Program-made: the position numbers and the translations under genes
The notes under the pieces: model-generated
The model's database searches: none
The model's input: the letters and a program-made list of their open reading frames with translations, nothing else
What the model was told of the DNA's origin: nothing
Source of the DNA: Bacteroidales bacterium
GTDB taxonomy: Bacteria; Bacteroidota; Bacteroidia; Bacteroidales; UBA10428
DNA length: 64,000 nucleotides
Direction of reading: 5' to 3'
Assembly: GCA_016936215.1 (NCBI GenBank)
Contig: JAFGPL010000007.1
Coordinates: 12,448-76,447 of the forward strand
Shown here: positions 1 through 64,000 of the stretch, one piece after another
Layout: each line of letters opens with the position of its first letter
How positions within the stretch are numbered: position 1 is the stretch's first letter

Positions 1-837
1 GTGCAGGGTTTTACCGGAAGCGAAGGTACTTTTCATGCAGAGCAAATGATTGATTACGGAACCAACCTAACCGGAGGTGTCACTCCGGGAAAAGGTGGTC
101 AGAAACATCTTGACAGACCTGTTTTCAATACTGTACAGGATGCTGTTATAAATACAGGTGCTGACACTTCAGTGATCTTTGTTCCTCCGGCATTTGCTGC
201 CGATGCAATTATGGAAGCTGCTGATGCAGGGATAGGCGTAATCGTATGCATTACCGAAGGTATACCGACTTCAGATATGGTAAAAGTAAAAGCTTTTCTT
301 GGTGATAAAAGCAGCCGGCTTATTGGTCCCAATTGTCCCGGAGTTATTACCCCCGGAGAGGCAAAGGTCGGAATTATGCCGGGCTTCATCCATAAAAAGG
401 GGTGTGTGGGAATTGTTTCCCGTTCGGGAACGCTTACCTATGAGGCTGTAGACCAAGTCACAAAAACAGGACTCGGACAATCCACCTGCGTGGGAATTGG
501 CGGTGATCCGATTATTGGGTCATCAATGTTCGATATTATTAAATTAATGATGGATGATGCACAAACCGAAGGCATTATCATGATTGGCGAGATAGGTGGC
601 AGCATGGAAGCAGAAGCTGCTCAGTGGATAAAAGAGTATGGTACAAAACCCGTTGTGGGGTTTATTGCCGGGAGAACTGCTCCAAAGGGCCGCAGAATGG
701 GGCATGCAGGCGCCATCATCGGGGGAAAGGATGATACCGCTGCTGCCAAAATGAAGATTATGGCCGAATGCGGCATTCATGTGGTGGAATCACCTGCTGA
801 CCTTGGAAAAAAAATAGAGGAAGTTTTGAAAAAGTAG
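1..837 (+). CDS. sucD: succinate--CoA ligase alpha subunit, 5' end cut by the window edge
   Basis: The ORF is open from base 1. The translation [32 protein letters not shown] ... MGHAGAII carries the CoA-binding and phosphohistidine (GHAGA) motifs of SucD. About a dozen N-terminal codons are missing. Confidence 0.9.
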
Positions 838-914
838 CAGTGGCAGGAGCAGTGGCAGGAGCAGTGGCAGGAGCAGTGGCAGGAGCAGTGGCAGTGGCAG
901 TGGCAGGAGCAGTA
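837..914. repeat. tandem hexamer/dodecamer repeat: 13 consecutive GCAGKR hexamers, mostly (GCAGTGGCAGGA)n
   Basis: Read directly. It starts at the last base of the sucD stop codon (TAG 835-837). No inverted partner is nearby. Confidence 0.9.
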
Positions 915-1009
915 GAAATACACACTGAATTTTAAATGATCTTTGACTTTAAACAGCGGACAAAAATTTAAAATACTAAATAACAAATCACTAAATCAAA
1001 AAATAAACT

Positions 1010-1756
1010 ATGAAATTACTCGAAGGAAAAACCGCTCTTATCACTGGTGCTGCAAGGGGAATAGGCCGTGCAATTGCCATCAGGTTTGCCGAAGAAGGCG
1101 CCAACGTTGCATTTACCGACCTGGTAATCAATGACGATGCGAAAGCGGTGGAAAAAACCATCAGTGACCTTGGTGTGAAATGTAAGGCATATGCTTCCAA
1201 TGCTGCAGATTTTAACGATACAAACAATGTAGTAAACAAGATTGCAGAGGAATTTGGGCGCATAGATATTTTGGTCAACAATGCCGGTATTACCAAAGAC
1301 ACTGCATTGAAAAGAATGACCGAAGAACAATGGGACATGGTGATTAATGTAAACCTGAAATCGGTGTTCAATTTCACCAAAGCAGTTCAGCCCGTGATGT
1401 GGAAGCTTGGCAAAGGAAGTATCGTGAATTTGAGTTCGGTGGTGGGTGTTGGCGGTAATGCCAACCAGGCCAATTATTCCGCCTCTAAAGCCGGTATCAT
1501 TGGTTTTACCAAATCTATAGCACAGGAGTTTGGCATCAGAAACATCAGGTGCAATGCCCTGGCCCCCGGATTTATCATCACCGAAATGACAAACCAGTTG
1601 CCGGATGATGTTCGCAAACAGTGGGAAAGTCACATACCGCTTAAGCGTGGCGGTACTCCTGAGGAAGTTGCGAACGTAGCACTGTTTCTTGCATCAGACC
1701 TGTCGTCGTATGTCAGCGGACAGGTGATAAATGTTTGCGGGGCAATGAAGACCTGA
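1010..1756 (+). CDS. fabG: 3-oxoacyl-ACP reductase (short-chain dehydrogenase/reductase)
   Basis: TGAARGIGRAIA Rossmann motif, NNAG, and the S...YxASK catalytic motif (YSASKAG). Length is 248 aa. Confidence 0.85.
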   Translation: MKLLEGKTALITGAARGIGRAIAIRFAEEGANVAFTDLVINDDAKAVEKTISDLGVKCKAYASNAADFNDTNNVVNKIAEEFGRIDILVNNAGITKDTALKRMTEEQWDMVINVNLKSVFNFTKAVQPVMWKLGKGSIVNLSSVVGVGGNANQANYSASKAGIIGFTKSIAQEFGIRNIRCNALAPGFIITEMTNQLPDDVRKQWESHIPLKRGGTPEEVANVALFLASDLSSYVSGQVINVCGAMKT

Positions 1757-1788
1757 TATTGTAAGAATTTTAAATGTTATATTTATAA

Positions 1789-1853
1789 AAGAGGCTGCGT
1801 AAAAAACCTTTTTTTAACACGATTTGTCATGTTGAGCGATAGCGAACTAAGCG
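1789..1853. repeat. partial copy of a MITE-like element with an AAGAGGCTG terminus
   Basis: AAGAGGCTGCGTAAAAAACC...TTGTCATGTTGAGCGATAGCGAACTAAGCG is the near-exact reverse complement of 63816-63880. No matching second terminus was seen downstream. Confidence 0.6.
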
Positions 1854-1970
1854 CAGATACTGAAAAAAATCGGGACGGAATGGCTAACCTTCAATACAGA
1901 ATATTAATTTAAGTAGTATATTCAGAAAGCCTTGCAATAGTATAAGGCATGGAAAAGACGACAGGTATTC

Positions 1971-2711
1971 CTATAGATGATCCAGTATGGAGTATATCTT
2001 CTCAATCGAATCATGCAAGTCTTTCCTCATTTTTTTTGTGTAAGGATTGTATTTCTGCAGGTCGCAGAACAGTTGCCATGAGTCGTTGCAGGTTTGCTCG
2101 ATAATTTCAAGCAGCTTTTTATATCCTAAAGTATTGATACTGGTGGTTTCAAGTTTAAGGTCGGCCAGTACGCGCCCGATGTAGTGGGTTATACCCTGGG
2201 AGTATGCCACCATTTTATCATGTTCATCGGGTGTCATTTTTTCAACCCGCATGTTTTTACTGTTAAAAAAATTGACCCAGTATTCAAAATCTTCCTGAGG
2301 GGTTCTTATTTCCGACATTACCATTGGAAGCCTTTCAGCAGCATTATAATAAGAATCGGGGCCAAACATAGGATGCGTGGCAATGATGCTGCCATTTTCC
2401 GGAAGGTATTTCTTCATCCACATGGCCGGCATCACTTTTACAGAACATGTATCGAAGTATATGCAGCCCGGTTGATGAAATGGCCTGGTTTGTATCAGAA
2501 CATCCTCAAGCGATGAAATGGCTACACAATAAAACAAAGCATCGCATTTGTGCAGTGATTCAATGTCAACGATTTCAATTCCCGTATTTACTTCATCGGG
2601 TTTTAATCCCCTTCTTGAGAATACCTTTACCCGAAAATCTGTTTTTAGTATATCAGCCCATAATTTGCCAAACCTGCCATAACCATAAACCGACACTACT
2701 TTTTTCGACAT
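1971..2711 (-). CDS. prephenate dehydrogenase family protein
   Basis: N-terminal GYGRFG dinucleotide-binding motif and THPMFGP motif. Length is 246 aa. Confidence 0.7.
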   Translation of the reverse strand: MSKKVVSVYGYGRFGKLWADILKTDFRVKVFSRRGLKPDEVNTGIEIVDIESLHKCDALFYCVAISSLEDVLIQTRPFHQPGCIYFDTCSVKVMPAMWMKKYLPENGSIIATHPMFGPDSYYNAAERLPMVMSEIRTPQEDFEYWVNFFNSKNMRVEKMTPDEHDKMVAYSQGITHYIGRVLADLKLETTSINTLGYKKLLEIIEQTCNDSWQLFCDLQKYNPYTKKMRKDLHDSIEKIYSILDHL

Positions 2712-2792
2712 TTTACCTGAATTTTAAGCTGCAAAAATACAAAAGAATCGCAATTAACAGCGGAAAATATTTGTATGAAAGGGACATAAAAA

Positions 2793-2957
2793 AAGAGGCT
2801 GTCTTAAAAGTCGCTCCCGATGTCATCCTGAATTTAGTTCAGGATCTCAATTAGCTGTTTACTAACCTGTTTGAGATTCCGAAACGCCTGCCCGCCGAAC
2901 TGTTAAGGCAGGCGGGAGTTCGGAATGACTAAATGGCGACTTTTAAGACAGCCTCTT
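2793..2957. mobile_element. complete MITE-like element (~165 bp) with perfect 22-bp terminal inverted repeats
   Basis: Left end AAGAGGCTGTCTTAAAAGTCGC (2793-2814) is the exact reverse complement of 2936-2957. Internal hairpins are TGTCATCCTGAATTTAGTTCAGGATC and CCGAAACGCCTGCCCGCC...GGCAGGCGGGAGTTCGG. It has no coding capacity. Confidence 0.7.
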
Positions 2958-2978
2958 TCCTTCTATCTTTAGTAATCA

Positions 2979-3959
2979 TTAGTAAGTTCTGATCTGTCCG
3001 GTATTTCTTATCACTATTTCTGGCTTGTCGTCAAATGCCGTGACAAGACCGGTTACCAGTACATGTTGCCTTTCGAAATAACTTTCAGGCCATCTGCTTA
3101 ACCTTCTGGCAATCCAGCCGGGAAGCACAACACTGAAATCATGGTAGGGATAATAAGCCCCGAAATAGAGGATGTATTCATCGGTTTTTCCGGTATAAAA
3201 AACTTCATAAACTTTTCCATATACATTCATCACTTCACCGTGGTAGAAAATGGCGTCGTAAGCCGAAATTGTCGGAATCCTGTATCCTTCGGCATATCTC
3301 CAGTGGTTTACCATCGGGTAGTACCTTGAGTATTCGATACGCATGGAGGGGGTCCAGTATATTTCGAAACGTACCGGTGAGCGGTAAGGATAGTGCCTTG
3401 ACCTGTAATACCTGTCTCTCGGCGGGCGGTTATAATGGTGGTGTACAACCCTGGTTTCCCTGTAAACACGTGGAGATTCGTATCTTACACCACTATTGGA
3501 ACCGCGTGGGGCAGTTCTTGTTACAGTATGGTTGGTTGATCGTTTCTGATGTTCAACCTGCCTGTGGTTGACATTGTTGTTTACGGTCCTGTTTTCAGAA
3601 TGATGTTGTGTGCTGCTTCCCCTTCTTACCGTTTCCTGTCCATTCTGCGGTCTGGTTTGGGTTTGGCCCGTGGAATTTCTTGTAGTTACCTCCCTTCTTG
3701 AAGTCCCTGAATTGTAACTGCTGTGGGGCCTTTCCTGTGTGGCCGTATTGTTTTGCCTTGTTACCGGTTCTCTTCTTGTAGTACTGCTTTGTGATTGGGA
3801 ACTGCTTCTTTGTGTGCTAACCTCTCTTTTTTGTGTAGTAGTACTTTTCTCTCGTTCCTCCCTGGCAGGTGTCGGGCTATTGGCGCTCCTCCTTGAGGTT
3901 TGTGTAAATGCAGTTGCTGCCATCAACAACATTGCCAATATAAATATTGACTTTTTCAT
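2979..3959 (-). CDS. hypothetical secreted protein with a long basic S/T/R/Q-rich low-complexity region and a structured C-terminal domain
   Basis: Signal peptide MKKSIFILAMLLMAATAFTQ, then about 190 aa of low complexity, a Y/R/H-rich segment and a roughly 110-aa ordered C-terminus. No family was recognised. Confidence 0.55.
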   Translation of the reverse strand: MKKSIFILAMLLMAATAFTQTSRRSANSPTPAREEREKSTTTQKREVSTQRSSSQSQSSTTRREPVTRQNNTATQERPHSSYNSGTSRREVTTRNSTGQTQTRPQNGQETVRRGSSTQHHSENRTVNNNVNHRQVEHQKRSTNHTVTRTAPRGSNSGVRYESPRVYRETRVVHHHYNRPPRDRYYRSRHYPYRSPVRFEIYWTPSMRIEYSRYYPMVNHWRYAEGYRIPTISAYDAIFYHGEVMNVYGKVYEVFYTGKTDEYILYFGAYYPYHDFSVVLPGWIARRLSRWPESYFERQHVLVTGLVTAFDDKPEIVIRNTGQIRTY

Positions 3960-4210
3960 GATCGTGGTTTTTATTTTGTCTTCAATACTTCGGTTGCAAA
4001 AAGCTTGCCAAAATAAAATATTATTCGAATGTTTATAATAATCAGTAATTTACAAAATCGTATTGGCGAAAAATCGAAATCGTACAAAGTTGGATACGGA
4101 AAAACCGGGAACAGGTTGTCTTTTGAAGTTAAAAACATATTAAAACCGAAAGTTTAAGAAAACAAAAGTATCATGGTTTGTTATTGAACTAAACCTAAAA
4201 TCCATAAAAA

Positions 4211-4831
4211 ATGAAAGAATTTACCACTTCACTTATTTTGGCATGGTTGCCAGTAAGTTATGCTTTTTCTCAAAACACACATGAAATTAAAGCTGAAGGT
4301 TTCAACTTTTCACCTTCTTCGATAAGCGTGAATGCAGGGGACACTGTCTTTTTCAATTCAGGATCATTTCATCCCTTGCTGCAGGTGGACCAGGAAACAT
4401 GGAATTCAAATGGCTCAGGTGCCCTGGACGGAGGATTTGATTTTCCTGATGGTTTGGGCAAAGTAGTTTTTGATGTTGCAGGAACTTATTATTTTATCTT
4501 TCCAAGCCATATTTCTTCAGGAATGAAAGGTACCATAACCGTGAATAGCATTACCGGAATTCAGGAAAATGAAACCAAATTCGGCCAGGTAATTCTCTAT
4601 CCTAATCCTTTTAACGAGTATATTAATATAAATTTTAGAAGTGATAAATCCGGAAGTATTTCAATTATGCTAATTGATGGTTCAGGCAGGACAATCCGTG
4701 AGTATCATGAAATTAAATATAATCAGGGCATTAACAACTTTCGGTTTTTAACAGGATCTTTGGCCCCCGGTATTTATACTCTTGATGTAAAAGGTGAGTC
4801 CTTCAGGCATGTAACAGCGGTTATCAAATAG
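4211..4831 (+). CDS. cupredoxin-like domain protein with a T9SS C-terminal sorting domain
   Basis: Plastocyanin-like strand pattern GTYYFIFPSHISSGMKGTITV, with Phe where the copper-ligand Cys is expected. The C-terminus LYPNPFNEYININF...GIYTLDVKGESFRHVTAVIK looks like a Por secretion tail. Confidence 0.65.
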   Translation: MKEFTTSLILAWLPVSYAFSQNTHEIKAEGFNFSPSSISVNAGDTVFFNSGSFHPLLQVDQETWNSNGSGALDGGFDFPDGLGKVVFDVAGTYYFIFPSHISSGMKGTITVNSITGIQENETKFGQVILYPNPFNEYININFRSDKSGSISIMLIDGSGRTIREYHEIKYNQGINNFRFLTGSLAPGIYTLDVKGESFRHVTAVIK

Positions 4832-4904
4832 AATATTGCCAGCAGAAATTAGTTATCCATTTTAATTATTTAGAATTTTTTCAAATAAAAATTTTCAATA
4901 ATGT

Positions 4905-4912
4905 TATTTTTG
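4905..4912 (+). promoter_or_regulatory. candidate Bacteroidota -7 promoter box (TAnnTTTG) upstream of metA
   Basis: TATTTTTG lies 26 nt upstream of the metA ATG. The call rests on the motif alone. Confidence 0.3.
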
Positions 4913-4937
4913 TGCCTGAATTGAAAATTTTCACATC

Positions 4938-5855
4938 ATGCCTTTAAATATTCCAGATAAGCTTCCGGCAGTGGAAATCCTGCAGGATGAAAATATTTTT
5001 GTGATGGGGGAGACCAGGGCTACGCATCAGGATATACGACCGATGCAGATTATTATATTGAACCTCATGCCGTTAAAAATTACTACCGAGACACATATTT
5101 TAAGGTTGTTGTCCAACACCCCGTTGCAGGTAGAAGTGATTTTGCTTCATACGAGGGAACATATTTCCAAACATACACCTATTGAACACCTCCAGACTTT
5201 TTATAAAACCTTTAATGAGGTTAAGGACAGGAAGTTTGATGGTATGATTATTACCGGGGCCCCTATTGAACACCTCGAATTTGAACAGGTTGATTACTGG
5301 AGAGAGCTTCAGGATATAATGGATTGGGTAAAGGTAAATGTGACATCTACCATGTTTATTTGCTGGGGCGCCCAGGCTGGATTGTACCATTATTACGGTA
5401 TTCCAAAATACAAGCTGTCTTCAAAAATGTTTGGGGTATTTAATCATCACATCAATAATCCGAAAATACCCCTTATCCGGGGCTTTGATGAAGAATTTCA
5501 GGCACCCCATTCACGGCATACCGAAGTGCGGCGAAGCGATATTGAAAAAGTGCCTGAACTTGAAATTGTTGCTGAATCGGACGAAGCAGGTGTGTATATG
5601 GTGATGACAAAAGACGGAAGACAGATATTTGTAACCGGTCATTCCGAGTACGATCCTTCAACACTGAAAGAGGAGTATGAACGTGACCTGAAAAAAGGCC
5701 TGCCCATTGAGATTCCAAAAAACTATTATCCTGAAGATAACCCCTCTCTTATGCCGAAGGTAAGATGGAAGAGCCACGCAAACCTGTTATATTATAACTG
5801 GCTCAATTACTACGTTTACCAGATGACCCCCTATAATATAAACGAAATAAAATAG
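4938..5855 (+). CDS. metA: homoserine O-acyltransferase (MetA family)
   Basis: The N-terminus [23 protein letters not shown] and the motifs ILNLMP, ITGAP and CWGAQA are typical of MetA. Length is 305 aa. Confidence 0.9.
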
Positions 5856-6066
5856 TTAGATTATTGAGTATATTAAAATATTGGTGTATCTTTGCGCGAA
5901 ATAATTCCTTATTAAAGCCAAAGACTTTAAATCCTATTCTATCTTTTCCTAAAACTTATCAACAATCCCGTTTTTTTTAAGATATTTTATCTTGTTATTT
6001 GTTATCAGCGTTTTAGACTGAAATAAATGATTTTTATCAATTGAATATTTTGACCAATTTATCATT

Positions 6067-6690
6067 TTGAACAATATAGGGGTTATGAATGATTTGCACG
6101 TGAATATTATAATATCTTATTTTGAACCGAAAAAAATTGACTATATGAATTGTTTCACAGAGGTTATTTGTCCGGAGGCTTATCCTGCCATTAAGGAGCA
6201 TTTTACATTTCAGGAAGAATTTAATCAGAGAGAGTATTACGACATCAGGTACATGGTTGCCCATTCATCTTCCAATGGTACTGAAGTCATCAGGCCTGAT
6301 AGCGCCGAACAACCCGTAATATACGATTGGAGCGATAAAATCATTCTTATTGCCGAGGATGAAGAAACAAATTACCTGTTTCTGAAAGCTGCCCTGGCCA
6401 GAACAAATGCTGCTATTATCTGGGCTAAAAATGGTCAGGAAGCTGTTGATGCTGTAAAACACCATCCTGAAATTGATGTTGTACTCATGGATATCAAAAT
6501 GCCTGTTATGAATGGTGTTGATGCAACAAGAATTATCAGGGAACTTGACAGGGAAAAAATAGTGATCGCGCAAACAGCCTATATTTCTGAAAAAGACCGG
6601 TTGACCTATATGGAAGCCGGGTGCAATGATTTTCTTGCAAAACCCATTACACGTGACAGGTTGTTAAGAATGATTTCACAATATATATAA
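6067..6690 (+). CDS. orphan response regulator (receiver domain only); start uncertain
   Basis: The C-terminal ~120 aa, ILIAEDEETNY...VVLMDIKMPVMNG...AKPI, form a CheY-like receiver. The first ~90 aa were not recognised. An alternative in-frame ATG lies at 6253. Confidence 0.65.
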   Translation: MNNIGVMNDLHVNIIISYFEPKKIDYMNCFTEVICPEAYPAIKEHFTFQEEFNQREYYDIRYMVAHSSSNGTEVIRPDSAEQPVIYDWSDKIILIAEDEETNYLFLKAALARTNAAIIWAKNGQEAVDAVKHHPEIDVVLMDIKMPVMNGVDATRIIRELDREKIVIAQTAYISEKDRLTYMEAGCNDFLAKPITRDRLLRMISQYI

Positions 6691-6696
6691 GCCTAA

Positions 6697-7101
6697 ATGG
6701 CCTTAACGCTGACTACACCCGCCCTTTTGTTTTCAGCAATTTCGTTACTTTTGCTGGCATATACCAATCGTTTTCTGGCACTGGCCTCGCTTGTCAGAAA
6801 TTTACATGCCCAATACAAGCAAAATCCTGATGGCAGGATTTTCGGCCAGATAAAAAACCTGAGAAAAAGACTTTTGCTTATCCGAAATATGCAGGTACTT
6901 GGAATTACCAGTCTTTTACTATGCGTGTTATGCATGTTTCTCATCTATATTCAAAGCATTATGATTGCAGAATTTATTTTTGGTTTTGCATTGCTTTTGC
7001 TTATCACTTCGCTGGCACTTTCAGTATGGGAAATTCAGATTTCTGTTAATGCGCTTAACCTGCACCTGGGCGACATTGAAGATATGGACAAAAAGAATTA
7101 G
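6697..7101 (+). CDS. small membrane protein, DUF2721-like
   Basis: TTPALLFSAISLLLLAYTNRFLALASLVRNLH plus further transmembrane segments. Family recognition is from memory. Confidence 0.55.
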   Translation: MALTLTTPALLFSAISLLLLAYTNRFLALASLVRNLHAQYKQNPDGRIFGQIKNLRKRLLLIRNMQVLGITSLLLCVLCMFLIYIQSIMIAEFIFGFALLLLITSLALSVWEIQISVNALNLHLGDIEDMDKKN

Positions 7102-7284
7102 CCTGGTCCCATTTCTTTTGGTTGATATTGCTTGTGCTTCTTTAGTCCGGCAATTTGATTTTAACAACTTTTCCCTCAAAGTAATCTTCCTCACCGATTA
7201 TTGGTATATCGCCGCCAGAATGTTTATTTTTGCACAATACGTATTGCAGTATAAATACTTCAATTATTTGCTTAGCGGTTTATC

Positions 7285-9480
7285 ATGGATACAACCATTT
7301 TAAAAAAATATAACGAGCTAAAAAAAGCTGTTATCGAGAACAGGAGAAATCCCAACATCGAAAAGCTCGATAATGCATTCAGGTATATGGTTGGTACGGT
7401 AGGCGATGCAAAAGATATTACCGGTGAATATGCCGTAATGTTTGCCCTTAATGTAGGTGAAATTGCCATTAAAGAGATCGGACTAGGGGTTACTTCGCTT
7501 ATCAGCATTTTTCTGCACAAAGCATCTCTTTTCAAACCTGGTGAACAGCATAAAATCGTTAAGGAATATGACAGTTCGGTGGAGATTATTTTTAAAGGTC
7601 TTGAGAAAATTTCATATATCGGCTATGAAACAAATCCCTCTGACGCGGAAAACCTGAGAAAATTGCTGTTAAACCTTGCCAAAGATGTGCGTGTTATATT
7701 GATCTGTCTTGCCCGGCAACTACATATGATGCGCGAAATGAAGGCCATGACACACGAATACCAGGTAAGGCTTGCTTCTGATGCTTCATATCTCTATGCC
7801 CCGCTGGCGCACAGGCTTGGGCTTTATATCATCAAGTCAGAAATGGATGACCTCTATCTGAAATACACCGATAGAAAAACATACGACCAGATTGCCCGGA
7901 AACTGTCAGAAACAATGCGTGCCCGCAAGCAGTTTATCGAAGATTTTGTTGCCCCGGTTGATAAAGTACTAAAGGAAAATGGTTTCGATTTCGAAATCAA
8001 GGGAAGGCCAAAATCCATCTTTTCTATCTGGAATAAGATGAAAAAGAAGGAAGTAGAGTTTGAAGATATTTATGATCTTTTTGCCATACGCATCATCCTT
8101 AACAGTGAACCGAAAAATGAAAAATCAGATTGCTGGAAGGCTTATTCGTTGATCACCGACATTTTTCAACCCAATCCTTTACGTTTGCGCGACTGGATTT
8201 CGGTGCCTAAAACAAATGGTTATGAGTCGCTGCATACCACCGTGGTGGGCCCCGGCGGCAGATGGGTGGAAGTGCAGATACGTACGGTGCGCATGAACGA
8301 GATTGCCGAAAAAGGTTTTGCTGCCCATTGGAAATATAAAGGGGATAACGGTGAACGCGGCCTGGATGAATGGTTACTTAAGGTACGCGAGGTACTCGAA
8401 ACACCACAGACTGATGCAGGAGAATTCATTGACGACTTTAAGCTTAGCCTCTATTCCAAAGAGATATTTGTCTTTACCCCGAAAGGTGACCTGAGAAAAT
8501 TTCCTGAGGGTGCAACTGTACTGGATTTTGCTTACGATATTCATTCAAACCTTGGCTCGATTTGTACGGGAGCTAAAGTGAACGGGAAAAACGTGCCCAT
8601 AAGGCATGTAATGCATAACGGTGACAAGATAGAGATTATTACATCAAAAAACCAGGTGCCTAAGCGCGACTGGCTGAATTTTGTGGTCACAACCAAGGCA
8701 AAAAGCAAAATAAGGCAGAAGCTGAATGAGGAGAAAGTAAAAGAAGCAGAAAACGGTAAGGAAATATTGCAGCGCAGGCTTAAAAACTGGAAAATACCCT
8801 TTACCGATGAACTTATAAGGAACCTGTTAAAAAAATATAAGCTGAAAAATGCCCAGGATTTATACTCTCTTATTGCTAGTGAGAAGATTGAACTGGGTGA
8901 AATAAAGGATTTTATAACGTTAATGGAAAAACAGCCAGGGGAAACCATCGCTGCACCCGCAGAGAAACCTGCCGAACCAGAACTAAAATACCATGCAGCA
9001 GATGATTTCCTGATTATTGACGACAAAGTATCAAATGTTGATTATAAACTTGCAAAATGCTGTAATCCCATTTTTGGAGACGATATTTTCGGTTTTGTCA
9101 CCATTAACGAAGGAATAAAAATACACCGTACGAATTGTCCCAATGCTTCACGCCTGTTGTCAAAATATGGCTATCGGGTGATCAAAGCCCGCTGGAATAA
9201 GAGCGATGGCGTTACCTCTTTCCCGGTAGATATTGTTTTATCGGGTGAAGATGTGCCAGGTTTGCTGAACAGCATCTCAGATGTTATATCCAAAGAGCAG
9301 AAAGTGGCGTTGCGCTCTATTGCCATTGACAGTGATAATGGTATGTTTCAGGGAAGGCTTAAGCTGATGGTGCTCGATAACAAGCACCTTGATTCGTTGA
9401 TTGCCCGCCTTCATAAAATTAAGGGTATATATAGTGTGAAGCGTTTCGAGGGTTACAATGCACAGGGAGGAACAGTTTAA
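7285..9480 (+). CDS. bifunctional (p)ppGpp synthetase/hydrolase, RelA/SpoT family
   Basis: 731 aa. HD region, synthetase motifs (GRPKSIFSIWNKM, YESLHTTV, EVQIRT), a TGS region (IFVFTPKGD) and a C-terminal ACT-like domain. Confidence 0.9.
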   Translation: MDTTILKKYNELKKAVIENRRNPNIEKLDNAFRYMVGTVGDAKDITGEYAVMFALNVGEIAIKEIGLGVTSLISIFLHKASLFKPGEQHKIVKEYDSSVEIIFKGLEKISYIGYETNPSDAENLRKLLLNLAKDVRVILICLARQLHMMREMKAMTHEYQVRLASDASYLYAPLAHRLGLYIIKSEMDDLYLKYTDRKTYDQIARKLSETMRARKQFIEDFVAPVDKVLKENGFDFEIKGRPKSIFSIWNKMKKKEVEFEDIYDLFAIRIILNSEPKNEKSDCWKAYSLITDIFQPNPLRLRDWISVPKTNGYESLHTTVVGPGGRWVEVQIRTVRMNEIAEKGFAAHWKYKGDNGERGLDEWLLKVREVLETPQTDAGEFIDDFKLSLYSKEIFVFTPKGDLRKFPEGATVLDFAYDIHSNLGSICTGAKVNGKNVPIRHVMHNGDKIEIITSKNQVPKRDWLNFVVTTKAKSKIRQKLNEEKVKEAENGKEILQRRLKNWKIPFTDELIRNLLKKYKLKNAQDLYSLIASEKIELGEIKDFITLMEKQPGETIAAPAEKPAEPELKYHAADDFLIIDDKVSNVDYKLAKCCNPIFGDDIFGFVTINEGIKIHRTNCPNASRLLSKYGYRVIKARWNKSDGVTSFPVDIVLSGEDVPGLLNSISDVISKEQKVALRSIAIDSDNGMFQGRLKLMVLDNKHLDSLIARLHKIKGIYSVKRFEGYNAQGGTV

Positions 9481-9492
9481 ATAAAAATTTAT

Positions 9493-9500
9493 TATTTTTG
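9493..9500 (+). promoter_or_regulatory. candidate TAnnTTTG -7 promoter box
   Basis: TATTTTTG lies 18 nt upstream of the ATG at 9518. The call rests on the motif alone. Confidence 0.3.
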
Positions 9501-9517
9501 AATCATTGTTTTTAAAA

Positions 9518-10174
9518 ATGAATGCTTATAAACATATAATTGCAACGTCTGTTTTGGCAGTTATTATGCAAATTATTGCAGCACAACCGTCAGAATTTCA
9601 GGTAACTGATTCACTTGTTTCGGACAAAGATTTCATACAGTCCGGGGAATTACAGGGATTTTCATGTCTTTCAGATCAGAAAAACAATAGAATTCCTTTA
9701 AAAATGAACTATTACGCGGGTACTGGTTTCTCATGGACGGGATTATACGGATCGGGGCAGGGAATCTATGCAGGTGCTGATGGATCAATGAAAATCAGTC
9801 AGCGTTTCAGGGTAAGTGCCGGTTCTTTCGTAAGATTTTCCAGATATTCTCATATGCCCTCCTTTTCAGCTTCAGAACCAGGTGTCTCATTTTCTTCCTT
9901 TAACCATGCCACCCTGGGGTTTTATGCAAAAGGGGACTACCTGTTAACGCCAAAACTTACGCTTACAGGGATTGCCTTCAAAGAGTTTTCCCCTTTTCAG
10001 AATGAGCACATCAATCCGATGTTCCTTAATTCCAACAGGGAAGGGGTGTCATTTCAGTTAAATTACAGGATATTGGAAAACCTTCACTTTGGCGCCCGCT
10101 TTGATTATATTAAGAACGATCAACCTTATTCTATTTACAGAAACCGTTCTGTTATTGACAACTATTTCTGGTAG
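9518..10174 (+). CDS. hypothetical exported protein, possibly an outer-membrane beta-barrel
   Basis: Signal peptide, alternating aromatic/small residue pattern and a C-terminal aromatic residue (NYFW). The track ORF begins at TTG 9506, but ATG 9518 is preferred. Confidence 0.45.
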   Translation: MNAYKHIIATSVLAVIMQIIAAQPSEFQVTDSLVSDKDFIQSGELQGFSCLSDQKNNRIPLKMNYYAGTGFSWTGLYGSGQGIYAGADGSMKISQRFRVSAGSFVRFSRYSHMPSFSASEPGVSFSSFNHATLGFYAKGDYLLTPKLTLTGIAFKEFSPFQNEHINPMFLNSNREGVSFQLNYRILENLHFGARFDYIKNDQPYSIYRNRSVIDNYFW

Positions 10175-10182
10175 AAACTGCC

Positions 10183-10857
10183 ATGGAGTTAATTTTCATA
10201 GCCCTGACCCCTGTTTTTATTATTGCTTTTTATATTTTCTATCGTGACAAATACGAAAAAGAGCCTGTTTTACAGCTTACGAAGGCACTTTTTGCCGGTG
10301 TGCTGATAAGTATGCCGGTTATTTTTGTTGAGCGGCTTCTGTCTGTTGTAGCCCCGATCTTCGGTCTCCTCCGCCCTGCATACGATGCATTTATAGTGGC
10401 AGCATTTACAGAAGAACTTTTTAAATTTATTGCACTATATTTTTTGTTCTGGAAAAACCCTGATTTCAGCGAAAAATTTGACGGTCTTGTTTATGCTGTT
10501 TTTGTTTCGCTCGGTTTTGCAGGCTTTGAGAATATTCTGTATGTTATCAATGGAGGTATTTTAGTCGGATGGACACGGGCAATTACTGCTGTCCCTGCGC
10601 ATGCGCTTTTTGGTGTGGTTATGGGGTATTATTTCGGCATGGCTAAGTTTTTTCCTGCCATTAAATCCAGGTACCTGCAGCTCTCGTTTATGCTGCCCTG
10701 GTTGTTGCATGGTATTTACGATCTTATTCTCATGTCAGGACATCCGGTTTTACTATGGGTTTTTATACCATTTATTATTTTCCTCTGGATTACCGGTTTT
10801 AGGAGGATGAAGATGCTTTCCGACAACAGAAGCTGGACTTTTAAGGAAAAGAGCTAA
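10183..10857 (+). CDS. PrsW-family intramembrane protease
   Basis: Multi-pass membrane protein with FTEELFKF and HALFG motifs. Confidence 0.7.
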   Translation: MELIFIALTPVFIIAFYIFYRDKYEKEPVLQLTKALFAGVLISMPVIFVERLLSVVAPIFGLLRPAYDAFIVAAFTEELFKFIALYFLFWKNPDFSEKFDGLVYAVFVSLGFAGFENILYVINGGILVGWTRAITAVPAHALFGVVMGYYFGMAKFFPAIKSRYLQLSFMLPWLLHGIYDLILMSGHPVLLWVFIPFIIFLWITGFRRMKMLSDNRSWTFKEKS

Positions 10858-10875
10858 CGAAGCAATCAATCAGTA

Positions 10876-12003
10876 TCACTTTACAATTTTCATATTCTGC
10901 AGAAAGTATACCTCGCTGCCTTTCCAGGGCTTAATGCAGATGTCAATATCCCCGTCACCGTCTATGTCTCCGCAGGTTGCATCAAAACTTTCATATCCGT
11001 TCAGTATTTCTTTTTCAGCCCACGTATCCCCGATACCATCGGTATTTTCCCATATAATGCAACGTTTTCTCAGGTCTGAAGTCATCGGGCCTGCACCGGA
11101 AAAAACATCCGGGTCATTATCATTGTCAAAATCAGCCACGCAAAGGCTGTGCAGGTCTTGTGTGGTTTCAAAGGCAATATGGTGGGTAAACCAGTTTATT
11201 CCTTTACCGTCTTTATTGGCATGCCATGCCATTTTGCATTTGCCGTTGTTCGACATGGCCTGCACGATATCTGTATCTCCGTCCTTGTCCCAGTCAAGTA
11301 CAAAAACCCTTGAAGAATTTGCAAATTTCCCGAGGCTTTCAACATAGCTTATTGTACGGTGTATTCCCCATTTGCTTCCATCCCCGGCAAGGTTATCGAA
11401 CCACACGTTAGACCTTACAATGTCATTGTCCCCGTCATTGTCCATATCGGCAATTCCATAAGGTGCAATCCCGCCTGTTACCCCGTCGCCGATCCTTACT
11501 TTCTTCCATTTTTTCCTGGGCGATGCAGAAAAGTTATACCAGAAAAGCCCTTCCTGCTCGCTGAGGGCAACAATGTCAGTTGTACCGTCGCCGTTAATAT
11601 CACCGGCAATCATATCATATGCATAAATGGCGCCGTTTTCATACCTATCGAAAGGCTTTTTCGGATCACCGGTATTCCTGTACCATGTTCCGCCGGCAAC
11701 ATGGTCGAGCCAGCCATCACCGTCAACATCTATGGTTATCCCTCCCTTGTCGGTAAGACAAAGGTCGCCTATCAGGTGCCTTACCCATTTATCGGCCGAC
11801 TGGTATTCAAACCACCATACCGAACCACCACCCGAACCGACAATAAAGTCGAGGTCGCCGTCTTTGTCCATATCAACCAGCGAGGACTGGCCAAGCAGTT
11901 CTTCTTCAGTTTCACCAATCTTATTTAATTTAAATTCAGGTATTTGTGCATTACTAAACGAAAAGGCAAGAATAGACAGTAAGATTAACAATGATGATTT
12001 CAT
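10876..12003 (-). CDS. FG-GAP / VCBS repeat protein, secreted
   Basis: Signal peptide and repeated Ca-binding-like motifs: DMDKDGDLDFIV, DVDGDGWLDHV, DINGDGTTDIV, DMDNDGDNDIV, DWDKDGDTDIV, DIDGDGDIDI. Confidence 0.75.
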   Translation of the reverse strand: MKSSLLILLSILAFSFSNAQIPEFKLNKIGETEEELLGQSSLVDMDKDGDLDFIVGSGGGSVWWFEYQSADKWVRHLIGDLCLTDKGGITIDVDGDGWLDHVAGGTWYRNTGDPKKPFDRYENGAIYAYDMIAGDINGDGTTDIVALSEQEGLFWYNFSASPRKKWKKVRIGDGVTGGIAPYGIADMDNDGDNDIVRSNVWFDNLAGDGSKWGIHRTISYVESLGKFANSSRVFVLDWDKDGDTDIVQAMSNNGKCKMAWHANKDGKGINWFTHHIAFETTQDLHSLCVADFDNDNDPDVFSGAGPMTSDLRKRCIIWENTDGIGDTWAEKEILNGYESFDATCGDIDGDGDIDICIKPWKGSEVYFLQNMKIVK

Positions 12004-12211
12004 GGTAGATTTTTTATTTTTCTTTACGGTTATTTTACCCTAAAAGATACAAAAAAAACATGAAGGAATTGCAGGCTTCAATTAAAAAATAATCCTTAAA
12101 ATCATAGCACAGCAGGATACTCTAATGAATAATGAACCGGTGAAAATGATAATTTTTTATCATTGGCCCGATTTCAAAGATTGCAGGGATATAAAATAAA
12201 GATTCAATAAC

Positions 12212-15010
12212 TTACCTTGCAGAAAAATCAAAATAACATGTTAGTTCTTTCGGGCGTTTTCTGCCATAATCATAGTACATATTCAACCTGCCCGAAGGCC
12301 CCATATTTTCAGGTTTCTGCGATTTGGTTCCGATGGGAGGGATGCCGTGCATAAGCGAAATATCCCCTGGGGGAAAGGGTGGGGCAGTGTTATAGGCATC
12401 TTTTGGGGAACCGGGTGTAAACAATCTCAGGAAAATATCTTCGGTTGCACAAACAATCCTGAAAGGCTGTTCTTTAGTCAGTATTTCTGCACAATAGAAA
12501 CGGGAGTGGTAACCCTTGAACTCGGGATAAATAAAATCTTTTTCACCGGTAATGGTGTTATTGTATTTTTTCTCCCAAACACCCAAGGTGTTTCCTTTTA
12601 CCCGGTTTTTCCATGCATGGTAAGGGCCATCACCCAACCATTTTATTCCTTTTACCAGGTTTTCGGGATATGAAAAACTGATGCCCATCATAGCCGATTC
12701 GTAACCTGCAGGACAATATTTCACTTCGAGTTTTAACCATCCGGAAGGGTAAACAGTCCATACAAGGTTGTTATAATGGCTCTCTTTGCCGAAAGTGTAA
12801 TGAATCTCAAGATTTTCACCTGATGATTTGTATTCCAGTGCTTTAAAATCTGCTTTTCCATCGCACAGCACTGGACCGTTTCCAAACGGGATGATGCCTT
12901 TTTGGTTTTCAATTTCCTGAAGCAGCCCCGTATTCTTATTGATTTTTATCCTGATTTCATTTGCTGCAACAATCAGCATTGAATCATGCTCATTAACAGT
13001 AATTTTTTTCGAACCATCAGTAGTAATTATTTTTTCGGCTATTCTGACTGGTTTTTGCAATGGCCAGCTCCAGGTATATATTTCCCGGCCATGGGGATCA
13101 AAGGCTGAAAGGTATAAAATATCGTAAACAGACCAGTTTGCTGGCATATTAATTCTGAGCATGCCTTCTTCGCCGGGTGCTATATCGGGTGGTTCAATCC
13201 TGATAGGATTTGTAGAGACTTTTTCACCTCCAAAGGGATTTGTTATCTGTGCAAACTGACAATTAAACCTGCAATCTTTTAGATTAGTAAAAAATGACCT
13301 GTTCTCAATTTTAAAGCTGCCATCGAAGGCTGGTGTGATCTCTTTAGGCTCAAACCAGATTGGTGACCAGACCTCTTTCACCGTGAAAAAACTGCCTTCT
13401 TTCTCCCGGTATGGCCCCAAAATACCGTCTGCGGCATGATTTCCGTCAGAATCAAGTTCTCCGTTCCTGTCGGTCCTTACCACGGCTTCATCTGAAAAAA
13501 CCCATAAAAATCCGCCGGCAGATAAAGGATGCCTCCACATGAGTTCCCAGTAATCATCCAGCCCTGCGCCATGACCTCCGTCATATAGCCCGTGTAGGAA
13601 TTCGGTAGGAAAAAAGACTTCATGTCCCTGGAAATGTGTGCCATTGCCATAATTATAATTGATATAGTGCTGGGTATCCATACCTCTGAAAGTCTCCCAG
13701 GCATGAATTACGGGGCGTTTCTGAATGTCGAGACTGTCATATAAAGGCAGAAGGTTATGGTTGTGGCCGCCCTCGTTGCCGTTGACCCACATTACGATGG
13801 ATGGGTGGTTCATATTGCTGAAAAGCATTTCTTTTACAAGCCTGGTTCCAACTTCTGTATCATAGGCATCGTGCCAGCCACCGAGTTCATCAAGCACCAT
13901 CAAACCCAGCGAATCACAGGCATCGTAAAAATGGTTATCGGCGGGATAATGTGAGTTTCGGACAGCATTCATGTTCATGTCTTTCATAAGGTTTACATCT
14001 GCAATGCTCAAGTCTTTATTTAAGGTGCGCCCCGATTCAGGCCAGAAAGAGTGCCTGCAAATTCCCCTGAATTTTATTTTTTTACCGTTAAGATAAATGC
14101 CATCGCGCTCAAGTAGTTCTAAAGTCCTGAAACCGAAGTGCTCTGTTATGCAATGGACTATCTTTCCTTTCTGAAGCAGGTTGAATTCCACTTTATAAAG
14201 GTTTGGAAATTCGGGTGACCATTGATCCGGATTGTCAAAATTTCCCTGCAGGTTAACAACAGAATTGTTTTTAGCAATTTTTGACTGCATTATATTTCCA
14301 ATTCTTTCGCCTTTCATGTTAAAAACCTGGGCTGTAATCTCGTCTGCGCCTTCAATATTTTCTAACCAGACTGAGGCTGTGAAACGGCCCTCATGTCCTG
14401 CTTTGATGGCCGCAAATGAAATATTCTGTTTTGGCAGGGCCTCAAGGCACACCGGCCTGAAAATACCGCCAAAAATCCAGTAGTCAGCAAACCTTTCTGC
14501 ACGGTTAACCGAGTAGTTAGATGAGTGTTTGTCTACTTTTACCTCAAGCAGGTTGATCGCGTTAAATTTCAGTAAATTGGTGATTTCGTAGCGAAAACGG
14601 TAAAAAGCACCCTGGTGAATGGGCCCGGCTTTCTTGCCGTTAATTTTAACTTCGGTATCGGTCATTGACCCATCGAAGACAATATGAATGATTTTGTTTT
14701 TCCAATCTGGCGGTACCTGGAACCGATACCTGTAAAGGCCGCTCTCTTTTCCCCTTGCAGTATCTTTTGCATGGCCGTAATTATATTTGCCGAACCCCTG
14801 TGTCTCCCAGTTTGAGGGTACCTGAATGGTAGTCCATTTGCCGGAATTTCTTCCTGATGTACAGTAAAACTCCCATTCAACGGTTTTGTCATTGCCGGTG
14901 CCTGAAAGATACAACTTTTGTGTTTCCTGTGCGGTTGACAGCATAAAAACCAGCATAAAGACAATGGTATAAAAAATTTTCAAGTGGATTGATTTCATCA
15001 TACAGAACAT
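12212..15010 (-). CDS. glycoside hydrolase family 2 (beta-galactosidase/beta-glucuronidase-like)
   Basis: 932 aa with a signal peptide. GH2 TIM-barrel motifs include NAVRNSHYPADNHFYDACDSLGLMVLDE and WVNGNEG. The true start may be a few codons downstream (MMKS). Confidence 0.85.
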   Translation of the reverse strand: MFCMMKSIHLKIFYTIVFMLVFMLSTAQETQKLYLSGTGNDKTVEWEFYCTSGRNSGKWTTIQVPSNWETQGFGKYNYGHAKDTARGKESGLYRYRFQVPPDWKNKIIHIVFDGSMTDTEVKINGKKAGPIHQGAFYRFRYEITNLLKFNAINLLEVKVDKHSSNYSVNRAERFADYWIFGGIFRPVCLEALPKQNISFAAIKAGHEGRFTASVWLENIEGADEITAQVFNMKGERIGNIMQSKIAKNNSVVNLQGNFDNPDQWSPEFPNLYKVEFNLLQKGKIVHCITEHFGFRTLELLERDGIYLNGKKIKFRGICRHSFWPESGRTLNKDLSIADVNLMKDMNMNAVRNSHYPADNHFYDACDSLGLMVLDELGGWHDAYDTEVGTRLVKEMLFSNMNHPSIVMWVNGNEGGHNHNLLPLYDSLDIQKRPVIHAWETFRGMDTQHYINYNYGNGTHFQGHEVFFPTEFLHGLYDGGHGAGLDDYWELMWRHPLSAGGFLWVFSDEAVVRTDRNGELDSDGNHAADGILGPYREKEGSFFTVKEVWSPIWFEPKEITPAFDGSFKIENRSFFTNLKDCRFNCQFAQITNPFGGEKVSTNPIRIEPPDIAPGEEGMLRINMPANWSVYDILYLSAFDPHGREIYTWSWPLQKPVRIAEKIITTDGSKKITVNEHDSMLIVAANEIRIKINKNTGLLQEIENQKGIIPFGNGPVLCDGKADFKALEYKSSGENLEIHYTFGKESHYNNLVWTVYPSGWLKLEVKYCPAGYESAMMGISFSYPENLVKGIKWLGDGPYHAWKNRVKGNTLGVWEKKYNNTITGEKDFIYPEFKGYHSRFYCAEILTKEQPFRIVCATEDIFLRLFTPGSPKDAYNTAPPFPPGDISLMHGIPPIGTKSQKPENMGPSGRLNMYYDYGRKRPKELTCYFDFSAR

Positions 15011-15113
15011 TATTTTTTAAAAAGTAGGAGCAATAAAACCTGATTTAACATAAAGTCTAAAAATTAATTCAAGATTTATTTGCAAATCTATGAGAAGAAA
15101 ATTAATATTGCAA

Positions 15114-15127
15114 TAAAAACGTTTACA
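15114..15127. promoter_or_regulatory. candidate LacI-family operator (imperfect palindrome TAAAAACGTTTACA)
   Basis: It lies in the divergent GH2/LacI intergenic region and resembles the generic LacI/GalR operator TGnAAnCGnTTnCA, with a central CG. Confidence 0.35.
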
Positions 15128-15173
15128 TTATTCAATTAAAATACAACCTGCTAATAACCTAAAAAACAATAAT

Positions 15174-16193
15174 ATGGCTTATGAAAACGATTACAAGGCG
15201 GTAAGCCTTTATGAGGTTGCTGATAAAGCAGGGGTTTCAAGTGCCACAGTATCAAGGGTTATTAATAATAGTCCCAATGTAAACCCTGAAACCCGCCTGA
15301 GGGTGCAGCAGGTGATAAAAGAACTGAGGTACACTCCCAACAGGGTTGCAAAAAGGCTGAGAAACAGAAATGCATCCAACAACCTGTTGGGAGTGCTTAT
15401 ACCGGATATTCAAAATCCATTTTATGTTGAAGTACTCAGGGGAATTGAAGATGTAGCCTATGAAAACAAATACGCGCTTATCGTTTGCAATTTTTCCCAG
15501 GATGAAAAAAAAGAAAAACTTTACCTGGATATTCTGTTATCTGAATCGGTTGACGGATTAATAGCTGCCCCCACACACGAGAACGACCAGAAGGTAATTA
15601 ACATAGTAAAAAGCGGCCTTCCGATCGTATGTGTTGACAGGGGGCTTACGGGTGTAGATGTAGACCTTGTGGTAGTTGAAAACCGCAACGGGGCCTATTC
15701 TGCAGTTGATTTTCTGGCAAAGCAGGGATATAAAAGAATTGCCTATATCTCAGGCTTACCGCAGTTACCATCAAGCAGACAGCGTGAGTCGGGATATAAG
15801 GATGCGCTTGCAGATAATGGCCTGGTTTTCGATGGTTCCCTTGTTAAATATGGTGATTCACGTCACGAAAGCGGGGTGAAACTGTCTGAAGAACTTTTAA
15901 ACCTCGAAAATCCTGCCGACGCGATTTTTACAGGAAACAACCTGATTACCCTTGGCGCTTTGGAGACCATTCACAAAAGAGGATTAAGGATACCAGATGA
16001 TGTCGCTATCATTGGTTTTGACGATATGTACTGGTCTATTTCATTAAATCCTCCACTTACAGCGGTGAGACAACCGGCTTACGAGATCGGAAAACGGTCC
16101 GCCGAACTGCTTATCCAGCGAATCACAGACCCGGCGCGCCCTACTGTAAGTATGACTTTAAAAACAGAATTGATGATCAGAAATTCATGCTGA
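15174..16193 (+). CDS. LacI-family transcriptional regulator
   Basis: N-terminal helix-turn-helix LYEVADKAGVSSATVSRVINN followed by a periplasmic-binding-protein-like sugar-binding fold. Length is 339 aa. Confidence 0.9.
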   Translation: MAYENDYKAVSLYEVADKAGVSSATVSRVINNSPNVNPETRLRVQQVIKELRYTPNRVAKRLRNRNASNNLLGVLIPDIQNPFYVEVLRGIEDVAYENKYALIVCNFSQDEKKEKLYLDILLSESVDGLIAAPTHENDQKVINIVKSGLPIVCVDRGLTGVDVDLVVVENRNGAYSAVDFLAKQGYKRIAYISGLPQLPSSRQRESGYKDALADNGLVFDGSLVKYGDSRHESGVKLSEELLNLENPADAIFTGNNLITLGALETIHKRGLRIPDDVAIIGFDDMYWSISLNPPLTAVRQPAYEIGKRSAELLIQRITDPARPTVSMTLKTELMIRNSC

Positions 16194-16209
16194 TAATTTA
16201 GAAACAGAT

Positions 16210-17364
16210 TTGTCAATTATGGACAGGATTATTTTCAATTACCCACGTCGTTTGGTCATCGGAGAAAACAGCCTGCAGCAGTTTGCCGCTGATTTTCAGT
16301 CTGAGGGTTTCCGTCGTTTGTTTATCCTGCTTATACCCGCGCTAATTGACAAACTTCAGCCCGTTATTACAGTTATCGGGCAAAATGGGATTGACATTAA
16401 AATATATACTTACACAAAAGAAGAACCTACTTTTGATGATTTTAATGATGTATTGAAAGATGCCCGTGCGTTTAAGGCCGACAGCATTGCCGGTATCGGG
16501 GGGGGCAGTGTCCTGGATGTGGCCAAACTTCTGGCTGCTATGCTTTATTCTTCTTTAAAGGCAGAAAATGTTGCGGGTAACGGTTTGATAACTGAAAGAA
16601 AGACCTTTCTCGCATGTATCCCTACCACCTCAGGCACCGGAAGTGAGGTTTCACCCAATGCGATCCTGCTTGACAGGAAAGATCAGTTAAAAAAAGGCAT
16701 CATCAGCCCTTTTCTGGTCCCGGACAATGTGTACATTGACCCGCTTTTAACCGTTAGCCTTTCTCCTTTAGTCACAGCCTTTACAGGTATAGATGCCCTG
16801 ACTCATTGTGTAGAGGCTTTTGCCAATCGCTATGCGCATCCGGTAACGGATACCCTGGCGCTTGAGGGTATTAAATTAATTTGCGCAAACCTGGTTAAAG
16901 CCGTGGAGAATGGCGGTGATCTTGAAGCGCGCTCAAACCTTGCACTGGCAAGTATGTATGGCGGGATGTGCCTTGGCCCTGTTAATACAGGGGCAGTGCA
17001 CGCACTCGCTTATCCGTTGGGCAGTATTTTTAAGGTCGCACATGGACTCTCGAATGCGCTTCTCTTGCCTTATGTGATGGAATACAACCTGTCTGCTGCA
17101 GTATCCAGGTATGCTGATATTGCCCGGGCAGCAGGGTCGGTAAACCCGGGAAACGAATCTGAGGTTGCTGGTGATGGCATCAGGATAATCAAAGAAATGA
17201 TCGAACGGTGCAGGTTACCTTTACACCTATCGGATGTAGGAATATCAGAAAATGATGTTGACAAAATGGCTGAGTCTGCAATCACCGTGCAGCGGCTATT
17301 AAAAAACAATGTAAAGGACTTAAACATACAGGATATTAAAGATATTTACCATAAAGCGCTTTGA
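16210..17364 (+). CDS. iron-containing (group III) alcohol dehydrogenase
   Basis: GIGGGSVLDVAK motif and a His cluster (HCVEAF, HALAYPLG...AHG). TTG at 16210 or ATG at 16219 could be the start. Confidence 0.85.
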   Translation: MSIMDRIIFNYPRRLVIGENSLQQFAADFQSEGFRRLFILLIPALIDKLQPVITVIGQNGIDIKIYTYTKEEPTFDDFNDVLKDARAFKADSIAGIGGGSVLDVAKLLAAMLYSSLKAENVAGNGLITERKTFLACIPTTSGTGSEVSPNAILLDRKDQLKKGIISPFLVPDNVYIDPLLTVSLSPLVTAFTGIDALTHCVEAFANRYAHPVTDTLALEGIKLICANLVKAVENGGDLEARSNLALASMYGGMCLGPVNTGAVHALAYPLGSIFKVAHGLSNALLLPYVMEYNLSAAVSRYADIARAAGSVNPGNESEVAGDGIRIIKEMIERCRLPLHLSDVGISENDVDKMAESAITVQRLLKNNVKDLNIQDIKDIYHKAL

Positions 17365-17368
17365 TAAG

Positions 17369-18298
17369 ATGACCGGAAAGCCAGATAAAAAGTATAAAGG
17401 TGTTATCGTTCCAATGGTTACACCGCTAACAGCAGAGGGTAAAATTGACAACGATGCAGTTGCTGCCATCATGCAGAAACTCTACGAAGCCGGCGCTCAT
17501 CCTTTTGTGCTTGGTACAACCGGCGAATCTGTCTCCGTGCCGGTTACCGAAAAATTGCAACTGGTCGGGGCGATTATGGATAATAAGATGAGCGGTATGA
17601 TTGTATTTGCAGGCATATCCGGTAATTCTCTTCAGGAATCCGTAGAGCAGGCCCGGTTATTTGCAGAAAGAGGTGTTGATGCAGTAGTGGCTCATCTGCC
17701 ATTTTACTTTCCGCTTTCCCCGGAACAGATGCTGAAGTATTTTCTGCATTTGGCCGCCAGGGTACCTTTACCGCTGATTATATATAATAATCCGATTACG
17801 GTTAAACAATCCATTCCCATAGATGTAGCCGAGCAATTAAGTTACCATAGCAATATTGCGGGCATGAAAGATTCAGAACGAGGCCTGGAACGTCTTGACA
17901 GATCGTTAAAGCTATGGAAATCAAGACCTGATTTTTCATTTCTTGTTGGCTGGAGTGCCCAGTCAGCTTATTCGATCCTGAATGGTGCAGACGGAATAGT
18001 ACCGGGTACCGGCAATTTCATGCCAAGGCTTTATAAGAATATATACGATGCGGCAATGCATGGTGACAGCACAAATGCATTTGAATACCAGGAAAAAGCC
18101 GATCGTATTTCAGATATTTATCTGAAGGATAAAAATATAAGTCAATCAATCCCTGCACTCAAATACCTGATGTCGCTTTCAGGCCTGTGTCAGCCGTATG
18201 TGCTTTCCCCGCTGGTCGAAGCTGATGATCGTGCAAAAAGTATCATCAGGGAAGAAGCAGAGAAGGTTCTGATATCAGAAAATATAGAATGGAAATAA
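17369..18298 (+). CDS. DapA / N-acetylneuraminate-lyase family class I aldolase (or dehydratase)
   Basis: GTTGES motif, IYNNP, and the Schiff-base lysine context NIAGMKDSE. Length is 309 aa. Confidence 0.85.
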   Translation: MTGKPDKKYKGVIVPMVTPLTAEGKIDNDAVAAIMQKLYEAGAHPFVLGTTGESVSVPVTEKLQLVGAIMDNKMSGMIVFAGISGNSLQESVEQARLFAERGVDAVVAHLPFYFPLSPEQMLKYFLHLAARVPLPLIIYNNPITVKQSIPIDVAEQLSYHSNIAGMKDSERGLERLDRSLKLWKSRPDFSFLVGWSAQSAYSILNGADGIVPGTGNFMPRLYKNIYDAAMHGDSTNAFEYQEKADRISDIYLKDKNISQSIPALKYLMSLSGLCQPYVLSPLVEADDRAKSIIREEAEKVLISENIEWK

Positions 18299-18302
18299 TT
18301 CA

Positions 18303-19364
18303 ATGAACGAGGAGAAAAAATACAGACCACTTCTTGCGGTAACGATGGGCGATCCTGCCGGGATAGGTCCGGAAATAGCTCTTAAAACGGTTCCTGACAA
18401 AAGAGTATTGGACATTAGCAGGCCCGTGCTTATTGCGAATGCTGAAATCATTAAAAACACAAAAGAAATGGTGGAACCGGGAACCAGGCTTCGTGTTATT
18501 GAAAAGATTAATGATGCTGATTTTCAGCCTGGTATAATTAATATCATTGACATACCCTCTCCCAATATTCAACAGGTAAGGCTGGGTGAAATATCAGCAG
18601 CAGCTGGTGATATTGCTTTCAGGGCTATCAAAACAGCTATTGACCTGGCTATGAATGGAGATGTGGACGGGACGGTTACAGGTCCGATCAACAAGGAGTC
18701 TATTAATCTTGCCGGTCATCATTTTTCAGGACATACCGAGATATATGCACATTATACCAAAAGTAAAAAGCCGGCAATGATGCTGGTAGATGATAACTTC
18801 AGGGTGGTTCATGTTACAACACATGTCTCTTTGAGGCAGGCATGCGATATGGTAAAGAGAGAGAGGGTACTGGATGTAATTCAGCTTGCATACCAGGAAA
18901 CCATAAAGCTCGGCATTGATCATCCGAGAATCGGTGTTGCCGGTTTAAATCCCCATGCCGGTGATGGCGGATTGTTTGGTGATGAAGAGATAAACGAGAT
19001 TCTTCCTGCCATTGAAGATGCCTGCAAAATGGGCATTCTGGCTGAAGGCCCGATACCGCCCGATTCGCTTTTTGCCCTTGCACGAGGAGGGAAATTTGAT
19101 GTGTGCGTGGCTATGTACCATGACCAGGGTCATATACCTTTTAAACTTTTGGGTTTTCAGTGGGATGAAATAAAAAACAGTATGAAAAGTGTGAAAGGGG
19201 TGAACGTGACCCTGGGTTTGCCGATAATACGTACCTCGGTTGACCATGGTACAGCATTTGAAATTGCAGGCAAGGGGATCGCAAGCCCCGATGCCCTGAT
19301 GAACGCGATTGAATACGCTGTAAAACTGTGTAAAAACAAAAGAATGAATGAGGAATTGAAATGA
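18303..19364 (+). CDS. PdxA-family NAD-dependent dehydrogenase (PdxA2-like, 4-phospho-tetronate dehydrogenase type)
   Basis: Motifs GDPAGIGPEI, GHTE, NPHAGDGG, HDQGH and TSVDHGTAF. Confidence 0.85.
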   Translation: MNEEKKYRPLLAVTMGDPAGIGPEIALKTVPDKRVLDISRPVLIANAEIIKNTKEMVEPGTRLRVIEKINDADFQPGIINIIDIPSPNIQQVRLGEISAAAGDIAFRAIKTAIDLAMNGDVDGTVTGPINKESINLAGHHFSGHTEIYAHYTKSKKPAMMLVDDNFRVVHVTTHVSLRQACDMVKRERVLDVIQLAYQETIKLGIDHPRIGVAGLNPHAGDGGLFGDEEINEILPAIEDACKMGILAEGPIPPDSLFALARGGKFDVCVAMYHDQGHIPFKLLGFQWDEIKNSMKSVKGVNVTLGLPIIRTSVDHGTAFEIAGKGIASPDALMNAIEYAVKLCKNKRMNEELK

Positions 19365-19411
19365 TGGAAGTATTTGACAATGATTTGCTATTTACCAAAT
19401 TACTAATGAGC

Positions 19412-19543
19412 TGATTTGATGATTTGAAGATTTGTAAATGGAGGTAAACCGGAAGTGTTGAAGAATAACAATAATACTGAAAGACAATATTCTTTTATGC
19501 TTTTGACAATTAGCCTTGAAACTTGTAACGTGAAACTTGTAAC
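19412..19543. repeat. two blocks of short direct oligonucleotide repeats in the pdxA-like/kinase spacer
   Basis: TGATTTGA TGATTTGA AGATTTG at 19412-19434 and TGAAACTTGTAAC G TGAAACTTGTAAC at 19517-19543. They resemble the repeat arms seen around the small cassettes elsewhere in the window. Confidence 0.5.
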
Positions 19544-19549
19544 TATAAA

Positions 19550-20731
19550 ATGATAGCTGTTATTGCAGATGATTTTACAGGAGCGGCCGAGATAGGTGGA
19601 ATAGGAATCCGGCATGGGCTTAAGGTTGTGATTGAGACAAAATCAATACAGCACAGCGATGCCGATTTGCTGGTAATTGCTACCGATACCCGCTCATTGA
19701 ATGCGCTGCAGGCTTCAGAGGTTATGAGTGAAGTAACCAGAAAAATCCTCAAATTGAAACCGTCTTTTATTTATAAAAAACTCGATTCGGTGCTGCGGGG
19801 GAATATTTCTGCTGAATTATCTGCCCAGATGCAGGTTACCGGTAAAAAGCGATCGGTTATCGTAGCAGCCAATCCGGCGCTCAGGCGCATAATCCGCGAA
19901 GGTGTTTATTACATTGACGATATTCCCCTTGAAAAAACCAACTTCTCGAAAGACCCTGAATACCCTGTTTATTCATCTTCTGTTAAAGAGATTGTAGGTG
20001 GAAGCAACTTGTTTACTTGTCTTTCACCCCAAAGCAATTTACCGGTTAAGGGATTAATCCTTGGTGACGTTACCGGCCAGGATGACCTGAAAAACTGGGC
20101 ATCATGTATTGACGATTCCACCTTACCGGCCGGGGCTTCGGGCTTTTTCGATGCGTTGCTCATAAACAGACATATAACCGGAATCGAGGATTATTCATGT
20201 CCGGAAGAATTCGGAGAAAGAATCCTGTATATACTTGGAAGTGCATATCAAAAAAATGAACAGCAGCTTAAGACCATTGAATCAAGTGGATATGTGTTAT
20301 CAAACATGCCGGTGGAGATTTATTTCAACAAAGATTTTAATCCTGCTCTTCTTGACAAATGGGTGGATGAAATAGTGCTTGGCATCAAAAACAAAAGAAA
20401 AGTAGTTGTTTCGGTCACGCATTTTTCGAATGCCGAACCAATGCTTTCGCAAAGAATAAAAGAAAATATTGGCGTACTGGTTAAGAAAGTTGTAGGAAAG
20501 ATAGATTTAAATGAATTAATTATTGAAGGGGGAAGCACCACTTCGGTAGTGCTTAACTATTTGAATATAAATAAACTATTCCCGATTCAGGAACTTGACA
20601 CCGGGGTCATAAGAATGAAAACTGAAGAAAAAAAAGGCACTTATATTACAACCAAACCGGGAAGCTATACATGGCCGGATATTCTTTGGATGAGACAGGA
20701 TCACCGTAAATTAAACAACATAACACTATAA
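19550..20731 (+). CDS. four-carbon acid-sugar kinase family protein (DUF1537)
   Basis: The N-terminal IADDFTGA motif and two-domain length (393 aa) are typical of the DUF1537 / YgbK family. Confidence 0.85.
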   Translation: MIAVIADDFTGAAEIGGIGIRHGLKVVIETKSIQHSDADLLVIATDTRSLNALQASEVMSEVTRKILKLKPSFIYKKLDSVLRGNISAELSAQMQVTGKKRSVIVAANPALRRIIREGVYYIDDIPLEKTNFSKDPEYPVYSSSVKEIVGGSNLFTCLSPQSNLPVKGLILGDVTGQDDLKNWASCIDDSTLPAGASGFFDALLINRHITGIEDYSCPEEFGERILYILGSAYQKNEQQLKTIESSGYVLSNMPVEIYFNKDFNPALLDKWVDEIVLGIKNKRKVVVSVTHFSNAEPMLSQRIKENIGVLVKKVVGKIDLNELIIEGGSTTSVVLNYLNINKLFPIQELDTGVIRMKTEEKKGTYITTKPGSYTWPDILWMRQDHRKLNNITL

Positions 20732-20742
20732 ACCAAAATTTC

Positions 20743-22299
20743 ATGGCAGGGCTTAAGGTACATATTATTGATTTCATTATCATCATAGGTTCGCTGATTG
20801 TTCCTTTTTTCATAAGTCTTAAACTATCGGGAAAACAAAATAACCTGAGTAAATATTTCACAGCCGGTGGAAAGTTACCCTCCTGGGCCATTGGTATCTC
20901 AATTCTTGCCACCCTTATCAGTAGTGTTACGTTTCTGGCATATCCGGGCGAAGGGTTTTCATCCAACTGGATTTTGCTTGTACAGGGATTAATGGTACCG
21001 GTTACTTTGATACTCATCATTGGGTTTGTTGTTCCCCTTTACCGAAAAGCCATAAAAATAAGCGCATACGAGTATTTTGAGAAGCGGTTCGGGTTTTTTG
21101 CCCGGCTGTATAGTTCACTGGGGTTTTTCCTGGCTCATTTTTCAAAGATGGGTACGGTATTTTTCCTGATTGCCCTCGCGTTTTCAAAAATGGCAGGGTT
21201 CAATACATCCGAAATGATCTGGATAATTGGTATAATCGTCATATTCATCACCCTTCTGGGAGGTATAGAAGCAGTAGTCTGGCTCGATGTTTTCCAGGGA
21301 TTTCTTCTCGTTGGCGGGGGCATTGCGTCCTTGTTGATTATAATTGCATCCACCAATGGAGGGATAGGAACCATATGGGACATTGCTGTTGAAAATGGCA
21401 AAACAGGTTTTGGACCTTATGATATAAGCTTTACAAAACTCACCTTTTTGGTTATGGTATTGAATGGTATATTTTACGCTATACAAAAATACGGAACCGA
21501 TCAAACAATTATACAGCGCTACCTTGCTGCCAAATCCGATAAAGCCGCTGTTAAGGCTTCTTTGATGGGAGTGCTTCTGAGTGTTCCGGTATGGGCTTTA
21601 TTTATGTTTATCGGCACAGCCCTGTTCGCTTATTACCATGTTAACCCGGCTGAATTACCGGAAGGTATAAGGCCCGATGCTGTTTTTCCACAATTTATTA
21701 TGACAAAACTGCCGGTAGGGGTGGTCGGGCTTGTGCTTGCAGCCCTGCTTGCAGCAGCAATATCAAGCCTCGACTCCGACCTGAATTGCCTGTCAGCCAT
21801 ATGTGTGGAAGATTATTATATAAGGTTTAAACCCTCAAGTACCGAGAAACAGCGTATGTTTTTCAGCCGCCTGATTGTAATACTTGCTGGCTTTGCTTCT
21901 ATATTCATTGCCTTGTATTATACAAAAATAGGGGGAGAAGGGGTACTGGGGATTATATTTACCTTGTATTCAATCTTTTCAGGGGGAATTGCAGGTATGT
22001 TCCTGCTTGGAATCTTTACCAAAAGGGCCAACAAACAGGGTTTATATGTCGGCATTGCTGCAAGCGTTTTGTTTACAGCATATGCCGTACTTACTTCCAC
22101 GAAATTTGAAATAGGTGAAAAATCGGTATTGTTACTTGATTTTGGTAACTTTAACTTTACACATCATAAAATGATGCTGGGAGTATACAGCCATGTTGTT
22201 CTTTTCGTGGTTGCATATTTTGCCAGTTTTTTGTTTAAAAATAAACAGGGTACAGATGCACTGACCTATTATGGATGGAAAAAGAAGATGGCTGTGTAA
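20743..22299 (+). CDS. sodium:solute symporter (SSS family)
   Basis: 518 aa with about 13 transmembrane segments and the SSS-like pattern GGKLPSWAIGISILATLISSVTFLAYPG. Confidence 0.85.
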   Translation: MAGLKVHIIDFIIIIGSLIVPFFISLKLSGKQNNLSKYFTAGGKLPSWAIGISILATLISSVTFLAYPGEGFSSNWILLVQGLMVPVTLILIIGFVVPLYRKAIKISAYEYFEKRFGFFARLYSSLGFFLAHFSKMGTVFFLIALAFSKMAGFNTSEMIWIIGIIVIFITLLGGIEAVVWLDVFQGFLLVGGGIASLLIIIASTNGGIGTIWDIAVENGKTGFGPYDISFTKLTFLVMVLNGIFYAIQKYGTDQTIIQRYLAAKSDKAAVKASLMGVLLSVPVWALFMFIGTALFAYYHVNPAELPEGIRPDAVFPQFIMTKLPVGVVGLVLAALLAAAISSLDSDLNCLSAICVEDYYIRFKPSSTEKQRMFFSRLIVILAGFASIFIALYYTKIGGEGVLGIIFTLYSIFSGGIAGMFLLGIFTKRANKQGLYVGIAASVLFTAYAVLTSTKFEIGEKSVLLLDFGNFNFTHHKMMLGVYSHVVLFVVAYFASFLFKNKQGTDALTYYGWKKKMAV

Positions 22300-22385
22300 A
22301 AACAGCATAGAAAAATTCAGGATATTACATGTTTAAAATGTCTGATATACAAAATGACTTTAAAATTTAACTAAACACTTAAATA

Positions 22386-25300
22386 ATGAAACACTTTTAT
22401 CTGATGATTGCCCTGGTTGTATTGACTGCCGGAATGTCTTTTTCCCAGGTGAGGGTAACCGGACAGGTAAGAAACAGCGCCGGAGAGACACTTCCCGGGG
22501 TGAATGTGGTGATAAAAGGCACCAACACGGGGGCTATTACCGATATTGACGGCAAATATGTGGTGGAAGGTGTACCTGCCGACGGCATCCTGATTTTTTC
22601 TTTTGTGGGGATGCTTACAGAGGAGATAAGTGTGGGAAACCAGACCGTGATAAACATTACCCTGGTTGAAGATGTTACAACACTCGACGAAGTGGTGGTG
22701 GTAGGCTATGGAAGTGTGAAGAGGGCAAACCTTGCCGGTTCAGTAAGCGATATTAGCGCCAAAGAGTTAATAGATATCCCGTCTGTAAACCTCTCAAGCG
22801 CCCTTGAAGGAAGGTTGGCCGGGGTAAGGATCAATATTGCATCGGGTAAACCAGGTGCCTCAACATCTCTGCAGATACGTGAATCAAGTTCTTTTGGACT
22901 TATTGCAGAACCGCCCATTTATGTTATTGACGGAATAATCAGGGACCAGGAAGCATTCGATATTCTTGACCCCAGCGAGGTGGAAGCCATTTCAGTATTG
23001 AAAGATGCCTCCGCGGCAGTGTATGGTGCAAAATCGGCAGGAGGCGTGGTGCTTGTGACGACAAAAAAGGGAAAGGAAGGAAAGGTTAAGGTGAACTACA
23101 GTAGTAGTTTTGGTATAACAGAACCTATCAATATCACTGAAATGCTTTCTGCATATGAGCATGCAACCATGCTAAATGACAAATATGACATCCTTGAACA
23201 AAAAGGTGATAAATTTACCCAAAGCGAGCTTGACTATATACTGGATTCTTTACCAAATGGTGGTTATGACTGGTTGGACGGCGCCTGGAAAAACGCTACG
23301 GTTCAGCGTCATAACCTCAATTTCAGCGGAGGTTCAGAAAAGATCAGGTATTTTGTCGGGGGTAGTTATCTCGAGGAAACCGGAAATATTGAACGGGTAT
23401 ACATCAGAAAATATACGATTCGCAGTAATATTGAAGCTGAAATTTCAAAAGGGCTTACTGCAAACTTTGAAGTCAGTCTCGGAAACAGGACCGACGGTAG
23501 TCCGGTAAGCCCCTGGGACGGACAAAGCGACCTGCTTGAAGAAACATTCAGGCAACTGTTACAAAATCCCAAATGGATTCCCCCGACCATAGATGGAAAT
23601 CCTGTTTATCATCCTAACATATTACCAAGAAATCCTTATGCGGTTTGGGAAAGCGAAAGCTATAATAAAGGTGAGTCGAACAGTGCAAGTTATGTTGCTT
23701 CTTTGAATTATAAAATACCTTTCATCAAAGGTTTAAGCGCTAAAATGCAGATCAGCCAGACAAGAAATTCCGGATACGGAAAAAAATATGAACCGAAAAT
23801 ATATGCAGCCAATTACACTGCTACCAAAAATATTATTAAAGTGACATCACCATTGGATTCTGTTTCACCGGTAATTGCGATTACCAATGCACAGGAACTG
23901 GAAGAAAGCTCCGAAAGATCATATTCCTACCAGGTTAATGCCCATATTTCATATAACCGTACATTCGGAAAGCATGAAGTTAGCGGTCTGATTGTTGGAG
24001 AAGTCGGAGAAAGCAGGGGTAACAGGGTTGGCTGGAAAAGGGAAGGAGAGCAGGTGATTCCTGGTTATGACCTTTACTGGGCTTTTAGCGAGCAGGATGT
24101 TCTCCTGGCCACGAATGTTTCTGATCATGGAAGCATGGGTTATGTGGGAAGGTTGAATTATAATTATGGTTCAAAATATATTGCTGAATTTGCCTTCCGT
24201 TATGAATCTTCGACCAAATTTGCTCCCGATGAACGATGGGGGTTCTTTCCCTCCGTATTGGTTGGTTGGGTAGTCTCCGAAGAGAAGTTTTTTAAGAAAT
24301 TACTACCTGTAATCAATTTTATGAAATTCAGGGGATCTGCCGGACTACTCGGTAATGATGCCATTGGTGACTATACCTGGATGCTTGTTTATGGTCCTGT
24401 TGAGAAGCGTACATTTCTTTTTGGGGAGCAACCGGTAATCACACTTGAGCCTAAAAATGCTGCTTTCGTAAATCCTGGTGTTTCCTGGCAAAAAACCCAA
24501 TTTTATAACGGGGGCGTGGATATGCGGTTTTTTAACAACAAACTTGTTTTTACCGGTGATGCATTTTACAAGTATACCTATGATATCATGGCTTCCATCG
24601 CAACCCGTATTCCTACAACAGTAGGTGTCCCTTCCAATAGCAAAGTCGGGTTCAATTACGGGATAATGCATGCATACGGGTTTGAGCTTGAACTTGAACA
24701 CAGGAACAAATTCCCGTTTGGTATTGAATACAATATAAGTGGAAATTTTGCTTATGCAGAAGCCAGAAAGCTTAAAGTAGCACAATCACCAGGCGCTATC
24801 GGAACCTGGCATGATGAGCTTAAGACATCAGTAGACAACCAACCCGGGGCAATAAGTACCGGAATGGTTAGAACACAGGAAGAGCTTGATGATATTTTAA
24901 TGGATAATCCGAATTTTTCAATAGAGTCTGAACAACTTCAATTAGGAATGTTGAATTACCTTGATATCAGGGGAAGTGACGGTTCTGAAGGGCCCAACGG
25001 ACGGTTTAATTTCGACCAGGAAGAGGACCGCACAGTAATTGCAAGGAAAACCAGTCCACCTTTTATTTATGGTGTTTCCTTCGGCTTGCAATGGAAAGGG
25101 ATTAAAGTTGATATGACTTTTAGCGGTAAATTCGGGCATGAGGTGTTTTATGACAAAAAATCATTGGCAGTTCCTACAAACTCAAATAATGTACCTGCGT
25201 TCTGGGCTGATCACTGGACACCCGATAATCCCGATGCAGCTTTCCCCCGGGCCACAGATTATGGTCTTGTCGGGAATTACTCTACTTTCTGGAAGCGCGA

Positions 25301-25517
25301 CGGACACAGTCTCAGGCTTACCGACCTGAATGTTTCATACGCATTGCCGTCCAAATGGGGGCAACTCTTTGGGATTGAGCAACTCAGGGTATTCTTTAAT
25401 ACAAAATATCTATGGACGCTCGTTAACCCCTTTGATTATAAAGATGCTAATTTGTCAGAATACAATACTTATCCGATGACGAGGTCTTATAATTTTGGTG
25501 TAAATATCAATTTATAG
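22386..25517 (+). CDS. susC: SusC/RagA-family TonB-dependent outer-membrane transporter
   Basis: 1043 aa. Signal peptide, carboxypeptidase-regulatory-like domain (VTGQVRNSAGETLPGVNVVIKGT), plug domain, and a terminal aromatic beta-barrel signature (YNFGVNINL). Confidence 0.95.
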   Translation: MKHFYLMIALVVLTAGMSFSQVRVTGQVRNSAGETLPGVNVVIKGTNTGAITDIDGKYVVEGVPADGILIFSFVGMLTEEISVGNQTVINITLVEDVTTLDEVVVVGYGSVKRANLAGSVSDISAKELIDIPSVNLSSALEGRLAGVRINIASGKPGASTSLQIRESSSFGLIAEPPIYVIDGIIRDQEAFDILDPSEVEAISVLKDASAAVYGAKSAGGVVLVTTKKGKEGKVKVNYSSSFGITEPINITEMLSAYEHATMLNDKYDILEQKGDKFTQSELDYILDSLPNGGYDWLDGAWKNATVQRHNLNFSGGSEKIRYFVGGSYLEETGNIERVYIRKYTIRSNIEAEISKGLTANFEVSLGNRTDGSPVSPWDGQSDLLEETFRQLLQNPKWIPPTIDGNPVYHPNILPRNPYAVWESESYNKGESNSASYVASLNYKIPFIKGLSAKMQISQTRNSGYGKKYEPKIYAANYTATKNIIKVTSPLDSVSPVIAITNAQELEESSERSYSYQVNAHISYNRTFGKHEVSGLIVGEVGESRGNRVGWKREGEQVIPGYDLYWAFSEQDVLLATNVSDHGSMGYVGRLNYNYGSKYIAEFAFRYESSTKFAPDERWGFFPSVLVGWVVSEEKFFKKLLPVINFMKFRGSAGLLGNDAIGDYTWMLVYGPVEKRTFLFGEQPVITLEPKNAAFVNPGVSWQKTQFYNGGVDMRFFNNKLVFTGDAFYKYTYDIMASIATRIPTTVGVPSNSKVGFNYGIMHAYGFELELEHRNKFPFGIEYNISGNFAYAEARKLKVAQSPGAIGTWHDELKTSVDNQPGAISTGMVRTQEELDDILMDNPNFSIESEQLQLGMLNYLDIRGSDGSEGPNGRFNFDQEEDRTVIARKTSPPFIYGVSFGLQWKGIKVDMTFSGKFGHEVFYDKKSLAVPTNSNNVPAFWADHWTPDNPDAAFPRATDYGLVGNYSTFWKRDGHSLRLTDLNVSYALPSKWGQLFGIEQLRVFFNTKYLWTLVNPFDYKDANLSEYNTYPMTRSYNFGVNINL

Positions 25518-25527
25518 ATTTGCTTTT

Positions 25528-27393
25528 ATGGAAAATATTATCATAAATAAAACAACTGCCATGAGATTATGTATAATCGCAGGAGCATTAATCATTTTTA
25601 GTACCTCTTGTGAAGTACTTGACAAAGAACCCCAGAATGCAGTGCCTGAACCTGCAGTGTGGAGCACTCCTGGTCTTGCCGCAGCTTATGTAAATAACCT
25701 GTATTACTACACCATGCCCGGATTTTCAATGAAATCAACAAATGATCCTTTTGACCAGTCTGCCGAACTTGCCGATGAGGTATATTATAATGCTGGAAGC
25801 AGCTATGCTAAGTATCAGTTTTTATATGGACTGATTGATAATGAATCTGTTCCCTTTTTTGGAAGAGATACATATTCCTACATCCGGCTGATGAATATTT
25901 TTTTCGAAAATATTGAGAAGGGTACACTTGACCAGGAGACCAAAGGTTTGCTGAAGGGCCAGGTATTTTTTCTGCGGGCATGGACCTACTGGAACCTGGT
26001 GAAATTGTACGGGGGTGTCCCGATGGTGATGAAACTGCAGGAAACATTTACAAACGGAGATATTGATGAAAGCCTTTATGTAAAGCGTAACAAAACCGGT
26101 GAGTGCATTGACCTGATTGTGCAGGACCTTGATTCGGCTTATTATTACCTGCCTGCAAAGTGGGAGGAAGATGATGATTACGGCAGGGTAACACGCGGCG
26201 CTGCCATTGCCCTCAAAGGCAGGGTGCTGCTTTTCTGGGCAAGCGAGCAGTTTAACCCGCAAAAAAAATCCGAAAGGTGGCAGCGTGCATACGATGCCAA
26301 TAAATCAGCTATGGAAAGCCTTACCGAAGATGGGTATGGGTTACACCCGAGTTTCAGGGAATTATTTGAACAGTGCAGTGAAAAAACCAAAGAGGCAATT
26401 TTCGTGCGGGTTTATGATCTAAATGCAGGGACAGCATATACCCATGGTTTTGACAATGCTGTAAGACCATCTGATCAATCATCAGGAGGTGGGAGTAGAA
26501 ACCATGTTACATGGGATTTGGTAAAGGCATTCCCGATGGCAAGCGGTTACCCGCTTTATACAGACAGTGCAGGTACGACTTATGATCAGGACAGGTTTTG
26601 GCTCAACCGCGACCCGAGGTTCTATTACACCGTTGCATACAATACCGGGAGCTGGCCGTTGTCGGGAGATGATACCTATAAGGTTTGGACATATTATCAC
26701 TACAAGGAAGGAAATCTTATAAATGTAATGGGCAATTCAAAGACATATACCGGGTTCTATTGCCGAAAATTCGTGAACCCTTCAATAGATAAAGATGATG
26801 CTGGCTATGTTGCGACCGACTGGATGGAAATAAGGTTTGCCGAAATTATTTTAAACCTTGCCGAATGTGCCAACGAGCTGGATGGTAAATCGGACGAAGT
26901 ACGAGAACTGCTTTTCAAGATAAGGAATGAACGCAACGATGTTAAGGTTGGCATGGGTTATATTGACGAAAACCTTACCGACAAGACAATCATGCGTGAG
27001 ATTATTATGACCGAACGCCAGGTGGAGCTTGCGTTTGAAAACAAAAGGCATTGGGACCTTCGGCGCCGAAATATGTATGAAAATGACCTCGGCCCTAATA
27101 TTAAAAAGCTCAATGGCACCCGGCGGACAGGATGGAAAGTACTGTTAAACGAAGCAAGGGTTGATCCCGTTAGATTCCTGACCATCAGGGATGGAGTGGA
27201 TTTTAGCCTTGCACCCGTTTATAATGCTTATTTTAAGCAGGGTGTGGAAGATTCATTGGATACTCAGTATGCCATTAATTTCCCTCAGCCAAAATATAAT
27301 TTTTATCCGTTTGCCAATGAAAACATGTTAAAAAATCCCGAACTTGAACAAAACATATTCTGGGGAGGAACATTCGACCCTTATGAAGAATAA
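25528..27393 (+). CDS. susD: SusD/RagB-family outer-membrane lipoprotein
   Basis: It immediately follows SusC. It has a lipoprotein Cys (FSTSCEV) and TPR-like SusD motifs (RAWTYWNLVKLYGGVP, ERQVELAFENKRHWDLRR). Confidence 0.9.
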   Translation: MENIIINKTTAMRLCIIAGALIIFSTSCEVLDKEPQNAVPEPAVWSTPGLAAAYVNNLYYYTMPGFSMKSTNDPFDQSAELADEVYYNAGSSYAKYQFLYGLIDNESVPFFGRDTYSYIRLMNIFFENIEKGTLDQETKGLLKGQVFFLRAWTYWNLVKLYGGVPMVMKLQETFTNGDIDESLYVKRNKTGECIDLIVQDLDSAYYYLPAKWEEDDDYGRVTRGAAIALKGRVLLFWASEQFNPQKKSERWQRAYDANKSAMESLTEDGYGLHPSFRELFEQCSEKTKEAIFVRVYDLNAGTAYTHGFDNAVRPSDQSSGGGSRNHVTWDLVKAFPMASGYPLYTDSAGTTYDQDRFWLNRDPRFYYTVAYNTGSWPLSGDDTYKVWTYYHYKEGNLINVMGNSKTYTGFYCRKFVNPSIDKDDAGYVATDWMEIRFAEIILNLAECANELDGKSDEVRELLFKIRNERNDVKVGMGYIDENLTDKTIMREIIMTERQVELAFENKRHWDLRRRNMYENDLGPNIKKLNGTRRTGWKVLLNEARVDPVRFLTIRDGVDFSLAPVYNAYFKQGVEDSLDTQYAINFPQPKYNFYPFANENMLKNPELEQNIFWGGTFDPYEE

Positions 27394-27419
27394 TTACAAG
27401 CAATAAAACCAAGATTGAA

Positions 27420-28397
27420 ATGAAACGATTAATGAACAATACAATCATCTCCATAATGGTGTGCCTCTTTTACACATTCATTTTCTCATGCAGCGATGAT
27501 GAAAATGCTGAAGTGTTCAAATCCAGGCCTGAATTGCTGGGAACAATGGTCGAAATTCCTGCCGGCAGGTTTATACGTGGCAGTGATATCGGGTTGGATA
27601 TGGAACGGCCAATGGATACCATTATCCTTGACACGGCTTTTTTAATGAGCGCCACTGAAATTACCAATCTCGAATTCTGCGAATTTCTTAACCAGGCAGG
27701 GGTTGATGCAACAGGCAAGATGACAACTTTTACAAACGGTCTGCAGGCCTTGTTGTGTGCCAGTGATACCGCCAGGAGTGGAAGGTTTAACCAGGGAATT
27801 ATTCATAATGGCACTTCATGGCAACCTGTGGAGGGATTTGAATATTATCCTGCAATATACATAAGCTGGTATGGCGCCGATGAGTATTGCCGCTGGAAAG
27901 GTGGCCGCCTGCCCACCGAAGCTGAGTGGGAATATGCCGCCGGGGGTGCAAAGCTTAACCCTGATAAATATGCAGGCACCAGCGACTTCAAAAATCTTGG
28001 GGAATATGCCTGGTACAACGAAAACAGCAATGGCCAGTCTAAACCGGTTGGCAATAAAAGGCCCAATGAGCTTGGTTTATACGATATGATGGGCAATGTG
28101 AACGAATGGTGCAGCGACTGGTTTAGCAAAACATATTATCAGTTGACGCACGATTCGGCATGGTTTTCCGATCCGCAAGGGCCCGATTCATTGTATGCAT
28201 CTTTATCAATGGCTAATTCATCCGATTACTATTATCCGGGAAAAAAAGGCGCCCGGAAAATCTTTCGCGGTGGTTCATACGTGGAGCCTCAGACATCAGG
28301 TACCGAAGGCACACACCGGGTGGCATACCGCGGTCATATGTTGCCGAATATGGTATGGAACTCTTATGGTTTCAGAATGGCAAAAGATATTGAATAA
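27420..28397 (+). CDS. FGE/SUMF1 (sulfatase-modifying-factor) domain lipoprotein
   Basis: Lipobox FIFSCSDDENAE, and FGE-fold motifs WYGADEYCRWKGGRLPTEAEWEYAAGG, NELGLYDMMGNVNEWCSDW and FRGGSY. Confidence 0.8.
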   Translation: MKRLMNNTIISIMVCLFYTFIFSCSDDENAEVFKSRPELLGTMVEIPAGRFIRGSDIGLDMERPMDTIILDTAFLMSATEITNLEFCEFLNQAGVDATGKMTTFTNGLQALLCASDTARSGRFNQGIIHNGTSWQPVEGFEYYPAIYISWYGADEYCRWKGGRLPTEAEWEYAAGGAKLNPDKYAGTSDFKNLGEYAWYNENSNGQSKPVGNKRPNELGLYDMMGNVNEWCSDWFSKTYYQLTHDSAWFSDPQGPDSLYASLSMANSSDYYYPGKKGARKIFRGGSYVEPQTSGTEGTHRVAYRGHMLPNMVWNSYGFRMAKDIE

Positions 28398-28433
28398 TAT
28401 AAAATTGAAATATACACTTTAAAACAGGAGTTT

Positions 28434-31400
28434 ATGAAAAACAGAACAATTACAAATTTTGCAGGCGCATTCATTATCCTGATGTTTGCATTTGCCGGTT
28501 TCTCCAATCTTCACGCACAGATTGTAGAAAAACTGATTATTTATGAAAATTTCGGGGGCAGCGTAGCAGGCTCGTCTGTATCGGGTATTCAACCAGATAC
28601 ATGGCCAGCTGTTCATGCCGATTCGGGGTACCACAGCGGCTGGTATAAATCCTCTCAAAACCTTGACAACAAGGGAAATAACGTAGATGTTCCACAGTTT
28701 TATGGCAATGGCTTTTTCCATATTGACAGTGTTCAGAAGTATCGCACCGGCGGACTAAGCGGCCTCGATATTACAGTAGATGATTTTGATAAGACCTGGA
28801 CCAGAAATGTTCCGTTTCGCAATGGATACAAAATGCCACTCACAAGTTCAACATCGCTGGGTATCCGTTTATTCGGCGTGGCAGCATTGCCAGAACTTTC
28901 TTCGTGGATTTCATATGCGCCATATACGCCGGTTTATCTTCAAAACCAGACAGATGAATCCGGTTATTTGTACCTTGGCAAAAATGTAGGCACCCAAAGG
29001 CCTGTTATTACAATCCCTGCCTCTGATTTCGAATATCTTGAGAATATAAGCAGAATGGAATTATTGATCTCGGGTTCAAGGCTTGGACATAACAACACCA
29101 TTTCTGTAAGAACAGAAGAACTTGATTCGGAAGGGGTTACAATTGGCGGCGACACATTAACTTTTTCAGCTTCTATTGAGCCCCGTCTGATCTCAGTACC
29201 AATTAATAAAGAATATGTAAGAATTTATATCCAGTCGTGGGGATCTTCAAACAGCAACACTACAACAGATTTTGCCCTATTGGACGGTAATACAAAGGTA
29301 GATACAAGAACACCCTTTAACTGGAATGCAATATATTGTGTGAAACCCACCGACGGTACAATAAATGCAGGGCAAACCAGTAACCCCGGGGTTTCTGTTC
29401 ACATGATTAAGATTTATGCCAAATCTGCCGGTACGGGTTATACCATTACTACCAATAATTCCTTGGTAACTGGTACAACAACAGGCATCGCTTACGGACA
29501 AACTGTTCAGTTGACTGCACAGGCCACCAGCGGGGTAGAAAAGTTCATGGGATGGAAGATTTCAGGGAAACCAGACCTTTCAGAAGTGGTAAACCCGCTC
29601 AATATAACTGTTACTTCAGACATGACCATCATGCCGGTTTATTCAGGTGATATGGTAGAAGTACCTGTTGTAAATGAAAACTTCACGAACTGGGTACAAC
29701 AGGGTACCACTGTTGAATTGGAAAACAACAGGCTTAACTTTTCCAACAATCCTGCCGATCCTGGTGCCGTATTATGGACTGGTACTGTGAAAGTACCTTT
29801 TCGGTATGGTTTTACTGCATGGGGCAAAGACTCGGTAAATATTATGCTTAATAAATGCAATGTCATTCCGCAATACGGTCCCAGGGTTTACAATATTCCC
29901 GGCAGTGAAAATTACTCCGGTTATGTTGCTTTTATGGGGCCTAACCTTGATAAGGGATATGTTGCAGTAGACAGCCTCACCGGTATTACCAAAACCGAAG
30001 TGGATGTTTCTTCATACGATCTTCCTTCGCCAGACAGGGCTTGTGCCATTAAGGTAAATGGTTCAATAGTAAGAAACAAAACTTTACGGACGCTCTATCC
30101 CGAGCAGGTTATTATTGACCATAACCCGGCCTCGGTAACAAAACTTCAGATAGGCCCCGGCAACCAGGCAAGATGTGAATATCTTGTCCCTGCATCTCCG
30201 CTGGCAAGCATTGATACCGGATCGAGCCAGGTTTCGGCGGCAGCGGTGGCTTTACATAACCTTAAGATTTATGCTGCTGTCACCATGCCCGAATTGAACT
30301 ACTATAAATTAACCATGCCTGCTGTAAGTGGAGGAAAGATCAGCGGGTATTATCCCGCCCCGGGCAACTCGACAAATCATTATATTGAGGGCACTAAGGT
30401 TACTTTAACAGCATTGCCCCAACAGGGATATGGTTTTGATGGCTGGGTAGACGGCAGCAATAATCCTATCGGACTGGATAATCCTATTACCATAACGATG
30501 GATGCAGACAAGACCATTAAACCGGTATTCGATCAGAAACCATCTTATATTAAGCTAATTGCCAGTTCAAAGGGGACAGTTACCACAAGCATTGAGCCGA
30601 TGGAGGTAAGGGGCGATACGATGGTATTCCTTGCAGGTGTACCCGTAACCCTTACAGCAACCCCCGTGTACGGGTACAAATTTACCCGCTGGATTAAGAA
30701 TTCTGCTGAAGCGCTTGTCAATCCTCTTACTTTGACTACCCTTGACATGGGTAAACTGGTTACCAATGTAATAGAAGTGGTTTTCGATTCCATTACCACC
30801 AGGGAAACCCTTTCCATAGCCAATGAGGCAGAAAAGGGTGAAATTACCTTCAATCATACACCTGAAGATGTTGTTACTGTAGGGGATACCACAAAATATA
30901 AATTCCCTTCGGGTGAAACCATTGAGGTATCAGCATCACCGCTATACGGTTACGGTTTTTCAATCTGGAAACCCGGTCTTGATGTCGTTGATGCAGATAC
31001 CGCGAACAATCCTGTTTCGGTTATTATGACAGGTAACAAAATCATTTCACCTGTCTGGGAACCTTTACCCAGGAAACTTTTGGTTATTGAAACCGTATTT
31101 AATGGCAGTGTCACCATAAGCGATGTACACAAAGACGGTGAGCTTGAACAACAAGGCCTGTGGCCTGAAAACTACTATGTGGAGCTTACCCTTGTTCCTG
31201 CCGATGGATATATGTTTTCGGCAATGAATGCAGGTGTTAGCTACATCCCTGGTGAAGGCAACTCGGTTAAAGTCAGAATGGATCAGGACACTGTAAAGAT
31301 TGCCCCGATATTTACCGTATTTCAGCCAATTACCCTTATCACCGAGAATTTCCAGGATGCTTCCAAATGGATTGAACCTGAAGGAAATGTCAGTAATGTG

Positions 31401-32474
31401 GTTGGCGCACGGCAGTTTCTTAACCTTGGTGAGTTATGGAATCCGACAACATATAACAACAACCTCGAAGGTTTACTGCAGATACTTTCTTATTACCGGG
31501 TTTGGGGTTCTGAAAGCAATGATAACAGCGATGGTCCCAACGGTACAAAGTTGCCTTATACAACCCTTCTGCTCAATTACCAGGCCCAGCCGTTAACTGC
31601 CAAAGTTAAGGTGGGGAGTACCCCCGATTCCATTAAACTCACTGCCGTGAGGTATTCAACATGTAACAACTGTCTGATAGGAAAAGCAGTGAAGGAGTCG
31701 AATATTACCAATTATTATCTTGGCCATGTAACCCCGGGTATGCTTGCTTTGAAGAAACCAAATGTGGTATCGAGGTCAGCAGTGGATTATCCCGCATTTA
31801 TGCCCGGTGATTCAATCGGAATGTTATTGGTGGAAGGACTGGCTTATGTTGAAAAACTTGAAATAGGTTATGTTTCTTCAAGTGCCCAGTTTTGTCCTGG
31901 TGTATTCTATACAACAGAACCTTTAGAGATCATTGATAACAATGGGCTTTTTGCCGCATCGTTCGGAGAGTTACCATCTCTTGGACAATTAAGCGGTAAA
32001 GAAATATCAGCCCGGCCTGACCAGGGCAATTATGGATGGGGATGCTCGCAGGAAGGAATGATCATGGACCAGAATATGACCATTGCTGAAGAAGGGGTAC
32101 AAGAAACCAGAATTCTAATTACTGCAGGTTATAAACCCGCAGGGGATGTATATGCATACAGTGATATCTATATCCACGACCTTCGTATTTGGGGTTCGCC
32201 CATTCATACCACCGGTGTAAATGACATGATTGTGAATGGCTCGGCAGATGCTAAGTTTTATATGCTGGGAACTACCAATATGTTGAAAATAGATGTGGAT
32301 GAACCTGTCAAGACGCTTGTAGTTTACAATATGGATGGCAAAGCAGTAAAGGTTGTAAGAGAGATATACGACAACCTTGTAAACCTTTCCGGCCTTAAGT
32401 CAGGTGTTTATGCTGTTCACTCTTATGGGGTAAGCGGAAAAATGTATACAGGTTCTTTTGGTAAAGCCAACTAA
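28434..32474 (+). CDS. very large secreted protein with five tandem InlB-B-repeat-like modules and a T9SS C-terminal domain
   Basis: 1346 aa with a signal peptide. The roughly 75-80 aa modules end in motifs such as GYGFDGWVDG...ITMDADKTIKPVF, YKFTRWIK...VIEVVF and GYGFSIWKPG...GNKIISPVW. The tail is VVYNMDGKAVKVV...GVYAVHSYG. Confidence 0.75.
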   Translation: MKNRTITNFAGAFIILMFAFAGFSNLHAQIVEKLIIYENFGGSVAGSSVSGIQPDTWPAVHADSGYHSGWYKSSQNLDNKGNNVDVPQFYGNGFFHIDSVQKYRTGGLSGLDITVDDFDKTWTRNVPFRNGYKMPLTSSTSLGIRLFGVAALPELSSWISYAPYTPVYLQNQTDESGYLYLGKNVGTQRPVITIPASDFEYLENISRMELLISGSRLGHNNTISVRTEELDSEGVTIGGDTLTFSASIEPRLISVPINKEYVRIYIQSWGSSNSNTTTDFALLDGNTKVDTRTPFNWNAIYCVKPTDGTINAGQTSNPGVSVHMIKIYAKSAGTGYTITTNNSLVTGTTTGIAYGQTVQLTAQATSGVEKFMGWKISGKPDLSEVVNPLNITVTSDMTIMPVYSGDMVEVPVVNENFTNWVQQGTTVELENNRLNFSNNPADPGAVLWTGTVKVPFRYGFTAWGKDSVNIMLNKCNVIPQYGPRVYNIPGSENYSGYVAFMGPNLDKGYVAVDSLTGITKTEVDVSSYDLPSPDRACAIKVNGSIVRNKTLRTLYPEQVIIDHNPASVTKLQIGPGNQARCEYLVPASPLASIDTGSSQVSAAAVALHNLKIYAAVTMPELNYYKLTMPAVSGGKISGYYPAPGNSTNHYIEGTKVTLTALPQQGYGFDGWVDGSNNPIGLDNPITITMDADKTIKPVFDQKPSYIKLIASSKGTVTTSIEPMEVRGDTMVFLAGVPVTLTATPVYGYKFTRWIKNSAEALVNPLTLTTLDMGKLVTNVIEVVFDSITTRETLSIANEAEKGEITFNHTPEDVVTVGDTTKYKFPSGETIEVSASPLYGYGFSIWKPGLDVVDADTANNPVSVIMTGNKIISPVWEPLPRKLLVIETVFNGSVTISDVHKDGELEQQGLWPENYYVELTLVPADGYMFSAMNAGVSYIPGEGNSVKVRMDQDTVKIAPIFTVFQPITLITENFQDASKWIEPEGNVSNVVGARQFLNLGELWNPTTYNNNLEGLLQILSYYRVWGSESNDNSDGPNGTKLPYTTLLLNYQAQPLTAKVKVGSTPDSIKLTAVRYSTCNNCLIGKAVKESNITNYYLGHVTPGMLALKKPNVVSRSAVDYPAFMPGDSIGMLLVEGLAYVEKLEIGYVSSSAQFCPGVFYTTEPLEIIDNNGLFAASFGELPSLGQLSGKEISARPDQGNYGWGCSQEGMIMDQNMTIAEEGVQETRILITAGYKPAGDVYAYSDIYIHDLRIWGSPIHTTGVNDMIVNGSADAKFYMLGTTNMLKIDVDEPVKTLVVYNMDGKAVKVVREIYDNLVNLSGLKSGVYAVHSYGVSGKMYTGSFGKAN

Positions 32475-32496
32475 TGATTTAACAAGAATAGATAAT

Positions 32497-32915
32497 AATG
32501 CACCGCTAAGACGCCAAGACGCGAAGATGAAATGGTAACTTCCTTTTTCGCGTCTTTGCGACTTAGCGGTAAAATTAAGAATGATGAAACAATAATGCAC
32601 TACCAGAACGCAAAGATAAAAATAGTGTCATGTCAATTGTCATACTGAACAAAGTGAAGAACATATTTCACGACCTAAGGGAGTAACTTTTCTCACGACT
32701 GAAAGGAGTAATCTTTATTCTTGAAATACAGATGTTTCGCTATCGCTCAACATGACAAAAGATGCTTGACTTGACACTAGGACTTTCTTTTTCGCGTCTT
32801 TGCGACTTAGCGGTTAAAATTAAACTGATGAAAGAATAATGCACCGCTTAGACACCAGGACGCAAAGATGAAATGGGAACTTCCTATATCGCGTCTTTGC
32901 GGCTTAGCGGTTAAT
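32497..32915. repeat. three tandem ~100-bp hairpin units; the middle unit is interrupted by a nested element
   Basis: Unit: ATAATGCACCGCTAAGACGCCAAGACGCGAAG...TTCGCGTCTTTGCGACTTAGCGGT, with inverted arms. Copies lie at about 32497-32580, 32592-32622 plus 32780-32835, and 32836-32915. Confidence 0.8.
32623..32779. mobile_element. MITE-like element nested in the loop of the middle hairpin unit
   Basis: Terminal inverted repeats TAGTGTCATGTCAA / TTGACTTGACACTA match at 13 of 14 positions. Internal boxes TTGTCATACTGAAC and TTCGCTATCGCTCAACATGACAAA are shared with the elements at 1789, 2793 and 63659. Confidence 0.65.
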
Positions 32916-33000
32916 ATTATCCTGATGAATAGTTTAGTATTAAGAGATTGATCTTAGATTTTAATATAATTGTGAAAGCAAAATCCATATAAACAATTCT

Positions 33001-34488
33001 GTGCTATTAGTATATAAATATTCCATAAATTTCATAACAGGATTATTCCTGTTTACATTGATAACTCCGGTTTTTGGCCAGACAAAAGTGTTCGATAAGG
33101 TTATTGCAGCCGATGGCACCGGTGATTATCCATCCATTGCTTATGCCATTAGCATGTACAGCAACAGCCGAAAAGTATTTTTTATTAAAAATGGTATTTA
33201 CAGAGAAAAAATTCTTATCAGTTCGCAAAAAACAAACATCCGGCTGATTGGCGAAAGCAGGGATGGCGTGATTATTACTTACGATGATTATGCGGGTAAG
33301 TCTGCATCAAGCACGTCTACTGCCGAATCTTATACTTTCAGGGTAGAAGGGGATGGGTTTTATGCCGAAAACATTACTTTTCAAAATACCGCCACCCAGG
33401 CGCAGGCAGTGGCTGTCTATACCCGTGCTGATACCGTTGCCTTTAAAAATTGTCGTTTTCTGGGTTACCAGGATACCCATTTTGCCGATAAGGGCAGGCA
33501 ATATTTTCTGAATTGCGAAACCCGGGGTGATGTGGATTTTATTTTCGGTGATGGCGCTGTTTTCTACGACCAATCTGTTATTGTTTCACGCAGCAGAAAA
33601 GCCGGTTACATAACAGCACCTGCAGATGCAAAAGTAACCAGCCCAAAAACCGGAGGAGGTACCAATTATCATGGAATCCTTATACATAACTGCGATGTGA
33701 TAGCAGAAACCGGTCTGGCAGATAACTCCTGTTATCTTGGCAGACCTTGGAATACCTATGCGGCATCGGCATTTATAAACTGCAGGATTGGTAACCATAT
33801 CAAACCGGAAGGATGGTCTGTCTGGACAACCGATCCAACGGGCGATGGGTATAATAACCACCTGACGGCGTTTTTTGCAGAATATAAGAGTATGAAGCCC
33901 GATGGGGGACTTGTTGATATTTCAAACCGTGTATCATGGAGCAAACAACTTGGTGATACAGATACTGCTCTTTACTCCATACCAGATTATTTTTTGGGGT
34001 GGGACCCCACCATTAAAACAACAGCCCTTTCTTCACCTCAGAATCTCAAAATTATTAATGATTCACTGGTGTGGGATGAGATAAGCAGTTGCAGGGGTTA
34101 TGTGATTCTTTGTAATGACAGTGTAATCGGTTTTTCAAAGTCTTCGTCCTTCTATATTGGACAGCAGGCTTCAGGAATTTTCACGGTTAAATCGGTTAAT
34201 CCTTTTGGTGCTTTAAGCAGCGCTTCGCAACAATTATTGCCCACAGGTACAAATAACAATCCTGAAATCAGCCCCGATATTATTGTATATGTAAACCAGG
34301 GGATGTTGTTGCTTCCTGAAAATTGCAATGCTGAAATCTTCAACATTACTGGAACGAAAATCAGGTCATCTGTTAATCAGTGCGCAATATCCCTGAATGA
34401 TTTGAAAGAAGGGGTCTATATTGTAAAAATATTGCCTGATCAAATAGGTACATGTATGGTTCGAAAAATTTTGTATACAAAAAACTAA
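33001..34488 (+). CDS. pectinesterase (carbohydrate esterase family 8) with a T9SS C-terminal domain
   Basis: CE8 motifs AQAVAVY, GYQDT, DFIFG and LGRPW. The tail is GVYIVKILPDQ...KILYTKN. The start is GTG, with no in-frame ATG upstream of the signal peptide. Confidence 0.85.
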   Translation: MLLVYKYSINFITGLFLFTLITPVFGQTKVFDKVIAADGTGDYPSIAYAISMYSNSRKVFFIKNGIYREKILISSQKTNIRLIGESRDGVIITYDDYAGKSASSTSTAESYTFRVEGDGFYAENITFQNTATQAQAVAVYTRADTVAFKNCRFLGYQDTHFADKGRQYFLNCETRGDVDFIFGDGAVFYDQSVIVSRSRKAGYITAPADAKVTSPKTGGGTNYHGILIHNCDVIAETGLADNSCYLGRPWNTYAASAFINCRIGNHIKPEGWSVWTTDPTGDGYNNHLTAFFAEYKSMKPDGGLVDISNRVSWSKQLGDTDTALYSIPDYFLGWDPTIKTTALSSPQNLKIINDSLVWDEISSCRGYVILCNDSVIGFSKSSSFYIGQQASGIFTVKSVNPFGALSSASQQLLPTGTNNNPEISPDIIVYVNQGMLLLPENCNAEIFNITGTKIRSSVNQCAISLNDLKEGVYIVKILPDQIGTCMVRKILYTKN

Positions 34489-34491
34489 ATA

Positions 34492-36231
34492 ATGAACAAT
34501 AAAAAAATCATCCTTGTTATAGCAGCTTTTTTCATTGGATTGCTGCAGCCTTTTGCACAAACAACACCTGCATTTCCAGGTGCCGAAGGATATGGTAAAT
34601 ATGTTACCGGAGGGCGCGGTGGCCGGGTGATATATGTAAAACATATTCTTGACAATACCGATAAATTTGGCTACGGCTATAGCGGCTCGCTGCGTGCTGC
34701 CCTTGAAACATCGGGCAGTGACCCGATTACCATCGTGTTCAAATGTGGGGGTATCATTCAACTTAAAGGTGCCCTGAACTGTACCCGTAGCAATATAACC
34801 ATCGCCGGTCAGACAGCCCTTGGGGACGGAATCTGTGTAACCGGCTACGGTATAAATTTCAGCGGACAGAACATAATTGTCCGCCATATGAGGTTTCGTG
34901 TGGGAGACCGTATTAACCAGAACAATCCATGCCTTACCTTTAGCAATGGAAAGAAGGCAATATTCGACCACTGCTCCTTTAGCTGGTCGGTTGAAGAAAA
35001 TGTAAATATTACCGATGTAGACAGCGTAACCTTGCAGTGGTGTATCAATACAGAATCGCTTTACTATTCGACACATGCCAAAGGGAGCAGGGCTTATGCT
35101 GCCCAGTGGGGTGGGGAGCATGCAAGCTATCATCATAACCTGCTGGCCCATCACAACAGCCGTATGCCCCGGCAAAACGGCAACACCTCAAACGATTACC
35201 AGCTTATCTGGGACTACAGGAACAATGTGCATTACAACTGGGGAAATTCTGAGGCATTTTACGGGGGAGGGATTGAACAGTTGGGAGGATTTTGCCACTC
35301 AAACCTCATCAATAATTATTTTAAACCAGGCCCGGCAACCACTTCGAGCAAAAGTAGCCAGTATTATTGTGCCCCCTCTGGCGGAAGGCCTGCAGTGGTC
35401 GGGGAAGGTAACGAATACCTCTATGGATATGGATTATGGTATCTTTTTGGTAACGTGATGCACGATAATCTTGAAAAGACCGAGAATAACTGGCTTGGAT
35501 TATCAGGAAGCAGCAATCATTATGCTTCAGATTCGTTTGCCGTTGCCCCGGTTTCAACAACTTCGGCACAAACAGCATTTGAACAGGTACTTGCCCTGGC
35601 AGGCGCTACCAAACCCAAACGTGATACTTTCGACAGGCGGATTGTAGAGGAAGTTCTGGCAGGAAATGCTCACCTGGGCGGAATACTGGGAGCTACATCC
35701 GGTATTATAGACAGTCATACCGAATATATGCCTGTTCCTTCTACCGATCCCGCAACAATACTTGAATGGGAAAAAACACTTTACACAGAGGTAAAATATA
35801 CCTCACCCCTGGTACCTGTTGATACCGATACCGACGGTATACCAGACTGGTGGGAGTCGGCAAACGGATTGCAACCTACCGATACCAGCGATGGTAAACA
35901 GTTAGCCTTAAACGGAAGCGGATATACCAACCTCGAAACGTACCTTAACTCTGAGGATGTCGGGCGTCTTGGACCTACCGCTTTATACGGTAAAAAGACT
36001 TCACCAGCCCTGGAAGTCTATCCTAATCCGGTGCATACCTCAATTTATTTTACCTCCTTGCTTATTCCAGCAAAGGTTGAAATCTTTAATTCAATGGGAA
36101 TAAGTGTTTTAAAACAGGAAATTACCCTTCAATCCGATATTAATGTCTCAAAGCTTGTTGCCGGAAGGTATATCATAAAAGTAACATTTATCAATGGTGA
36201 TTATGCTATCAGAAGTCTCTTAAAAATATAA
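34492..36231 (+). CDS. pectate lyase (PL1-like) with a Ca-binding-type linker and a T9SS C-terminal domain
   Basis: AFPGAEGYGKYVTGGRGGRVIYV, ITIAGQTALGDGICV and VRHMRFRVGD motifs. Also DTDTDGIPDWWE...GSGYTNLETYLN and the tail EVYPNPVHTSIYF...GRYIIKV. Confidence 0.85.
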   Translation: MNNKKIILVIAAFFIGLLQPFAQTTPAFPGAEGYGKYVTGGRGGRVIYVKHILDNTDKFGYGYSGSLRAALETSGSDPITIVFKCGGIIQLKGALNCTRSNITIAGQTALGDGICVTGYGINFSGQNIIVRHMRFRVGDRINQNNPCLTFSNGKKAIFDHCSFSWSVEENVNITDVDSVTLQWCINTESLYYSTHAKGSRAYAAQWGGEHASYHHNLLAHHNSRMPRQNGNTSNDYQLIWDYRNNVHYNWGNSEAFYGGGIEQLGGFCHSNLINNYFKPGPATTSSKSSQYYCAPSGGRPAVVGEGNEYLYGYGLWYLFGNVMHDNLEKTENNWLGLSGSSNHYASDSFAVAPVSTTSAQTAFEQVLALAGATKPKRDTFDRRIVEEVLAGNAHLGGILGATSGIIDSHTEYMPVPSTDPATILEWEKTLYTEVKYTSPLVPVDTDTDGIPDWWESANGLQPTDTSDGKQLALNGSGYTNLETYLNSEDVGRLGPTALYGKKTSPALEVYPNPVHTSIYFTSLLIPAKVEIFNSMGISVLKQEITLQSDINVSKLVAGRYIIKVTFINGDYAIRSLLKI

Positions 36232-36249
36232 ACCATAAAGTAATAAACT

Positions 36250-37164
36250 ATGAAAAGAAAATCATTATTCAGTTTTTTTGCTGCTTTAATAGTAGCAGCA
36301 TTCGTTTCTTCATTGTATGCACAGGATACTCTGATCTTTGATCCTTCACTTCTTACTCCTTCTGACACAGGTTATTATGTAAAAGGGTATGATAAAACAG
36401 AAGGTACCCCCCCTGTGGTTGTACATTATGATTCATGTTCAAATGAATTCCAGGAGAGCCATCATTTTGAAGCCGATACACTTGAGGGTTTTTATTTTCA
36501 GAATGGGATGGTTATGCCCACCTGCCCTTCAAAAAACACCCCCTCCAATGTGTCACTGGGGTACATGCAACTTGGTAAAAGCATGGACCTCGGGACTGCC
36601 ACAGAAAAATTATGTGCACTTACTTTTCCACCAGTTCAAAATTTAATCAGCATCTATCTCGAGGTTTCGCCTGATAATTCGCCTATTCCGGCACCCGATC
36701 CCAATGAACGTCATATTTATTTCTATGTTGAATATTCCAAAGACAATGGCGACTCCTGGCAGGTAAATAAAATACACGATGAAACCCTTGATAAAGCCGG
36801 AGATAAGCATACTTACGATGCGGCAGGTTCATTTACTGTTTTTAACGAAATGAAAACAGCATCAGAGACCGGGCCAATTGTTATAAGGGTATTTACCGAT
36901 CCACAACCTGGCCTCAATCCTCAAAGATTGAGAATACATAAGGCCATGGTTATTGCCGATAAGGTTTCTTCATTAACTGATTATATTACCGATAATGAAT
37001 TTATAACCGTGTTAAATGGTGTCATTATTTCTAAAACCGGTACAGTAAAAGTTTATAATATACATGGGCAGCTCATTGGTTCCGGTGATAAGGTGAGTGT
37101 AAAGAACGGCATATATATTGTTGCATCAGAAGACGGAAGAACGCAAAAAGTAATGGTTCACTAA
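36250..37164 (+). CDS. hypothetical secreted protein with a probable T9SS C-terminal domain
   Basis: Signal peptide and C-terminus VKVYNIHGQLIG...GIYIVASEDGRTQKVMVH. No catalytic family was recognised. Confidence 0.5.
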   Translation: MKRKSLFSFFAALIVAAFVSSLYAQDTLIFDPSLLTPSDTGYYVKGYDKTEGTPPVVVHYDSCSNEFQESHHFEADTLEGFYFQNGMVMPTCPSKNTPSNVSLGYMQLGKSMDLGTATEKLCALTFPPVQNLISIYLEVSPDNSPIPAPDPNERHIYFYVEYSKDNGDSWQVNKIHDETLDKAGDKHTYDAAGSFTVFNEMKTASETGPIVIRVFTDPQPGLNPQRLRIHKAMVIADKVSSLTDYITDNEFITVLNGVIISKTGTVKVYNIHGQLIGSGDKVSVKNGIYIVASEDGRTQKVMVH

Positions 37165-37187
37165 ATATTTTTAGCTCTTTGAAAAGT

Positions 37188-37343
37188 CATTCCCCTTCCC
37201 CCTTTTTAAAGGGGGATACAGGGGGATTTCCCTTCCCCCTTTTGCAAAGGGGGATACAGAGGGATTTCTCTTCCCCCTTTTCTAAAGGGGGCGCAGGGGG
37301 ATTTTCCTTCCCCTTTTCTAAAGGGGGCGCAGGGGGATTTTCC
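37188..37343. repeat. four tandem ~38-bp hairpin-forming repeats (CCTTCCCCCTTTTnnAAAGGGGGnnnCAGGGGGATTT)
   Basis: Read directly in the 222-nt spacer before the next pectate lyase gene. Each unit contains TCCCCCTTT...AAAGGGGGA inverted segments. Confidence 0.85.
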
Positions 37344-37386
37344 AGATAGATTGAAATTTACTTTTTAACCAGATAAATATTTTTAG

Positions 37387-39069
37387 ATGAAAAAGACGGT
37401 CATATTTTTAACAGGATTGGTAACTTTCTTCACTATGGGCTTATTTGCCCAATACCCCAAAATTACTTCCGAAGTAAAAAGAGCCTCTGATTCTTTACTG
37501 AAAGAGGCTGAGAAACTTTCTGATATTGCTTGGGGAAAAGCCTGGCCAAAGATTCAGGAAGAAGCAAAACAGGGTAAACCATATATCCCTTGGGCTGCAA
37601 GACCAACAGACCTGCCACAGGCCGAAATCCCTGTTTTTCCCGGCGCTGAAGGTGGAGGAATGTATTCTTTCGGTGGACGAGGTGGCCGTGTAATTGTGGT
37701 TACAAGTCTTGAAGACAGCGGTACGGGTACACTTCGTGATGCATGTGAACAGGGTGGGGCACGTATTGTTGTTTTCAATGTTGCCGGAATTATCAGGCTA
37801 AAATCGCCGCTTATTATCAGGGCTCCATATATTACCATTGCCGGCCAGACTGCACCGGGTGACGGAATTTGTGTTGCCGGAGAAACGGTATGGATTAACA
37901 CACACGATGTTGTCATCCGTCACATGCGTTTTCGCAGGGGTGAAACCTGGGTTGGTCGCAGGGACGATGCCATAGGGGGCAATCCGGTTGGCAATATTAT
38001 GATTGATCATGTTTCAGCCTCATGGGGCCTCGACGAAAATATGTCTATGTACCGCCACATGTTTGATGATGGTACCGGCAAGCCTCCGAAAAAATTGGGA
38101 ACGGTTAACATTACCATACAAAACAGCATATTTGCCGAGGCACTGGATACCTATAACCATTCATTTGGAAGCACCCTGGGCGGGGAAAACTGCAATTTTC
38201 ACCGTAACCTCTGGGCAAATAATGCCGGAAGGAATCCTTCAATAGGATGGAACGGCATTTTTAATTTTACAAACAACATCGTGTACAATTGGTGGCACCG
38301 GTCGGTTGACGGAGGCGATTATACTGAATTGTATAATATTTTCAATAACTATTATAAACCAGGCCCCGTCACACCAAAAGACAAACCTGTGGGCCACAGG
38401 ATATTGAAACCCGAAACCGGACGCAGTCAGCTTGGCCGCCTGGTATTTGGCAGGGCATATGTGAACGGTAATATTGTTGAAGGTTATCCTGAAGTAACTC
38501 AAAACAATTGGAATGGCGGTGTTCAAATCGAAGACCTGCCCGATGCAGGGGACTATGCCGATTATCTGAAATGGAACAAACCTTTTCCCATGGCGCCAGT
38601 GACTATTATATCTGCACAGGAAGCATATGAGTATGTTTTGTCCAATGCCGGGGCTACACTCCCGAAACGCGATGCGGTGGATGAAAGGATCATAAACCAG
38701 GTAAGGACCAACAGGGTAGACCTTTCACTTTATAAAGAAATTGATACCCTTTACCAGTTCGAACACCGGCGGCTGCAAAAAGATTCTTATAAATACGGTA
38801 TCATCACCGATATAGCGCAGGTTGGCGGGTACCCCGAATACTATGGCGAGCCGAGAAAAGATACTGATATGGATGGCATGCCTGATGAATGGGAGAAAAA
38901 ATATAAACTTAACCCAAAAGATCCTGCTGATGCCGTTCTTGATTGTAACGGCGATGGCTACACCAACATCGAAAAATATATCAACGGGATAGACCCTGCA
39001 AAGAAAGTGGACTGGAAAGACCTGAAGAACAATACTGATGTATTATCTGGGGGAAAAAGCATTCTGTAA
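37387..39069 (+). CDS. pectate lyase (PL1-like), paralog A
   Basis: FPGAEGGGMYSFGGRGGRVIVVTSLEDSGTGTLRDA, ITIAGQTAPGDGICVAG and IRHMRFRRGE motifs, plus a C-terminal DTDMDGMPDEWE...CNGDGYTNIEKYINGIDP module. Confidence 0.85.
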   Translation: MKKTVIFLTGLVTFFTMGLFAQYPKITSEVKRASDSLLKEAEKLSDIAWGKAWPKIQEEAKQGKPYIPWAARPTDLPQAEIPVFPGAEGGGMYSFGGRGGRVIVVTSLEDSGTGTLRDACEQGGARIVVFNVAGIIRLKSPLIIRAPYITIAGQTAPGDGICVAGETVWINTHDVVIRHMRFRRGETWVGRRDDAIGGNPVGNIMIDHVSASWGLDENMSMYRHMFDDGTGKPPKKLGTVNITIQNSIFAEALDTYNHSFGSTLGGENCNFHRNLWANNAGRNPSIGWNGIFNFTNNIVYNWWHRSVDGGDYTELYNIFNNYYKPGPVTPKDKPVGHRILKPETGRSQLGRLVFGRAYVNGNIVEGYPEVTQNNWNGGVQIEDLPDAGDYADYLKWNKPFPMAPVTIISAQEAYEYVLSNAGATLPKRDAVDERIINQVRTNRVDLSLYKEIDTLYQFEHRRLQKDSYKYGIITDIAQVGGYPEYYGEPRKDTDMDGMPDEWEKKYKLNPKDPADAVLDCNGDGYTNIEKYINGIDPAKKVDWKDLKNNTDVLSGGKSIL

Positions 39070-39085
39070 TAGAAATAGTCAAACC

Positions 39086-40774
39086 ATGTTAAACAAGAGA
39101 ATAGCGTTGCTGAGATTTGTTCTTCTACTTGCAATTATTGATGGATATGCACAATATCCATCTATGAAAAATGTGCAGCCAATAGTAGATTACTTACAGC
39201 AGGAATGGGATAGCTTGGATGCTATAGCCTGGGAAAAGGCATGGCCGGACATTTTTGAAGATACGAGAAATTTTAAAGTGTACCACTCATGGGCACATCG
39301 GCCGGATGATTTACCACAAGCCTCAATTCCTGCCTTTCCTGGTGCCGAAGGTGGGGGAATGTATAGTTTTGGAGGAAGGGGAGGAAAAGTTTTTGTTGTT
39401 ACAAGTCTCGACGATAGTGGTTCGGGGACCTTTCGGGAAGCATGCGAGCATGGGGGAAGCCGGGTGGTGGTTTTTAATGTTGCCGGAATCATCAGGCTCG
39501 AACGACCCATTAGCATTAATGCACCTTATATCACTATTGCAGGACAGACATCACCAGGAGACGGGATTTGTATTGCAGGTGAGTCAGTTTATATAAATAC
39601 CCAAGATGTTGTTATAAGGCACGTGCGTTTTCGCAGGGGGGAAACATGGGTGGGCCGCCGGGATGATGCAATAGGGGGCGACCCTGTCGGAAACATAATA
39701 ATAGACCATGTATCTGCATCGTGGGGACTTGATGAAAATATGACACTTTACCGTCATAAATTTACCGATAGCCCCGGAAACCCAAAAGCACCGGTACATA
39801 AATACGGAACGGTTAATATTACCATTCAGAACTGCATTTTTTCTGAAGCACTGGATACGTATGGACATGCTTTTGGAAGTACCCTGGGAGGTGAAAACTG
39901 TTTGTTCATCAGAAATCTATGGGCAAATAATACCGGTCGTAATCCTTCTATTGGTTGGAATGGCACTTTTAATTTCGTGAATAATGTAGTCTATAACTGG
40001 TATCATCGCTCTGTTGATGGAGGTGATTTCAGCTCACGTTACAATATTATTAACAATTATTATAAACCCGGTCCTGTTACCCCGTCTGATCAACCGGTCG
40101 GATACAGGCTACTTAAACCTGCATCGAGATATAAAGTAAATGGCCGGACAGTTTATGGAAGGGTTTGGGTGGAAGGTAACACCATGGAAGGTTACCCGGA
40201 AATTACAAATGATAACTGGAAGGGAATACAAATTGAAGACATGGCAGATGCTGGTGATTATTTGAGTGAAATTCGATGGTACAAAAGGTTTGATATGCCC
40301 GAGGCCAATATCATAAATGCCGGCGATGCATATAAATTTGTATTGTCCAATGCCGGGGCCACACTCCCGAAACGCGACGCGGTGGATGAAAGGGTAATAA
40401 ACCAGGTAAGGACCAACAAGATAGACCTTTCGCTTTATAAAGTAATTGATACCCTTTACCAGTTTGAACACCGCAGGCTGGAAAAAGACTCGTATAAATA
40501 CGGTATCATTACCGATATTGCGCAGGTTGGCGGGTACCCCGAATACTATGGCGAGCCGAGAAAAGATACTGATATGGATGGAATGCCGGATGAATGGGAA
40601 AAGAAATACAAACTCAATCCCAAAGACCCCGCTGATGCCGTTCTCGATTGCAACGGCGACGGCTATACCAATATCGAAAAATATATCAATGGGATAGATC
40701 CGGCAAAGAAGGTGGACTGGAAAGACCTGAAGAACAACAAAGATACCCTTGCTGAAAAAGGCAGAGTGCTCTGA
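39086..40774 (+). CDS. pectate lyase (PL1-like), paralog B
   Basis: It has the same motifs as paralog A. ATG 39086 gives the signal peptide MLNKRIALLRFVLLLAIIDGYAQ. The track ORF start at 39038 would overlap the upstream gene. Confidence 0.85.
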   Translation: MLNKRIALLRFVLLLAIIDGYAQYPSMKNVQPIVDYLQQEWDSLDAIAWEKAWPDIFEDTRNFKVYHSWAHRPDDLPQASIPAFPGAEGGGMYSFGGRGGKVFVVTSLDDSGSGTFREACEHGGSRVVVFNVAGIIRLERPISINAPYITIAGQTSPGDGICIAGESVYINTQDVVIRHVRFRRGETWVGRRDDAIGGDPVGNIIIDHVSASWGLDENMTLYRHKFTDSPGNPKAPVHKYGTVNITIQNCIFSEALDTYGHAFGSTLGGENCLFIRNLWANNTGRNPSIGWNGTFNFVNNVVYNWYHRSVDGGDFSSRYNIINNYYKPGPVTPSDQPVGYRLLKPASRYKVNGRTVYGRVWVEGNTMEGYPEITNDNWKGIQIEDMADAGDYLSEIRWYKRFDMPEANIINAGDAYKFVLSNAGATLPKRDAVDERVINQVRTNKIDLSLYKVIDTLYQFEHRRLEKDSYKYGIITDIAQVGGYPEYYGEPRKDTDMDGMPDEWEKKYKLNPKDPADAVLDCNGDGYTNIEKYINGIDPAKKVDWKDLKNNKDTLAEKGRVL

Positions 40775-40797
40775 AAATGAATATTTAAAGGCTGTAA

Positions 40798-43671
40798 ATG
40801 AATGAAAACCTGTCATATGAGAGAATTATAAAAATCGAGTTGCTATTCATTTTTTGTATCTTTTCATTTGCGGTTTTTTCACAGGAAAAAACTGTACCTC
40901 CGGTAAGGACCGGCATTGATGGTAAGTTGGAATATTTTACTGATTCTTTAGGTAACAGGATACCTGATTTTTCCTGGTGCGGGTATATGAACGGCAACCA
41001 ACCTGTTCCCAACGTGCCGGTGCGTGCAATGGTTTCTCCTGTAAAGGGCGATGCAACCTATACCATTCAGGCTGCCATTGATTATGTTGCCGGTTTGCCC
41101 CCCGGGGAAAATGGACTGCGTGGCGCGGTATTGCTTGAGAAAGGAGTATTTGAGGTTGATGGACAGCTTTTTATGAATAAATCCGGAGTTGTACTCAGAG
41201 GATGCGGAACATCCCGCAACGGTACAACCATAATCGGAAAAGGAAAAACGCGCAATACATTGATAGTTATTGGTGGTGTGGATGATAAAAAATTTGGTAT
41301 CCCTGTAAGGATAACTGATGGTTATGTTCCTGTTAATGCTGCCACTTTCTCTGTTAGTAATGGTAATGATTTCAAACCTGGAGATAAAGTTCTAGTACAT
41401 CGTCCATCTACCAAAGAATGGATTGACAAAATTCAGATGAACGAATTTGGGGGTGAAAGCTCCTGGCTGGGTTGGAAACCTGGAACACGCGACTTATATT
41501 GGGACAGAACCATAACTTCTGTTCTGGAAAATAAAATCACATTAGATGCCACATTGACTACATCGCTTGACAGCAGTATGGGGGGAGGTTTCATTGCAAA
41601 ATACGATTGGCCGGGCAGAATTTATCATGTTGGCATTGAAAACCTGCAACTGGTTTCTGATTATGATTCCTTAAACCCGAAAGACGAAGATCACCGGTGG
41701 ATGGCAGTTACAATTGAAAATGCCGGGAACTGCTGGGTACGGCAGGTAAGTTTCAGACATTTTGCGGGTTCCGCAGTATCCGTTTATGAAACAGCTTCCA
41801 AAATTACAGTTGAAGATTGCAAATCACTCGCTCCGTTCTCTGAAATCGGAGGGTTCAGGCGCACTGCATTTTTTACCTCCGGCCAGATGGTTTTGTTTCA
41901 GCGTTGTTACTCTGAATATGGTTATCACGATTTTGTCGCTGGTTTCTGTGCCGCTGGCCCCAATGCATTTGTACAATGTGAATCATACATGCCTTATAAT
42001 TTCAGTGGTCCGACAGATAGCTGGTCATCGGGCGTTTTGTACGATATTGTCAATGTTGACGGGCAAAAACTATGTTTCAGTAATCTTTTGGGAGATAAAC
42101 AGGGTGCTGGCTGGAATGCTGCCAACAGTGTGTTCTGGCAATGTTCAGCCGCTAAAATTGAATGTTTCAGCCCACCCGGGGCTGTTAACTATGCCGTGGG
42201 CTGCTGGGCGCAGTTTTCAGGAAACGGATACTGGTATGAACCCGACAGCCATGTAAAACCCCGCAGCCTCTATTATGCGCAACTTTCAGACCGCCTTGGT
42301 AATTCAGTTCAGAACAGGGCAAACCTTCTTCCCCTGTCAACAGAGGCTTCAAGCAGTCCGACTATTGCACAGGCTATGGAATTTGCGGCTTCGTCTGTTG
42401 AACCACAAATTTCACTCATAGAATGGATTGAGCTTGCAAAAGAGCGGAATCCAATTCCTCTGACGTCAAAAGGTGCCCGGGTATTTAGCAAAAGCATTAT
42501 TCCTGAAAATAAAATTGAAATTAAAAAGCAGAAGATTATTGTTGAAAATGGTCTGCTGATATGCGAAGGTATGTTAATAACCGGGTTAAGGCACAATGTT
42601 TCGTGGTGGAGGGGAAATATCCGGCCGTTTGCAGCCAAAAAGGCAACCCCGCATATCACACGTTTTGTCCCCGGCAGAACAGGAACTGGTTTTACCGACA
42701 ACCTGGACTCGGTTGCATCATGGATGTTCACTAATAACATCTTAAGTATTGAACACAACTACGGCTTATGGTACGATCGCAGGCGCGATGACCATGAACG
42801 TATACGACGCATAGATGGTGATGTATGGGCCCCATTTTACGAATTGCCCTTTGCGCGGTCGGGACAGGGAACTGCCTGGGACGGATTGAGTAAATACGAT
42901 CTTACCAGGTTTAATTTCTGGTACTGGGATCGCTTAAAACAGTTTGCTGATCTTGCCGATAAACATGGATTATTACTGATACAACAGCACTATTTCCAGC
43001 ATAATATTCTTGAAGCCGGGGCACACTGGGCGGACTTTCCTTGGCGCGATGCAAATAATATCAACCATACCGGTTTCCCCGAACCTCCGCCATATGCGGG
43101 TGACAAACGCATTTTCATGGCAGAACAGTTTTATGATACCGGCCATCCTGTAAGGAGGAAGATACACGAAGCCTATATCCGCAAATGTCTTGATAATTTT
43201 TCAAGTAATACAAACGTTATACATTCTATCAGCGCCGAATATACCGGCCCGTTGCATTTTGTTCAATTCTGGATTGATGTGATTATGGAATGGGAAAAAG
43301 AAACCGGCAAAAATGCCCTGGTAATGCTAAGCGTTACAAAAGATGTGCAGGATTCCATTCTTGCAGATAAGGCAAGGTCTGAGGCTGTGGATATTATTGA
43401 TATCCATTACTGGCACTATAGAAAAGACGGGTCGCTCTATGCACCAGAAGGGGGTAAAAATCTTGCCCCGCGCCAGCATGCAAGGCTTGTAAAACAGGGG
43501 GAATCTTCGTTTGAACAGGTATATCGTGCTGTTTCCGAATATCGTGAAAGGTTTCCATTCAAAGCAGTGGTCTATTCGGCTTCAGGCAGTGACAAATATT
43601 CCGGGGCAGTTTTAAAGGCAGGGGGATCCATGCCTTCCATTCCGGTGACTGAAAAGAATTTGAAACAATAA
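40798..43671 (+). CDS. two-domain protein: N-terminal right-handed beta-helix (pectate-lyase-superfamily-like) plus an uncharacterised C-terminal glycosidase-like domain
   Basis: 957 aa. GDATYTIQAAIDYVAG...GAVLLEKGVFEVDGQLFMNKSGVVLRGCG is typical of Pectate_lyase_3-type beta-helix N-termini. The C-terminal ~400 aa (WYDRRRDDHE..., HWADFPWRDANN) were not assigned. Confidence 0.55.
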   Translation: MNENLSYERIIKIELLFIFCIFSFAVFSQEKTVPPVRTGIDGKLEYFTDSLGNRIPDFSWCGYMNGNQPVPNVPVRAMVSPVKGDATYTIQAAIDYVAGLPPGENGLRGAVLLEKGVFEVDGQLFMNKSGVVLRGCGTSRNGTTIIGKGKTRNTLIVIGGVDDKKFGIPVRITDGYVPVNAATFSVSNGNDFKPGDKVLVHRPSTKEWIDKIQMNEFGGESSWLGWKPGTRDLYWDRTITSVLENKITLDATLTTSLDSSMGGGFIAKYDWPGRIYHVGIENLQLVSDYDSLNPKDEDHRWMAVTIENAGNCWVRQVSFRHFAGSAVSVYETASKITVEDCKSLAPFSEIGGFRRTAFFTSGQMVLFQRCYSEYGYHDFVAGFCAAGPNAFVQCESYMPYNFSGPTDSWSSGVLYDIVNVDGQKLCFSNLLGDKQGAGWNAANSVFWQCSAAKIECFSPPGAVNYAVGCWAQFSGNGYWYEPDSHVKPRSLYYAQLSDRLGNSVQNRANLLPLSTEASSSPTIAQAMEFAASSVEPQISLIEWIELAKERNPIPLTSKGARVFSKSIIPENKIEIKKQKIIVENGLLICEGMLITGLRHNVSWWRGNIRPFAAKKATPHITRFVPGRTGTGFTDNLDSVASWMFTNNILSIEHNYGLWYDRRRDDHERIRRIDGDVWAPFYELPFARSGQGTAWDGLSKYDLTRFNFWYWDRLKQFADLADKHGLLLIQQHYFQHNILEAGAHWADFPWRDANNINHTGFPEPPPYAGDKRIFMAEQFYDTGHPVRRKIHEAYIRKCLDNFSSNTNVIHSISAEYTGPLHFVQFWIDVIMEWEKETGKNALVMLSVTKDVQDSILADKARSEAVDIIDIHYWHYRKDGSLYAPEGGKNLAPRQHARLVKQGESSFEQVYRAVSEYRERFPFKAVVYSASGSDKYSGAVLKAGGSMPSIPVTEKNLKQ

Positions 43672-43684
43672 ATCCTAAATAGAG

Positions 43685-45073
43685 ATGCTGAAAAAGTCAA
43701 TTTTGATAGCAATTACCATTTTGACAGTTCTGTCATGCAGAAATAATAGTTCTGAGAATGCAGGATTATTAAAAATATCTGATAACAGGAGGTTTTTTAC
43801 TGACAGCAATGGAAATCCTTTTTTCTGGCTCGGTGACACCGGATGGTTGCTTTTTAAGAAGCTGAACCGGGAAGAAGGGGAGCAATACCTTGAAAACCGG
43901 CGGCAGAAAGGTTTTAATGTCATCCAGGTGATGTTACTGCATGATGTGAAAGACCCTGTTAATTATTATGGGGATTCTGCGCTTGTGAACAATGATATAA
44001 CCAAATCATATACAACTCCGGGCAATTCATACGAAAATCCTCAAGAGTATGATTACTGGGACCATGTTGATTACCTGATAGATGTCGCAGCATCTAAAGG
44101 AATTTATTTGGCGCTTGTCCCTGTATGGGGCTCAAATATCAAGAGTTGCAAAATTACTCCCGAACAGGGAAGAATTTATGCTGAATGGCTTGCAGAAAGA
44201 TTTAAGGATAAACACAATGTTATATGGCTAAATGGAGGTGACATTCCGGGCTCAGATAGCATTGATATCTGGAATGCAATTGGTTATATTTTGTGGAAAA
44301 TGGCTCCCGACCAGCTTGTAACATTTCATCCCCGGGGCAGGACTCACTCTTCAAAGTGGTATCATGATGAATTATGGCTCGATTTCAATATGTTTCAATC
44401 AGGTCACAGGAGATACGATCAGGATGATACTGAACTGGCTTACGGTGAGGACAACTGGCGATTTGTTGAATACGATTACAACCTAACACCTGTAAAACCC
44501 ACCCTCGATGGAGAACCTTCTTACGAGGATATTCCGCAGGGTTTGCACGATACCCTTCAGCCATTCTGGAATGACAATGATGTAAGACGTTATGCATACT
44601 GGTCGGTGTTTACAGGTGCCGGCGGACATACTTATGGACATAACTCTGTGATGCAGTTTTACAAACCTGAAGATACACGCAAATCATACGGTGCAAGAAA
44701 ATACTGGTTCGATGCTATAAACGATCCGGGAGCCGGCCAAATAAAATACATTAAGGATCTGATGCTTTCTGTTCCTTATTTTGAAAGGATTCCTGATAAC
44801 AGCATGGTCGCTGTTCAGGGCGAAAAGTATGATTATCAGCCTGCAACAAGAGGAAAGGATTATGCCATGATTTATACTTATAATGGAAGAAATATTGGCG
44901 TGCATATGGGTAAAATAAGCGGCAACCAGGTACGGGCATCCTGGTTTAATCCCCGTGAAGGCAGCACCACTGAAATTGGCAATTTTGAGAATAAAGGAAC
45001 ATGGGAGTTTATTCCTCCCGGTGAAAAAGCCGATGGGAATGACTGGGTTTTAATACTTAAAAGTATTCAATAA
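43685..45073 (+). CDS. GH140-like glycoside hydrolase (DUF4038 type; apiosidase family)
   Basis: Lipoprotein signal (LTVLSC). FFTDSNGNPFFWLGDTGWLLF...RRQKGFNVIQVMLL is characteristic of DUF4038/GH140 TIM barrels. Recognised from memory. Confidence 0.65.
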   Translation: MLKKSILIAITILTVLSCRNNSSENAGLLKISDNRRFFTDSNGNPFFWLGDTGWLLFKKLNREEGEQYLENRRQKGFNVIQVMLLHDVKDPVNYYGDSALVNNDITKSYTTPGNSYENPQEYDYWDHVDYLIDVAASKGIYLALVPVWGSNIKSCKITPEQGRIYAEWLAERFKDKHNVIWLNGGDIPGSDSIDIWNAIGYILWKMAPDQLVTFHPRGRTHSSKWYHDELWLDFNMFQSGHRRYDQDDTELAYGEDNWRFVEYDYNLTPVKPTLDGEPSYEDIPQGLHDTLQPFWNDNDVRRYAYWSVFTGAGGHTYGHNSVMQFYKPEDTRKSYGARKYWFDAINDPGAGQIKYIKDLMLSVPYFERIPDNSMVAVQGEKYDYQPATRGKDYAMIYTYNGRNIGVHMGKISGNQVRASWFNPREGSTTEIGNFENKGTWEFIPPGEKADGNDWVLILKSIQ

Positions 45074-45116
45074 TAGTATTTTACAGAAAAATGAATTGCA
45101 TTAAAAAACACAAGAC

Positions 45117-46079
45117 ATGAAACCTGTTAAATATGCACTGCTGACTATTTTGACATTATTGCTTTTCATATTTTCATGCTCAAATGAAAAAACAGTATAT
45201 ATTTTTACCTCCTTTCGCGAACCAGCAAACGAAGGATTGCGATTATTATACAGCCATGACGGTTACAACTGGCACCGGATAGATACCGTCTTCCTGAAAC
45301 CCGGTGTCGGTGCTCAGATAGTTATGCGCGACCCCTCCATTGTTCGGGGACCTGACGGTGTTTTTCACCTTGTGTGGACCTCCTCATGGAAAGGTGACCT
45401 GGGCTTTGGATATGCGAACTCAAAAGATTTAATACACTGGTCAGAACAGAAATTCATTCCGGTAATGGAATTCGATACCACCACGGTGAATGTCTGGGCG
45501 CCTGAACTGTTTTACGATGATGAAAAAGATGAATTTATCATTATCTGGGCATCTACCATCCCTTTTAAGTTTGAAAAAGGAATTGAGGATGAGTATAATA
45601 ACCACAGAATGTATTATACAGTTACCAGGGATTTTGAAACCTTTTCACCGGCCAGTCTCTTTCTCGACCCGGGCTTCAGTGTAATTGATGCTGTGATTGT
45701 AAAAAGAGAAAAAAACGATTATGTGCTTGTACTTAAAGACAATACACGTCCGGAACGCAATCTGAAAGTTGCTTTTGGTAACACGGCACTTGGTCCTTAC
45801 AGCGGTATTTCCCCGGCTTTCACCGATACCTTTACCGAAGGACCGACAGTGGTTAAAATTGAAGATGAATGGCTCATCTATTTCGATGCATACAGAGAAA
45901 AGTGTTACGGGGCTGTAAAAACAAAAGATTTTGTATCTTTTACAGATATTTCAGATGTTATCATTATTCCTGAAGGACATAAGCATGGGACGATTTTCAA
46001 GGTAGAAAAGAAAGTTTTAAAGAAATTGTTGAAGAAGATTGAGGAAAAGGCTAAGGCTAAGGCTGAGGAAAAGGAATAG
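45117..46079 (+). CDS. five-bladed beta-propeller glycoside hydrolase, GH43-like
   Basis: Lipoprotein signal (IFSCSNE) and motifs MRDPSIVRGPDGVFHLVWT, VWAPELFYD and TEGPTVVK. The 3' end (KAKAKAEEKE) runs into the hexamer repeat arm. Confidence 0.6.
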   Translation: MKPVKYALLTILTLLLFIFSCSNEKTVYIFTSFREPANEGLRLLYSHDGYNWHRIDTVFLKPGVGAQIVMRDPSIVRGPDGVFHLVWTSSWKGDLGFGYANSKDLIHWSEQKFIPVMEFDTTTVNVWAPELFYDDEKDEFIIIWASTIPFKFEKGIEDEYNNHRMYYTVTRDFETFSPASLFLDPGFSVIDAVIVKREKNDYVLVLKDNTRPERNLKVAFGNTALGPYSGISPAFTDTFTEGPTVVKIEDEWLIYFDAYREKCYGAVKTKDFVSFTDISDVIIIPEGHKHGTIFKVEKKVLKKLLKKIEEKAKAKAEEKE

Positions 46080-46631
46080 ATATTGGATAAAGCCCTGAAT
46101 TAAAGATTAAAAATATATAATTTGAATGTCATATAAGGATTTTACTGAAATGTCAGTCTGGCAAAAGGCATTTAAACTTTTGCTTAGAATTTATGATTTA
46201 ACCAAAAAATTTCCAAAGGAAGAAAAATATGGAATTATAGATAATACCAGAAGGGCTGCTAATTCTGTTACAAACAATATTGCTGAAGGCTTTGGAAGGT
46301 ATGAAAAATATGATAAAACACGGTTTTATAAAATATCCAGGGGAAGTGCATATGAGATAGTTAATCAGATAATGGTTTCTCATGCCTTAAGTTATATTAA
46401 CAATTTAGAAAATGAAGAATTGATCAAAAGTTACAAAGAAGTTATCGAAGAACTAGATATGATGATTAAATCCCTGGAAACATCAGACAGAAAACGAACC
46501 AGATATTAAAATAGTCTAAATCATGAAAATTATCAGGAGAATTTTAAATCTTTTTATAATATTTTTTCAATATTCTCAGAATAATATCCGTCATCTTAGC
46601 CTCAGCCTTAGCCTCAGCCTTAGCCTTAACC
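46047..46631. other. cassette A: a four-helix-bundle gene bracketed by inverted hexamer-repeat arms
   Basis: The left arm (AAGGCT)x3 GAGG at 46047-46068 and the right arm (CTTAGC/CTCAGC)x6 at 46595-46630 are reverse complements of each other. Confidence 0.7.
46126..46509 (+). CDS. four-helix-bundle protein (23S rRNA intervening-sequence protein family)
   Basis: 127 aa. The pattern VWQKAFKLLLRIYDLTKKFPKEEKYGIIDNTRRAANSVTNNIAEGFGRY...SRGSAYE is the hallmark of this family. Confidence 0.85.
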   Translation: MSYKDFTEMSVWQKAFKLLLRIYDLTKKFPKEEKYGIIDNTRRAANSVTNNIAEGFGRYEKYDKTRFYKISRGSAYEIVNQIMVSHALSYINNLENEELIKSYKEVIEELDMMIKSLETSDRKRTRY

Positions 46632-48424
46632 TAATATCTCACGCTCAGGATACAATCATATATACCGGCAGAGCACTTTCCAACCCCGATTTCCACCACG
46701 GCCAGCTTGCACCTGTCATTGGTGTTCATAACATTCAGGTGCTGCGGGCAAACCGTGAGTACCCTGCCGAAGCCGAAGACTTTGGCTGGACATACAACCA
46801 TGCCCCCATGCTGGCATACTGGAATAACACATTCTGGCTTGAATACCTAAGCGATTCGGTGGGCGAACATATTCCTCCCGGACAAACATTGCTTACAAGC
46901 TCTGAAGATGGTTACAACTGGTCAAAACCATTGGTAATATTTCCCAGGTACCGCATACCGGATGGAACCACAAAACCAGGCAAAAAACAGGTAGCAGAGA
47001 ACCTTTATGCCGTGATGCACCAGCGTATGGGTTTTTATGTTTCAAAAGATAACCGGATGCTGGCGCTGGGATACTATGGTATCTGCCTGCCTGGAAAAGA
47101 TTCACCCAACGATGGGCATGGTATCGGGCGTGTTGTCAGGGAAATATATTCTGACGGAAGTTTTGGACCGGTTTATTTCATACGTTACAATGCCTCATGG
47201 AATGAAAAAAATACATCATACCCATACTATAACTCGAGCAAAGACAAAGGATTTAAAAACGCCTGTAACGAACTGCTTTCCAGCCCATTGATGATGATGC
47301 AATGGGTGGAAGAAGCCGATCGCGATGATCCACTTATCCCTTTAAAGAAACAATATAAGGCTTTTAGTTATTATCATTTGCCAGATGGCAGGGTAGTGGG
47401 TTTATGGAAACATGCCCTCACCTCTGTGAGCCGTGATGATGGAAAAACCTGGGATTACCCGGCTGTCAGGGCACCGGGCTTCGTGAATGCCAATGCCAAG
47501 ATATGGGGACAAAGGACAACAGACGACCGGTATGTTACTGTTTACAATCCCTCTGTGTTTCGCTGGCCGCTTGCGCTTTCAGTCAGTGATGACGGTCTTG
47601 AATACAATAACCTGCTGCTTGTGCAGGGCGAAATCTCAACAACCCGCTATGGTGGCGACTACAAGAACTACGGACCCCAATATGTCAGGGGTATCCTTGA
47701 AGGAAATGGTACTCCATCTGATTCAAACCTATGGATTACATACAGCATGAACAAAGAGGATATATGGATAGCCAAAGTACCTGTACCCGTAAAAAGCATT
47801 GTTGAAGATGATGTTGATGAGATTTTTACTGAAATGGCAGAAGGCAAAGAACTTCTGAACTGGAATATTCATAGTCCGCTCTGGGCACCGGTGAAAATTG
47901 AAAAGCTGTCTGACGGGGGTAAAGCATTATCGCTTTGCGACCACGACAGGTATGAATATGCAAAGGCTGAACGGATATTTTCATCTTCTGAAAAAGGGGT
48001 TGTTGAGTTTACATTAATTGCGGCACAGGACAACAGGGGCACCCTGCATGTTGAACTTCAGGATGAAAAGGGTTCTGATGCCATCAGACTTGTGTTCGAT
48101 TCGCTTGGAAATTGCAGCATCAAAGATGGTTATCGTTATTCCGGAGTTTTTCATTACAAACAGGGTGAGGAATATAAAATCGCTATTTCATATGATTCAA
48201 AAACAAGATTTTACAGGGTGAATGTCAATGGTGATGAGAAAAAACTGGCTATGTTTTTTACCCCTGTTAAATCACTTCAGCGTATTGTGTTTCGCACCGG
48301 TGAACCACGACGGTACCCTGATACCGAATCGCCGGCTGTGCACGAAGAAGATTTACCTTTAGCCGGTATACCGGATGAGAAAGCAGTTTTTTATATTAAA
48401 ACTTTAAAAACAACCAGAAAATAA
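46523..48424 (+). CDS. Asp-box (BNR)-containing beta-propeller protein, sialidase-fold-like
   Basis: Asp-box-like motifs SSEDGYNWS, SRDDGKTWD and SVSDDGLEY. The N-terminal signal region includes SLSLSLSLSL, encoded by the cassette A right arm. Confidence 0.55.
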   Translation: MKIIRRILNLFIIFFQYSQNNIRHLSLSLSLSLSLNLISHAQDTIIYTGRALSNPDFHHGQLAPVIGVHNIQVLRANREYPAEAEDFGWTYNHAPMLAYWNNTFWLEYLSDSVGEHIPPGQTLLTSSEDGYNWSKPLVIFPRYRIPDGTTKPGKKQVAENLYAVMHQRMGFYVSKDNRMLALGYYGICLPGKDSPNDGHGIGRVVREIYSDGSFGPVYFIRYNASWNEKNTSYPYYNSSKDKGFKNACNELLSSPLMMMQWVEEADRDDPLIPLKKQYKAFSYYHLPDGRVVGLWKHALTSVSRDDGKTWDYPAVRAPGFVNANAKIWGQRTTDDRYVTVYNPSVFRWPLALSVSDDGLEYNNLLLVQGEISTTRYGGDYKNYGPQYVRGILEGNGTPSDSNLWITYSMNKEDIWIAKVPVPVKSIVEDDVDEIFTEMAEGKELLNWNIHSPLWAPVKIEKLSDGGKALSLCDHDRYEYAKAERIFSSSEKGVVEFTLIAAQDNRGTLHVELQDEKGSDAIRLVFDSLGNCSIKDGYRYSGVFHYKQGEEYKIAISYDSKTRFYRVNVNGDEKKLAMFFTPVKSLQRIVFRTGEPRRYPDTESPAVHEEDLPLAGIPDEKAVFYIKTLKTTRK

Positions 48425-48584
48425 AAATATTGAATGTATGGATCAAAATCCTGTGTATTTAAATTCCAATATTGAACCGGGTAGGCTCAGCGATATTATT
48501 GTCATCCTGAACGATAGTGAAGGATCTCAGACTTTAGACCGGCATTTTTTGTCCCCTGAAATCAGGATTGCCTATAAACCATCA

Positions 48585-50144
48585 ATGAGAACGAAAAGTG
48601 CTATTGTAATATTTTCCGTTATAGTATTTGCTCTTTTCGTTACAGGATGCGCTATTCAGAAACCCTTGAAAAATGATCCTACCTCTGTTCTAAAACCTGA
48701 GTACTTCAAACATTATGTTGACTATTTTAACCGTATGGAAGATGAGAATATTATTCAGGCCATTCCCAATGACAGCGCCTGGGAGTGGATGAAAACCAAT
48801 ATACCATTGTTTGAATGTCCGCAGGATAATTTTGAAGAGATATATTACTACCGCTGGTGGAGTTTCAGAAAACATATTAAGGAAACACCCCAGGGGCCAA
48901 CAATTACGGAGTTTCTCGTACAGCGTTCATATGCCGATAAATACAACATGATTGCCTGTGCCATAGGGCACCATATTTACGAAGCCCGTTGGCTGCACGA
49001 TACCAGGTTTCTTGATAATTACATTCATCTCTGGTACAGGGGGAATGACGGACAACCCATGAAGAAACTGAATAAATTTAGTAGCTGGACTGCGTATGCA
49101 TTGTATAACAGGTATCTGGTTGATGCCGACACAACTTTTCTGCTCAATATGTTACCCGATATGGTGAAGGATTACAGTGTCTGGGAAAAAGATCGCCGGC
49201 ACCCAATCGGGCTCTTCTGGCAACACGATGTAAAAGATGGCATGGAGGAATCAATAAGCGGTGGCCGCAGGGTTGAAAACCACCGTCCCACCATCAACAG
49301 TTATATGTTCGGCAATGCCGTTGCTATCTCCGAAATGGCGGCCATGAAAGGTGATTTGGAATTATCCGGTATATTCAGGCTAAAGGCCGATACAATTAAA
49401 AACCTATTACAATCGAAACTGTGGAACCCCGGTCATCATTTTTTTGAAACGCTGATGCATAATGATACCCTTGCAAATGTAAGAGAGGCTATTGGCTTTA
49501 TCCCCTGGTACTTTAATCTTCCTGACAATGGTTTTGAACATGCATGGGAACAGGTACGTGATCCTGAAGGTTTTCTTGCCCCTTTTGGCCTCACTACTGC
49601 AGAACGCCGCCATCCGGCTTTTCGAACCCGTGGCTGTTGCAGTTGTGAATGGGACGGTGCTGTCTGGCCTTTTGCCACATCACAGACACATACTGCCATG
49701 GCAAATCTTTTAAATAATTACAACCAGTCGGTGGTGAATGATTCGGTTTATTTCAGGTTGCTTGAACTCTACGTTGAGTCACAGTATTACAGGGGCAGGC
49801 CTTATATTGGTGAGTACCTCGATGAAAAAACCGGTTACTGGCTCAAGGGCGACCAGGAACGCAGCCGCTATTACAACCATTCCACATTCAACGATCTGGT
49901 AATTACCGGTCTGGTTGGTTTGCGTCCCCGGGCCGATAATGTAATAGAGGTTAATCCGCTTGTACCGGAAAACAGATGGGAGTGGTTTTGCCTTGACAAT
50001 ATCCCTTATCACGGCAACGTGCTTACAATTTTCTGGGATAAAAACGGAACAAGGTATAACCGTGGAAAAGGATTTCATATTCTTGTTGACGGAAAAGAAG
50101 TAGCTGTTTCAGATACGCTTGAAAAAATTCTGGTGAAATATTAA
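48585..50144 (+). CDS. (alpha/alpha)6-barrel glycoside hydrolase-like protein (GH63/MGH1-like or related)
   Basis: ATG 48585 gives the lipoprotein signal MRTKSAIVIFSVIVFALFVTGC. Motifs WDGAVWPFATSQT and YRWWSFRKH are typical of trehalase/GH63-like barrels. The exact family is uncertain. Confidence 0.55.
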   Translation: MRTKSAIVIFSVIVFALFVTGCAIQKPLKNDPTSVLKPEYFKHYVDYFNRMEDENIIQAIPNDSAWEWMKTNIPLFECPQDNFEEIYYYRWWSFRKHIKETPQGPTITEFLVQRSYADKYNMIACAIGHHIYEARWLHDTRFLDNYIHLWYRGNDGQPMKKLNKFSSWTAYALYNRYLVDADTTFLLNMLPDMVKDYSVWEKDRRHPIGLFWQHDVKDGMEESISGGRRVENHRPTINSYMFGNAVAISEMAAMKGDLELSGIFRLKADTIKNLLQSKLWNPGHHFFETLMHNDTLANVREAIGFIPWYFNLPDNGFEHAWEQVRDPEGFLAPFGLTTAERRHPAFRTRGCCSCEWDGAVWPFATSQTHTAMANLLNNYNQSVVNDSVYFRLLELYVESQYYRGRPYIGEYLDEKTGYWLKGDQERSRYYNHSTFNDLVITGLVGLRPRADNVIEVNPLVPENRWEWFCLDNIPYHGNVLTIFWDKNGTRYNRGKGFHILVDGKEVAVSDTLEKILVKY

Positions 50145-50154
50145 TAAAGGAGAA

Positions 50155-52953
50155 ATGAAAGACTACAGCGCCAAAATTATCAGTATTTTTATTTTAACGC
50201 TTGGATTATTCATTTTTAATTCCTGCAGTGAAAGACACATTGAACAACTTACCTTGGCTAACCTTCGGTGTGAAATGCTTACTGATCCCGCCGGGATTGA
50301 TACGCGGAATCCCCGTCTGAGCTGGATGATTGAATCAGGTCACCACAATATTCTGCAGAAATATTACCAGGTAATTGTTGCTTCTTCACTTCACAAACTT
50401 GAAAACAATGTTGGTGACCTGTGGAATTCGGGCAAAGTAAAATCCGGACAGTCAGTTCATATTGAATACAATGGCAAACCACTGAACAGTAATCAGAATT
50501 GTTTCTGGAAAGTGAAGGTATGGTCAGAAAATGGTGAAAGTGAATGGAGCCGGACTGCTTTCTGGAGGATGGGGCTCCTGAATTTTAAAGACTGGAAAGG
50601 CCGCTGGATAGGGCTCGACCGCTCTTTTCCGTGGGATGATGAAAGCAAGCATGCGCGTCTTTCTGCCCGCTATTTCAGAAAAGAGTTTAATACATCAAGC
50701 GGGGAAATAAAGAGCGCTACCCTATATCTGATCGGCCTTGGATTGTACGAACTTTATATCAACGGGAAAAAATCAGGCGACCAGGTACTTGCACCTTCAC
50801 CTACCGATTTTGCCAAAAACATAAAATACAACAGTTTTGATATAACAGAACAGTTGGTACCCGGGACAAATGCCATAGGTGTTGCGCTTGGCAACGGCTA
50901 TTTTTATACAATGCGCCAGAACTATAAACCGTACAAAATTAAAACGTTTGGTTATCCTAAGCTGCTCCTCAACCTTATCATTGAATATAAAGACGGGACG
51001 TTTCAAACCATCAGTACCGATAACACCTGGAAAGTTACTGCCAATGGCCCAATTCGTGTAAATAACCTCTATGATGGTGAAGAGTACGATGCCCGGAAAG
51101 AGACACTTGGGTGGAACAATACAGGGTTTAATGATGCAGACTGGCTACAGGCAGAATATGTGCAGGAGCCCGGTGGAGAAATCGAAGCCCAAATGAATGA
51201 GAATATGAAAGTTATGGATATGATTGAACCTGTTTCGGTTTCAAAAATATCCGGTAACAGGTTTATCCTTGATATGGGCCAGAATATGGCCGGTTGGCTG
51301 CGCATAAAGGTGAATGGGCAGCGGGGACAGAAGGTTACACTGAGATTTGCAGAATCATTGCAGGAAAACGGGGAATTGTTCACTGCGAACCTTCGCGATG
51401 CAAAAGCTACAGATGTTTATATTCTAAATGGTGAAGGGGAAGAAACATGGGAGCCCTCTTTTGTCTATCACGGCTTCAGATATGTTGAGCTTACAGGTTA
51501 CCCGGGGATTCCCGAACCCGATAATTTTAAAGGCTGCGTGGTGTATGACAATATCAAAACAACGGGCAGCTTTGAAACTTCAGACTCCCTGATAAACCAT
51601 ATTTACAGAAATGCGGTCTGGACCATCAACTCCTCTTATAAAGGAATGCTGATTGACTGTCCGCAACGCAACGAGCGTATGCCCTGGCTCGGAGACCGCG
51701 CTGTCGGCTGCTACAACGAAAGTTTTGTTTTCGACAACAGTCGTCTCTATTCAAAATGGCTTGACGACATATTGTATACCCAGAAAGCTGATGGTTGCCT
51801 TGCCGATGTAGCCCCTGCCTATTACAAATATTACAGCGACAATATGACCTGGCCCGGAACATACATACTGGTGGCTGAAATGCTTTATCACCAGTATGGA
51901 TTGACGAAAGAAATAGAAAAACATTATCCCTATATGAAAAAATGGATGATGTACATGAAAGAGCGTTACCTTATTGATTACATCCTTACCAAAGACAGCT
52001 ATGGTGACTGGTGTGCACCTCCAAAAACAATTGAGGAGGGCAGGGGAAAAAGCGCAGATGTAAAGAGGCCAAGCCAGCTCATTGCTACGGCATATTTTTA
52101 TCATTTACTGCAGATCATGCAGAATTTTGCAAAAATTACCGGCCAACACACAGATATAAATGACTATATGGTATTGGCAGATAGTGTAAAAACGGCTTTT
52201 AACAAAAAGTTTTATCTTCCGGATAGCAGCTTTTACGGTAACGGTTTATTGACAGAAAACATGCTACCGATTGCTTTCAAAATGGTACCCGATGAATATT
52301 ACGCGGAAGTGGTTAAAACCGTGCATGATATCATTGAAATTGAGAACAACGGACATCTTTCTTCGGGACTGGTTGGAATGCAATGGCTGATGAGAACATT
52401 GACTGACAATGGTTTAGAAAACCTTGCATTTAATATTGCTACAAAAAAAACTTATCCCGGCTGGGGGTACATGATCGAAAACGGGGCCACAACCATCTGG
52501 GAATTATGGAATGCCAACACTGCCGCACCTTCGATGAACTCTCAAAACCATGTGATGATGCTTGGCGATCTTATCATCTGGTATTACGAATATTTAGCGG
52601 GAATAAAATCTGACAGGGAGTTTCCGGGTTTCAAACAGATTATTTTGAACCCGTTATTTATAAAAGAACTGGATTGTGTGAATGCTTCCTTTCATTCTGT
52701 TCATGGTCTTATAAAAAGCCATTGGAAACGTGAAGATGGTGCACTATACTGGGATGTGCAGATACCGCCAAATACTACTTGTTTAATCTATTTCCCGGTT
52801 GGTGACAAAAACAATATAACCGAAAATGATGAAAGACTATCCGGTAAATCAGGCTTTAAATATCTTGGTGAAAAGAGTGGAAGAGTGATATACAAAACAG
52901 GGTCAGGTAATTACCAATTCAAAATTGAACCACATGTTACACAAACTTTTTAA
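50155..52953 (+). CDS. alpha-L-rhamnosidase (GH78)
   Basis: 932 aa. Motifs LRCEMLTDPAGIDTRNPRLSWMI, FWKVKVWSENGESEWS, LIGLGLYELYINGKK and DCPQRNERMPWLGD. Confidence 0.9.
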   Translation: MKDYSAKIISIFILTLGLFIFNSCSERHIEQLTLANLRCEMLTDPAGIDTRNPRLSWMIESGHHNILQKYYQVIVASSLHKLENNVGDLWNSGKVKSGQSVHIEYNGKPLNSNQNCFWKVKVWSENGESEWSRTAFWRMGLLNFKDWKGRWIGLDRSFPWDDESKHARLSARYFRKEFNTSSGEIKSATLYLIGLGLYELYINGKKSGDQVLAPSPTDFAKNIKYNSFDITEQLVPGTNAIGVALGNGYFYTMRQNYKPYKIKTFGYPKLLLNLIIEYKDGTFQTISTDNTWKVTANGPIRVNNLYDGEEYDARKETLGWNNTGFNDADWLQAEYVQEPGGEIEAQMNENMKVMDMIEPVSVSKISGNRFILDMGQNMAGWLRIKVNGQRGQKVTLRFAESLQENGELFTANLRDAKATDVYILNGEGEETWEPSFVYHGFRYVELTGYPGIPEPDNFKGCVVYDNIKTTGSFETSDSLINHIYRNAVWTINSSYKGMLIDCPQRNERMPWLGDRAVGCYNESFVFDNSRLYSKWLDDILYTQKADGCLADVAPAYYKYYSDNMTWPGTYILVAEMLYHQYGLTKEIEKHYPYMKKWMMYMKERYLIDYILTKDSYGDWCAPPKTIEEGRGKSADVKRPSQLIATAYFYHLLQIMQNFAKITGQHTDINDYMVLADSVKTAFNKKFYLPDSSFYGNGLLTENMLPIAFKMVPDEYYAEVVKTVHDIIEIENNGHLSSGLVGMQWLMRTLTDNGLENLAFNIATKKTYPGWGYMIENGATTIWELWNANTAAPSMNSQNHVMMLGDLIIWYYEYLAGIKSDREFPGFKQIILNPLFIKELDCVNASFHSVHGLIKSHWKREDGALYWDVQIPPNTTCLIYFPVGDKNNITENDERLSGKSGFKYLGEKSGRVIYKTGSGNYQFKIEPHVTQTF

Positions 52954-54010
52954 TTTTTTGTTTATTCTTATATTAATTTCCTGTACAGATGATATTTCAT
53001 ACAGAGAAGGTATTGTTCTTGAAGAATTTATCTACGACACTGCCTCATTTCCATCTTGTCATGCCGCAACACTTGCTGAAACACCTGAAGGCCTTGTTGC
53101 AGCATGGTTTGGTGGGACATATGAACGGCATCCGGATGTTTGCATTTATATCAGCAGAAAGGTTAATGACAAATGGTCAGCGCCAGTTAATGTTGCTGAC
53201 GGGATTATAGATGATACGTTACGTTACCCTACATGGAACCCGGTTCTCTTTCAGATTCCCGGTGGAGACCTGATGCTGTTTTATAAGATCGGGCCCAGCC
53301 CTTCCACATGGTGGGGAATGTTGAAGACCTCGTCCGATAACGGTAAGACATGGAGCATTGCAAAAAAGTTACCCGAAGGGTATATCGGCCCTGTAAAAAA
53401 TAAACCTGTGTTGCTTGAAGACAACAGTTTAATCTGTCCTTCAAGTACCGAAGGGGACGGATGGAAAGTCCATTTTGAAATGACTACAGATTTTGGAACG
53501 ACATGGGAAAAAACAAACCCGATTAACGATGGAAAAATCTACAATATCATTCAGCCTTCTATACTCATTCACAAAAACGGCAATCTTCAGATCCTTTGCC
53601 GTAGCAGAAATGCTGTGCTTGCCACTTCATGGTCGAAAGACAATGGCCTTACCTGGTCGCTTGTGCAGGAATCAGGGCTTCCGAACAACAATTCGGGCAC
53701 CGATGCGGTTTCACTCGCCGATGGCAGGTACCTGGTTGTATACAATCATGTTAAAACCCCGCAAAATGCCCCAAAAGGTTACCGAACTCCTTTGAATGTT
53801 GCGCTTTCAAATGACGGTATAAAATGGTTCGCATCACTCATGCTCGAAGACTCCGAAATCAGCCAGTATTCATATCCTTCTGTAATCCAGTCTGCTGATG
53901 GGTTGGTTCATATAGTTTATACCTGGCGAAGGGAGAAGATTAAATATGTAAAAATAGATCCGCGCAAAATGAAAATGAAAGAAATAATCAATGAGAAATG
54001 GCCGGATTAG
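52934..54010 (+). CDS. sialidase-fold (BNR repeat) exo-glycosidase-like lipoprotein
   Basis: Lipobox ILISCTDD and four Asp-boxes: SSDNGKTWS, TTDFGTTWE, SKDNGLTWS, LSNDGIKWF. It overlaps the GH78 stop by 20 nt, or 29 nt if TTG 52925 is the start. Confidence 0.8.
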   Translation: MLHKLFNFLFILILISCTDDISYREGIVLEEFIYDTASFPSCHAATLAETPEGLVAAWFGGTYERHPDVCIYISRKVNDKWSAPVNVADGIIDDTLRYPTWNPVLFQIPGGDLMLFYKIGPSPSTWWGMLKTSSDNGKTWSIAKKLPEGYIGPVKNKPVLLEDNSLICPSSTEGDGWKVHFEMTTDFGTTWEKTNPINDGKIYNIIQPSILIHKNGNLQILCRSRNAVLATSWSKDNGLTWSLVQESGLPNNNSGTDAVSLADGRYLVVYNHVKTPQNAPKGYRTPLNVALSNDGIKWFASLMLEDSEISQYSYPSVIQSADGLVHIVYTWRREKIKYVKIDPRKMKMKEIINEKWPD

Positions 54011-54484
54011 CCACCAAATCACGAAAACACTAAATAACACCAAAATGATAAAAAAGAGTTTTGCACCAATTCCGGCAGAATTAGACAAAATAGGAAGAAA
54101 AATAGTAGATGCCGCATATATAATACACAAGAATCTGGGTCCCGGGCTTTTAGAAAAAGTATATGAATTGTGTTTTTGTCATGAGTTAACTAAACGAGGG
54201 CTTACTTATCAAAGACAAAAAGATATACCAATTATTTATGATGGACTTCAGTTTGATGAAGGATTGAGATTGGATGTTTTAGTAGAGGAGCAGGTAATTT
54301 GTGAATTAAAAGCCCTTGAAAATGTAAATCCGGTTTGGGAGGCTCAAGTTCTAAGTCATTTAAAATTAACAAATAAGAGATTGGGTTATCTAATAAATTT
54401 TAATGTGGTTAACATTGGTCATGGTATCAAGAGATTTGTGCTTTAATTTTAGTGTATTATTTTGTGATTTGGAGCTTTGGTGGC
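54010..54484. other. cassette B: a GxxExxY gene bracketed by imperfect inverted repeat arms
   Basis: The left arm GCCACCAAATCACGAAAACACTAAATAACAC (54010-54040) starts at the last base of the upstream stop codon. The right arm AGTGTATTATTTTGTGATTTGGAGCTTTGGTGGC (54451-54484) is its imperfect reverse complement. Confidence 0.6.
54045..54446 (+). CDS. GxxExxY protein (PD-(D/E)XK nuclease-like superfamily)
   Basis: The pattern IVDAAYIIHKNLGPGLLEKVYELCFCHELTKRGL...IYDG...RLDVLVEEQVICELKA...QVLSHLKLTNKRLGYLINF is the family hallmark. Confidence 0.85.
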   Translation: MIKKSFAPIPAELDKIGRKIVDAAYIIHKNLGPGLLEKVYELCFCHELTKRGLTYQRQKDIPIIYDGLQFDEGLRLDVLVEEQVICELKALENVNPVWEAQVLSHLKLTNKRLGYLINFNVVNIGHGIKRFVL

Positions 54485-54503
54485 AAAAAAAAATTAAACA
54501 AAA

Positions 54504-55895
54504 ATGAAAAAACCGATAATTATTCTAATCGTATTTATCAGCGCTATAAATAGCTATTGTCAAACTTCTGACGATCAGTATAAAAAACCGTTAAAGCTGG
54601 TTTTGGATGAAATTCAAAACCGTTACGATATTCAGATCAGGTACCCCGAAGAACTTATAAAGGATAAATGGGTTACATACGCTGACTGGCGTTACAGACC
54701 TGACCTTGAAAAAACCCTGACCAATATTCTCTCATCCCAGGATATCACCTTTGTCAAAGAAGGGGATAAAAAGTACAAATTAAAAAGTTATGAGTATTAT
54801 CGCTGGAGCCTTGAAGATGGAAAAGAACAGGCTGAATACCTGGCATCTAAGTATAGCGATGCCACTTCATGGGAAAAGCGAAAGAATGAATTAAAGCCCT
54901 GTTTCTGGTCAGCCCTGCAGCTAAAGCATTTGCCCGAATGGCCGGTATCGGAACCTCTGATTTCAAATGTCAGGAAGATGAAGGGGTATACCATCGAAAA
55001 CTTTGCACTCGAAACGCTGCCGGGGGTTTATGTATGTGGCTCTTTATACCGTCCTGCAAAAATACAGGGAAAAATACCGGTTATGCTATGCCCCAACGGT
55101 CATTGGAAAGACGGCCGGTACAGACCAGACCAGCAATACCAGTGTGCAATGCTGGCACGTTTGGGTACAGTTGCTGTAAGTTACGACCTGTTTGCCTGGG
55201 GCGAATCGCAATTGCAGTTTAAAGAAGAATATCACCGTAAAAGCCTGGCCATGACAATGCAGGTGCTCAACTCGCTCAGAATTCTTGACTATCTGGTTTC
55301 ACTTGATTATGCCGATCCTCAGCGCATAGGAATTACAGGGGGCAGTGGTGCGGGGAGTCATGCCATGCTGCTTACAGCGCTTGACGATCGCATTAAGGTT
55401 ACAGTGCCTGCAGTGATGTTATCCAGTTACATGTATGGCGGCTGCCCATGCGAAAGCGGCATGCCGGTGCATCTGTGTGGTGGCGGGACCAACAATATTG
55501 AACTGGCTGCTATGGCAGCCCCCAGACCGCAATTGATCATCTCAGACGGGAAAGACTGGACAGCCAATGTGCCTGACATTGAATTTCCATTACTTCAGAA
55601 GGTATATGAATTCTATGGCAAAAATGACCTGGTTAAAAATGTTCATTTCCCCGATGAAGGCCATGACTACGGCCCTTCAAAAAGGATTGCACTTTATGAA
55701 TTTTTCGCCCTTCATATGAGTTTGGATATTATCAAAATAAAAAACAAATCAGGAAAAATTGATGAATCCGGGGTTACCATCGAAAAAGAATTTGCAATGT
55801 ATGCCTTCGGGTTAAAAGGTGAAAAGCTTCCGGCAAATGCCATTAAAAGTTTTGAGGAACTTGAAAAAGTCTTCGAACATGCAGTGAACAAATAA
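54504..55895 (+). CDS. alpha/beta-hydrolase-fold carbohydrate esterase-like protein
   Basis: Signal peptide, then an N-terminal ~70 aa region resembling an STN-like domain (KLVLDEIQNRYDIQIRYPEE...ITFVKEGDKKYKLK). The putative nucleophile region is IGITGGSGAGSHAM, and a late HDYG may carry the catalytic His. Confidence 0.6.
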   Translation: MKKPIIILIVFISAINSYCQTSDDQYKKPLKLVLDEIQNRYDIQIRYPEELIKDKWVTYADWRYRPDLEKTLTNILSSQDITFVKEGDKKYKLKSYEYYRWSLEDGKEQAEYLASKYSDATSWEKRKNELKPCFWSALQLKHLPEWPVSEPLISNVRKMKGYTIENFALETLPGVYVCGSLYRPAKIQGKIPVMLCPNGHWKDGRYRPDQQYQCAMLARLGTVAVSYDLFAWGESQLQFKEEYHRKSLAMTMQVLNSLRILDYLVSLDYADPQRIGITGGSGAGSHAMLLTALDDRIKVTVPAVMLSSYMYGGCPCESGMPVHLCGGGTNNIELAAMAAPRPQLIISDGKDWTANVPDIEFPLLQKVYEFYGKNDLVKNVHFPDEGHDYGPSKRIALYEFFALHMSLDIIKIKNKSGKIDESGVTIEKEFAMYAFGLKGEKLPANAIKSFEELEKVFEHAVNK

Positions 55896-55954
55896 TTGGT
55901 GTTAGAGGCACAGATAGTTTATAATAAAGATATAATAATATTGAAATACTGAAG

Positions 55955-56875
55955 ATGTCAATGCACTCAAGAAGGAGTTTTCTGAACAAAGCTGCTGCCT
56001 TTGCAGCCGGCGGTTTAATCATGCCGCAAGTGTCTTTCGCCGGTAGTTCTGGCTCAAAAGACAAAAAAAAGACAAAACCTGCAGTACGCTATAAAATTGC
56101 CGTATGCGACTGGATGATCCTGAAAAGGCAAAAATCCGGGGCATTTAAACTTGCTCATGAAATTGGTGCCGATGGAGTTGAAGTTGATATGGGAGGTCTC
56201 GGTGATCGTACTACATTCGAAAACAAGTTACTCGATCCGGTTCAGAGAAAAATATTCCTTGATGAAGCAGCAAAATACAATCTTGAAATCTGCTCCTTAG
56301 CCATGTCGGGATTTTATGCCCAGTCGTTTGCCGAACGCGAAACTGTGCCTTTGATGGTAAGGGATTGCATCAACACCATGCAGCTATTATGTGTGAAAAC
56401 AGCCTTTCTGCCACTTGGTGTAAAGGGTGACCTGGTAAAATTCCCTCATCTCCGGCCTGTGGTAATTGAAAGGCTTAAAGCTGCAGCACAGATGGCAGAA
56501 GCAGCCGGAGTTGTAATTGGTATAGAAACAGCCCTTGATGCAACCGCTGAGGCAAAATTAATTGATGAGGTTGACTCTCCTTCAATTAAGATTTATTTCA
56601 ATTTTGCCAATGCATTGCAAAATAGCAGGGATTTGTGTACCGAACTTAAAATTCTCGGTAAAGACAGGATATGTCAGATCCATTGCACCGATGAAGACGG
56701 GGTATGGCTCGAGAACAACAAAAGAATTGATATGCCAAAAGTAAAGCAAACCCTTGATGAAATGGGATGGAGCGGGTGGCTGGTGATTGAACGTTCGAGG
56801 GATGCCAACAACCCGCGCGATGTGGTGGGCAATTTTGGCGCCAACGCAAGATATCTGAAGTCTGTATTTCAATAA
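55955..56875 (+). CDS. xylose-isomerase-like TIM-barrel protein (sugar phosphate isomerase/epimerase family) with a twin-arginine signal
   Basis: TAT motif SRRSFLNKAAAFAAGG, and the TIM-barrel pattern GADGVEVDMG ... IGIET ... IHCTD. Confidence 0.75.
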   Translation: MSMHSRRSFLNKAAAFAAGGLIMPQVSFAGSSGSKDKKKTKPAVRYKIAVCDWMILKRQKSGAFKLAHEIGADGVEVDMGGLGDRTTFENKLLDPVQRKIFLDEAAKYNLEICSLAMSGFYAQSFAERETVPLMVRDCINTMQLLCVKTAFLPLGVKGDLVKFPHLRPVVIERLKAAAQMAEAAGVVIGIETALDATAEAKLIDEVDSPSIKIYFNFANALQNSRDLCTELKILGKDRICQIHCTDEDGVWLENNKRIDMPKVKQTLDEMGWSGWLVIERSRDANNPRDVVGNFGANARYLKSVFQ

Positions 56876-56940
56876 AAATTATATATGGTTTAACTATGAG
56901 ATACTTTTTAAAAATAAACATCCAGCTTAGTCATCAGCGG

Positions 56941-57037
56941 CAGTATGTCAGATAAAAAGCAACTATACAGAAAGCTCCGTAGGAGCGACAGTATGGTAGA
57001 TAAAAACATTTAAACAATAAGCTCCGTAGGAGCGACA
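56941..57037. repeat. two tandem ~48-bp units, each ending in AAGCTCCGTAGGAGCGACA with a GCTCC/GGAGC mini-hairpin
   Basis: Read directly. The unit CAGTATGKYAGATAAAAA...AAGCTCCGTAGGAGCGA occurs at 56941-56988 and 56989-57036. Confidence 0.8.
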
Positions 57038-57057
57038 CAACAATAAAATAAATAAAA

Positions 57058-58944
57058 ATGATCCATCAAAAAATCAAACAACTCCTAAACATAATTTTAA
57101 TAATTGCTTTGAGTTTTCCTCTGTTTTCTTTCGAAATATGGGTTTCTCCCGATGGCTGTGACACAAACCCGGGTACCAGGGAAAAACCTTTGGCCACCAT
57201 TCTGATGGCACAACGAAAAGCCAGGGAATTGAGACGGCTGAACGACCCACTTATAAAGGAAGGCATACAGATCATCCTGAAAAATGGAAGATATCAACTC
57301 ACAGAATCACTGATATTCAAGCCCGAAGATTCGGGAGTTGAAACAGGAATAACTGCAGTTAAAGCTGCATCAGGAGCACATCCGGTTATTTGCGGCGGTG
57401 CTCAACTGAAGGGATGGAAAAAAGTTTCGGGAAACATACCCGGTATGCCTAAGGAGGCACAGGGTAAAGTATGGATGGCAGATGCTCCTGCTGTTGGGGG
57501 ACGGATTATTGAATTCCGCCAGATGTGGGTTAATGGTATAAAAGCTATCCGCGCCAGCAACCTGAACGATGGTCCCTTAGACCGCATACTTTCTGTTAAC
57601 ACTGATAAAGAGGAAATGGTTATTCCAATTCCCAAAACCGATATCAAAAACCTTTCGCATCTTGAATTTGTCATTCATCAATGGTGGGCAATTGCCATAC
57701 TGAGGGTTAAAAACATAGAGAAAATGGGCGATAGCGCCCGTATCACTTTTCATCAACCGGAAAGCCGCATAGAATTTGAGCATCCATGGCCGGCGCCGTT
57801 TATTGACAAAGAAAATAACCTGAATGGAAATTCGGCATTTTACCTGGTAAATGCTATTGAACTGTTGAACCAGCCGGGTGAATGGTACCAGGATTTGAGT
57901 AAAGGCAAAGTATTTTACTGGCCCAGGCAGGATGAAGAAATGAGCAAAGCCGATGTTATGGTTCCATATCTCGAAACTATGGTTAAGATTGAAGGTCATA
58001 CTGATTTTCCTGTCTCTCATATTTCATTTATCGGAATAAATTTTGAGCACTCAACCTGGCTCCGGCCTTCACGTGAAGGGCATGTTCCTTTGCAGGCAGG
58101 CTGGTCAATTACCGATGCCTATAAGCTAAAAATTCCCGGCACTCCGGACAAGGCGGGCCTCGAAAATCAGGCCTGGATCGAACGCCAGCCTGCAGGGATT
58201 ACAGTGCATAATGCAAATAATATCATTTTTGAAAGATGCAGCTTCAGGCATATGGCTGCTACCGGACTTGATTTCATCAGCGGAACGCACAATAACCTGG
58301 TACAAGGTTGTATTTTTAATGATATCGGGGGTACTGCCATACAGATGGGGTTTTTCGGCTCTCCTTCGTTTGAAGCACACCTGCCCTATAATCCGTCAGA
58401 TGAAAGAGAATTGTGCAGGTACGAAACCATTTCCAATAACCTGATAACAGATTGTACCAACGAGGACTGGGGATGTGTTGGCATCAGTGTAGGATTTGCT
58501 CATGATATCAAAATTATTCACAACGAAGTAAGCCATCTGAACTATTCCGGCATCTGTGTTGGCTGGGGATGGACAAAAACCATAACATGTATGAAAAATA
58601 ACCTGGTACATGCCAATTATATTCATCATTTTGCAAAAAATAATTACGATGTGGGAGGTATTTATGCCCTTTCTGCGCAGCCCAATACCGAAATCAGCGA
58701 AAACCGTATTGAGCATCTTGAAAAAGCACCCTATGCACATATCCCTGAACATTATCAATACATCTATCTCGACGAAGGTTCTTCTTATATCAGGGTGTTG
58801 AACAATTGGACAGAGAAAGACAAATTCTTCTCAAACTCACCCGGCCCCGGAAATGAATGGAAAAATAACGGCCCGCAGGTAGATTCGGGGATTAAAGAGA
58901 AAGCAGGGATCAGGAAACAATATCAGGATATTATAAGTAAATAG
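57058..58944 (+). CDS. right-handed parallel beta-helix repeat protein (candidate glycosidase or lyase)
   Basis: The N-terminus IWVSPDGCDTNPGTREKPLATILMAQRKA is typical of beta-helix CAZyme-like proteins. Repeated ...N.I..N.I... coil signatures follow. Length is 628 aa. Confidence 0.55.
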   Translation: MIHQKIKQLLNIILIIALSFPLFSFEIWVSPDGCDTNPGTREKPLATILMAQRKARELRRLNDPLIKEGIQIILKNGRYQLTESLIFKPEDSGVETGITAVKAASGAHPVICGGAQLKGWKKVSGNIPGMPKEAQGKVWMADAPAVGGRIIEFRQMWVNGIKAIRASNLNDGPLDRILSVNTDKEEMVIPIPKTDIKNLSHLEFVIHQWWAIAILRVKNIEKMGDSARITFHQPESRIEFEHPWPAPFIDKENNLNGNSAFYLVNAIELLNQPGEWYQDLSKGKVFYWPRQDEEMSKADVMVPYLETMVKIEGHTDFPVSHISFIGINFEHSTWLRPSREGHVPLQAGWSITDAYKLKIPGTPDKAGLENQAWIERQPAGITVHNANNIIFERCSFRHMAATGLDFISGTHNNLVQGCIFNDIGGTAIQMGFFGSPSFEAHLPYNPSDERELCRYETISNNLITDCTNEDWGCVGISVGFAHDIKIIHNEVSHLNYSGICVGWGWTKTITCMKNNLVHANYIHHFAKNNYDVGGIYALSAQPNTEISENRIEHLEKAPYAHIPEHYQYIYLDEGSSYIRVLNNWTEKDKFFSNSPGPGNEWKNNGPQVDSGIKEKAGIRKQYQDIISK

Positions 58945-59550
58945 GGTTTCCCGCAGATAGCGCAGATAAACGCAGAGGATAATATGGAAAATTCGGAACA
59001 CAGAAAGGATTTGAAAGAAAATGAGATATCTTATCTGATAAGAGGGGCGATATTTAAGGTTTACAACACACTTGGTCCCGGTCTATTGGAATCTGTGTAT
59101 GTTGCAGCTTTGGTTCATGAATTGAAAAAAGAAAATCTGGATGTGAAAACCGAAGTACCGGTACCTGTTATCTATGATAATCAAAAACTGGATTTGGGAT
59201 TTAGATTGGATATTTTGGTAAATGACCTGGTAGTTATTGAAGTAAAATCAATTGAACAACTTACTGAAGTTCATCATAAAATTGTATTAACCTATCTGAA
59301 AATTGCAAACAAGAAACTTGCACTTTTAGTTAATTTTAATTCTGAAAACATTGAAAAAAGTATTTTCAGAAAAGTAAATAACTTATAATCATTAAATTAT
59401 GTCAATTAACTGTGTTATGAAAATATCATCTGCGAATATCTGCGCCATCTGCGGGAAACCTCTTTTAACAACATTTGCGAAAATCCGCGCCATCTGCGGG
59501 AAACCTTTTTTGACAACTTCTGCGTCAATTTGCGCCATCTGCGGGAAACC
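58945..59550. other. cassette C: a GxxExxY gene with one left arm and three tandem right arms
   Basis: The left arm GGTTTCCCGCAGATAGCGCAGATAAACGCAGA (58945-58976) begins one base after the upstream stop. Right arms at 59429-59460, 59474-59505 and 59519-59550 have 45-nt periodicity. The first right arm (59429-59460) matches the reverse complement of the left arm at about 29 of 32 positions; the second and third arms are more divergent. Confidence 0.75.
58984..59388 (+). CDS. GxxExxY protein (PD-(D/E)XK nuclease-like superfamily), second copy
   Basis: It shows the same hallmark as the first copy: IRGAIFKVYNTLGPGLLESVYVAALVHELKKENL...IYDN...RLDILVNDLVVIEVKS...VLTYLKIANKKLALLVNF. Confidence 0.85.
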   Translation: MENSEHRKDLKENEISYLIRGAIFKVYNTLGPGLLESVYVAALVHELKKENLDVKTEVPVPVIYDNQKLDLGFRLDILVNDLVVIEVKSIEQLTEVHHKIVLTYLKIANKKLALLVNFNSENIEKSIFRKVNNL

Positions 59551-60232
59551 TCTTATCTTACATTCGCTAAAGTTTTCATTAATTTTTTTATTTCTATTTA
59601 ACGGATATTTAACCTCATTTTCCCAATCAAAAAACCCCTACCTGAACTTCAGTGAAGATTATACAAATGTAATCACAGCCAGGTCTGCAAAGATTGTGAA
59701 TACGCTCGATATTGCCGATTCAATGAAATATTACCGGGTTCTTTCGATAATTGTGGAACAATACCGGAACCTAAGCGCTACCCACGATTTTAAAGACGCG
59801 CTCATTAAGCAAAAAAAAGATCAGAATATTACCGATAAAGATGCACAAATTAATTCGGTAAAAGATTCTGCCAATGCCGCGCTCTATCTTATGCATGCCC
59901 GTTTTCTTGCTGTCCTCGCTTCAGAGTTGGATGCAAACCAAATAGAAAAGGTTAAAGATGGAATGACCTATAACGTTATGCACAACACCTACAATGCTTT
60001 TCTGGATATGTTGCCCGAACTCACCGGGGATCAGAAACGATACATCTATACAGCCCTCTATGAAGCACGTGAGCTGGCTATGGACGAAAGTTCTTCAAAA
60101 GCAAAGCATGCCATGTTTGGAAAATACAAAGGCCGTATCAACAACTATCTGAGCGCCCAGGGATATGACCTTGCCAAACGAAGCAAGGAATGGCAAGAAA
60201 GATTGAAAAATGAAGACAAAAGCAAGGAATAA
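59399..60232 (+). CDS. exported protein, DUF3826-like (tentative); its N-terminus is encoded by the cassette C repeat arms
   Basis: The mature part (ARSAKIVNTLDI...LYEARELAMDESSSKAKHAMFGKYKGRINNYL) resembles DUF3826 proteins common in pectin loci. The only in-frame starts (59399, 59420) lie upstream of three ICAICGKP-encoding repeats. Confidence 0.5.
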   Translation: MSINCVMKISSANICAICGKPLLTTFAKIRAICGKPFLTTSASICAICGKPLILHSLKFSLIFLFLFNGYLTSFSQSKNPYLNFSEDYTNVITARSAKIVNTLDIADSMKYYRVLSIIVEQYRNLSATHDFKDALIKQKKDQNITDKDAQINSVKDSANAALYLMHARFLAVLASELDANQIEKVKDGMTYNVMHNTYNAFLDMLPELTGDQKRYIYTALYEARELAMDESSSKAKHAMFGKYKGRINNYLSAQGYDLAKRSKEWQERLKNEDKSKE

Positions 60233-60257
60233 TCTGAATGCCGGACATTTATTAGTT

Positions 60258-60504
60258 TTACTTTGTGGTACTTTGTGTTTTTATGCCCCCGCCTGCCAAA
60301 GCAAAGCGGCGGGCAGGTTGGTGGCTAGCAAATAACCTTTTAAACGCTTTATAAGAAAATGCAGATGAATAAAAAAAAGAAATCATTGGTGACCGGGCAA
60401 AATAAAAAAATGCCACAAAGACTCAAAAACTCAAAGTCTCACAAAGTGTAACGTTTTATGGATCTATTCTTTGTGATTTCTTGGTGACTTGGTGATTTGG
60501 TGGC
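60258..60504. repeat. gene-less composite of repeat arms
   Basis: TTACTTTGTGGTACTTTGTG (60258-60277) and CCACAAAG...CACAAAGTG (60413-60448) are inverted relative to each other. Between them lies a GC-rich hairpin-like box, CCGCCTGCC...GGCGGGCAGG. A cassette-B-type arm, TTGTGATTTCTTGGTGACTTGGTGATTTGGTGGC, follows at 60471-60504. Confidence 0.6.
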
Positions 60505-60604
60505 AAAAATATTTATTAAAATAAACTCTGTTATAAACAATAATCTCGAAATGTACCTTATTCTTTGATTTTCATACAAGTAAAAATAATTTATCCGTTC
60601 AGTA

Positions 60605-61720
60605 ATGAAAAAAAATATTATAGTCATGTGGTTGTTATCACTTATCTTCTCATTGGGTTGTCATCAGCAACCTGAGATAGTTTCCGAAGAAATCATGCAG
60701 AAAATCTATGAGGAAGTAAAAACCCCTTATAAATACGGGCTTGTTCTTGTTCCCGACAGCAACGCATACAAGATGGATTGTCCCACCATCTTCAGGAAAG
60801 ATAACACCTGGTGGATGACGTATATTGTCTTCGATGGCCGCGGCTATGAAACCTGGCTGGCAGAAAGCAAAAATTTCCTCGACTGGAAGATCAATGGGAA
60901 AATAATGCAATTCAGCGATTCAGCCGACTGGGACATGAACCAGAAAGCCGGTTATCCGTCATTAATTAATTATGAATGGGGTGGGGATTACAAAATAAAT
61001 CAATACGATGACAAATACTGGATGAGCTATTTCGGAGGTAATTCCACAGGGTATGAAAAAGGACTATTATCCATCGGGATGGCCTTTACAGAATACAATC
61101 CTGCTACCGTCCATGAATGGAAGAGGTTGCAAAAACCGGTGCTGACATCACATGACGAAGATGTCCGGTGGTACGATAACAGCACGATGTACAAAAGCTT
61201 TGTAATGGAAGATAAAAAAAGACATACCGGACACCGGTTTGTAATGTACTACAACGCACGCGGCGATAGCCTGAATCCAAAACGGGGGGCCGAACGCATC
61301 AGCATGGCCGTATCTGATGATATGGTTAACTGGAAGCGATTTGGCAATGAACCGATTGTTAATCATCATGTGGGAATCTCGGGTGATGCAGTAATTCAAA
61401 AGATTGATGATGTATATGTAATGTTTTACTTCCGTGCCAACTGGCCCGATGGCAAAACAGTGGTTTACAACAGTTTTTACTGTTCATACGATCTCATTAA
61501 CTGGACAGAATGGAACGGGCCTCATCTTATCGAACCGACTGAAACATACGATGCACTTTTTGCCCATAAATCATATGTGATAAAACATAATGGAGTGGTG
61601 TATCATTTTTACAATGCGGTTGACAAACAGGGAAACAGGGGTATCGCATTGGCTGCATCTGTAGACCTTGGCATAAGTAATACTCATTTTAAATCTGACC
61701 AGGAATCTGAAATTAAATAA
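60605..61720 (+). CDS. beta-propeller glycoside-hydrolase-like lipoprotein (GH43/GH32/GH130-type fold; family unresolved)
   Basis: Lipobox IFSLGCHQ and repeated blade-like segments (NTWWMTYIVFDG, KYWMSYFGG, RFVMYYNARG, VYVMFYFRAN, VVYHFYNAV). Confidence 0.45.
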   Translation: MKKNIIVMWLLSLIFSLGCHQQPEIVSEEIMQKIYEEVKTPYKYGLVLVPDSNAYKMDCPTIFRKDNTWWMTYIVFDGRGYETWLAESKNFLDWKINGKIMQFSDSADWDMNQKAGYPSLINYEWGGDYKINQYDDKYWMSYFGGNSTGYEKGLLSIGMAFTEYNPATVHEWKRLQKPVLTSHDEDVRWYDNSTMYKSFVMEDKKRHTGHRFVMYYNARGDSLNPKRGAERISMAVSDDMVNWKRFGNEPIVNHHVGISGDAVIQKIDDVYVMFYFRANWPDGKTVVYNSFYCSYDLINWTEWNGPHLIEPTETYDALFAHKSYVIKHNGVVYHFYNAVDKQGNRGIALAASVDLGISNTHFKSDQESEIK

Positions 61721-61731
61721 AATCAAATATT

Positions 61732-62400
61732 ATGACTAAAGTTTTTGCCGTTCATACTGCACTGGCATTGGCAGAGCCAATTACTGCCCTGTTCAGGGAA
61801 CATCTTTCAGATGTAAAATTAAACCATATCGTTGATGACAGCCTTATTCAGGAGGTTATCGCCAACAATACTGTGACCCCGAATGTTGCTAAACGGCTGG
61901 TCAATTGTTTTCATTTGGCTGTGGATGCAGGGGCAGATATTATTTTTAACACATGTTCATCAGTGGGAGAAATAGCCCGTATCGCAAGAAACCTGGTACC
62001 TGTGCCGATAATAAAAATTGATGACGCAATGGCCATAAAAGCCGTTGAATTATCCGGCAGGATAGGGGTTATTGCTACTTTACCTTCAACATTGTTGCCA
62101 ACTGTGAACCTGCTTAAAATGATGGCTGCTGAGGTGAACAAAAAAATTGAAGTGGTTGAAGGTTTGGCCGAAGGAGCTTTTCAGGCTGTGATGTCAGGCG
62201 ACCGGGATACGCATGATGACCTTATCCTCAAAGCTTCTGAAAATATTGCCGGAAAGGTTGATTTGATTGTCCTGGCACAGGGTTCAATGGCAAGAATGGA
62301 ACAGAAATTGGCCGAAGTTACTGGGAAAACAGTTCTATCGAGCCCGCTTTCAGGAGTTTTGGCGGTGAAGGATTATATCAGAAAAAATATTATTAAATAA
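61732..62400 (+). CDS. Asp/Glu/hydantoin racemase family protein
   Basis: 222 aa with the two half-site motifs IFNTCSSVG and IVLAQGSMA. Confidence 0.7.
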   Translation: MTKVFAVHTALALAEPITALFREHLSDVKLNHIVDDSLIQEVIANNTVTPNVAKRLVNCFHLAVDAGADIIFNTCSSVGEIARIARNLVPVPIIKIDDAMAIKAVELSGRIGVIATLPSTLLPTVNLLKMMAAEVNKKIEVVEGLAEGAFQAVMSGDRDTHDDLILKASENIAGKVDLIVLAQGSMARMEQKLAEVTGKTVLSSPLSGVLAVKDYIRKNIIK

Positions 62401-62417
62401 TTGTTGTGGTTGCGCCC

Positions 62418-63659
62418 ATGAAGAAAAGAAATATTGTACTTACGCTGCTTGTCATTATTGGAGTTATTACCTTTCTTGACCGCATTAACATAAGTGTTGC
62501 CAGCACAGCCATTATGAAAGACCTTGATATTTCTGAAAAAAACTGGGGCTGGATACTTGGTGCATTTATTGCCACCTACGGACTTTTTCAGATGCCATTG
62601 GGATTGTGGGGCGACCTGCAGGGGCAGCGAAAGGTGCTGGGAATTATTGTACTTTGGTGGTCACTTTTTACCATATTGACAGGATTTGCCAACGGGTTTG
62701 TCGCATTGCTTTTGATCAGGCTCATGTTTGGTATTGGCGAAGCCGGGGCATACCCCTGCATGACCGGAAGTATTTCACGGTGGTTCCCGGCAGGCGAATC
62801 GGGTAAAGCCCAGGGATATATATGGGCTGCAAGCAGGGTGGGCGGTGCATTGACCCCATTTGTTGTCTATCCGGTTATAAATACGTATGGCTGGCGAATG
62901 GCGTTTTATCTACTGGGAATCGTGGGAGTTTTATGGGTTATTGCATGGTATCTGAAATACCGCGACCAACCATCTGAGGTAAGGGGAATAACCTCCGAGG
63001 AACTTAAAATCATTGAATCGGGCAAACAGGACAAACAACAAGTGAGTATACCCTGGAAGCATATCTTTCGTAATAAACAATTCTGGCTCTTGCTTTCAAT
63101 GTATTTTTTCTATGCATGGGGAAGCTGGTTCTTTTTCTCCTGGTTCCCGGTTTTTATGGAAAAGGGCAGGGGGTTTGTGAAAACAGAGTTGATGTATGCC
63201 ATTGCAATCCCTTTTCTTATGAGCATGATCGGCAATATTGCCGGCGGATACCTTAGTGATGACTTCTCAAAGAAATACGGATTGAAAAAAGGAAGGAGAT
63301 TACTGGGTGTATCGGGGCTAATGATATCTGCTTTGTTTATGTTCCTTGCAGGTTTTATCCCCGGTAAAATACAGGTGTTTATCTTTTTGTCACTTTGTTT
63401 CGGTATTATTGACCTGATGCTTCCGAGTGCATGGGCTATATGTCTTGATATAGGCAGGAAGTACAGCGGGGCTATTTCAGGGGCAATGAACACCGCCGGA
63501 AATATCGGCGGTTTTGCCTGTGCCACCCTTTTTGGGTATTTTGTAAAGGCTACCGGTAATTATAATTTTCCCTTGTATGTTATTTCCGGTATGCTCATTA
63601 TCAGCGCGTTCTTATTCTCACGCATTGATGCCTCTAAACCATTGGCAGAGGATAAATGA
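62418..63659 (+). CDS. MFS transporter, anion:cation symporter type (hexuronate/aldonate-like)
   Basis: 12-TM pattern with GLWGDLQGQRKVL and LIRLMFGIGEAGAYP motifs. ATG 62418 is preferred over GTG 62406. Confidence 0.85.
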   Translation: MKKRNIVLTLLVIIGVITFLDRINISVASTAIMKDLDISEKNWGWILGAFIATYGLFQMPLGLWGDLQGQRKVLGIIVLWWSLFTILTGFANGFVALLLIRLMFGIGEAGAYPCMTGSISRWFPAGESGKAQGYIWAASRVGGALTPFVVYPVINTYGWRMAFYLLGIVGVLWVIAWYLKYRDQPSEVRGITSEELKIIESGKQDKQQVSIPWKHIFRNKQFWLLLSMYFFYAWGSWFFFSWFPVFMEKGRGFVKTELMYAIAIPFLMSMIGNIAGGYLSDDFSKKYGLKKGRRLLGVSGLMISALFMFLAGFIPGKIQVFIFLSLCFGIIDLMLPSAWAICLDIGRKYSGAISGAMNTAGNIGGFACATLFGYFVKATGNYNFPLYVISGMLIISAFLFSRIDASKPLAEDK

Positions 63660-63880
63660 GAGGCTGTGTGAAAAGCTACTTCTCTTGTCATTCTGAATCC
63701 CGATGCATCGGGATGAAGAACCTCTTTCATGACCGAAGGGAATAATCTATATTTTTGAATATGAGATGTTTATTACATGAGATCGCCTGCCTGGATGAAC
63801 CAGTCAGACAGGCTTCGCTTAGTTCGCTATCGCTCAACATGACAAATCGTGCTAAAAAAAGACTTTTTACACAGCCTCTT
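63659..63880. mobile_element. complete MITE-like element (~220 bp) with AAGAGGCTG-type termini
   Basis: AGAGGCTGTGTGAAAAG (63659-63675) and CTTTTTACACAGCCTCT (63863-63879) match at 16 of 17 positions as inverted repeats. Internal boxes are TTGTCATTCTGAATCCCGATGCATCGGGATGAAGAACCTC and TTCGCTATCGCTCAACATGACAAA. The left end overlaps the MFS stop codon. Confidence 0.7.
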
Positions 63881-63888
63881 CAAATGGT

Positions 63889-64000
63889 TTACTTTTTCAA
63901 TACCTCAGGATTGACAAGATTAGGCACATTTTTGTCTTTATAATAACCGATGATATTTGCTGCTGCCATCAGCGACATGGCATTTCTTGCCTCAACCGTT
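63889..64000 (-). CDS. 3' end of a convergent gene, possibly a D-isomer-specific 2-hydroxyacid dehydrogenase (partial)
   Basis: Minus-strand translation ...TVEARNAMSLMAAANIIGYYKDKNVPNLVNPEVLKK*, with the stop complement at 63889-63891. It resembles the C-terminal consensus of that family. It is too short to appear in the ORF track. Confidence 0.35.
   Translation of the reverse strand, partial: TVEARNAMSLMAAANIIGYYKDKNVPNLVNPEVLKK

Follow-up and report, generated by a model that had tools for sequence, protein, structure and literature searches.

Which sugar is handled by the six-gene operon that lies just 5' of the SusC/SusD genes in a polysaccharide locus of a Bacteroidales bacterium? The window analysed here is a stretch of 64,000 nucleotides. 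The locus 3' of the operon is an RG-II degradation locus and encodes both halves of BT1020, whose target, according to the literature and reportedly Ndeh et al. 2017, is side chain D of RG-II (Araf-Dha). With a probability of about 0.6, on comparative and chemical grounds, we propose that the operon takes up Dha, a rare plant acid-sugar of RG-II, and breaks it down to pyruvate, DHAP and CO2. The initial annotation had favored this sugar and knew of no described Dha catabolic pathway; we also found none in the searchable literature, and we regard the operon as a well-supported lead for a new pathway variant.

The operon and the surrounding RG-II locus

Open reading frames were found at the coordinates first given for the six co-directional genes (15174-22299), Pfam bore out the family named for each (Table 1), and the motifs that had been quoted for them (GGGSVLDVAK, GTTGES, NIAGMKDSE, GDPAGIGPEI, NPHAGDGG, HDQGH and ADDFTGA) are all present in the translations. 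Gaps between the first four genes, previously put at 4-16 nt, measure 16, 4 and 4 nt; 185 nt separate the PdxA-like and kinase genes, 11 nt the kinase and symporter genes, and 86 nt the symporter gene and SusC.

Table 1. Positions of the operon, candidate operators and RG-II locus within the window
Feature	Position	Strand	Remarks
Candidate LacI operator 1, TAAAAACGTTTACA	15114..15127		Near-palindrome 5' of regulator gene
LacI-family repressor	15174..16193	+	Pfam LacI HTH and Peripla_BP (periplasmic-binding-protein) domains
Candidate LacI operator 2, TGAAAACGATTACA	15182..15195		Overlaps first codons of regulator
Group III iron-dependent alcohol dehydrogenase (ADH)	16210..17364	+	Pfam Fe-ADH and ADH_Fe_C
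DHDPS/NAL-family class I pyruvate aldolase	17369..18298	+	Pfam DHDPS, E 3e-46
PdxA2-like NAD-dependent decarboxylating dehydrogenase	18303..19364	+	Pfam PdxA, E 5e-105
DUF1537 (four-carbon acid-sugar) kinase	19550..20731	+	Pfam SBD_N and NBD_C (DUF1537 architecture)
Sodium:solute symporter (SSS)	20743..22299	+	Pfam SSF
SusC-like TonB-dependent transporter	22386-25517	+	Pfam
SusD-like protein	25528-27393	+	Pfam
Pectinesterase	33001-34488	+	
Three pectate-lyase-like paralogues	34492-36231, 37387-39069, 39038-40774	+	
DUF6298 protein	40798-43671	+	
GH140 apiosidase	43685-45073	+	
GH143-type hydrolase, N-terminal half of BT1020	46523..48424	+	Pfam BT_1020-like beta-propeller; 5mqr residues 22-610, E 1e-218
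GH142-type beta-L-arabinofuranosidase, C-terminal half of BT1020	48438..50144	+	5mqr residues 616-1102, E 5e-231
GH78 rhamnosidase	50155-52953	+	
Sialidase-like BNR_2 protein	52925-54010	+	
Esterase-like protein	54504-55895	+	
GH141	57058-58944	+	
DUF3826 protein	59399-60232	+	
GH137-like protein	60605-61720	+	

The depolymerising set (GH143 plus GH142, GH140, GH141, GH137-like, GH78, pectate lyase, pectinesterase and SusC/D) resembles that of the RG-II loci of Bacteroides thetaiotaomicron. The present locus differs in that BT1020 is split into two genes and in that it also carries a module for a monosaccharide in the cytoplasm, complete with a LacI repressor.

The LacI-family protein, which passed none of the NCBIfam equivalog cut-offs, probably represses its own operon; the two sites at its gene are candidate operators. 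In 46 of 80 related loci the module begins with a LacI orthologue. Sites of the TGnAAACGTTTACA type occur 5' of the lacI orthologue or at its start in 32 of 45 loci and form a perfect palindrome in Flavobacterium, and several orthologous loci have a second operator-like site about 68 nt past the first.

Conservation of the module

The 80 related loci used for comparison come from three phyla and encode kinases 39-80% identical to that of the operon. They belong to Bacteroidales, Prolixibacteraceae, Marinilabiliaceae, Cyclobacteriaceae, Flavobacterium, Spirosomataceae, Ignavibacteria-type genomes and one Thermoguttaceae (Planctomycete) genome. Across them the genes are closely packed and keep the order ADH, aldolase (77 loci), PdxA-like dehydrogenase (78), kinase and symporter (75); since this order persists among kinases of such low identity, the arrangement is not due to chance. 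The ADH is encoded in 67 loci. In some others there was room for it and it is missing from the operon: in one (L004) the aldolase gene directly follows lacI, in two (L025 and L039) a gene for a secreted protein fills the slot between these genes, and in a fourth (L026) such a gene lies immediately 5' of the aldolase gene, close to the contig end.

Of the 66 loci in which the flanks span 8 kb or more, 50 have pectin or RG-II genes homologous to those of the window near the module. Strictly RG-II-type glycosidases are present in 19 of the 66, often right after the symporter gene in the series GH140-GH43-GH143-GH142. In L066 the genes SusC-SusD-GH143 stand immediately 5' of the module, and L078 and L080 are loci that contain sulfatases; homologues of the GH140 apiosidase or pectate lyases were not found within 10 kb in these three, yet a GH143-like gene still adjoins the module in each. 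Loci of Flavobacterium and of the Ignavibacteria-type genomes have the module on its own, pectin genes being absent within 10 kb.

A proposed route from Dha to pyruvate and DHAP

Because the module contains no dehydratase, sugar dehydrogenase or lactonase, the imported compound must already be a 2-keto-3-deoxy acid, and by chemical derivation Dha is the only RG-II sugar of this kind that would leave a 4-carbon acid. We take GH143 enzymes to release Dha from side chain D of RG-II and GH142 enzymes to uncap it there; the GH143 and GH142 proteins of the same locus would free Dha in the periplasm. The SiaT-like Na+ symporter would take it up, the aldolase would cut it between C3 and C4 to give pyruvate and 2,3-dihydroxy-4-oxobutanoate (D-threo), and the iron-dependent ADH would reduce this aldehyde to D-threonate with NAD(P)H. 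Phosphorylation by the DUF1537 kinase would yield 4-phospho-D-threonate, which the PdxA2-like enzyme would oxidise and decarboxylate to DHAP and CO2. The net reaction, Dha + ATP to pyruvate + DHAP + CO2 + ADP, would be redox-neutral and fits an anaerobe. That cleavage and reduction of Dha should give D-threonate had been derived earlier; an independent Fischer derivation, checked against the known relation of Kdo to D-arabinose plus pyruvate, agrees. For every step we infer the substrate; protein families, gene order, conservation and genomic company are observed.

By far the best solved relative of the symporter is the sialic-acid transporter SiaT (5nv9, E 5e-78). The symporter orthologues all keep the carboxylate-binding Ser60 and Thr63 of SiaT; at the position of Arg135, 68 of 73 have Lys, and at that of Gln250 Lys is invariant. 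The residues round the N-acetyl and glycerol groups in SiaT (Phe78, Gln82, Phe243, Asn247 and Gln250) are replaced in the operon symporter, which we propose to be an inner-membrane importer of Dha. The logic resembles that of sialic acid catabolism by SiaT or NanT and the NanA lyase, in which a free 2-keto-3-deoxy ulosonic acid is imported and pyruvate is then split off by a class I aldolase of the DHDPS/NAL family. Here, however, the aldolase fails the NanA models, and the steps that follow would act on a 4-carbon acid instead of ManNAc.

The aldolase, proposed from its motifs and company to be a Dha lyase forming pyruvate and the 4-carbon uronate, scored below every cut-off of the DapA, NanA, KDG-aldolase and KdgD models. 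All 77 orthologues retain its GTTGE and YN.P motifs and the Schiff-base Lys in G.KDSE, and at what we take to be the position of Arg138 of DHDPS it has no Arg. It may accept Kdo as well. The metal-ligand and GGGS motifs of the ADH are kept across 64 orthologues, and its conserved Met is codon 4 (ATG at 16219). It passed none of the curated equivalog models; the nearest, all below cut-off, are aldehyde reductases (lactaldehyde, sulfoacetaldehyde and 4-hydroxybutyrate dehydrogenases). In fold and metal site it is like the aldehyde-acid reductases of its family (4-hydroxybutyrate dehydrogenase/succinate-semialdehyde reductase, FucO), and the proposed reaction, in which the omega-aldehyde of a short hydroxy-acid is reduced, would be the dihydroxy analogue of the conversion of succinate semialdehyde to 4-hydroxybutyrate.

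For the last two steps the literature offers a D-threonate pair, DtnK and PdxA2. This pairing of a DUF1537 kinase with PdxA2 is reportedly due to Zhang et al. 2016, PNAS 113:E4161. The operon likewise has adjacent genes for such a kinase and a PdxA-family decarboxylating dehydrogenase, with DHAP as predicted end product. Unlike that pair, they form part of a longer conserved operon that also encodes the pyruvate aldolase, Fe-ADH and SiaT-like symporter, so that D-threonate would be an internal intermediate rather than a nutrient, and they lie in Bacteroidota polysaccharide loci, not in proteobacterial acid-sugar clusters. The best solved relatives of the PdxA-like protein are 6e85, a 'D-threonate 4-phosphate dehydrogenase' (E 7e-89, 47% identity), and 2hi1; E. 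coli PdxA is much more distant (E 7e-57). It shares essentially all active-site motifs with the solved phospho-tetronate dehydrogenases and scored 348 bits with the D-threonate-4-P dehydrogenase model, below the cut-off of 583. The kinase, a putative D-threonate 4-kinase, aligns to characterised DUF1537 structures in the PDB in its N-terminal domain only. It scored 135.7 bits with the DtnK model, far below the cut-off of 450, and 68.6 bits with the OtnK (3-oxo-tetronate kinase) model, also below cut-off; DtnK outscored OtnK in all 18 members of the kinase clade tested. The RG-II locus with its BT1020 halves, the synteny and the PdxA2-like, DtnK-like and SiaT-like similarities together argue for the Dha hypothesis of the initial annotation.

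Other substrates and reaction orders

The module might instead be composite, with the aldolase (and ADH) cleaving Kdo or another 2-keto-3-deoxy acid while the kinase and PdxA2-like enzyme separately use D-threonate or D-erythronate of other origin, the halves being merely co-regulated. Kdo is likewise an RG-II sugar released by the same kind of locus, it could be the main substrate of the aldolase, and the locus has a sialidase-like BNR_2 gene. YagE-type keto-deoxy-acid aldolases are among the solved relatives of the aldolase, and pairs of an aldolase and a FucO-like reductase occur in non-phosphorylative deoxy-sugar routes. The module, however, encodes no enzyme for the D-arabinose that Kdo cleavage would give, and we know of no RG-II sugar other than Dha that yields a tetronate. 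The four enzymes and a single transporter, which suggests a single substrate, stay together in fixed order in 67-78 of the 80 loci, and the constant neighbour is GH143-like (17 loci) rather than BNR_2 (6 loci). We consider two independent halves unlikely.

Dha could also be degraded in another order. The PdxA-like enzyme would act on unphosphorylated Dha, oxidising the C5 hydroxyl with loss of C7 as CO2, to form 2,5-diketo-3-deoxygluconate; the ADH would reduce this to KDG, the DUF1537 kinase would form KDPG, and a DHDPS-type KD(P)G aldolase would release pyruvate and GAP. This scheme would use all four enzymes and be redox-neutral. Some PdxA-family members (ApnO and TphB, the latter among the solved relatives found here) take unphosphorylated substrates, a clade-specific conserved 11-residue insertion after LLGF, next to an active-site motif, could reshape the pocket of the PdxA-like protein, and DHDPS-family members include the archaeal KD(P)G aldolases (124.7 bits for the operon aldolase). 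The near-complete set of phospho-tetronate dehydrogenase motifs nevertheless speaks against it, as do the DUF1537 kinases, whose only known substrates are 4-carbon or branched 5-carbon acids; this clade fits DtnK best. Pectin degraders moreover already have KduD, KdgK and Eda for KDG chemistry, which the kinase and aldolase of a conserved module would duplicate. This order seems quite improbable.

A pathway of the apionate type, with D-apiose or a different branched acid (aceric acid, for example) as its substrate, would pair a PdxA-family oxidoisomerase with a DUF1537 3-oxo-acid kinase. D-apionate pathways with ApnO, OiaK and RuBisCO-like proteins, reportedly described by Carter et al. 2018, are to our knowledge the only earlier account of catabolism of an RG-II-specific sugar, and use of PdxA-family and DUF1537 enzymes is common to them and the present module. 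Apiose is an RG-II sugar, and the GH140 apiosidase of the locus has counterparts adjoining the module in 17 loci. Yet a scan of 36 open reading frames in the window revealed no RuBisCO-like protein, the conserved module contains none of the other proteins of that pathway, such as the sugar dehydrogenase and lactonase, and it has an aldolase and ADH instead; a pyruvate-type aldolase has no place in apionate chemistry, yet 77 of the 80 loci encode one. The PdxA-family protein is PdxA2-like, the kinase fits DtnK better than the 3-oxo-tetronate model, and the module persists in L066, L078 and L080, where homologues of GH140 are absent within 10 kb. The initial annotation had named an apionate-type pathway as an alternative; these points weigh against it, and we find it very improbable.

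Housekeeping vitamin B6 genes, a PdxA and a 4-hydroxythreonine-recycling DUF1537 kinase (such kinases are described in the literature) brought into a sugar operon by chance, are barely credible: the PdxA-like protein does score above the cut-off of the generic pdxA model, TIGR00557 (348.5 bits; cut-off 290), and would therefore be labelled PdxA by automatic annotation, but in 80 loci these genes are found within polysaccharide utilization loci, in LacI-headed operons that also encode a transporter, an aldolase and an ADH, and the protein is nearer to PdxA2 than to PdxA.

Layout and conservation of the module

The six genes of the module lie on the plus strand where the initial annotation had placed them, with SusC/SusD directly downstream among the window ORFs. 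Pfam and NCBIfam assign them to the families it had named, that is, LacI, group III Fe-ADH (here ADH), DHDPS/NAL aldolase, PdxA, SBD_N+NBD_C (the DUF1537 kinase) and SSS (the symporter), and all of the motifs that it quoted were recovered in the window translations. From LacI through SusC the intergenic gaps are 16, 4, 4, 185, 11 and 86 nt. Unusually, the PdxA-like gene is separated from the kinase gene by a spacer of 185 nt, where other loci have almost none; at its end, just 5' of the kinase start, a 12-nt sequence is directly repeated in tandem, GAAACTTGTAAC gt GAAACTTGTAAC.

Aligned kinase homologues were used to scan genomes for related loci, and the ORFs of the best 80 of 515 loci were compared with the window proteins by BLAST. 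In these best 80 of 515, homologues were found of the PdxA-like protein in 78, the aldolase in 77, the symporter in 75, the Fe-ADH in 67 and LacI in 46. The gene order in the 80 loci is always (LacI)-ADH-Ald-PdxA-Kin-SSS, on a single strand and tightly packed. The hosts of the best 80 of 515 are Bacteroidales MAGs, Prolixibacteraceae, Marinilabiliaceae, Cyclobacteriaceae, Flavobacterium, Spirosomataceae, Sphingobacteriales, Ignavibacteria-type genomes and one Thermoguttaceae MAG; cultured carriers include Flavobacterium seoulense, F. daejeonense, Maribellus sediminis, Draconibacterium aestuarii and Gaoshiqia sediminis.

The lacI orthologue is preceded by a TGnAAACGTTTACA-type palindrome in 32 of 45 loci, and the window has two copies at the head of the operon and no convincing copy elsewhere. 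This distribution points to a self-contained, repressor-controlled operon for a monosaccharide. When the operon was scanned for promoters and terminators, promoter-like sites were about as frequent as expected by chance (20 versus 19.1) and terminator-like sites fell inside genes.

Positions of the module genes and other features in the window
Feature	Positions	Remarks
Six-gene module	15174-22299	
ADH gene	16210-17364	
ADH start region	16210-16221	ORF opens with TTG at 16210; orthologue-conserved Met is codon 4, ATG at 16219
Aldolase gene	17369-18298	
PdxA-like gene	18303-19364	
Spacer, PdxA-like/kinase	19365-19549	
Direct repeat, first copy	19518-19529	
Direct repeat, second copy	19532-19543	
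Kinase gene	19550-20731	
Symporter gene	20743-22299	
Pectinesterase and first pectate-lyase-like protein	33001-36231	C-terminal sorting domains
DUF6298 protein	40798-43671	957 aa
BT1020 N-terminal counterpart	46523-48424	Matches 5mqr residues 22-610, E 1e-218
BT1020 C-terminal counterpart	48438-50144	Matches 5mqr residues 616-1102, E 5e-231
PD-(D/E)XK nuclease-family ORF	53991-54446	20-nt overlap with end of BNR_2 gene
Xylose-isomerase-like TIM-barrel protein	55955-56875	
Asp/Glu-racemase-family gene and MFS transporter gene	61732-63659	

Predicted activities of the module proteins

The window kinase is 100% identical to JXB00_00390 and has the two-domain architecture of its family (PF07005, E 1e-35, and PF17042, E 1.5e-9, by Pfam), and its N-terminal motifs DDFTGA and KK.DS.LRG are invariant across the clade. 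No solved DUF1537 protein is close to it, and the matches that these proteins give are confined to its N-terminal domain. With 135.7 bits it does not reach the 450-bit cut-off of the curated D-threonate kinase equivalog, NF047819, and it lies below both NCBIfam cut-offs, for D-threonate kinase and for 3-oxo-tetronate kinase; for 18 of 18 clade kinases tested, NF047819 is the best model, ahead of the 3-oxo-tetronate kinase model. The kinase is a candidate for the ATP-dependent phosphorylation of D-threonate at O4.

In 78 of the 80 loci the kinase gene is adjoined by the gene for the PdxA-like protein, in which the PdxA fold is confirmed by Pfam (E 5e-105). Among solved structures this protein is closest to 6e85, 'D-threonate 4-phosphate dehydrogenase' (E 7e-89, 47% identity), and to Salmonella PdxA2 2hi1 (E 1e-88), with E. 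coli PdxA 1ps6 far behind (E 7e-57). The metal-binding histidine motifs GHTE, NPHAG and HDQGH, together with RTSxDHGTA, are identical to those of 6e85 and 2hi1 and conserved in 78 orthologues. The protein is nearer to characterised PdxA2 than to biosynthetic PdxA and has every active-site motif in common with PdxA2. Its score of 348.3 bits misses the NF002891 cut-off of 583 and it passes the generic TIGR00557 only; a conserved 11-residue insertion follows LLGF.

The aldolase belongs to the DHDPS family (PF00701, E 3e-46), and the carboxylate-binding G50-T-T-G-E, the tyrosine Y129 of YN.P and the Schiff-base lysine K157, which aligns with the lysine of 4xky, are invariant in 77 orthologues. It was rejected as DapA (TIGR00674, 138.6 bits against a cut-off of 206) and as NanA (PRK04147, 113 against 281; TIGR00683, 84 against 382), and it also fails the KD(P)G-aldolase and KdgD models of NCBIfam. 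The DapA motif is YNVPxRT, and Arg138 of the E. coli enzyme binds aspartate semialdehyde; the window protein lacks this arginine, since it reads YNNPITV at the same position. Its closest solved relative, 4xky (E 5e-44), is deposited as dihydrodipicolinate synthase and reads YNMPTHTK where DapA has YNVPxRT, and thus may be a mis-named sugar-acid aldolase.

Metal and nucleotide motifs are kept in the ADH, which resembles aldehyde reductases and matched no equivalog model. From the orthologue alignment, its true start is probably the ATG rather than the TTG that opens the ORF. The gene is missing from a few operons, so the reduction may occur elsewhere or may not be obligatory.

The nearest solved relative of the symporter is SiaT, a sialic acid transporter (E 5e-78; next best 5.5e-45), and the SiaT residues compared here were taken from PMC5931594. 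The SSS fold is kept, and the carboxylate-binding Ser60 and Thr63 of SiaT are invariant in 73 symporter orthologues, whereas the Neu5Ac-specific contacts Gln82, Phe78, Phe243, Asn247 and Gln250, which surround the N-acetyl and glycerol groups, are replaced. This combination argues for an acid-binding relative of SiaT that is not a sialic acid transporter, and fits an acidic 2-keto-3-deoxy sugar other than sialic acid as the predicted substrate. Arg135 of SiaT is Lys in 68 of the 73 orthologues, and Gln250 is replaced by an invariant Lys; one may speculate that this extra lysine binds a second carboxylate.

A putative route for Dha and its alternatives

The depolymerisation of rhamnogalacturonan-II (RG-II) by Bacteroidota has been mapped in detail. 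To our knowledge, little has been described of the intracellular fate of its rare acid sugars, with routes established for apiose alone. RG-II has been called the most complex of plant polysaccharides, and the rare-sugar catabolism covered in the same account, from a leading group, is that of apiose enzymes only (2026 RG-II preprint). No catabolic pathway for 3-deoxy-D-lyxo-heptulosarate (Dha), a sugar of RG-II side chain D, was found in open-access PMC/bioRxiv full texts to mid-2026, and in the same full texts no paper contained 'heptulosar' and 'threonate' together.

Since the module has no dehydratase, sugar dehydrogenase or lactonase, whatever is imported would be expected to be a 2-keto-3-deoxy acid from the outset. 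Such acids among the RG-II sugars are Kdo and Dha. Cleavage of Dha (C4 and C5 OH left, C6 OH right) would yield pyruvate and a 4-carbon uronate, and reduction of the uronate aldehyde would give, when renumbered from the carboxylate, C2 OH left and C3 OH right, that is, D-threonate, the substrate of the DtnK/PdxA2 pair, which would convert it to DHAP and CO2. All four enzymes and the transporter would be used, at a cost of one ATP, and the route would be redox-neutral because the NADH equivalent made by PdxA2 would be consumed by the ADH. The stereochemistry had been worked out in the initial annotation; an independent derivation agrees, and the method, when checked on Kdo, correctly gave D-arabinose.

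We put at about 0.55 the probability that the operon encodes the first Dha catabolic route; in that case the Dha pyruvate-lyase, the 4-carbon uronate reductase and the Bacteroidota-type D-threonate kinase would be three new enzyme specificities, alongside a Dha:Na+ symporter. The route, for a sugar without described catabolism, would be put together from enzyme families and a terminal pair that are already known. It is unlikely that the module is instead a composite of a Kdo-lyase and an unrelated tetronate module; the D-arabinose from Kdo would be unusable by the module, and the source of the tetronate would be unexplained. Rather less likely is a route in which the PdxA-like enzyme acts first, on unphosphorylated Dha, to give 2,5-diketo-3-deoxygluconate and then KDG, which is chemically neat but conflicts with the PdxA2-like active site, as judged from motif identity with PdxA2 alone, and with the DtnK-like kinase, and would duplicate KduD, KdgK and Eda. 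The initial annotation had offered an apionate-type pathway (ApnO-OiaK-RLP) as an alternative, and this we consider very improbable: Pfam detected no RuBisCO-like protein, apiose dehydrogenase or lactonase family among the 36 window ORFs scanned, in the 80 loci none of the corresponding genes (RuBisCO-like, dehydrogenase, lactonase) belongs to the conserved module, and the aldolase would have no use. A vitamin B6 role for the PdxA-like/kinase pair is mismatched to both operon and locus context and is scarcely credible.

Other chemistries were weighed and rejected. For the DHDPS-family enzyme to act on Dha as a KdgD-type dehydratase/decarboxylase, the distal carboxylate would have to be one carbon closer, and its scores with the KdgD models are 48-66 bits. 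An aceric acid route by reduction, phosphorylation and oxidative decarboxylation ends in a DHAP-type aldolase, whereas that of the module is of the pyruvate type, and Dahms-type or fuconate-type routes call for the dehydratase, dehydrogenase and lactonase that the module does not have.

A complete and redox-neutral route that brings Dha to central metabolites in four steps would fill one rare-sugar gap and correct the names of genes that now carry the annotations PdxA, 'dihydrodipicolinate synthase' or 'four-carbon acid sugar kinase'. It would also provide a genomic marker for Dha users among the Bacteroidota of gut, soil and sediment, and the aldolase, in reverse, could serve to synthesise Dha, a compound that is difficult to come by.

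The RG-II locus and the genomic company of the module

SusC/SusD occur in the window together with the GH140, GH141, GH143, GH142 and GH137 families, which makes this an RG-II polysaccharide utilization locus. Downstream of the module are a pectinesterase, three pectate-lyase-like paralogues, a DUF6298 protein, a GH140 apiosidase, a GH43-like protein, a GH78 rhamnosidase, a sialidase-like BNR_2 protein, GH141 and a GH137-like protein; a divergent GH2 lies upstream. BT1020 of B. thetaiotaomicron, a two-domain protein of 1108 aa, is reportedly GH143 plus GH142, and its halves are two separate adjacent genes in the window. BT1020 degrades RG-II side chain D, L-Araf-beta1,5-D-Dha (2026 RG-II preprint). 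With both halves present, the machinery for freeing Dha is encoded in the same locus as the module.

Flanks of 8 kb or more are available for 66 loci; among these, homologues of window pectin/RG-II genes are found in 50 and strictly RG-II-type glycosidases in 19, often as SSS-GH140-GH43-GH143-GH142; the 10 kb flank limit makes these figures underestimates, the window GH143 itself being about 26 kb from the kinase. A module kept mainly in genomes without pectin loci, which the initial annotation had named as counting against its reading, is not what local context shows. In an Arcticibacter locus (L066) the order is SusC-SusD-GH143-LacI-ADH-Ald-PdxA-Kin-SSS. Two further loci, L078 (1-21152) and L080 (1-21167), have the module with sulfatases, BNR_2 sialidase-like proteins, a metallophosphoesterase, a cupin and an FAA hydrolase; a divergent GH143-like gene (38-39% identical) adjoins the module in both, and neither has a GH140 apiosidase or pectate lyase homologue within 10 kb of it. 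These three loci argue that the constant companion of the module is the Dha-hydrolase family rather than the apiosidase or pectin backbone enzymes, and the last two suggest a sulfated, possibly algal, glycan with a Dha-like or Kdo-like acid as their target. If the Dha route is correct, GH143-like company in sulfatase-containing, non-pectin loci would imply that Dha-like ulosaric acids are harvested from further glycans too, perhaps algal ones. In Flavobacterium and Ignavibacteria-type loci the module stands alone, pectin genes being absent within 10 kb.

The sorting domains of the pectinesterase and the first pectate-lyase-like protein are of the type IX secretion class, so that depolymerisation is probably in part extracellular, which differs from the B. 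thetaiotaomicron model. The DUF6298 domain (E 7e-240) is C-terminal, and the first approximately 475 residues of the protein have no Pfam match; a structure-database search found no solved relatives. The protein is conserved beside the module in 11 loci and probably represents an RG-II glycosidase that is uncharacterised or unmodelled.

The locus ends with the racemase-family gene and, after it, the gene of an anion-sugar MFS transporter from the D-galactonate transporter subfamily; with these two a second acid-sugar module (for Kdo or aceric acid?) may begin, which is cut off by the window end. The TIM-barrel protein inside the RG-II locus has weak matches to L-ribulose-5-P 3-epimerase models and is a candidate rare-sugar isomerase. 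The nuclease-family ORF lies within the glycosidase cluster.

Follow-up and report, generated by a model that had tools for sequence, protein, structure and literature searches.

A four-helix-bundle gene cassette with inverted tandem-repeat arms between two genes of a Bacteroidales polysaccharide locus

Organization of the locus

The window analysed here is a stretch of 64,000 nucleotides from a Bacteroidales bacterium (assembly GCA_016936215.1, contig JAFGPL010000007.1, positions 12,448 to 76,447 of the forward strand), and all coordinates refer to it. Within a rhamnogalacturonan-II-type polysaccharide locus, a cassette of approximately 0.6 kb (46036-46632) lies at the junction between a GH43-related gene and a BT_1020-like gene. 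It consists of a tandem-repeat arm, a short spacer, a small gene, another short spacer, and an arm in reverse complement. The features are as follows.

45117-46079, + strand: upstream neighbour, GH43-related gene, whose 3' end enters the left arm; synteny with the orthologous loci L082-L084
46036-46073, + strand: left arm, purine-rich, with an (AAGGCT)n array at 46047-46068
46074-46125, + strand: 5' spacer from the left arm to the cassette start codon, with the stop codon of the upstream ORF inside (46077-46079)
46126-46509, + strand: cassette gene for a 127-aa four-helix-bundle (4HB) protein, PF05635 / TIGR02436
46510-46594, + strand: 3' spacer, which holds ATG 46523 of the BT_1020-like ORF
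46595-46632, + strand: right arm, (CTTAGCCTCAGC)n, the left-arm unit in reverse complement
46523-48424, + strand: downstream neighbour, BT_1020-like beta-propeller/CBM gene, whose 5' end traverses the right arm

The hexamer arms and the 127-aa gene described in a first-pass annotation of this DNA were all recovered at the positions given there by Tandem Repeats Finder, a repeat finder and profile searches. Tandem Repeats Finder reports (AAGGCT)3.7 at 46047-46068 and (CTTAGC)6.3 or (CTTAGCCTCAGC)2.7 at 46595-46632, and the repeat finder pairs 46036-46073 with 46595-46632 as inverted arms of 38 nt with 82% complementarity, which rises to 89% in a 27-nt core. The encoded protein matches PF05635 over residues 8-110 (E 6e-33, 113.7 bits against a cut-off of 33.8) and TIGR02436 (E 6e-30, 103.7 bits, cut-off 24), and is related to XCC0516 (PDB 2gsc, E 3.5e-16). 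A PF05635 gene is thus located in the loop of inverted tandem-repeat arms, in agreement with the proposed resemblance to rRNA intervening sequences (IVSs). The suggested arm stem is foldable as well; it closes the MFE fold of 46020-46650 (z -4.25), and the arm duplex has a predicted energy of -52.8 kcal/mol, compared with -21.5 +/- 3.8 in shuffled arms. Neither a terminator nor a convincing + strand promoter was found in the cassette, the latter with a sigma-70 scan that is uninformative for Bacteroidota. An Rfam search of the whole window gave no match, and none of the three cassette proteins of the window (the other two are described below) matched the PADLOC anti-phage defence models. The closest homologue of the 4HB protein is 69% identical. 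An exact-sequence look-up of the protein returned the source organism only and, as the matching contig breaks inside the right arm, provides no evidence for a second copy.

Both arms extend into the neighbouring reading frames. The GH43-related ORF terminates as ...KKIEEKAKAKAEEKE within the left arm, which supplies its final codons (EEKAKAKAEEK), and the BT_1020-like ORF reads through the right arm (...NNIRHLSLSLSLSLSLNLISHAQD), which is translated in the signal-peptide region as LSLSLSLSLSLNL; the first-pass annotation had described both. Orthologues of the GH43-related protein stop 7-8 codons sooner and have no arm-encoded tail. ATG 46523 is the sole canonical start in the BT_1020-like frame downstream of the preceding stop, and the same start is used in the deposited protein P0121 (633 aa), which spans the entire ORF with 100% identity. 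Because this ATG is located in the 3' spacer, the ORF begins in what would be the loop of the stem. When the window is aligned with orthologous loci as DNA, the signal-peptide region is ambiguous, and the 24 codons preceding the right arm may be either ancestral or taken over from the cassette. Insertions of this type can alter the termini of adjacent proteins; at this locus, a C-terminal tail and a portion of a signal peptide were added.

Homologous four-helix-bundle cassettes

The arms recur at homologous loci. Among 76 loci with a homologous 4HB gene, from at least seven phyla, 71 have three or more AGGCNR units upstream of the gene and 55 the complement downstream of it; both arms are present in 52. 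The polarity of the arrays is near-constant: in 620 kb, 176 of 214 AGG-periodic arrays occupy the expected place with the expected polarity, and a single one lies reversed beside a gene. The median arm alignment score was 31 in 75 homologous loci and 17 in 373 shifted controls (Mann-Whitney p = 3e-28), and cognate arms outmatch non-cognate arms (z 6.8), a difference that stems from common unit composition, with genomic G+C as a partial confounder. Predicted stem strength ranges from -33 to -61 kcal/mol across cassettes. Across all cassettes surveyed, some copies deviate from the usual plan: L171-L173 have the opposite polarity, L186 has direct arrays, and L179, L180 and L182 have one arm or none.

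Regarding the setting, the cassettes occur in at least 35 different gene contexts and, between co-directional neighbours, are oriented in the sense direction in 57 cases and antisense in 6. In typical loci, the left arm begins 0-10 nt past the upstream stop codon and the right arm stops just short of the downstream ribosome-binding site. In one family, for example, 15 loci retain the cassette between a sugar kinase gene and the gene that follows it. No rRNA similarity was detected in the window or in the 166 related loci surveyed. The absorption of both arms by neighbouring ORFs, described in the first-pass annotation, is real at this locus but an exception among the loci, and a hexamer period that keeps the neighbours in frame is not a rule, since other arm families repeat every 7, 8 or 9 nt. 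Arm absorption and frame-keeping are local accidents.

The repeat unit follows the protein. (AGGCNR)n is the unit of this 4HB subfamily, paralogues with 30% identity carry other units, and copies on cyanobacterial plasmids have further arm units, from hexamers to octamers. With the GxxExxY cassettes included, each of at least three protein subfamilies has its own arm unit, common across phyla; arms private to each cassette, as had been considered, are not what is found.

GxxExxY cassettes and gene-less hairpins

Two further cassettes of the window carry genes of an unrelated family, GxxExxY, and hairpins with the same type of arm exist without a gene.

54007-54487, + strand: second cassette, with a GxxExxY / PDDEXK_3 gene (54045-54446) and arms at 54007-54040 and 54454-54487
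58938-59550, + strand: third cassette, with a GxxExxY gene (58984-59388) and a left arm at 58938-58981
32502-32911, + strand: gene-less hairpins with GxxExxY-type arms (ACCGCTAAGACGCCAAGACGCGAAG / complement) in a single intergenic spacer of 526 nt

Arm pairs flank both GxxExxY genes, which bears out the analogy drawn earlier. The second cassette has arms of the type GCCAC(CACNAAGN)n, and the (CACNAAGN)n family was found at 57 of 80 metagenome loci. The third has arms of the type TTTCCCGCAGAT(NNCGCAGAT)n, a unit found in five unrelated contexts, and its right arm is threefold (59424-59467, 59476-59511 and 59519-59550). Homologues of the third-cassette protein are 125 aa long, suggesting that translation probably starts at TTG 59011. 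The two proteins match TIGR04256 with 136 and 130 bits (cut-off 35) and PF13366 with 131 and 128 bits (cut-off 22). Between co-directional neighbours, GxxExxY cassettes are found in the sense orientation 40 times and antisense twice. A scan of viral contigs with the second GxxExxY protein found nothing.

Gene-less hairpins of this kind include those of the window, at 32502-32570 and 32841-32911, with a split pair at 32599-32620 / 32784-32814. One of the latter hairpins retains an ATG-AAA-TGG-TAA mini-frame at the position of the gene and resembles a cassette from which the interior was deleted. The cassettes leave gene-less hairpin derivatives. Several short tandem arrays elsewhere in the window, for example at 833-913, have no partner.

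Discreteness, gain and selection of the cassette

Comparison of cassettes in unrelated contexts supports the earlier proposal of a discrete unit. Two loci, L012 and L015, encode 4HB proteins with 90% identity between unrelated neighbours, and their DNA homology starts with the left arm and stops with the right arm; the arms are part of the element and not of the target. Sites without the gene, which had been suggested as a check in related genomes, were also found. In the syntenic PULs L082-L086, both neighbours are adjacent and the 4HB gene is absent, and in P0124 and P0125 the two neighbour proteins form one fusion. At the same intergenic site, L082 (z -5.4) and L083 (z -2.7) have a different, gene-less and very stable hairpin, and L084-L086 have short tandem-repeat tracts only, without a significant fold. 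The cassette was therefore gained in this lineage at the junction of the GH43-related and BT_1020-like genes, where it clipped the stop codon of the former and lies in the signal-peptide region of the latter.

The dN/dS values of 4HB homologues (0.03-0.33) place the cassette protein under purifying selection. In orthologous loci with dS > 1, where the spacers are no longer alignable, the arms keep their repeat unit; spacers are conserved solely among close relatives, and their comparison yielded no conserved leader or cassette promoter. Neither a direct target-site duplication nor a conserved junction motif was found in 54 loci, no transposase or recombinase is recognisable in the cassette, the sole gene of which is the 4HB gene, and no identical copies occur at different sites, except for one protein on two Nostoc plasmids beside transposases. 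Together these results do not point to recent movement.

The 4HB cassette is one copy of a widespread and apparently undescribed kind of gene cassette between operon genes of many phyla. The first-pass annotation knew of no formal description, and literature searches likewise found no published account of this architecture.

Proposed explanation and its alternatives

Our preferred explanation, to which we assign a probability of roughly 0.6 as a whole, is that of a compact arm-flanked cassette that is cotranscribed, forms a stem, and encodes a protein that recognises its own arms. The cassette would be transcribed within its host operon, as suggested by the sense orientation and by the lack of a terminator and of a convincing promoter. 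In the transcript, the arms could zip in any register to form a stem of 25-40 bp that loops the gene out, a layout that is cut by RNase III in the ORF-carrying 23S rRNA IVSs. The encoded protein, either a pentameric four-helix bundle or a GxxExxY protein of the PD-(D/E)XK type, would recognise the repeats of its own arms, and this recognition would underlie the persistence or movement of the cassette. As the unit is retained from phylum to phylum and differs between protein subfamilies, each protein most likely recognises its own arms, judging from sequence.

The RNA stem itself calls for caution. The asymmetry between G·U and A·C mismatches, which is a test for selection on a sense RNA helix, revealed no G·U bias among the transition mismatches of the arms on the sense strand (95 vs 84 for 4HB, 90 vs 107 for GxxExxY). 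Shuffling of hexamer units detected no mirrored order of unit variants between the arms (mean z 0.12); the arms consequently lack the position-wise covariation by which an RNA helix is proven, and base-pair covariation of the arms was dropped as a line of argument. If the arms are oppositely oriented arrays of one motif, this alone could account for their complementarity. At this locus, ribosomes translating both arms would compete with arm pairing, and RNase III cleavage of the stem would separate ATG 46523 from the rest of the BT_1020-like ORF, which makes the insulating role suggested for the transcript doubtful here. Ribosome shunting or re-initiation across the stem, prompted by the upstream stop codon and the downstream ribosome-binding site that abut the stem base, is unsupported, since this arrangement is a trivial outcome of insertion into short intercistronic spacers.

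An alternative is that the arms act in DNA, namely as terminal inverted arrays of a protein-binding motif that the cassette protein or a trans factor uses for excision, integration or recombination, as in transposon ends or the REPs flanking RAYT genes, the RNA stem being incidental. The missing G·U bias and unmirrored unit order fit this explanation, as do a conserved unit sequence peculiar to each protein subfamily, a homology unit that stops at the arms, gene-less derivatives like MITEs or REPINs, and the PD-(D/E)XK nuclease fold of GxxExxY proteins (PMC3424549). However, the cassette has no target-site duplication, conserved junction, or recognisable transposase or recombinase, no catalytic motif is known from the four-helix-bundle protein, identical copies are not shared between sites apart from the Nostoc protein, and the bona fide 23S rRNA relatives are processed as RNA (PMC4990558). 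We consider this explanation rather doubtful, though a serious contender. A domesticated host device is clearly unlikely. According to this idea, the intercistronic hairpin governs how stable the PUL mRNA is or how it is processed, similar to REP elements or the RNase III sites of other operons, and the small gene is merely a passenger. The different stable hairpins at the same site of L082 and L083, the family-wide retention at one site exemplified by the 15 sugar-kinase loci, and the arms abutting the upstream stop and downstream ribosome-binding site are in its favour; nevertheless, the gene experiences strong purifying selection and travels with its arms, the contexts comprise dozens of unrelated operons, and many orthologous loci do without the cassette; L084-L086 have only short tandem-repeat tracts without a significant fold, and some relatives have fused neighbours.

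The arms might instead derive from the target, if an intercistronic hairpin was there first and the small gene entered its loop, much as IVSs occupy the tips of rRNA helices. Gene-less intergenic hairpins with tandem-repeat arms do exist, and rRNA insertions sit atop stem-loops (PMC11270868). Against such an origin, which we regard as improbable, the unit is tied to the protein subfamily across unrelated contexts and phyla, the homology between cassettes of different contexts includes the arms, and the ATG-AAA-TGG-TAA hairpin resembles an internally deleted cassette. That ordinary microsatellites came to flank the gene on both sides by chance, for which the unpartnered arrays of the window could be cited, is refuted by the locus surveys; as the first-pass annotation had assumed, the arms are linked to the gene, with placement, polarity and recurrence far from chance.

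Relationship to known systems

The closest known system is the 23S rRNA IVS of Leptospira, Coxiella burnetii, Brucella and Xanthomonas with its S23p / PF05635 ORF. Both carry a gene of this protein family within the loop of a long inverted-repeat stem, short tandem repeats in the arms, a sporadic distribution suggesting horizontal spread, and versions with and without the ORF. The Coxiella IVS contains an S23p ORF and two to three tandem GACAGAT heptamers on the 5' side, where RNase III cuts, and the number of heptamers differs between strains (PMC4990558). In contrast, the cassette lies between protein genes of operons, whereas the IVS replaces the tip of 23S helix 9, 25 or 45; the cassette gene is under purifying selection, whereas that of the Coxiella IVS is decaying; RNase III excision would harm the present locus; and the cassette design also carries the unrelated GxxExxY family.

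REP/REPIN elements with their RAYT genes similarly combine a small gene with family-specific inverted repeats and gene-less intergenic hairpins, the repeat type being tied to the gene subfamily. However, the cassette gene belongs to PF05635 or PF13366 and has no IS200/IS605-type Y1-transposase domain, the arms are tandem units of 6-9 nt instead of a single palindrome, and one genome can hold many gene-bearing copies. Insertion sequences and MITEs share inverted ends with the cassette, which has neither their target-site duplication (54 loci) nor a transposase. The DGR accessory protein Avd is a distant 4HB homologue (PHROG 3206, E 8e-9; NF033474, E 1e-4), but the NF033474 match of 22.2 bits is below the equivalog cut-off of 80, and the cassette adjoins glycoside-hydrolase-type genes and no reverse transcriptase gene.

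Intergenic tandem arrays of 6-9 nt units are also represented by the cyanobacterial STRR, the Xanthomonas GGGAATC arrays and the TAACTGA arrays of Beggiatoaceae, Bacteroidetes and cyanobacteria. In Xanthomonas, 70-75 arrays form convergent inverted pairs (PMC4692102), and heptamer-type arrays are frequently located just upstream of start codons (PMC4679880). The papers on these arrays do not link them to PF05635 or PF13366 genes. The cassette would connect rRNA intervening sequences with intergenic hairpin repeats and with short heptamer-type arrays, phenomena hitherto considered apart from one another.

Implications

A broader proposal, which we put forward tentatively and at less than even odds, is a cross-phylum superfamily of self-recognising stem-loop cassettes, in which small proteins, either Avd-like pentameric four-helix bundles or GxxExxY proteins of the PD-(D/E)XK type, bind the arms flanking their own genes as DNA or RNA and thereby move or maintain the unit. 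If so, one class of elements would cover the rRNA IVSs that carry an ORF, the intercistronic hairpins that carry no gene, the IVS proteins described as 'cas-associated', and at least some of the STRR-like arrays in cyanobacteria, Xanthomonas and Bacteroidota. To our knowledge, PF05635 and PF13366 proteins, of which metagenomes contain thousands, have remained without a known function since an IVS ORF was first reported in 1993; cassettes with subfamily-specific arms provide a concrete hypothesis for both families, that the protein recognises its own arms. Based on modelled folds, the cassettes may also point to a source of long-range RNA structure in operons.

For annotation, genes of this kind in cas, nuo or PUL operons would be treated as insertions and not as functional partners of their neighbours. 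The genes annotated as 23S_rRNA_IVP in cas operons, for example between cmr2 and cmr3, were read as a functional association (PMC3936711). In L185, between cmr2 and cmr3, the gene is flanked by inverted tandem-repeat arms; the L186 gene lies between cas6 and cas4 and has direct arrays on its flanks, with an inverted copy located further upstream. From this layout, both genes look like insertions of the cassette type described here.

Organization of the window cassettes

The four-helix-bundle (4HB) cassette in the window, which comes from a Bacteroidales MAG, is one visible example of a large class of IVS-like gene cassettes that extends across phyla and in which a small gene and its spacers are enclosed by a tandem-repeat arm and the reverse-complement arm. 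The arms are element-borne and subfamily-specific, the cassettes are discrete units of homology, and orthologous sites differ in their presence or absence. The class is further marked by sense-oriented placement within operons and by purifying selection, by derivatives that lack the gene and by cargo from two unrelated families.

Cassettes and associated features of the window
45117-46079: GH43-related ORF, upstream neighbour; C-terminus ...EEKAKAKAEEKE inside the left arm
46047-46068: left-arm repeat (AAGGCT)3.7
46126-46509: 4HB ORF, 127 aa, between the arms; PF05635 and TIGR02436 matches
46595-46632: right-arm repeat (CTTAGC)6.3, alternatively read as (CTTAGCCTCAGC)2.7
46523-48424: BT_1020-like ORF (beta-propeller + CBM), downstream neighbour; LSLSLSLSLSLNL read through the right arm
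54045-54446: GxxExxY gene (TIGR04256, PF13366); arms 54007-54040 and 54454-54487, -33 kcal/mol
58984-59388: GxxExxY gene (TIGR04256, PF13366); arms 58938-58981 and 59424-59467, -61 kcal/mol
59399-60232: DUF3826 ORF; the only ATG opening it is upstream of the triplicated right arm
32475-33000: 526-nt spacer with three tandem gene-less hairpin elements; GxxExxY-type arms (ACCGCTAAGACGCCAAGACGCGAAG and complement)

The first-pass annotation had described inverted hexamer arms around the 4HB gene, and this was confirmed: the repeat finder pairs 46036-46073 with 46595-46632 (38 nt, 82% complementary; 27-nt core, 89%), and the ORF matches PF05635 (23S_rRNA_IVP, E 6e-33) and TIGR02436 (four helix bundle protein). 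The encoded protein is a relative of pentameric XCC0516 (structure 2gsc) and a distant one of DGR Avd; it is unique at 100% identity, the next relative being 69% identical. The potential RNA stem appears in the predicted folding: the arm-arm stem closes the MFE fold of 46020-46650 (z -4.25) and the arm duplex alone has -52.8 kcal/mol versus -21.5 +/- 3.8 in shuffled arms. A sequence scan of the cassette turned up neither a terminator-like site nor a convincing + strand promoter, which would fit read-through transcription from the operon. The reading of both arms as coding sequence also holds: the left arm forms the end of the GH43-related ORF, and the right arm is translated in the BT_1020-like ORF. 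Since ATG 46523 is the sole canonical start after the preceding in-frame stop, and the deposited protein P0121 (633 aa) is 100% identical across 100% of the ORF, P0121 starts at this codon. An independent assembly of the same organism (Logan contig L001) breaks inside the right arm, ~110 nt past the 4HB gene. Cassette arms appear to be assembly breakpoints, and short-read assemblies may therefore under-represent such cassettes.

The two GxxExxY genes proposed as analogous are likewise bracketed by arms, and the right arm of the 58984-59388 cassette is present in three copies. The first ~50 codons of the following DUF3826 ORF translate these arms into CAICGKP repeats, giving a spurious Zn-ribbon match. 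At the orthologous locus L168 the ATG comes after the arm, and its counterpart in the window is ATC (59555); either ATC serves as the start or the arms are translated. The gene-less hairpins between genes 28434-32474 and 33001-34488 resemble cassettes reduced by deletion. In the first of them (32502-32570, -40 kcal/mol), the loop holds an ATG-AAA-TGG-TAA mini-frame at the gene's expected place. A gene-less hairpin with 4HB-type arms was found in L029 (5470-5525), and an extra local hairpin lies beside the gene in L006 and L178.

Arms across homologous loci

For the 4HB family, 80 genome loci with homologues of 43-71% identity were fetched from Bacteroidota, Chlorobiota/Ignavibacteria, KSB1, Calditrichota, Chloroflexota, Marinimicrobia and one probably misbinned Thiohalospira contig, and the 200 nt upstream of each gene were aligned to the reverse complement of the 200 nt downstream. 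Nearly all loci have a purine-rich hexamer array upstream (AGGCTA, AGGCTG, AGGCGA, AGGCAA and others) and its complement downstream. At least three units occur upstream in 71 of 76 cassettes, downstream in 55 and on both sides in 52, with the consensus AGG-C(72%)-N-R(85%) in both arms alike. The median arm score was 31 versus 17 at 373 shifted control positions (p = 3e-28). The 620 kb of sequence contain 214 AGG-periodic arrays; 176 of them have a 4HB gene within 300 nt and the expected polarity, and only one has the opposite polarity beside a gene. Most homologues thus have arms, and the repeats go with the gene, the opposite of the outcome that the first-pass annotation had named as refuting. 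The contig labelled Thiohalospira sp. (L080) carries a second 4HB cassette (6185-6571) whose protein is 90% identical to that of L048 from a Bacteroidales MAG, and the genes adjoining the cassette are homologous; the contig is probably misbinned, or else a recent inter-phylum transfer took place.

A metagenome scan with a GxxExxY alignment gave more than 600 matches, and among the matches listed 80 loci were analysed. The arm score reached at least 26 in 57 of these 80 versus 4 of 160 controls, and their upstream arms consist of an outer GCCAC or ACCAC followed by ~8-nt tandem units (CACNAAGN)n, to which the downstream arms are complementary; in the window, 54007-54487 is a cassette of this type. 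Homologues of the second window GxxExxY protein (70-88% identity) were inspected in five unrelated contexts, one of them (L168) being the window's own GH141/DUF3826 context. All five have TTTCCCGCAGAT(NNCGCAGAT)n arms, as at 58938-59550, with opposite polarity in one (loci L171-L173). The 4HB paralogues of ~30% identity have other units (AGCAGGG, GTTTRAW, TCATTAGATAG), and among copies on cyanobacterial plasmids the arrays are (GGAGTCA)n, (AAGGGA)n, (GGGGAGA)n and (AGGAGATA)n. Therefore, to the question of whether arm sequences are cassette-specific or shared, the answer is divided: the unit follows the protein subfamily, within which it is shared and conserved across phyla, and it differs between subfamilies. 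Two Nostoc sp. PCC 7120 plasmids, gamma and alpha (L179, L180), encode an identical 4HB protein (WP_010994075.1), each adjoining a transposase gene; only the downstream side has an array, (CTCTGCC)n, and a matching left arm is absent.

Discrete insertions in operons

The 4HB proteins of L012 and L015 are 90% identical and lie in unrelated gene contexts. Their DNA homology runs from the left arm's first unit to the right arm's last unit with none outside, so the arms belong to the element and are not target-derived. The 76 4HB cassettes occupy at least 35 contexts, including sugar kinase operons, E1-beta/E2 of a 2-oxoacid dehydrogenase, ABC ATPase/permease pairs and a dihydropyrimidine-dehydrogenase-like gene. 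Some positions are retained family-wide (15 loci), implying long vertical retention. Between co-directional neighbours, 57 4HB cassettes are sense and 6 antisense, and 40 GxxExxY cassettes are sense and 2 antisense. The left arm usually starts 0-10 nt past the upstream stop, and 3-15 nt separate the end of the right arm from the ribosome-binding site or start of the downstream gene. Overlap with the neighbouring ORF occurs in only ~1/5 of loci on the left and ~1/7 on the right, some of it reflecting over-extended ORF calls. The absorption of arms into both neighbours is thus correct for the 4HB cassette of the window and not general, being an accident of that insertion. The idea that the hexamer period keeps the neighbours in frame fails as a design rule, because other arm families have 7-, 8- or 9-nt periods.

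The closest BT_1020-like proteins (77-69% identity) are encoded in loci syntenic with the surroundings of the 4HB cassette, in the order DUF6298, apiosidase, GH43-related, BT_1020-like, MGH1-like GH and rhamnosidase. Comparison of these orthologous loci, as originally suggested, revealed that the GH43-related and BT_1020-like genes adjoin each other there, 149, 320 and 112 nt apart, and that the 4HB gene is absent; the homologues P0124 and P0125 are fusions of the two (~900 aa). Others, such as P0128 and P0131, are BT_1020-like/MGH1-like glycosidase fusions of ~1100 aa. Orthologous GH43-related proteins end 7-8 codons earlier (...KDFQSER*), and the window array begins at the position of their stop codon; the C-terminal tail is therefore an insertion by-product. 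All BT_1020-like homologues have a signal peptide of 20-30 aa ending ...AQD(T/I), and in the window the arm-encoded (LS)n immediately precedes ISHAQD; the 24 codons preceding the right arm may be either ancestral or recruited. In L082 and L083 (both 3856-4000), the orthologous spacer has no 4HB gene and contains a gene-less hairpin whose arms are of another family (TTGCGAAACT... / ...AGTTTCGCA); its fold has z -5.4 and -2.7, respectively. This intercistronic site seems to have been colonised repeatedly by different hairpin elements.

Selection and possible mechanism

The 4HB gene has dN/dS of 0.03-0.33 in 13 pairs, indicating a functional protein. At orthologous loci with dS >1, the AGGC-type unit is kept in the arms where spacers are unalignable, so the arm sequence itself is constrained beyond complementarity. 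Cognate arms outmatch non-cognate arms (z 6.8, 0 of 10,000 permutations), partly as a G+C effect; AGGCAA/TTGCCT in Prolixibacteraceae is a G+C-neutral example. Among arm transition mismatches, sense-strand G·U pairs are not enriched (95 vs 84; 90 vs 107), mirrored order of unit variants between the arms was not found, and transversion mismatches are common, so the arms offer no covariation proof of RNA pairing. All these features would be tolerated in a helix built from tandem units, since pairing is possible in any register. A model in which any stem will do is insufficient, as it leaves the conserved, subfamily-specific unit unexplained. Most simply read, the encoded protein would recognise the repeats of its own arms, on RNA, DNA or both.

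In the putative mechanism, the cassette would be co-transcribed with its host operon, the arms would form a stem in vivo, and RNase III would cleave it; arm recognition by the cassette protein and the mode of cassette movement would be further, presumptive elements. At the 4HB locus of the window, an RNase III cut would detach start codon 46523 from the BT_1020-like ORF, and arm pairing would face competition from translation of both arms. Processing there, if it occurs, would therefore be costly.

Relation to known systems

The nearest known system is the ORF-carrying 23S rRNA IVS. The Coxiella IVS contains an S23p (PF05635) ORF, and RNase III cuts its stem; its 5' side has 2-3 tandem GACAGAT heptamers in strain-variable number, with the cut at the first repeat (PMC4990558). 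The 4HB cassette of the window has the gene family, stem and tandem-repeat arms in common with it; unlike the IVS, it is located outside rRNA, and thus it is no IVS by strict definition. REP/RAYT systems follow an analogous design around a different gene. Intergenic heptamer arrays, some of them forming inverted pairs, have been reported for GGGAATC in Xanthomonas (PMC4692102), for TAACTGA (PMC4679880) and for cyanobacterial STRR; the papers draw no link to PF05635/PF13366 genes. 23S_rRNA_IVP genes have been reported within cas operons and a functional link proposed (PMC3936711). Both examined copies look like cassette insertions: in L185 (Picosynechococcus plasmid, cmr2/cmr3 interval) the 4HB gene has inverted arms (AGGAGATA)n / (TATCTCCT)n, and L186 (Pseudanabaena plasmid, cas6/cas4 interval) has 14 x CTAAAAG, its flanking arrays being direct with an inverted copy further upstream. 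In agreement with the first-pass annotation, no published description of the cassette architecture was found in the openly accessible full-text literature searched.

Other repeats in the window

A (AGCAGTGGCAGG)6.5 array at 833-913 starts at the stop codon of the ORF ending at 837, and no inverted partner lies within 1.5 kb of it; a similar tract, CAGTGGCAGGAGCAG, occurs in the orthologous PUL spacer at about 3890-3910 of L084. Four tandem 38-nt units (37189-37340), each with a CCCCCTTTT..AAAGGGGG hairpin, fill the spacer between genes 36250-37164 and 37387-39069. In front of the GH141 gene (57058), the spacer contains a 47-nt tandem repeat (56936-57037, 2.1 copies) with GCTCCGTAGGAGC palindromes and GACAGTATGG(C/T)AGATAAA motifs. 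A 32-nt inverted repeat (2783-2814 / 2936-2967; 88% complementary), with 121 nt between its halves, bears no relation to the arm families of the cassettes.

Follow-up and report, generated by a model that had tools for sequence, protein, structure and literature searches.

A repeat-armed GxxExxY nuclease cassette with a triplicated right arm between a GH141-like and a DUF3826 gene of a Bacteroidales bacterium

The GIY-YIG nucleases named Ssn cleave the repeats next to their own genes, in the form of ssDNA (Chenal et al. 2025, PMC11893778). The locus described here lies in a 64,000-nt stretch of Bacteroidales DNA (contig JAFGPL010000007.1; the whole stretch is called the window in the following) and resembles the Ssn/NTS/SRM arrangement (PMC11893778) in several respects: a small stand-alone nuclease gene carries hairpin-forming repeats on one or both sides, gene-less copies of the repeats occur elsewhere in the genome and the repeat sequence varies with the nuclease lineage. 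The likeness is one of design only. Ssn proteins are GIY-YIG nucleases (cd10448), whereas the protein encoded here is a predicted PD-(D/E)XK nuclease, and its arms are arrays of 7-nt words with a low copy number per genome instead of one defined motif. Similarly, the REP/REPIN-RAYT systems (Di Nocera et al. 2013, PMC3733652) share with our locus a single enzyme gene inside inverted palindromic repeats, dispersed gene-less hairpin doublets and tandem arrays, and a repeat type that is specific to the enzyme lineage. However, our locus has no HUH/Y1 (IS200/IS605-like) transposase and no GTAG/CGTC tag, the copies are far fewer and an unrelated cargo, an Avd-like four-helix bundle, is found with the same kind of arms. 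The ORF-containing intervening sequences (IVS) of the 23S rRNA of Leptospira and Coxiella (PMC4990558) are likewise units of ~400-700 nt that lie within a host transcription unit and hold a small ORF flanked by inverted repeats, and a sister cassette in the window encodes an IVS-type four-helix-bundle protein. In contrast to the IVS, the unit studied here is located between a GH141 and a DUF3826 gene and not in an rRNA helix, its arm mismatches carry no signature of RNA pairing and the arrangement of the arms is variable. Repeat DNA with open frames can also be translated within a host protein without destroying this protein, as for Rickettsia palindromic elements and in-frame MITEs. The arms of our locus would likewise form an N-terminal extension of a neighbouring protein, but here only a cleaved leader would change and not the mature protein. 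We found no published description of a class of repeat-armed GxxExxY cassettes.

The original prediction, made from the sequence of the window, was a cassette with inverted arms and an amplified right arm. Our analysis confirms this architecture: a gene for a 125-aa GxxExxY/PF13366 nuclease lies between one left arm and three right-arm units (Table 1). The left arm (GGTTTCCCGCAGATAGCGCAGATAAACGCAGA) begins at 58945, immediately after the TAG stop codon (58942-58944) of the GH141-like ORF, just as predicted, and the right arms expected at 59429, 59474 and 59519 with an exact spacing of 45 nt fall into three direct 45-nt units that are arranged head-to-tail from 59422 to 59556. Each arm is composed of three heptamer words of the CGCAGAT type with a spacing of 9-10 nt and is capped by the tip TTTCCCGCAGAT. 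The word type is common to both arms, and the gene is thus enclosed by inverted arrays of short words as defined for a repeat-armed cassette. The tip and the words of the left arm were also found in the congener G001. We observed three copies of the 16-mer CCATCTGCGGGAAACC on the plus strand and one copy with a single mismatch on the minus strand, within the left arm; by chance 0.4 matches are expected per window, and five were not reached in any of 100 shuffles. Compared to unit 1, unit 2 is 87% and unit 3 is 80% identical. The differences are unevenly distributed: none of the 20 sites of the tip core is variable among the right-arm units, while 12 of the 25 sites outside the core are (p = 3e-4). 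As the 20-nt tip alone stays invariant in the amplified arm, the tip together with the outer word is the likely functional site. A Logan contig (SRR13394437), which originates from a second assembler, is 100% identical to the window from 58610 to 61732, so the three arms and the ATC codon discussed below are not an artefact of a single assembler.

Table 1. Features of the cassette and of its neighbours (positions refer to the window)
Feature	Position	Strand	Evidence or remark
GH141-like beta-helix glycoside hydrolase, upstream neighbour	57058-58944	+	Pfam GH141_M 4.5e-66
Left arm	58945-58981	+	tip GGTTTCC, then three CGCAGAT/CGCAGAG words, 9-10-nt spacing; inverted repeats I1-I3
GxxExxY / PDDEXK_3 nuclease gene	59011-59388	+	PF13366 4e-37, TIGR04256 4.9e-38
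Candidate DUF3826 start ATG, in-frame	59417-59419	+	9 nt before first right-arm word
Right-arm unit 1, best overall partner of the left arm	59422-59466	+	84% complementary over 44 nt
Right-arm unit 2	59467-59511	+	in-frame TTG 59510 at end; small terminator-like hairpin inside
Right-arm unit 3	59512-59556	+	aligns with the single arm of G001 and L150
ATC in place of the neighbour's canonical ATG start	59555-59557	+	ATG in G001 and L150, same alignment column
DUF3826 gene	59555-60232	+	PF12875 2.1e-61
Gene-less composite of CACAAAG/CACCAAG-word arms, 3' of DUF3826	60258-60504	.	same repeat class, outside the cassette

The nuclease is read from a family-typical TTG at 59011 (public gene call P0121), while an alternative in-frame ATG at 58984 would give 134 aa. 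Its score was 127.6 bits for PF13366 (cut-off 22) and 130.1 bits for TIGR04256 (cut-off 35), which passes both curated cut-offs, and PF13366 is its sole Pfam family match. The function of PF13366, a very large family with members in many bacterial phyla and in archaea, is unknown. Under the name PDDEXK_3 it has been listed as a family of unknown function with multiple transfers (Steczkiewicz et al., PMC3424549). Among 29 sequences the residues E27, Y30, D67, E77 and K79 were invariant, of which D67, E77 and K79 correspond to the predicted catalytic D...(D/E)xK motif of PD-(D/E)XK nucleases. An AF2 model built from the alignment reached a pLDDT of 94 (single-sequence input gave 35), and the order of its secondary structure elements is as expected for the alpha-beta-beta-beta-alpha-beta fold of PD-(D/E)XK. 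The best fold matches in the PDB were Cas4 SSO0001, lambda exonuclease and related RecB-type nucleases (E 8e-4 to 0.05, TM 0.5-0.6), the match to Cas4 and lambda exonuclease being a weak one. A search of the PDB by sequence yielded no relative of the nuclease, and neither the nuclease nor the arms had a match in PADLOC, PHROGs or Rfam. According to the model the GxxExxY protein is a RecB/Cas4-like member of the PD-(D/E)XK superfamily, i.e. a predicted nuclease. Compared to G001, the gene has a dN/dS of 0.075.

We next consider how widespread cassettes of this kind are. In the genome that contains the window six PF13366 matches were found, each with its own arm word. The pattern C[AG]C-N-[AG]A-N occurred there in 59 word clusters, eight of them of the CGCAGAT type, compared to 13 clusters in a shuffled control; several of the 59 clusters are located at contig ends. 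For a larger set we collected 61 distinct GxxExxY loci from the bacterial family of the window and from close homologues. Inverted upstream and downstream arms scored above the 99th percentile of a shuffled null in 44 of the 61 loci. In 13 of the 61, arm or hairpin units were amplified in tandem at offsets of 45-157 nt, and the 45-nt single-arm unit of the window is the shortest of these. We read the triplicated arm as a tandem duplication specific to this lineage, of a sort that is common in the class, and as a snapshot of arm turnover. Nuclease genes with 80-83% identity to that of the window, carrying the same words and the tip ATCTGCGGGAAA, were found in unrelated contexts (nuoK|nuoL, MlrC|beta-lactamase, GFO/Idh/MocA|hexapeptide transferase and HlyD-like|DUF2147) and with different arrangements of the arms (L-gene-R, [R L]-gene-[R L] and [L R]L-gene-[L R]). 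A cassette is also present in G000 and G001 at another orthologous site, 5' of a sigma-54 response regulator, where G002 carries just two arm tips ~30 nt apart and a threefold tandem hairpin array. The heptamer word tracks the identity of the proteins (rho -0.53), with the same word in 88% of the pairs above 75% identity and in 1% of the pairs below 40%, a correlation that is also expected from simple co-inheritance. Unrelated genes for four-helix-bundle (Avd-like) proteins bear arms of the same kind, one of them being the sister cassette in the window; the words may therefore be read by a protein other than the nuclease.

Several described types of elements were considered for this class. Cut-and-paste transposons with terminal inverted repeats and MITEs were rejected because no consistent target-site duplication was found in 36 loci, where the longest shared flank word had a mean length of 2.9 nt compared to 2.5 nt in shuffled sequences. 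The analogy to integron attC sites was dropped, as arms are present on both sides and the cassettes are solitary. A role of the arms as promoters via Bacteroidetes-like TTTG motifs was also dropped, since the words of the cassette (ATCTGCG) do not contain TTTG. A scan of the genome collection with a 15-nt arm-tip pattern, which is too short for this purpose, returned 120 stretches, most of them chance-like and from unrelated taxa, and only one with a GxxExxY gene next to the match. A metagenome scan with the DUF3826 protein gave no match. What we observe looks like ordinary repeat turnover together with a point mutation in a widespread but poorly described kind of element.

In order to follow the history of the insertion site, orthologous GH141|DUF3826 junctions were drawn from two congeners (G001 and G002) and from public contigs. 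A clean empty junction was found in none of the eight related loci, each of which holds a cassette or a remnant. Cassettes with CGCAGAT words (type Q) occupy the junction in the window, in G001 and in L150. Cassettes with CGCAAAG words (type K), whose nuclease is 48% identical to that of the window, occupy it in G002, L148/L149 and L151; in L151 the left arm is gone, as is the 5' part of the gene. In L152/L153 only the last ~20 nt of the gene are left, and the right arm is shortened by a 21-nt deletion between CTTTG repeats. The window itself is a mosaic, with a cassette like that of the distant congener G001 and flanks like those of L148, a near relative that carries the other type. By sliding identity at the nucleotide level the flanks match L148 at 80-95% and G001 at 55-77% of the positions, whereas the region from 58.9 to 59.6 kb is 83-88% identical to G001 and only ~50% to L148. 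The switch from L148-like to G001-like identity is located at ~58860-58940. The breakpoints lie in the last ~15 codons of the GH141-like gene, which together with its stop codon are inside the segment swapped with the cassette, and ~20 codons into the DUF3826 gene. For the flanks we calculated a dS of 0.64-0.76 against L148 and a saturated pS of 0.64-0.79 against G001, while the cassette gene and its counterpart in G001 show a dS of 0.75 and 88% amino acid identity. The same pattern is seen for a second cassette of the window (54010-54484), with a dS of 0.87 against G001 and of more than 2.4 for its flanks, so nucleotide-level constraint may contribute to the low dS of the cassettes. The incongruence of types Q and K is independent of dS. 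In the DUF3826 tree the groups are {window Q, L148 K, G002 K}, {G001 Q, L151 K} and L150 Q, and from this interleaving of Q and K carriers we conclude that at least two switches of the cassette type took place among the six relatives. Movement between near-identical strains was not seen.

The inverted arms could act as RNA as well as DNA. In a reading modelled on the IVS, the arms would pair in the operon transcript and RNase III would cut the stem, which would free the nuclease mRNA and separate the messages of the neighbours; the extra right arms would then be alternative stems that tune processing or the access to the DUF3826 start. The small ORF between inverted arms, the orientation of all three cassettes of the window along the operon, the protein type encoded by the sister cassette and the precedent of the Coxiella IVS (PMC4990558) are in line with this reading. 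Pairing is also thermodynamically possible with each right arm, which agrees with the part of the original prediction that had proposed a stem-loop with three alternative partners: RNA duplexes of the left arm with units 1, 2 and 3 reached -60.7, -48.4 and -57.2 kcal/mol, compared to -14.4 +/- 3.4 kcal/mol for shuffled arms. The region 58930-59575 folds with -158.8 kcal/mol (z = -4.8), the left arm pairing with arm 3 in the MFE structure or with arm 1 in the centroid structure. However, the kind of mismatch between the arms does not support the RNA model. On the transcribed strand of 44 arm pairs, mismatches compatible with G.U pairing are not in excess over A.C mismatches (45 versus 52, p = 0.54). 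Moreover, the spacers between the words are not complementary (75 A.A and 40 T.T juxtapositions) and are A-rich on the sense strand in both arms, in close homologues the arms sit beside the gene, on one side or on both, as local hairpins and do not pair around it, and neighbouring genes are co-oriented with the cassette in just 64% of the cases, which is about the genomic baseline. Taking the mismatch count, the spacers, the orientation, the lack of an Rfam match and the lack of target-site duplications together, we consider it more likely that the words are constrained as sites in the DNA than that an RNA stem is maintained, and we regard an IVS-like element as rather unlikely.

The right arms extend into the region where translation of the DUF3826 gene is expected to start. 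The encoded protein retains its domain (207.7 bits for PF12875) and the hydrophobic segment, but ATC stands at the canonical start position where the orthologues have ATG. Up to the hydrophobic segment, the DUF3826 frame contains four start-like codons and no others, namely ATG 59399, ATG 59417, TTG 59510 and ATC 59555; from 59556 to the hydrophobic segment there is no ATG, GTG or TTG, as had been stated before for the interval between the last arm and the signal peptide. The earlier suggestion that the gene lost its native start upon arrival of the cassette is not supported. In G001 (L003/L154) and L150 the same type of cassette is present at the same junction, with one right arm followed by an ATG and the N-termini MLQSIKIY... 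(G001) and MLNSIKLY... (L150), and a second G001-like assembly encodes an N-terminus identical to that of G001. G001 also has the left-arm tip GGTTTCCCGCAGAT directly after the GH141 stop, a position at which the L150 sequence is too short. In the K-type carriers G002, L148/L149 and L151 an ATG likewise follows the right arm (MKRIQIYF...). Since carriers of the same type have ATG at the homologous codon, the start of the DUF3826 gene in the window was lost by a later change from G to C, and judging from the aligned sequences the missing start is a point mutation separate from the arm triplication. The codons at the unit ends that correspond to this ATG are TTA 59465, TTG 59510 and ATC 59555, the TTG codon straddling the boundary between units 2 and 3, which suggests that the duplicated 45-nt unit may have included the start position of the neighbour.

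Which start codon is used may be narrowed down by comparison. An equivalent of ATG 59417 exists at the same spacing, 9 nt before the first arm word, in all three type Q carriers (window, G001 and L150); we rejected this conservation as a proof of use because it is not significant with three related lineages. A second candidate, ATG 59399, is located 10 nt past the stop codon of the nuclease gene. Public gene calls place the DUF3826 start at 59417 (271 aa) or at 59399 (277 aa), while the orthologues have 223-224 aa and begin with MKRIQIYF or MLQSIKIY. With the upstream in-frame ATG common to all three carriers, read-through of the arms is plausible, and it is possible on the codons present that the arms are translated as a Cys-rich extension. 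The 45-nt period preserves the reading frame from the upstream ATG. The initiation context of the upstream ATGs is moderate, and an n-region of such length would be unusual in a Sec signal peptide. We give initiation at 59399 or 59417 about an even chance. Initiation at TTG 59510 seems unlikely, as does initiation at ATC 59555, and a gene without meaningful expression appears rather doubtful.

A more specific proposal is that the triplicated arm was recruited as a selected N-terminal module of the DUF3826 protein, either a Cys-rich domain (three CxxC, zinc-knuckle-like) or an extended signal peptide. In favour of this, no stop codon interrupts the frame from ATG 59399/59417 across all three units, the canonical start is gone while the period keeps the frame, the public gene callers include the arms, and there is a weak match to Zn_ribbon_3 (E 6.5e-6; 25.9 bits, below the cut-off of 27 bits). 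In the DUF3826 frame three ICAICGKP repeats had been predicted; this is the reading of units 1 and 3, but unit 2 reads IRAICGKP, so only AICGKP is common to all three. Several observations speak against a selected module. The differences among the right-arm units are mostly non-synonymous, the conservation follows the tip core of the DNA and not the codons, and two to three of the six possible frames run through the arms without a stop codon, one of these frames on the opposite strand. The arm peptide differs between the single-arm carriers (IREICGKHL versus ICAICGKQP), and typical family members have ~224 aa. In addition, the signal peptide extends to ~59623 (...TSFS|QSKNPY), where we propose a putative SPase I site SFS|QS with Q at +1, and all residues before this site would be cleaved off the mature protein. 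By these sequence criteria the peptide encoded by the arms appears to be without protein-level constraint, and the CxxC motifs and the sub-threshold Zn_ribbon_3 match are most simply seen as a probable by-product of the ATCTGCG word in the DUF3826 frame. We consider a functional module quite improbable.

Conversely, the loss of the start codon might have silenced the DUF3826 gene, which would make it a young pseudogene and the triplicated arm irrelevant junk. ATC is a very poor initiator codon, the ATG that it replaces is conserved and the other candidate starts have no strong context. However, the ORF is intact over 224 codons with a dN/dS of 0.10 compared to L148, upstream in-frame ATGs are on hand and the gene is part of an otherwise intact polysaccharide-utilisation cluster, for which reasons we judge silencing to be improbable. 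Switching of DUF3826 or nuclease expression by slipped-strand changes of the arm copy number would be conceivable for a tandem repeat directly 5' of a gene. Species do differ in the number of copies (three versus one), but the units are identical only in the 20-nt core and just 80-87% identical overall, both assemblies contain three copies, and a period that is a multiple of three would not shift the frame. Phase variation seems very unlikely for this repeat.

Based on these data we propose, as a moderately probable account, a DNA-level element composed of a nuclease and its cognate repeats, in which arm turnover, exchange at the junction and a separate loss of the ATG come together. The heptamer words would be the functional units, most likely as binding or cleavage sites, and the GxxExxY nuclease would recognise its own words. 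The arms would be renewed by tandem duplication and then decay. In this group of Bacteroidales the GH141|DUF3826 junction appears to have been occupied for a long time by one of two unrelated types of cassette, with at least two exchanges between the types, for which homologous recombination through the adjacent genes is the probable route. In the lineage of the window, the right arm with ~10 nt of adjoining sequence was presumably triplicated in tandem as a 45-nt unit, and the copies have diverged since then except for the 20-nt tip core. Separately, the canonical ATG of the DUF3826 gene would have mutated to ATC. Its product is most likely translated from ATG 59417 or ATG 59399 with an extension of 46-52 residues that would leave together with the signal peptide upon cleavage; the alternatives would be that TTG 59510 or ATC 59555 initiates weakly or that the gene is poorly expressed.

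More tentatively, the GxxExxY proteins might be sequence-specific PD-(D/E)XK nucleases that read their own flanking words, i.e. a second, independent design of the Ssn/NTS or RAYT/REP kind. Their arms would be rebuilt continually by tandem duplication of whole units, with the triplicated arm as an intermediate. As the inverted repeats reach the stop and the start codon of the neighbours, such a unit could be exchanged as an allele of a fixed gene junction and could donate or destroy the start of a neighbouring gene.

The locus illustrates clearly how cassettes are exchanged at a fixed junction, with two unrelated types and with breakpoints inside the neighbouring genes, and the test of mismatch types speaks for a constraint on the arms as DNA words and against one as an RNA stem. 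For genome annotation it means that gene callers can extend the ORF of a neighbour into such arms (271 or 277 aa compared to the ~224 aa of the family). If the nuclease is word-specific, the family would provide a large natural set of small DNA-recognition enzymes that are programmable by lineage.

In both the window and its counterpart in a congeneric genome (G001), we observed that the inverted repeat of the third cassette does not end at the arm tips but continues for a further ~12–17 nt on either side, entering the region of the GH141 stop codon and that of the DUF3826 start codon (coordinates are listed in the table). The stop and start positions of the neighbouring genes therefore lie inside the symmetry of the element. 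Right-arm unit 2 of this cassette contains a small terminator-like hairpin followed by a T-run, and its variant word ATCCGCG is also present in the single arm of G001.

Coordinates of cassette features, remnants and arm copies
Feature	Locus	Position (nt)	Words or sequence
Third cassette, extension beyond left arm	window	58930-58945	
Third cassette, extension beyond right arm	window	59550-59566	
Third cassette, extended inverted repeat	G001 L154	~5800-6340	
Hairpin in right-arm unit 2	window	59484-59509	CCGCG-CCATC-TGCGG
Truncated K-type cassette	L151	2620-2990	
K-type remnant	L152	1810-1876	
K-type remnant	L153	570-637	
Hairpin of left and right arm	window	32504-32570	CGCTAAG
Extra direct copy of right arm	window	32786-32812	CGCTAAG
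Tandem array	L057	5750-6550	CGCAGAT type
Cassette 2	window	54010-54484	CACCAAA
Cassette A	window	46047-46631	GCTAAG/GCTGAG

At the same GH141/DUF3826 junction, the K-type cassettes form a decay series: in L151 the left arm is absent and the gene is 5'-truncated (87 aa); in L152 and L153 the spacer measures 65 nt and retains the final ~20 nt of the gene, together with a right arm of reduced length. A GxxExxY cassette was also found upstream of a sigma-54 response regulator in the window's own genome (C332) and in G001 (L226/L137); at the corresponding site of a second congener (L225, G002:C109) there are only the two arm tips, ATTTCTCGCAGAT and CTGCGAGAGAAA, with ~30 nt between them, and then a ~107-nt hairpin unit made of CGCAGAC words, present in three tandem copies.

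The window holds a further case of arm duplication, in which the right arm of a CGCTAAG-word hairpin recurs ~244 nt downstream; the GxxExxY gene is absent from this stretch (32504-32812). An array without the gene is likewise present in the distant Bacteroidota genome of Lunatibacter salilacus (L057), where four tandem 172-nt units each carry arms with the tip ATCTGCGGGAAAC.

In G001, cassette 2 is conserved at the corresponding position, with a dS of 0.87 against L154, far below that of the flanking genes (2.4 to >4), and this low dS relative to the flanks is common to cassette 2 and the third cassette. The product of cassette A is a four-helix-bundle protein matching Avd of diversity-generating retroelements (phrog_3206, E 7.8e-9), so that unrelated cargo has the same arm design.
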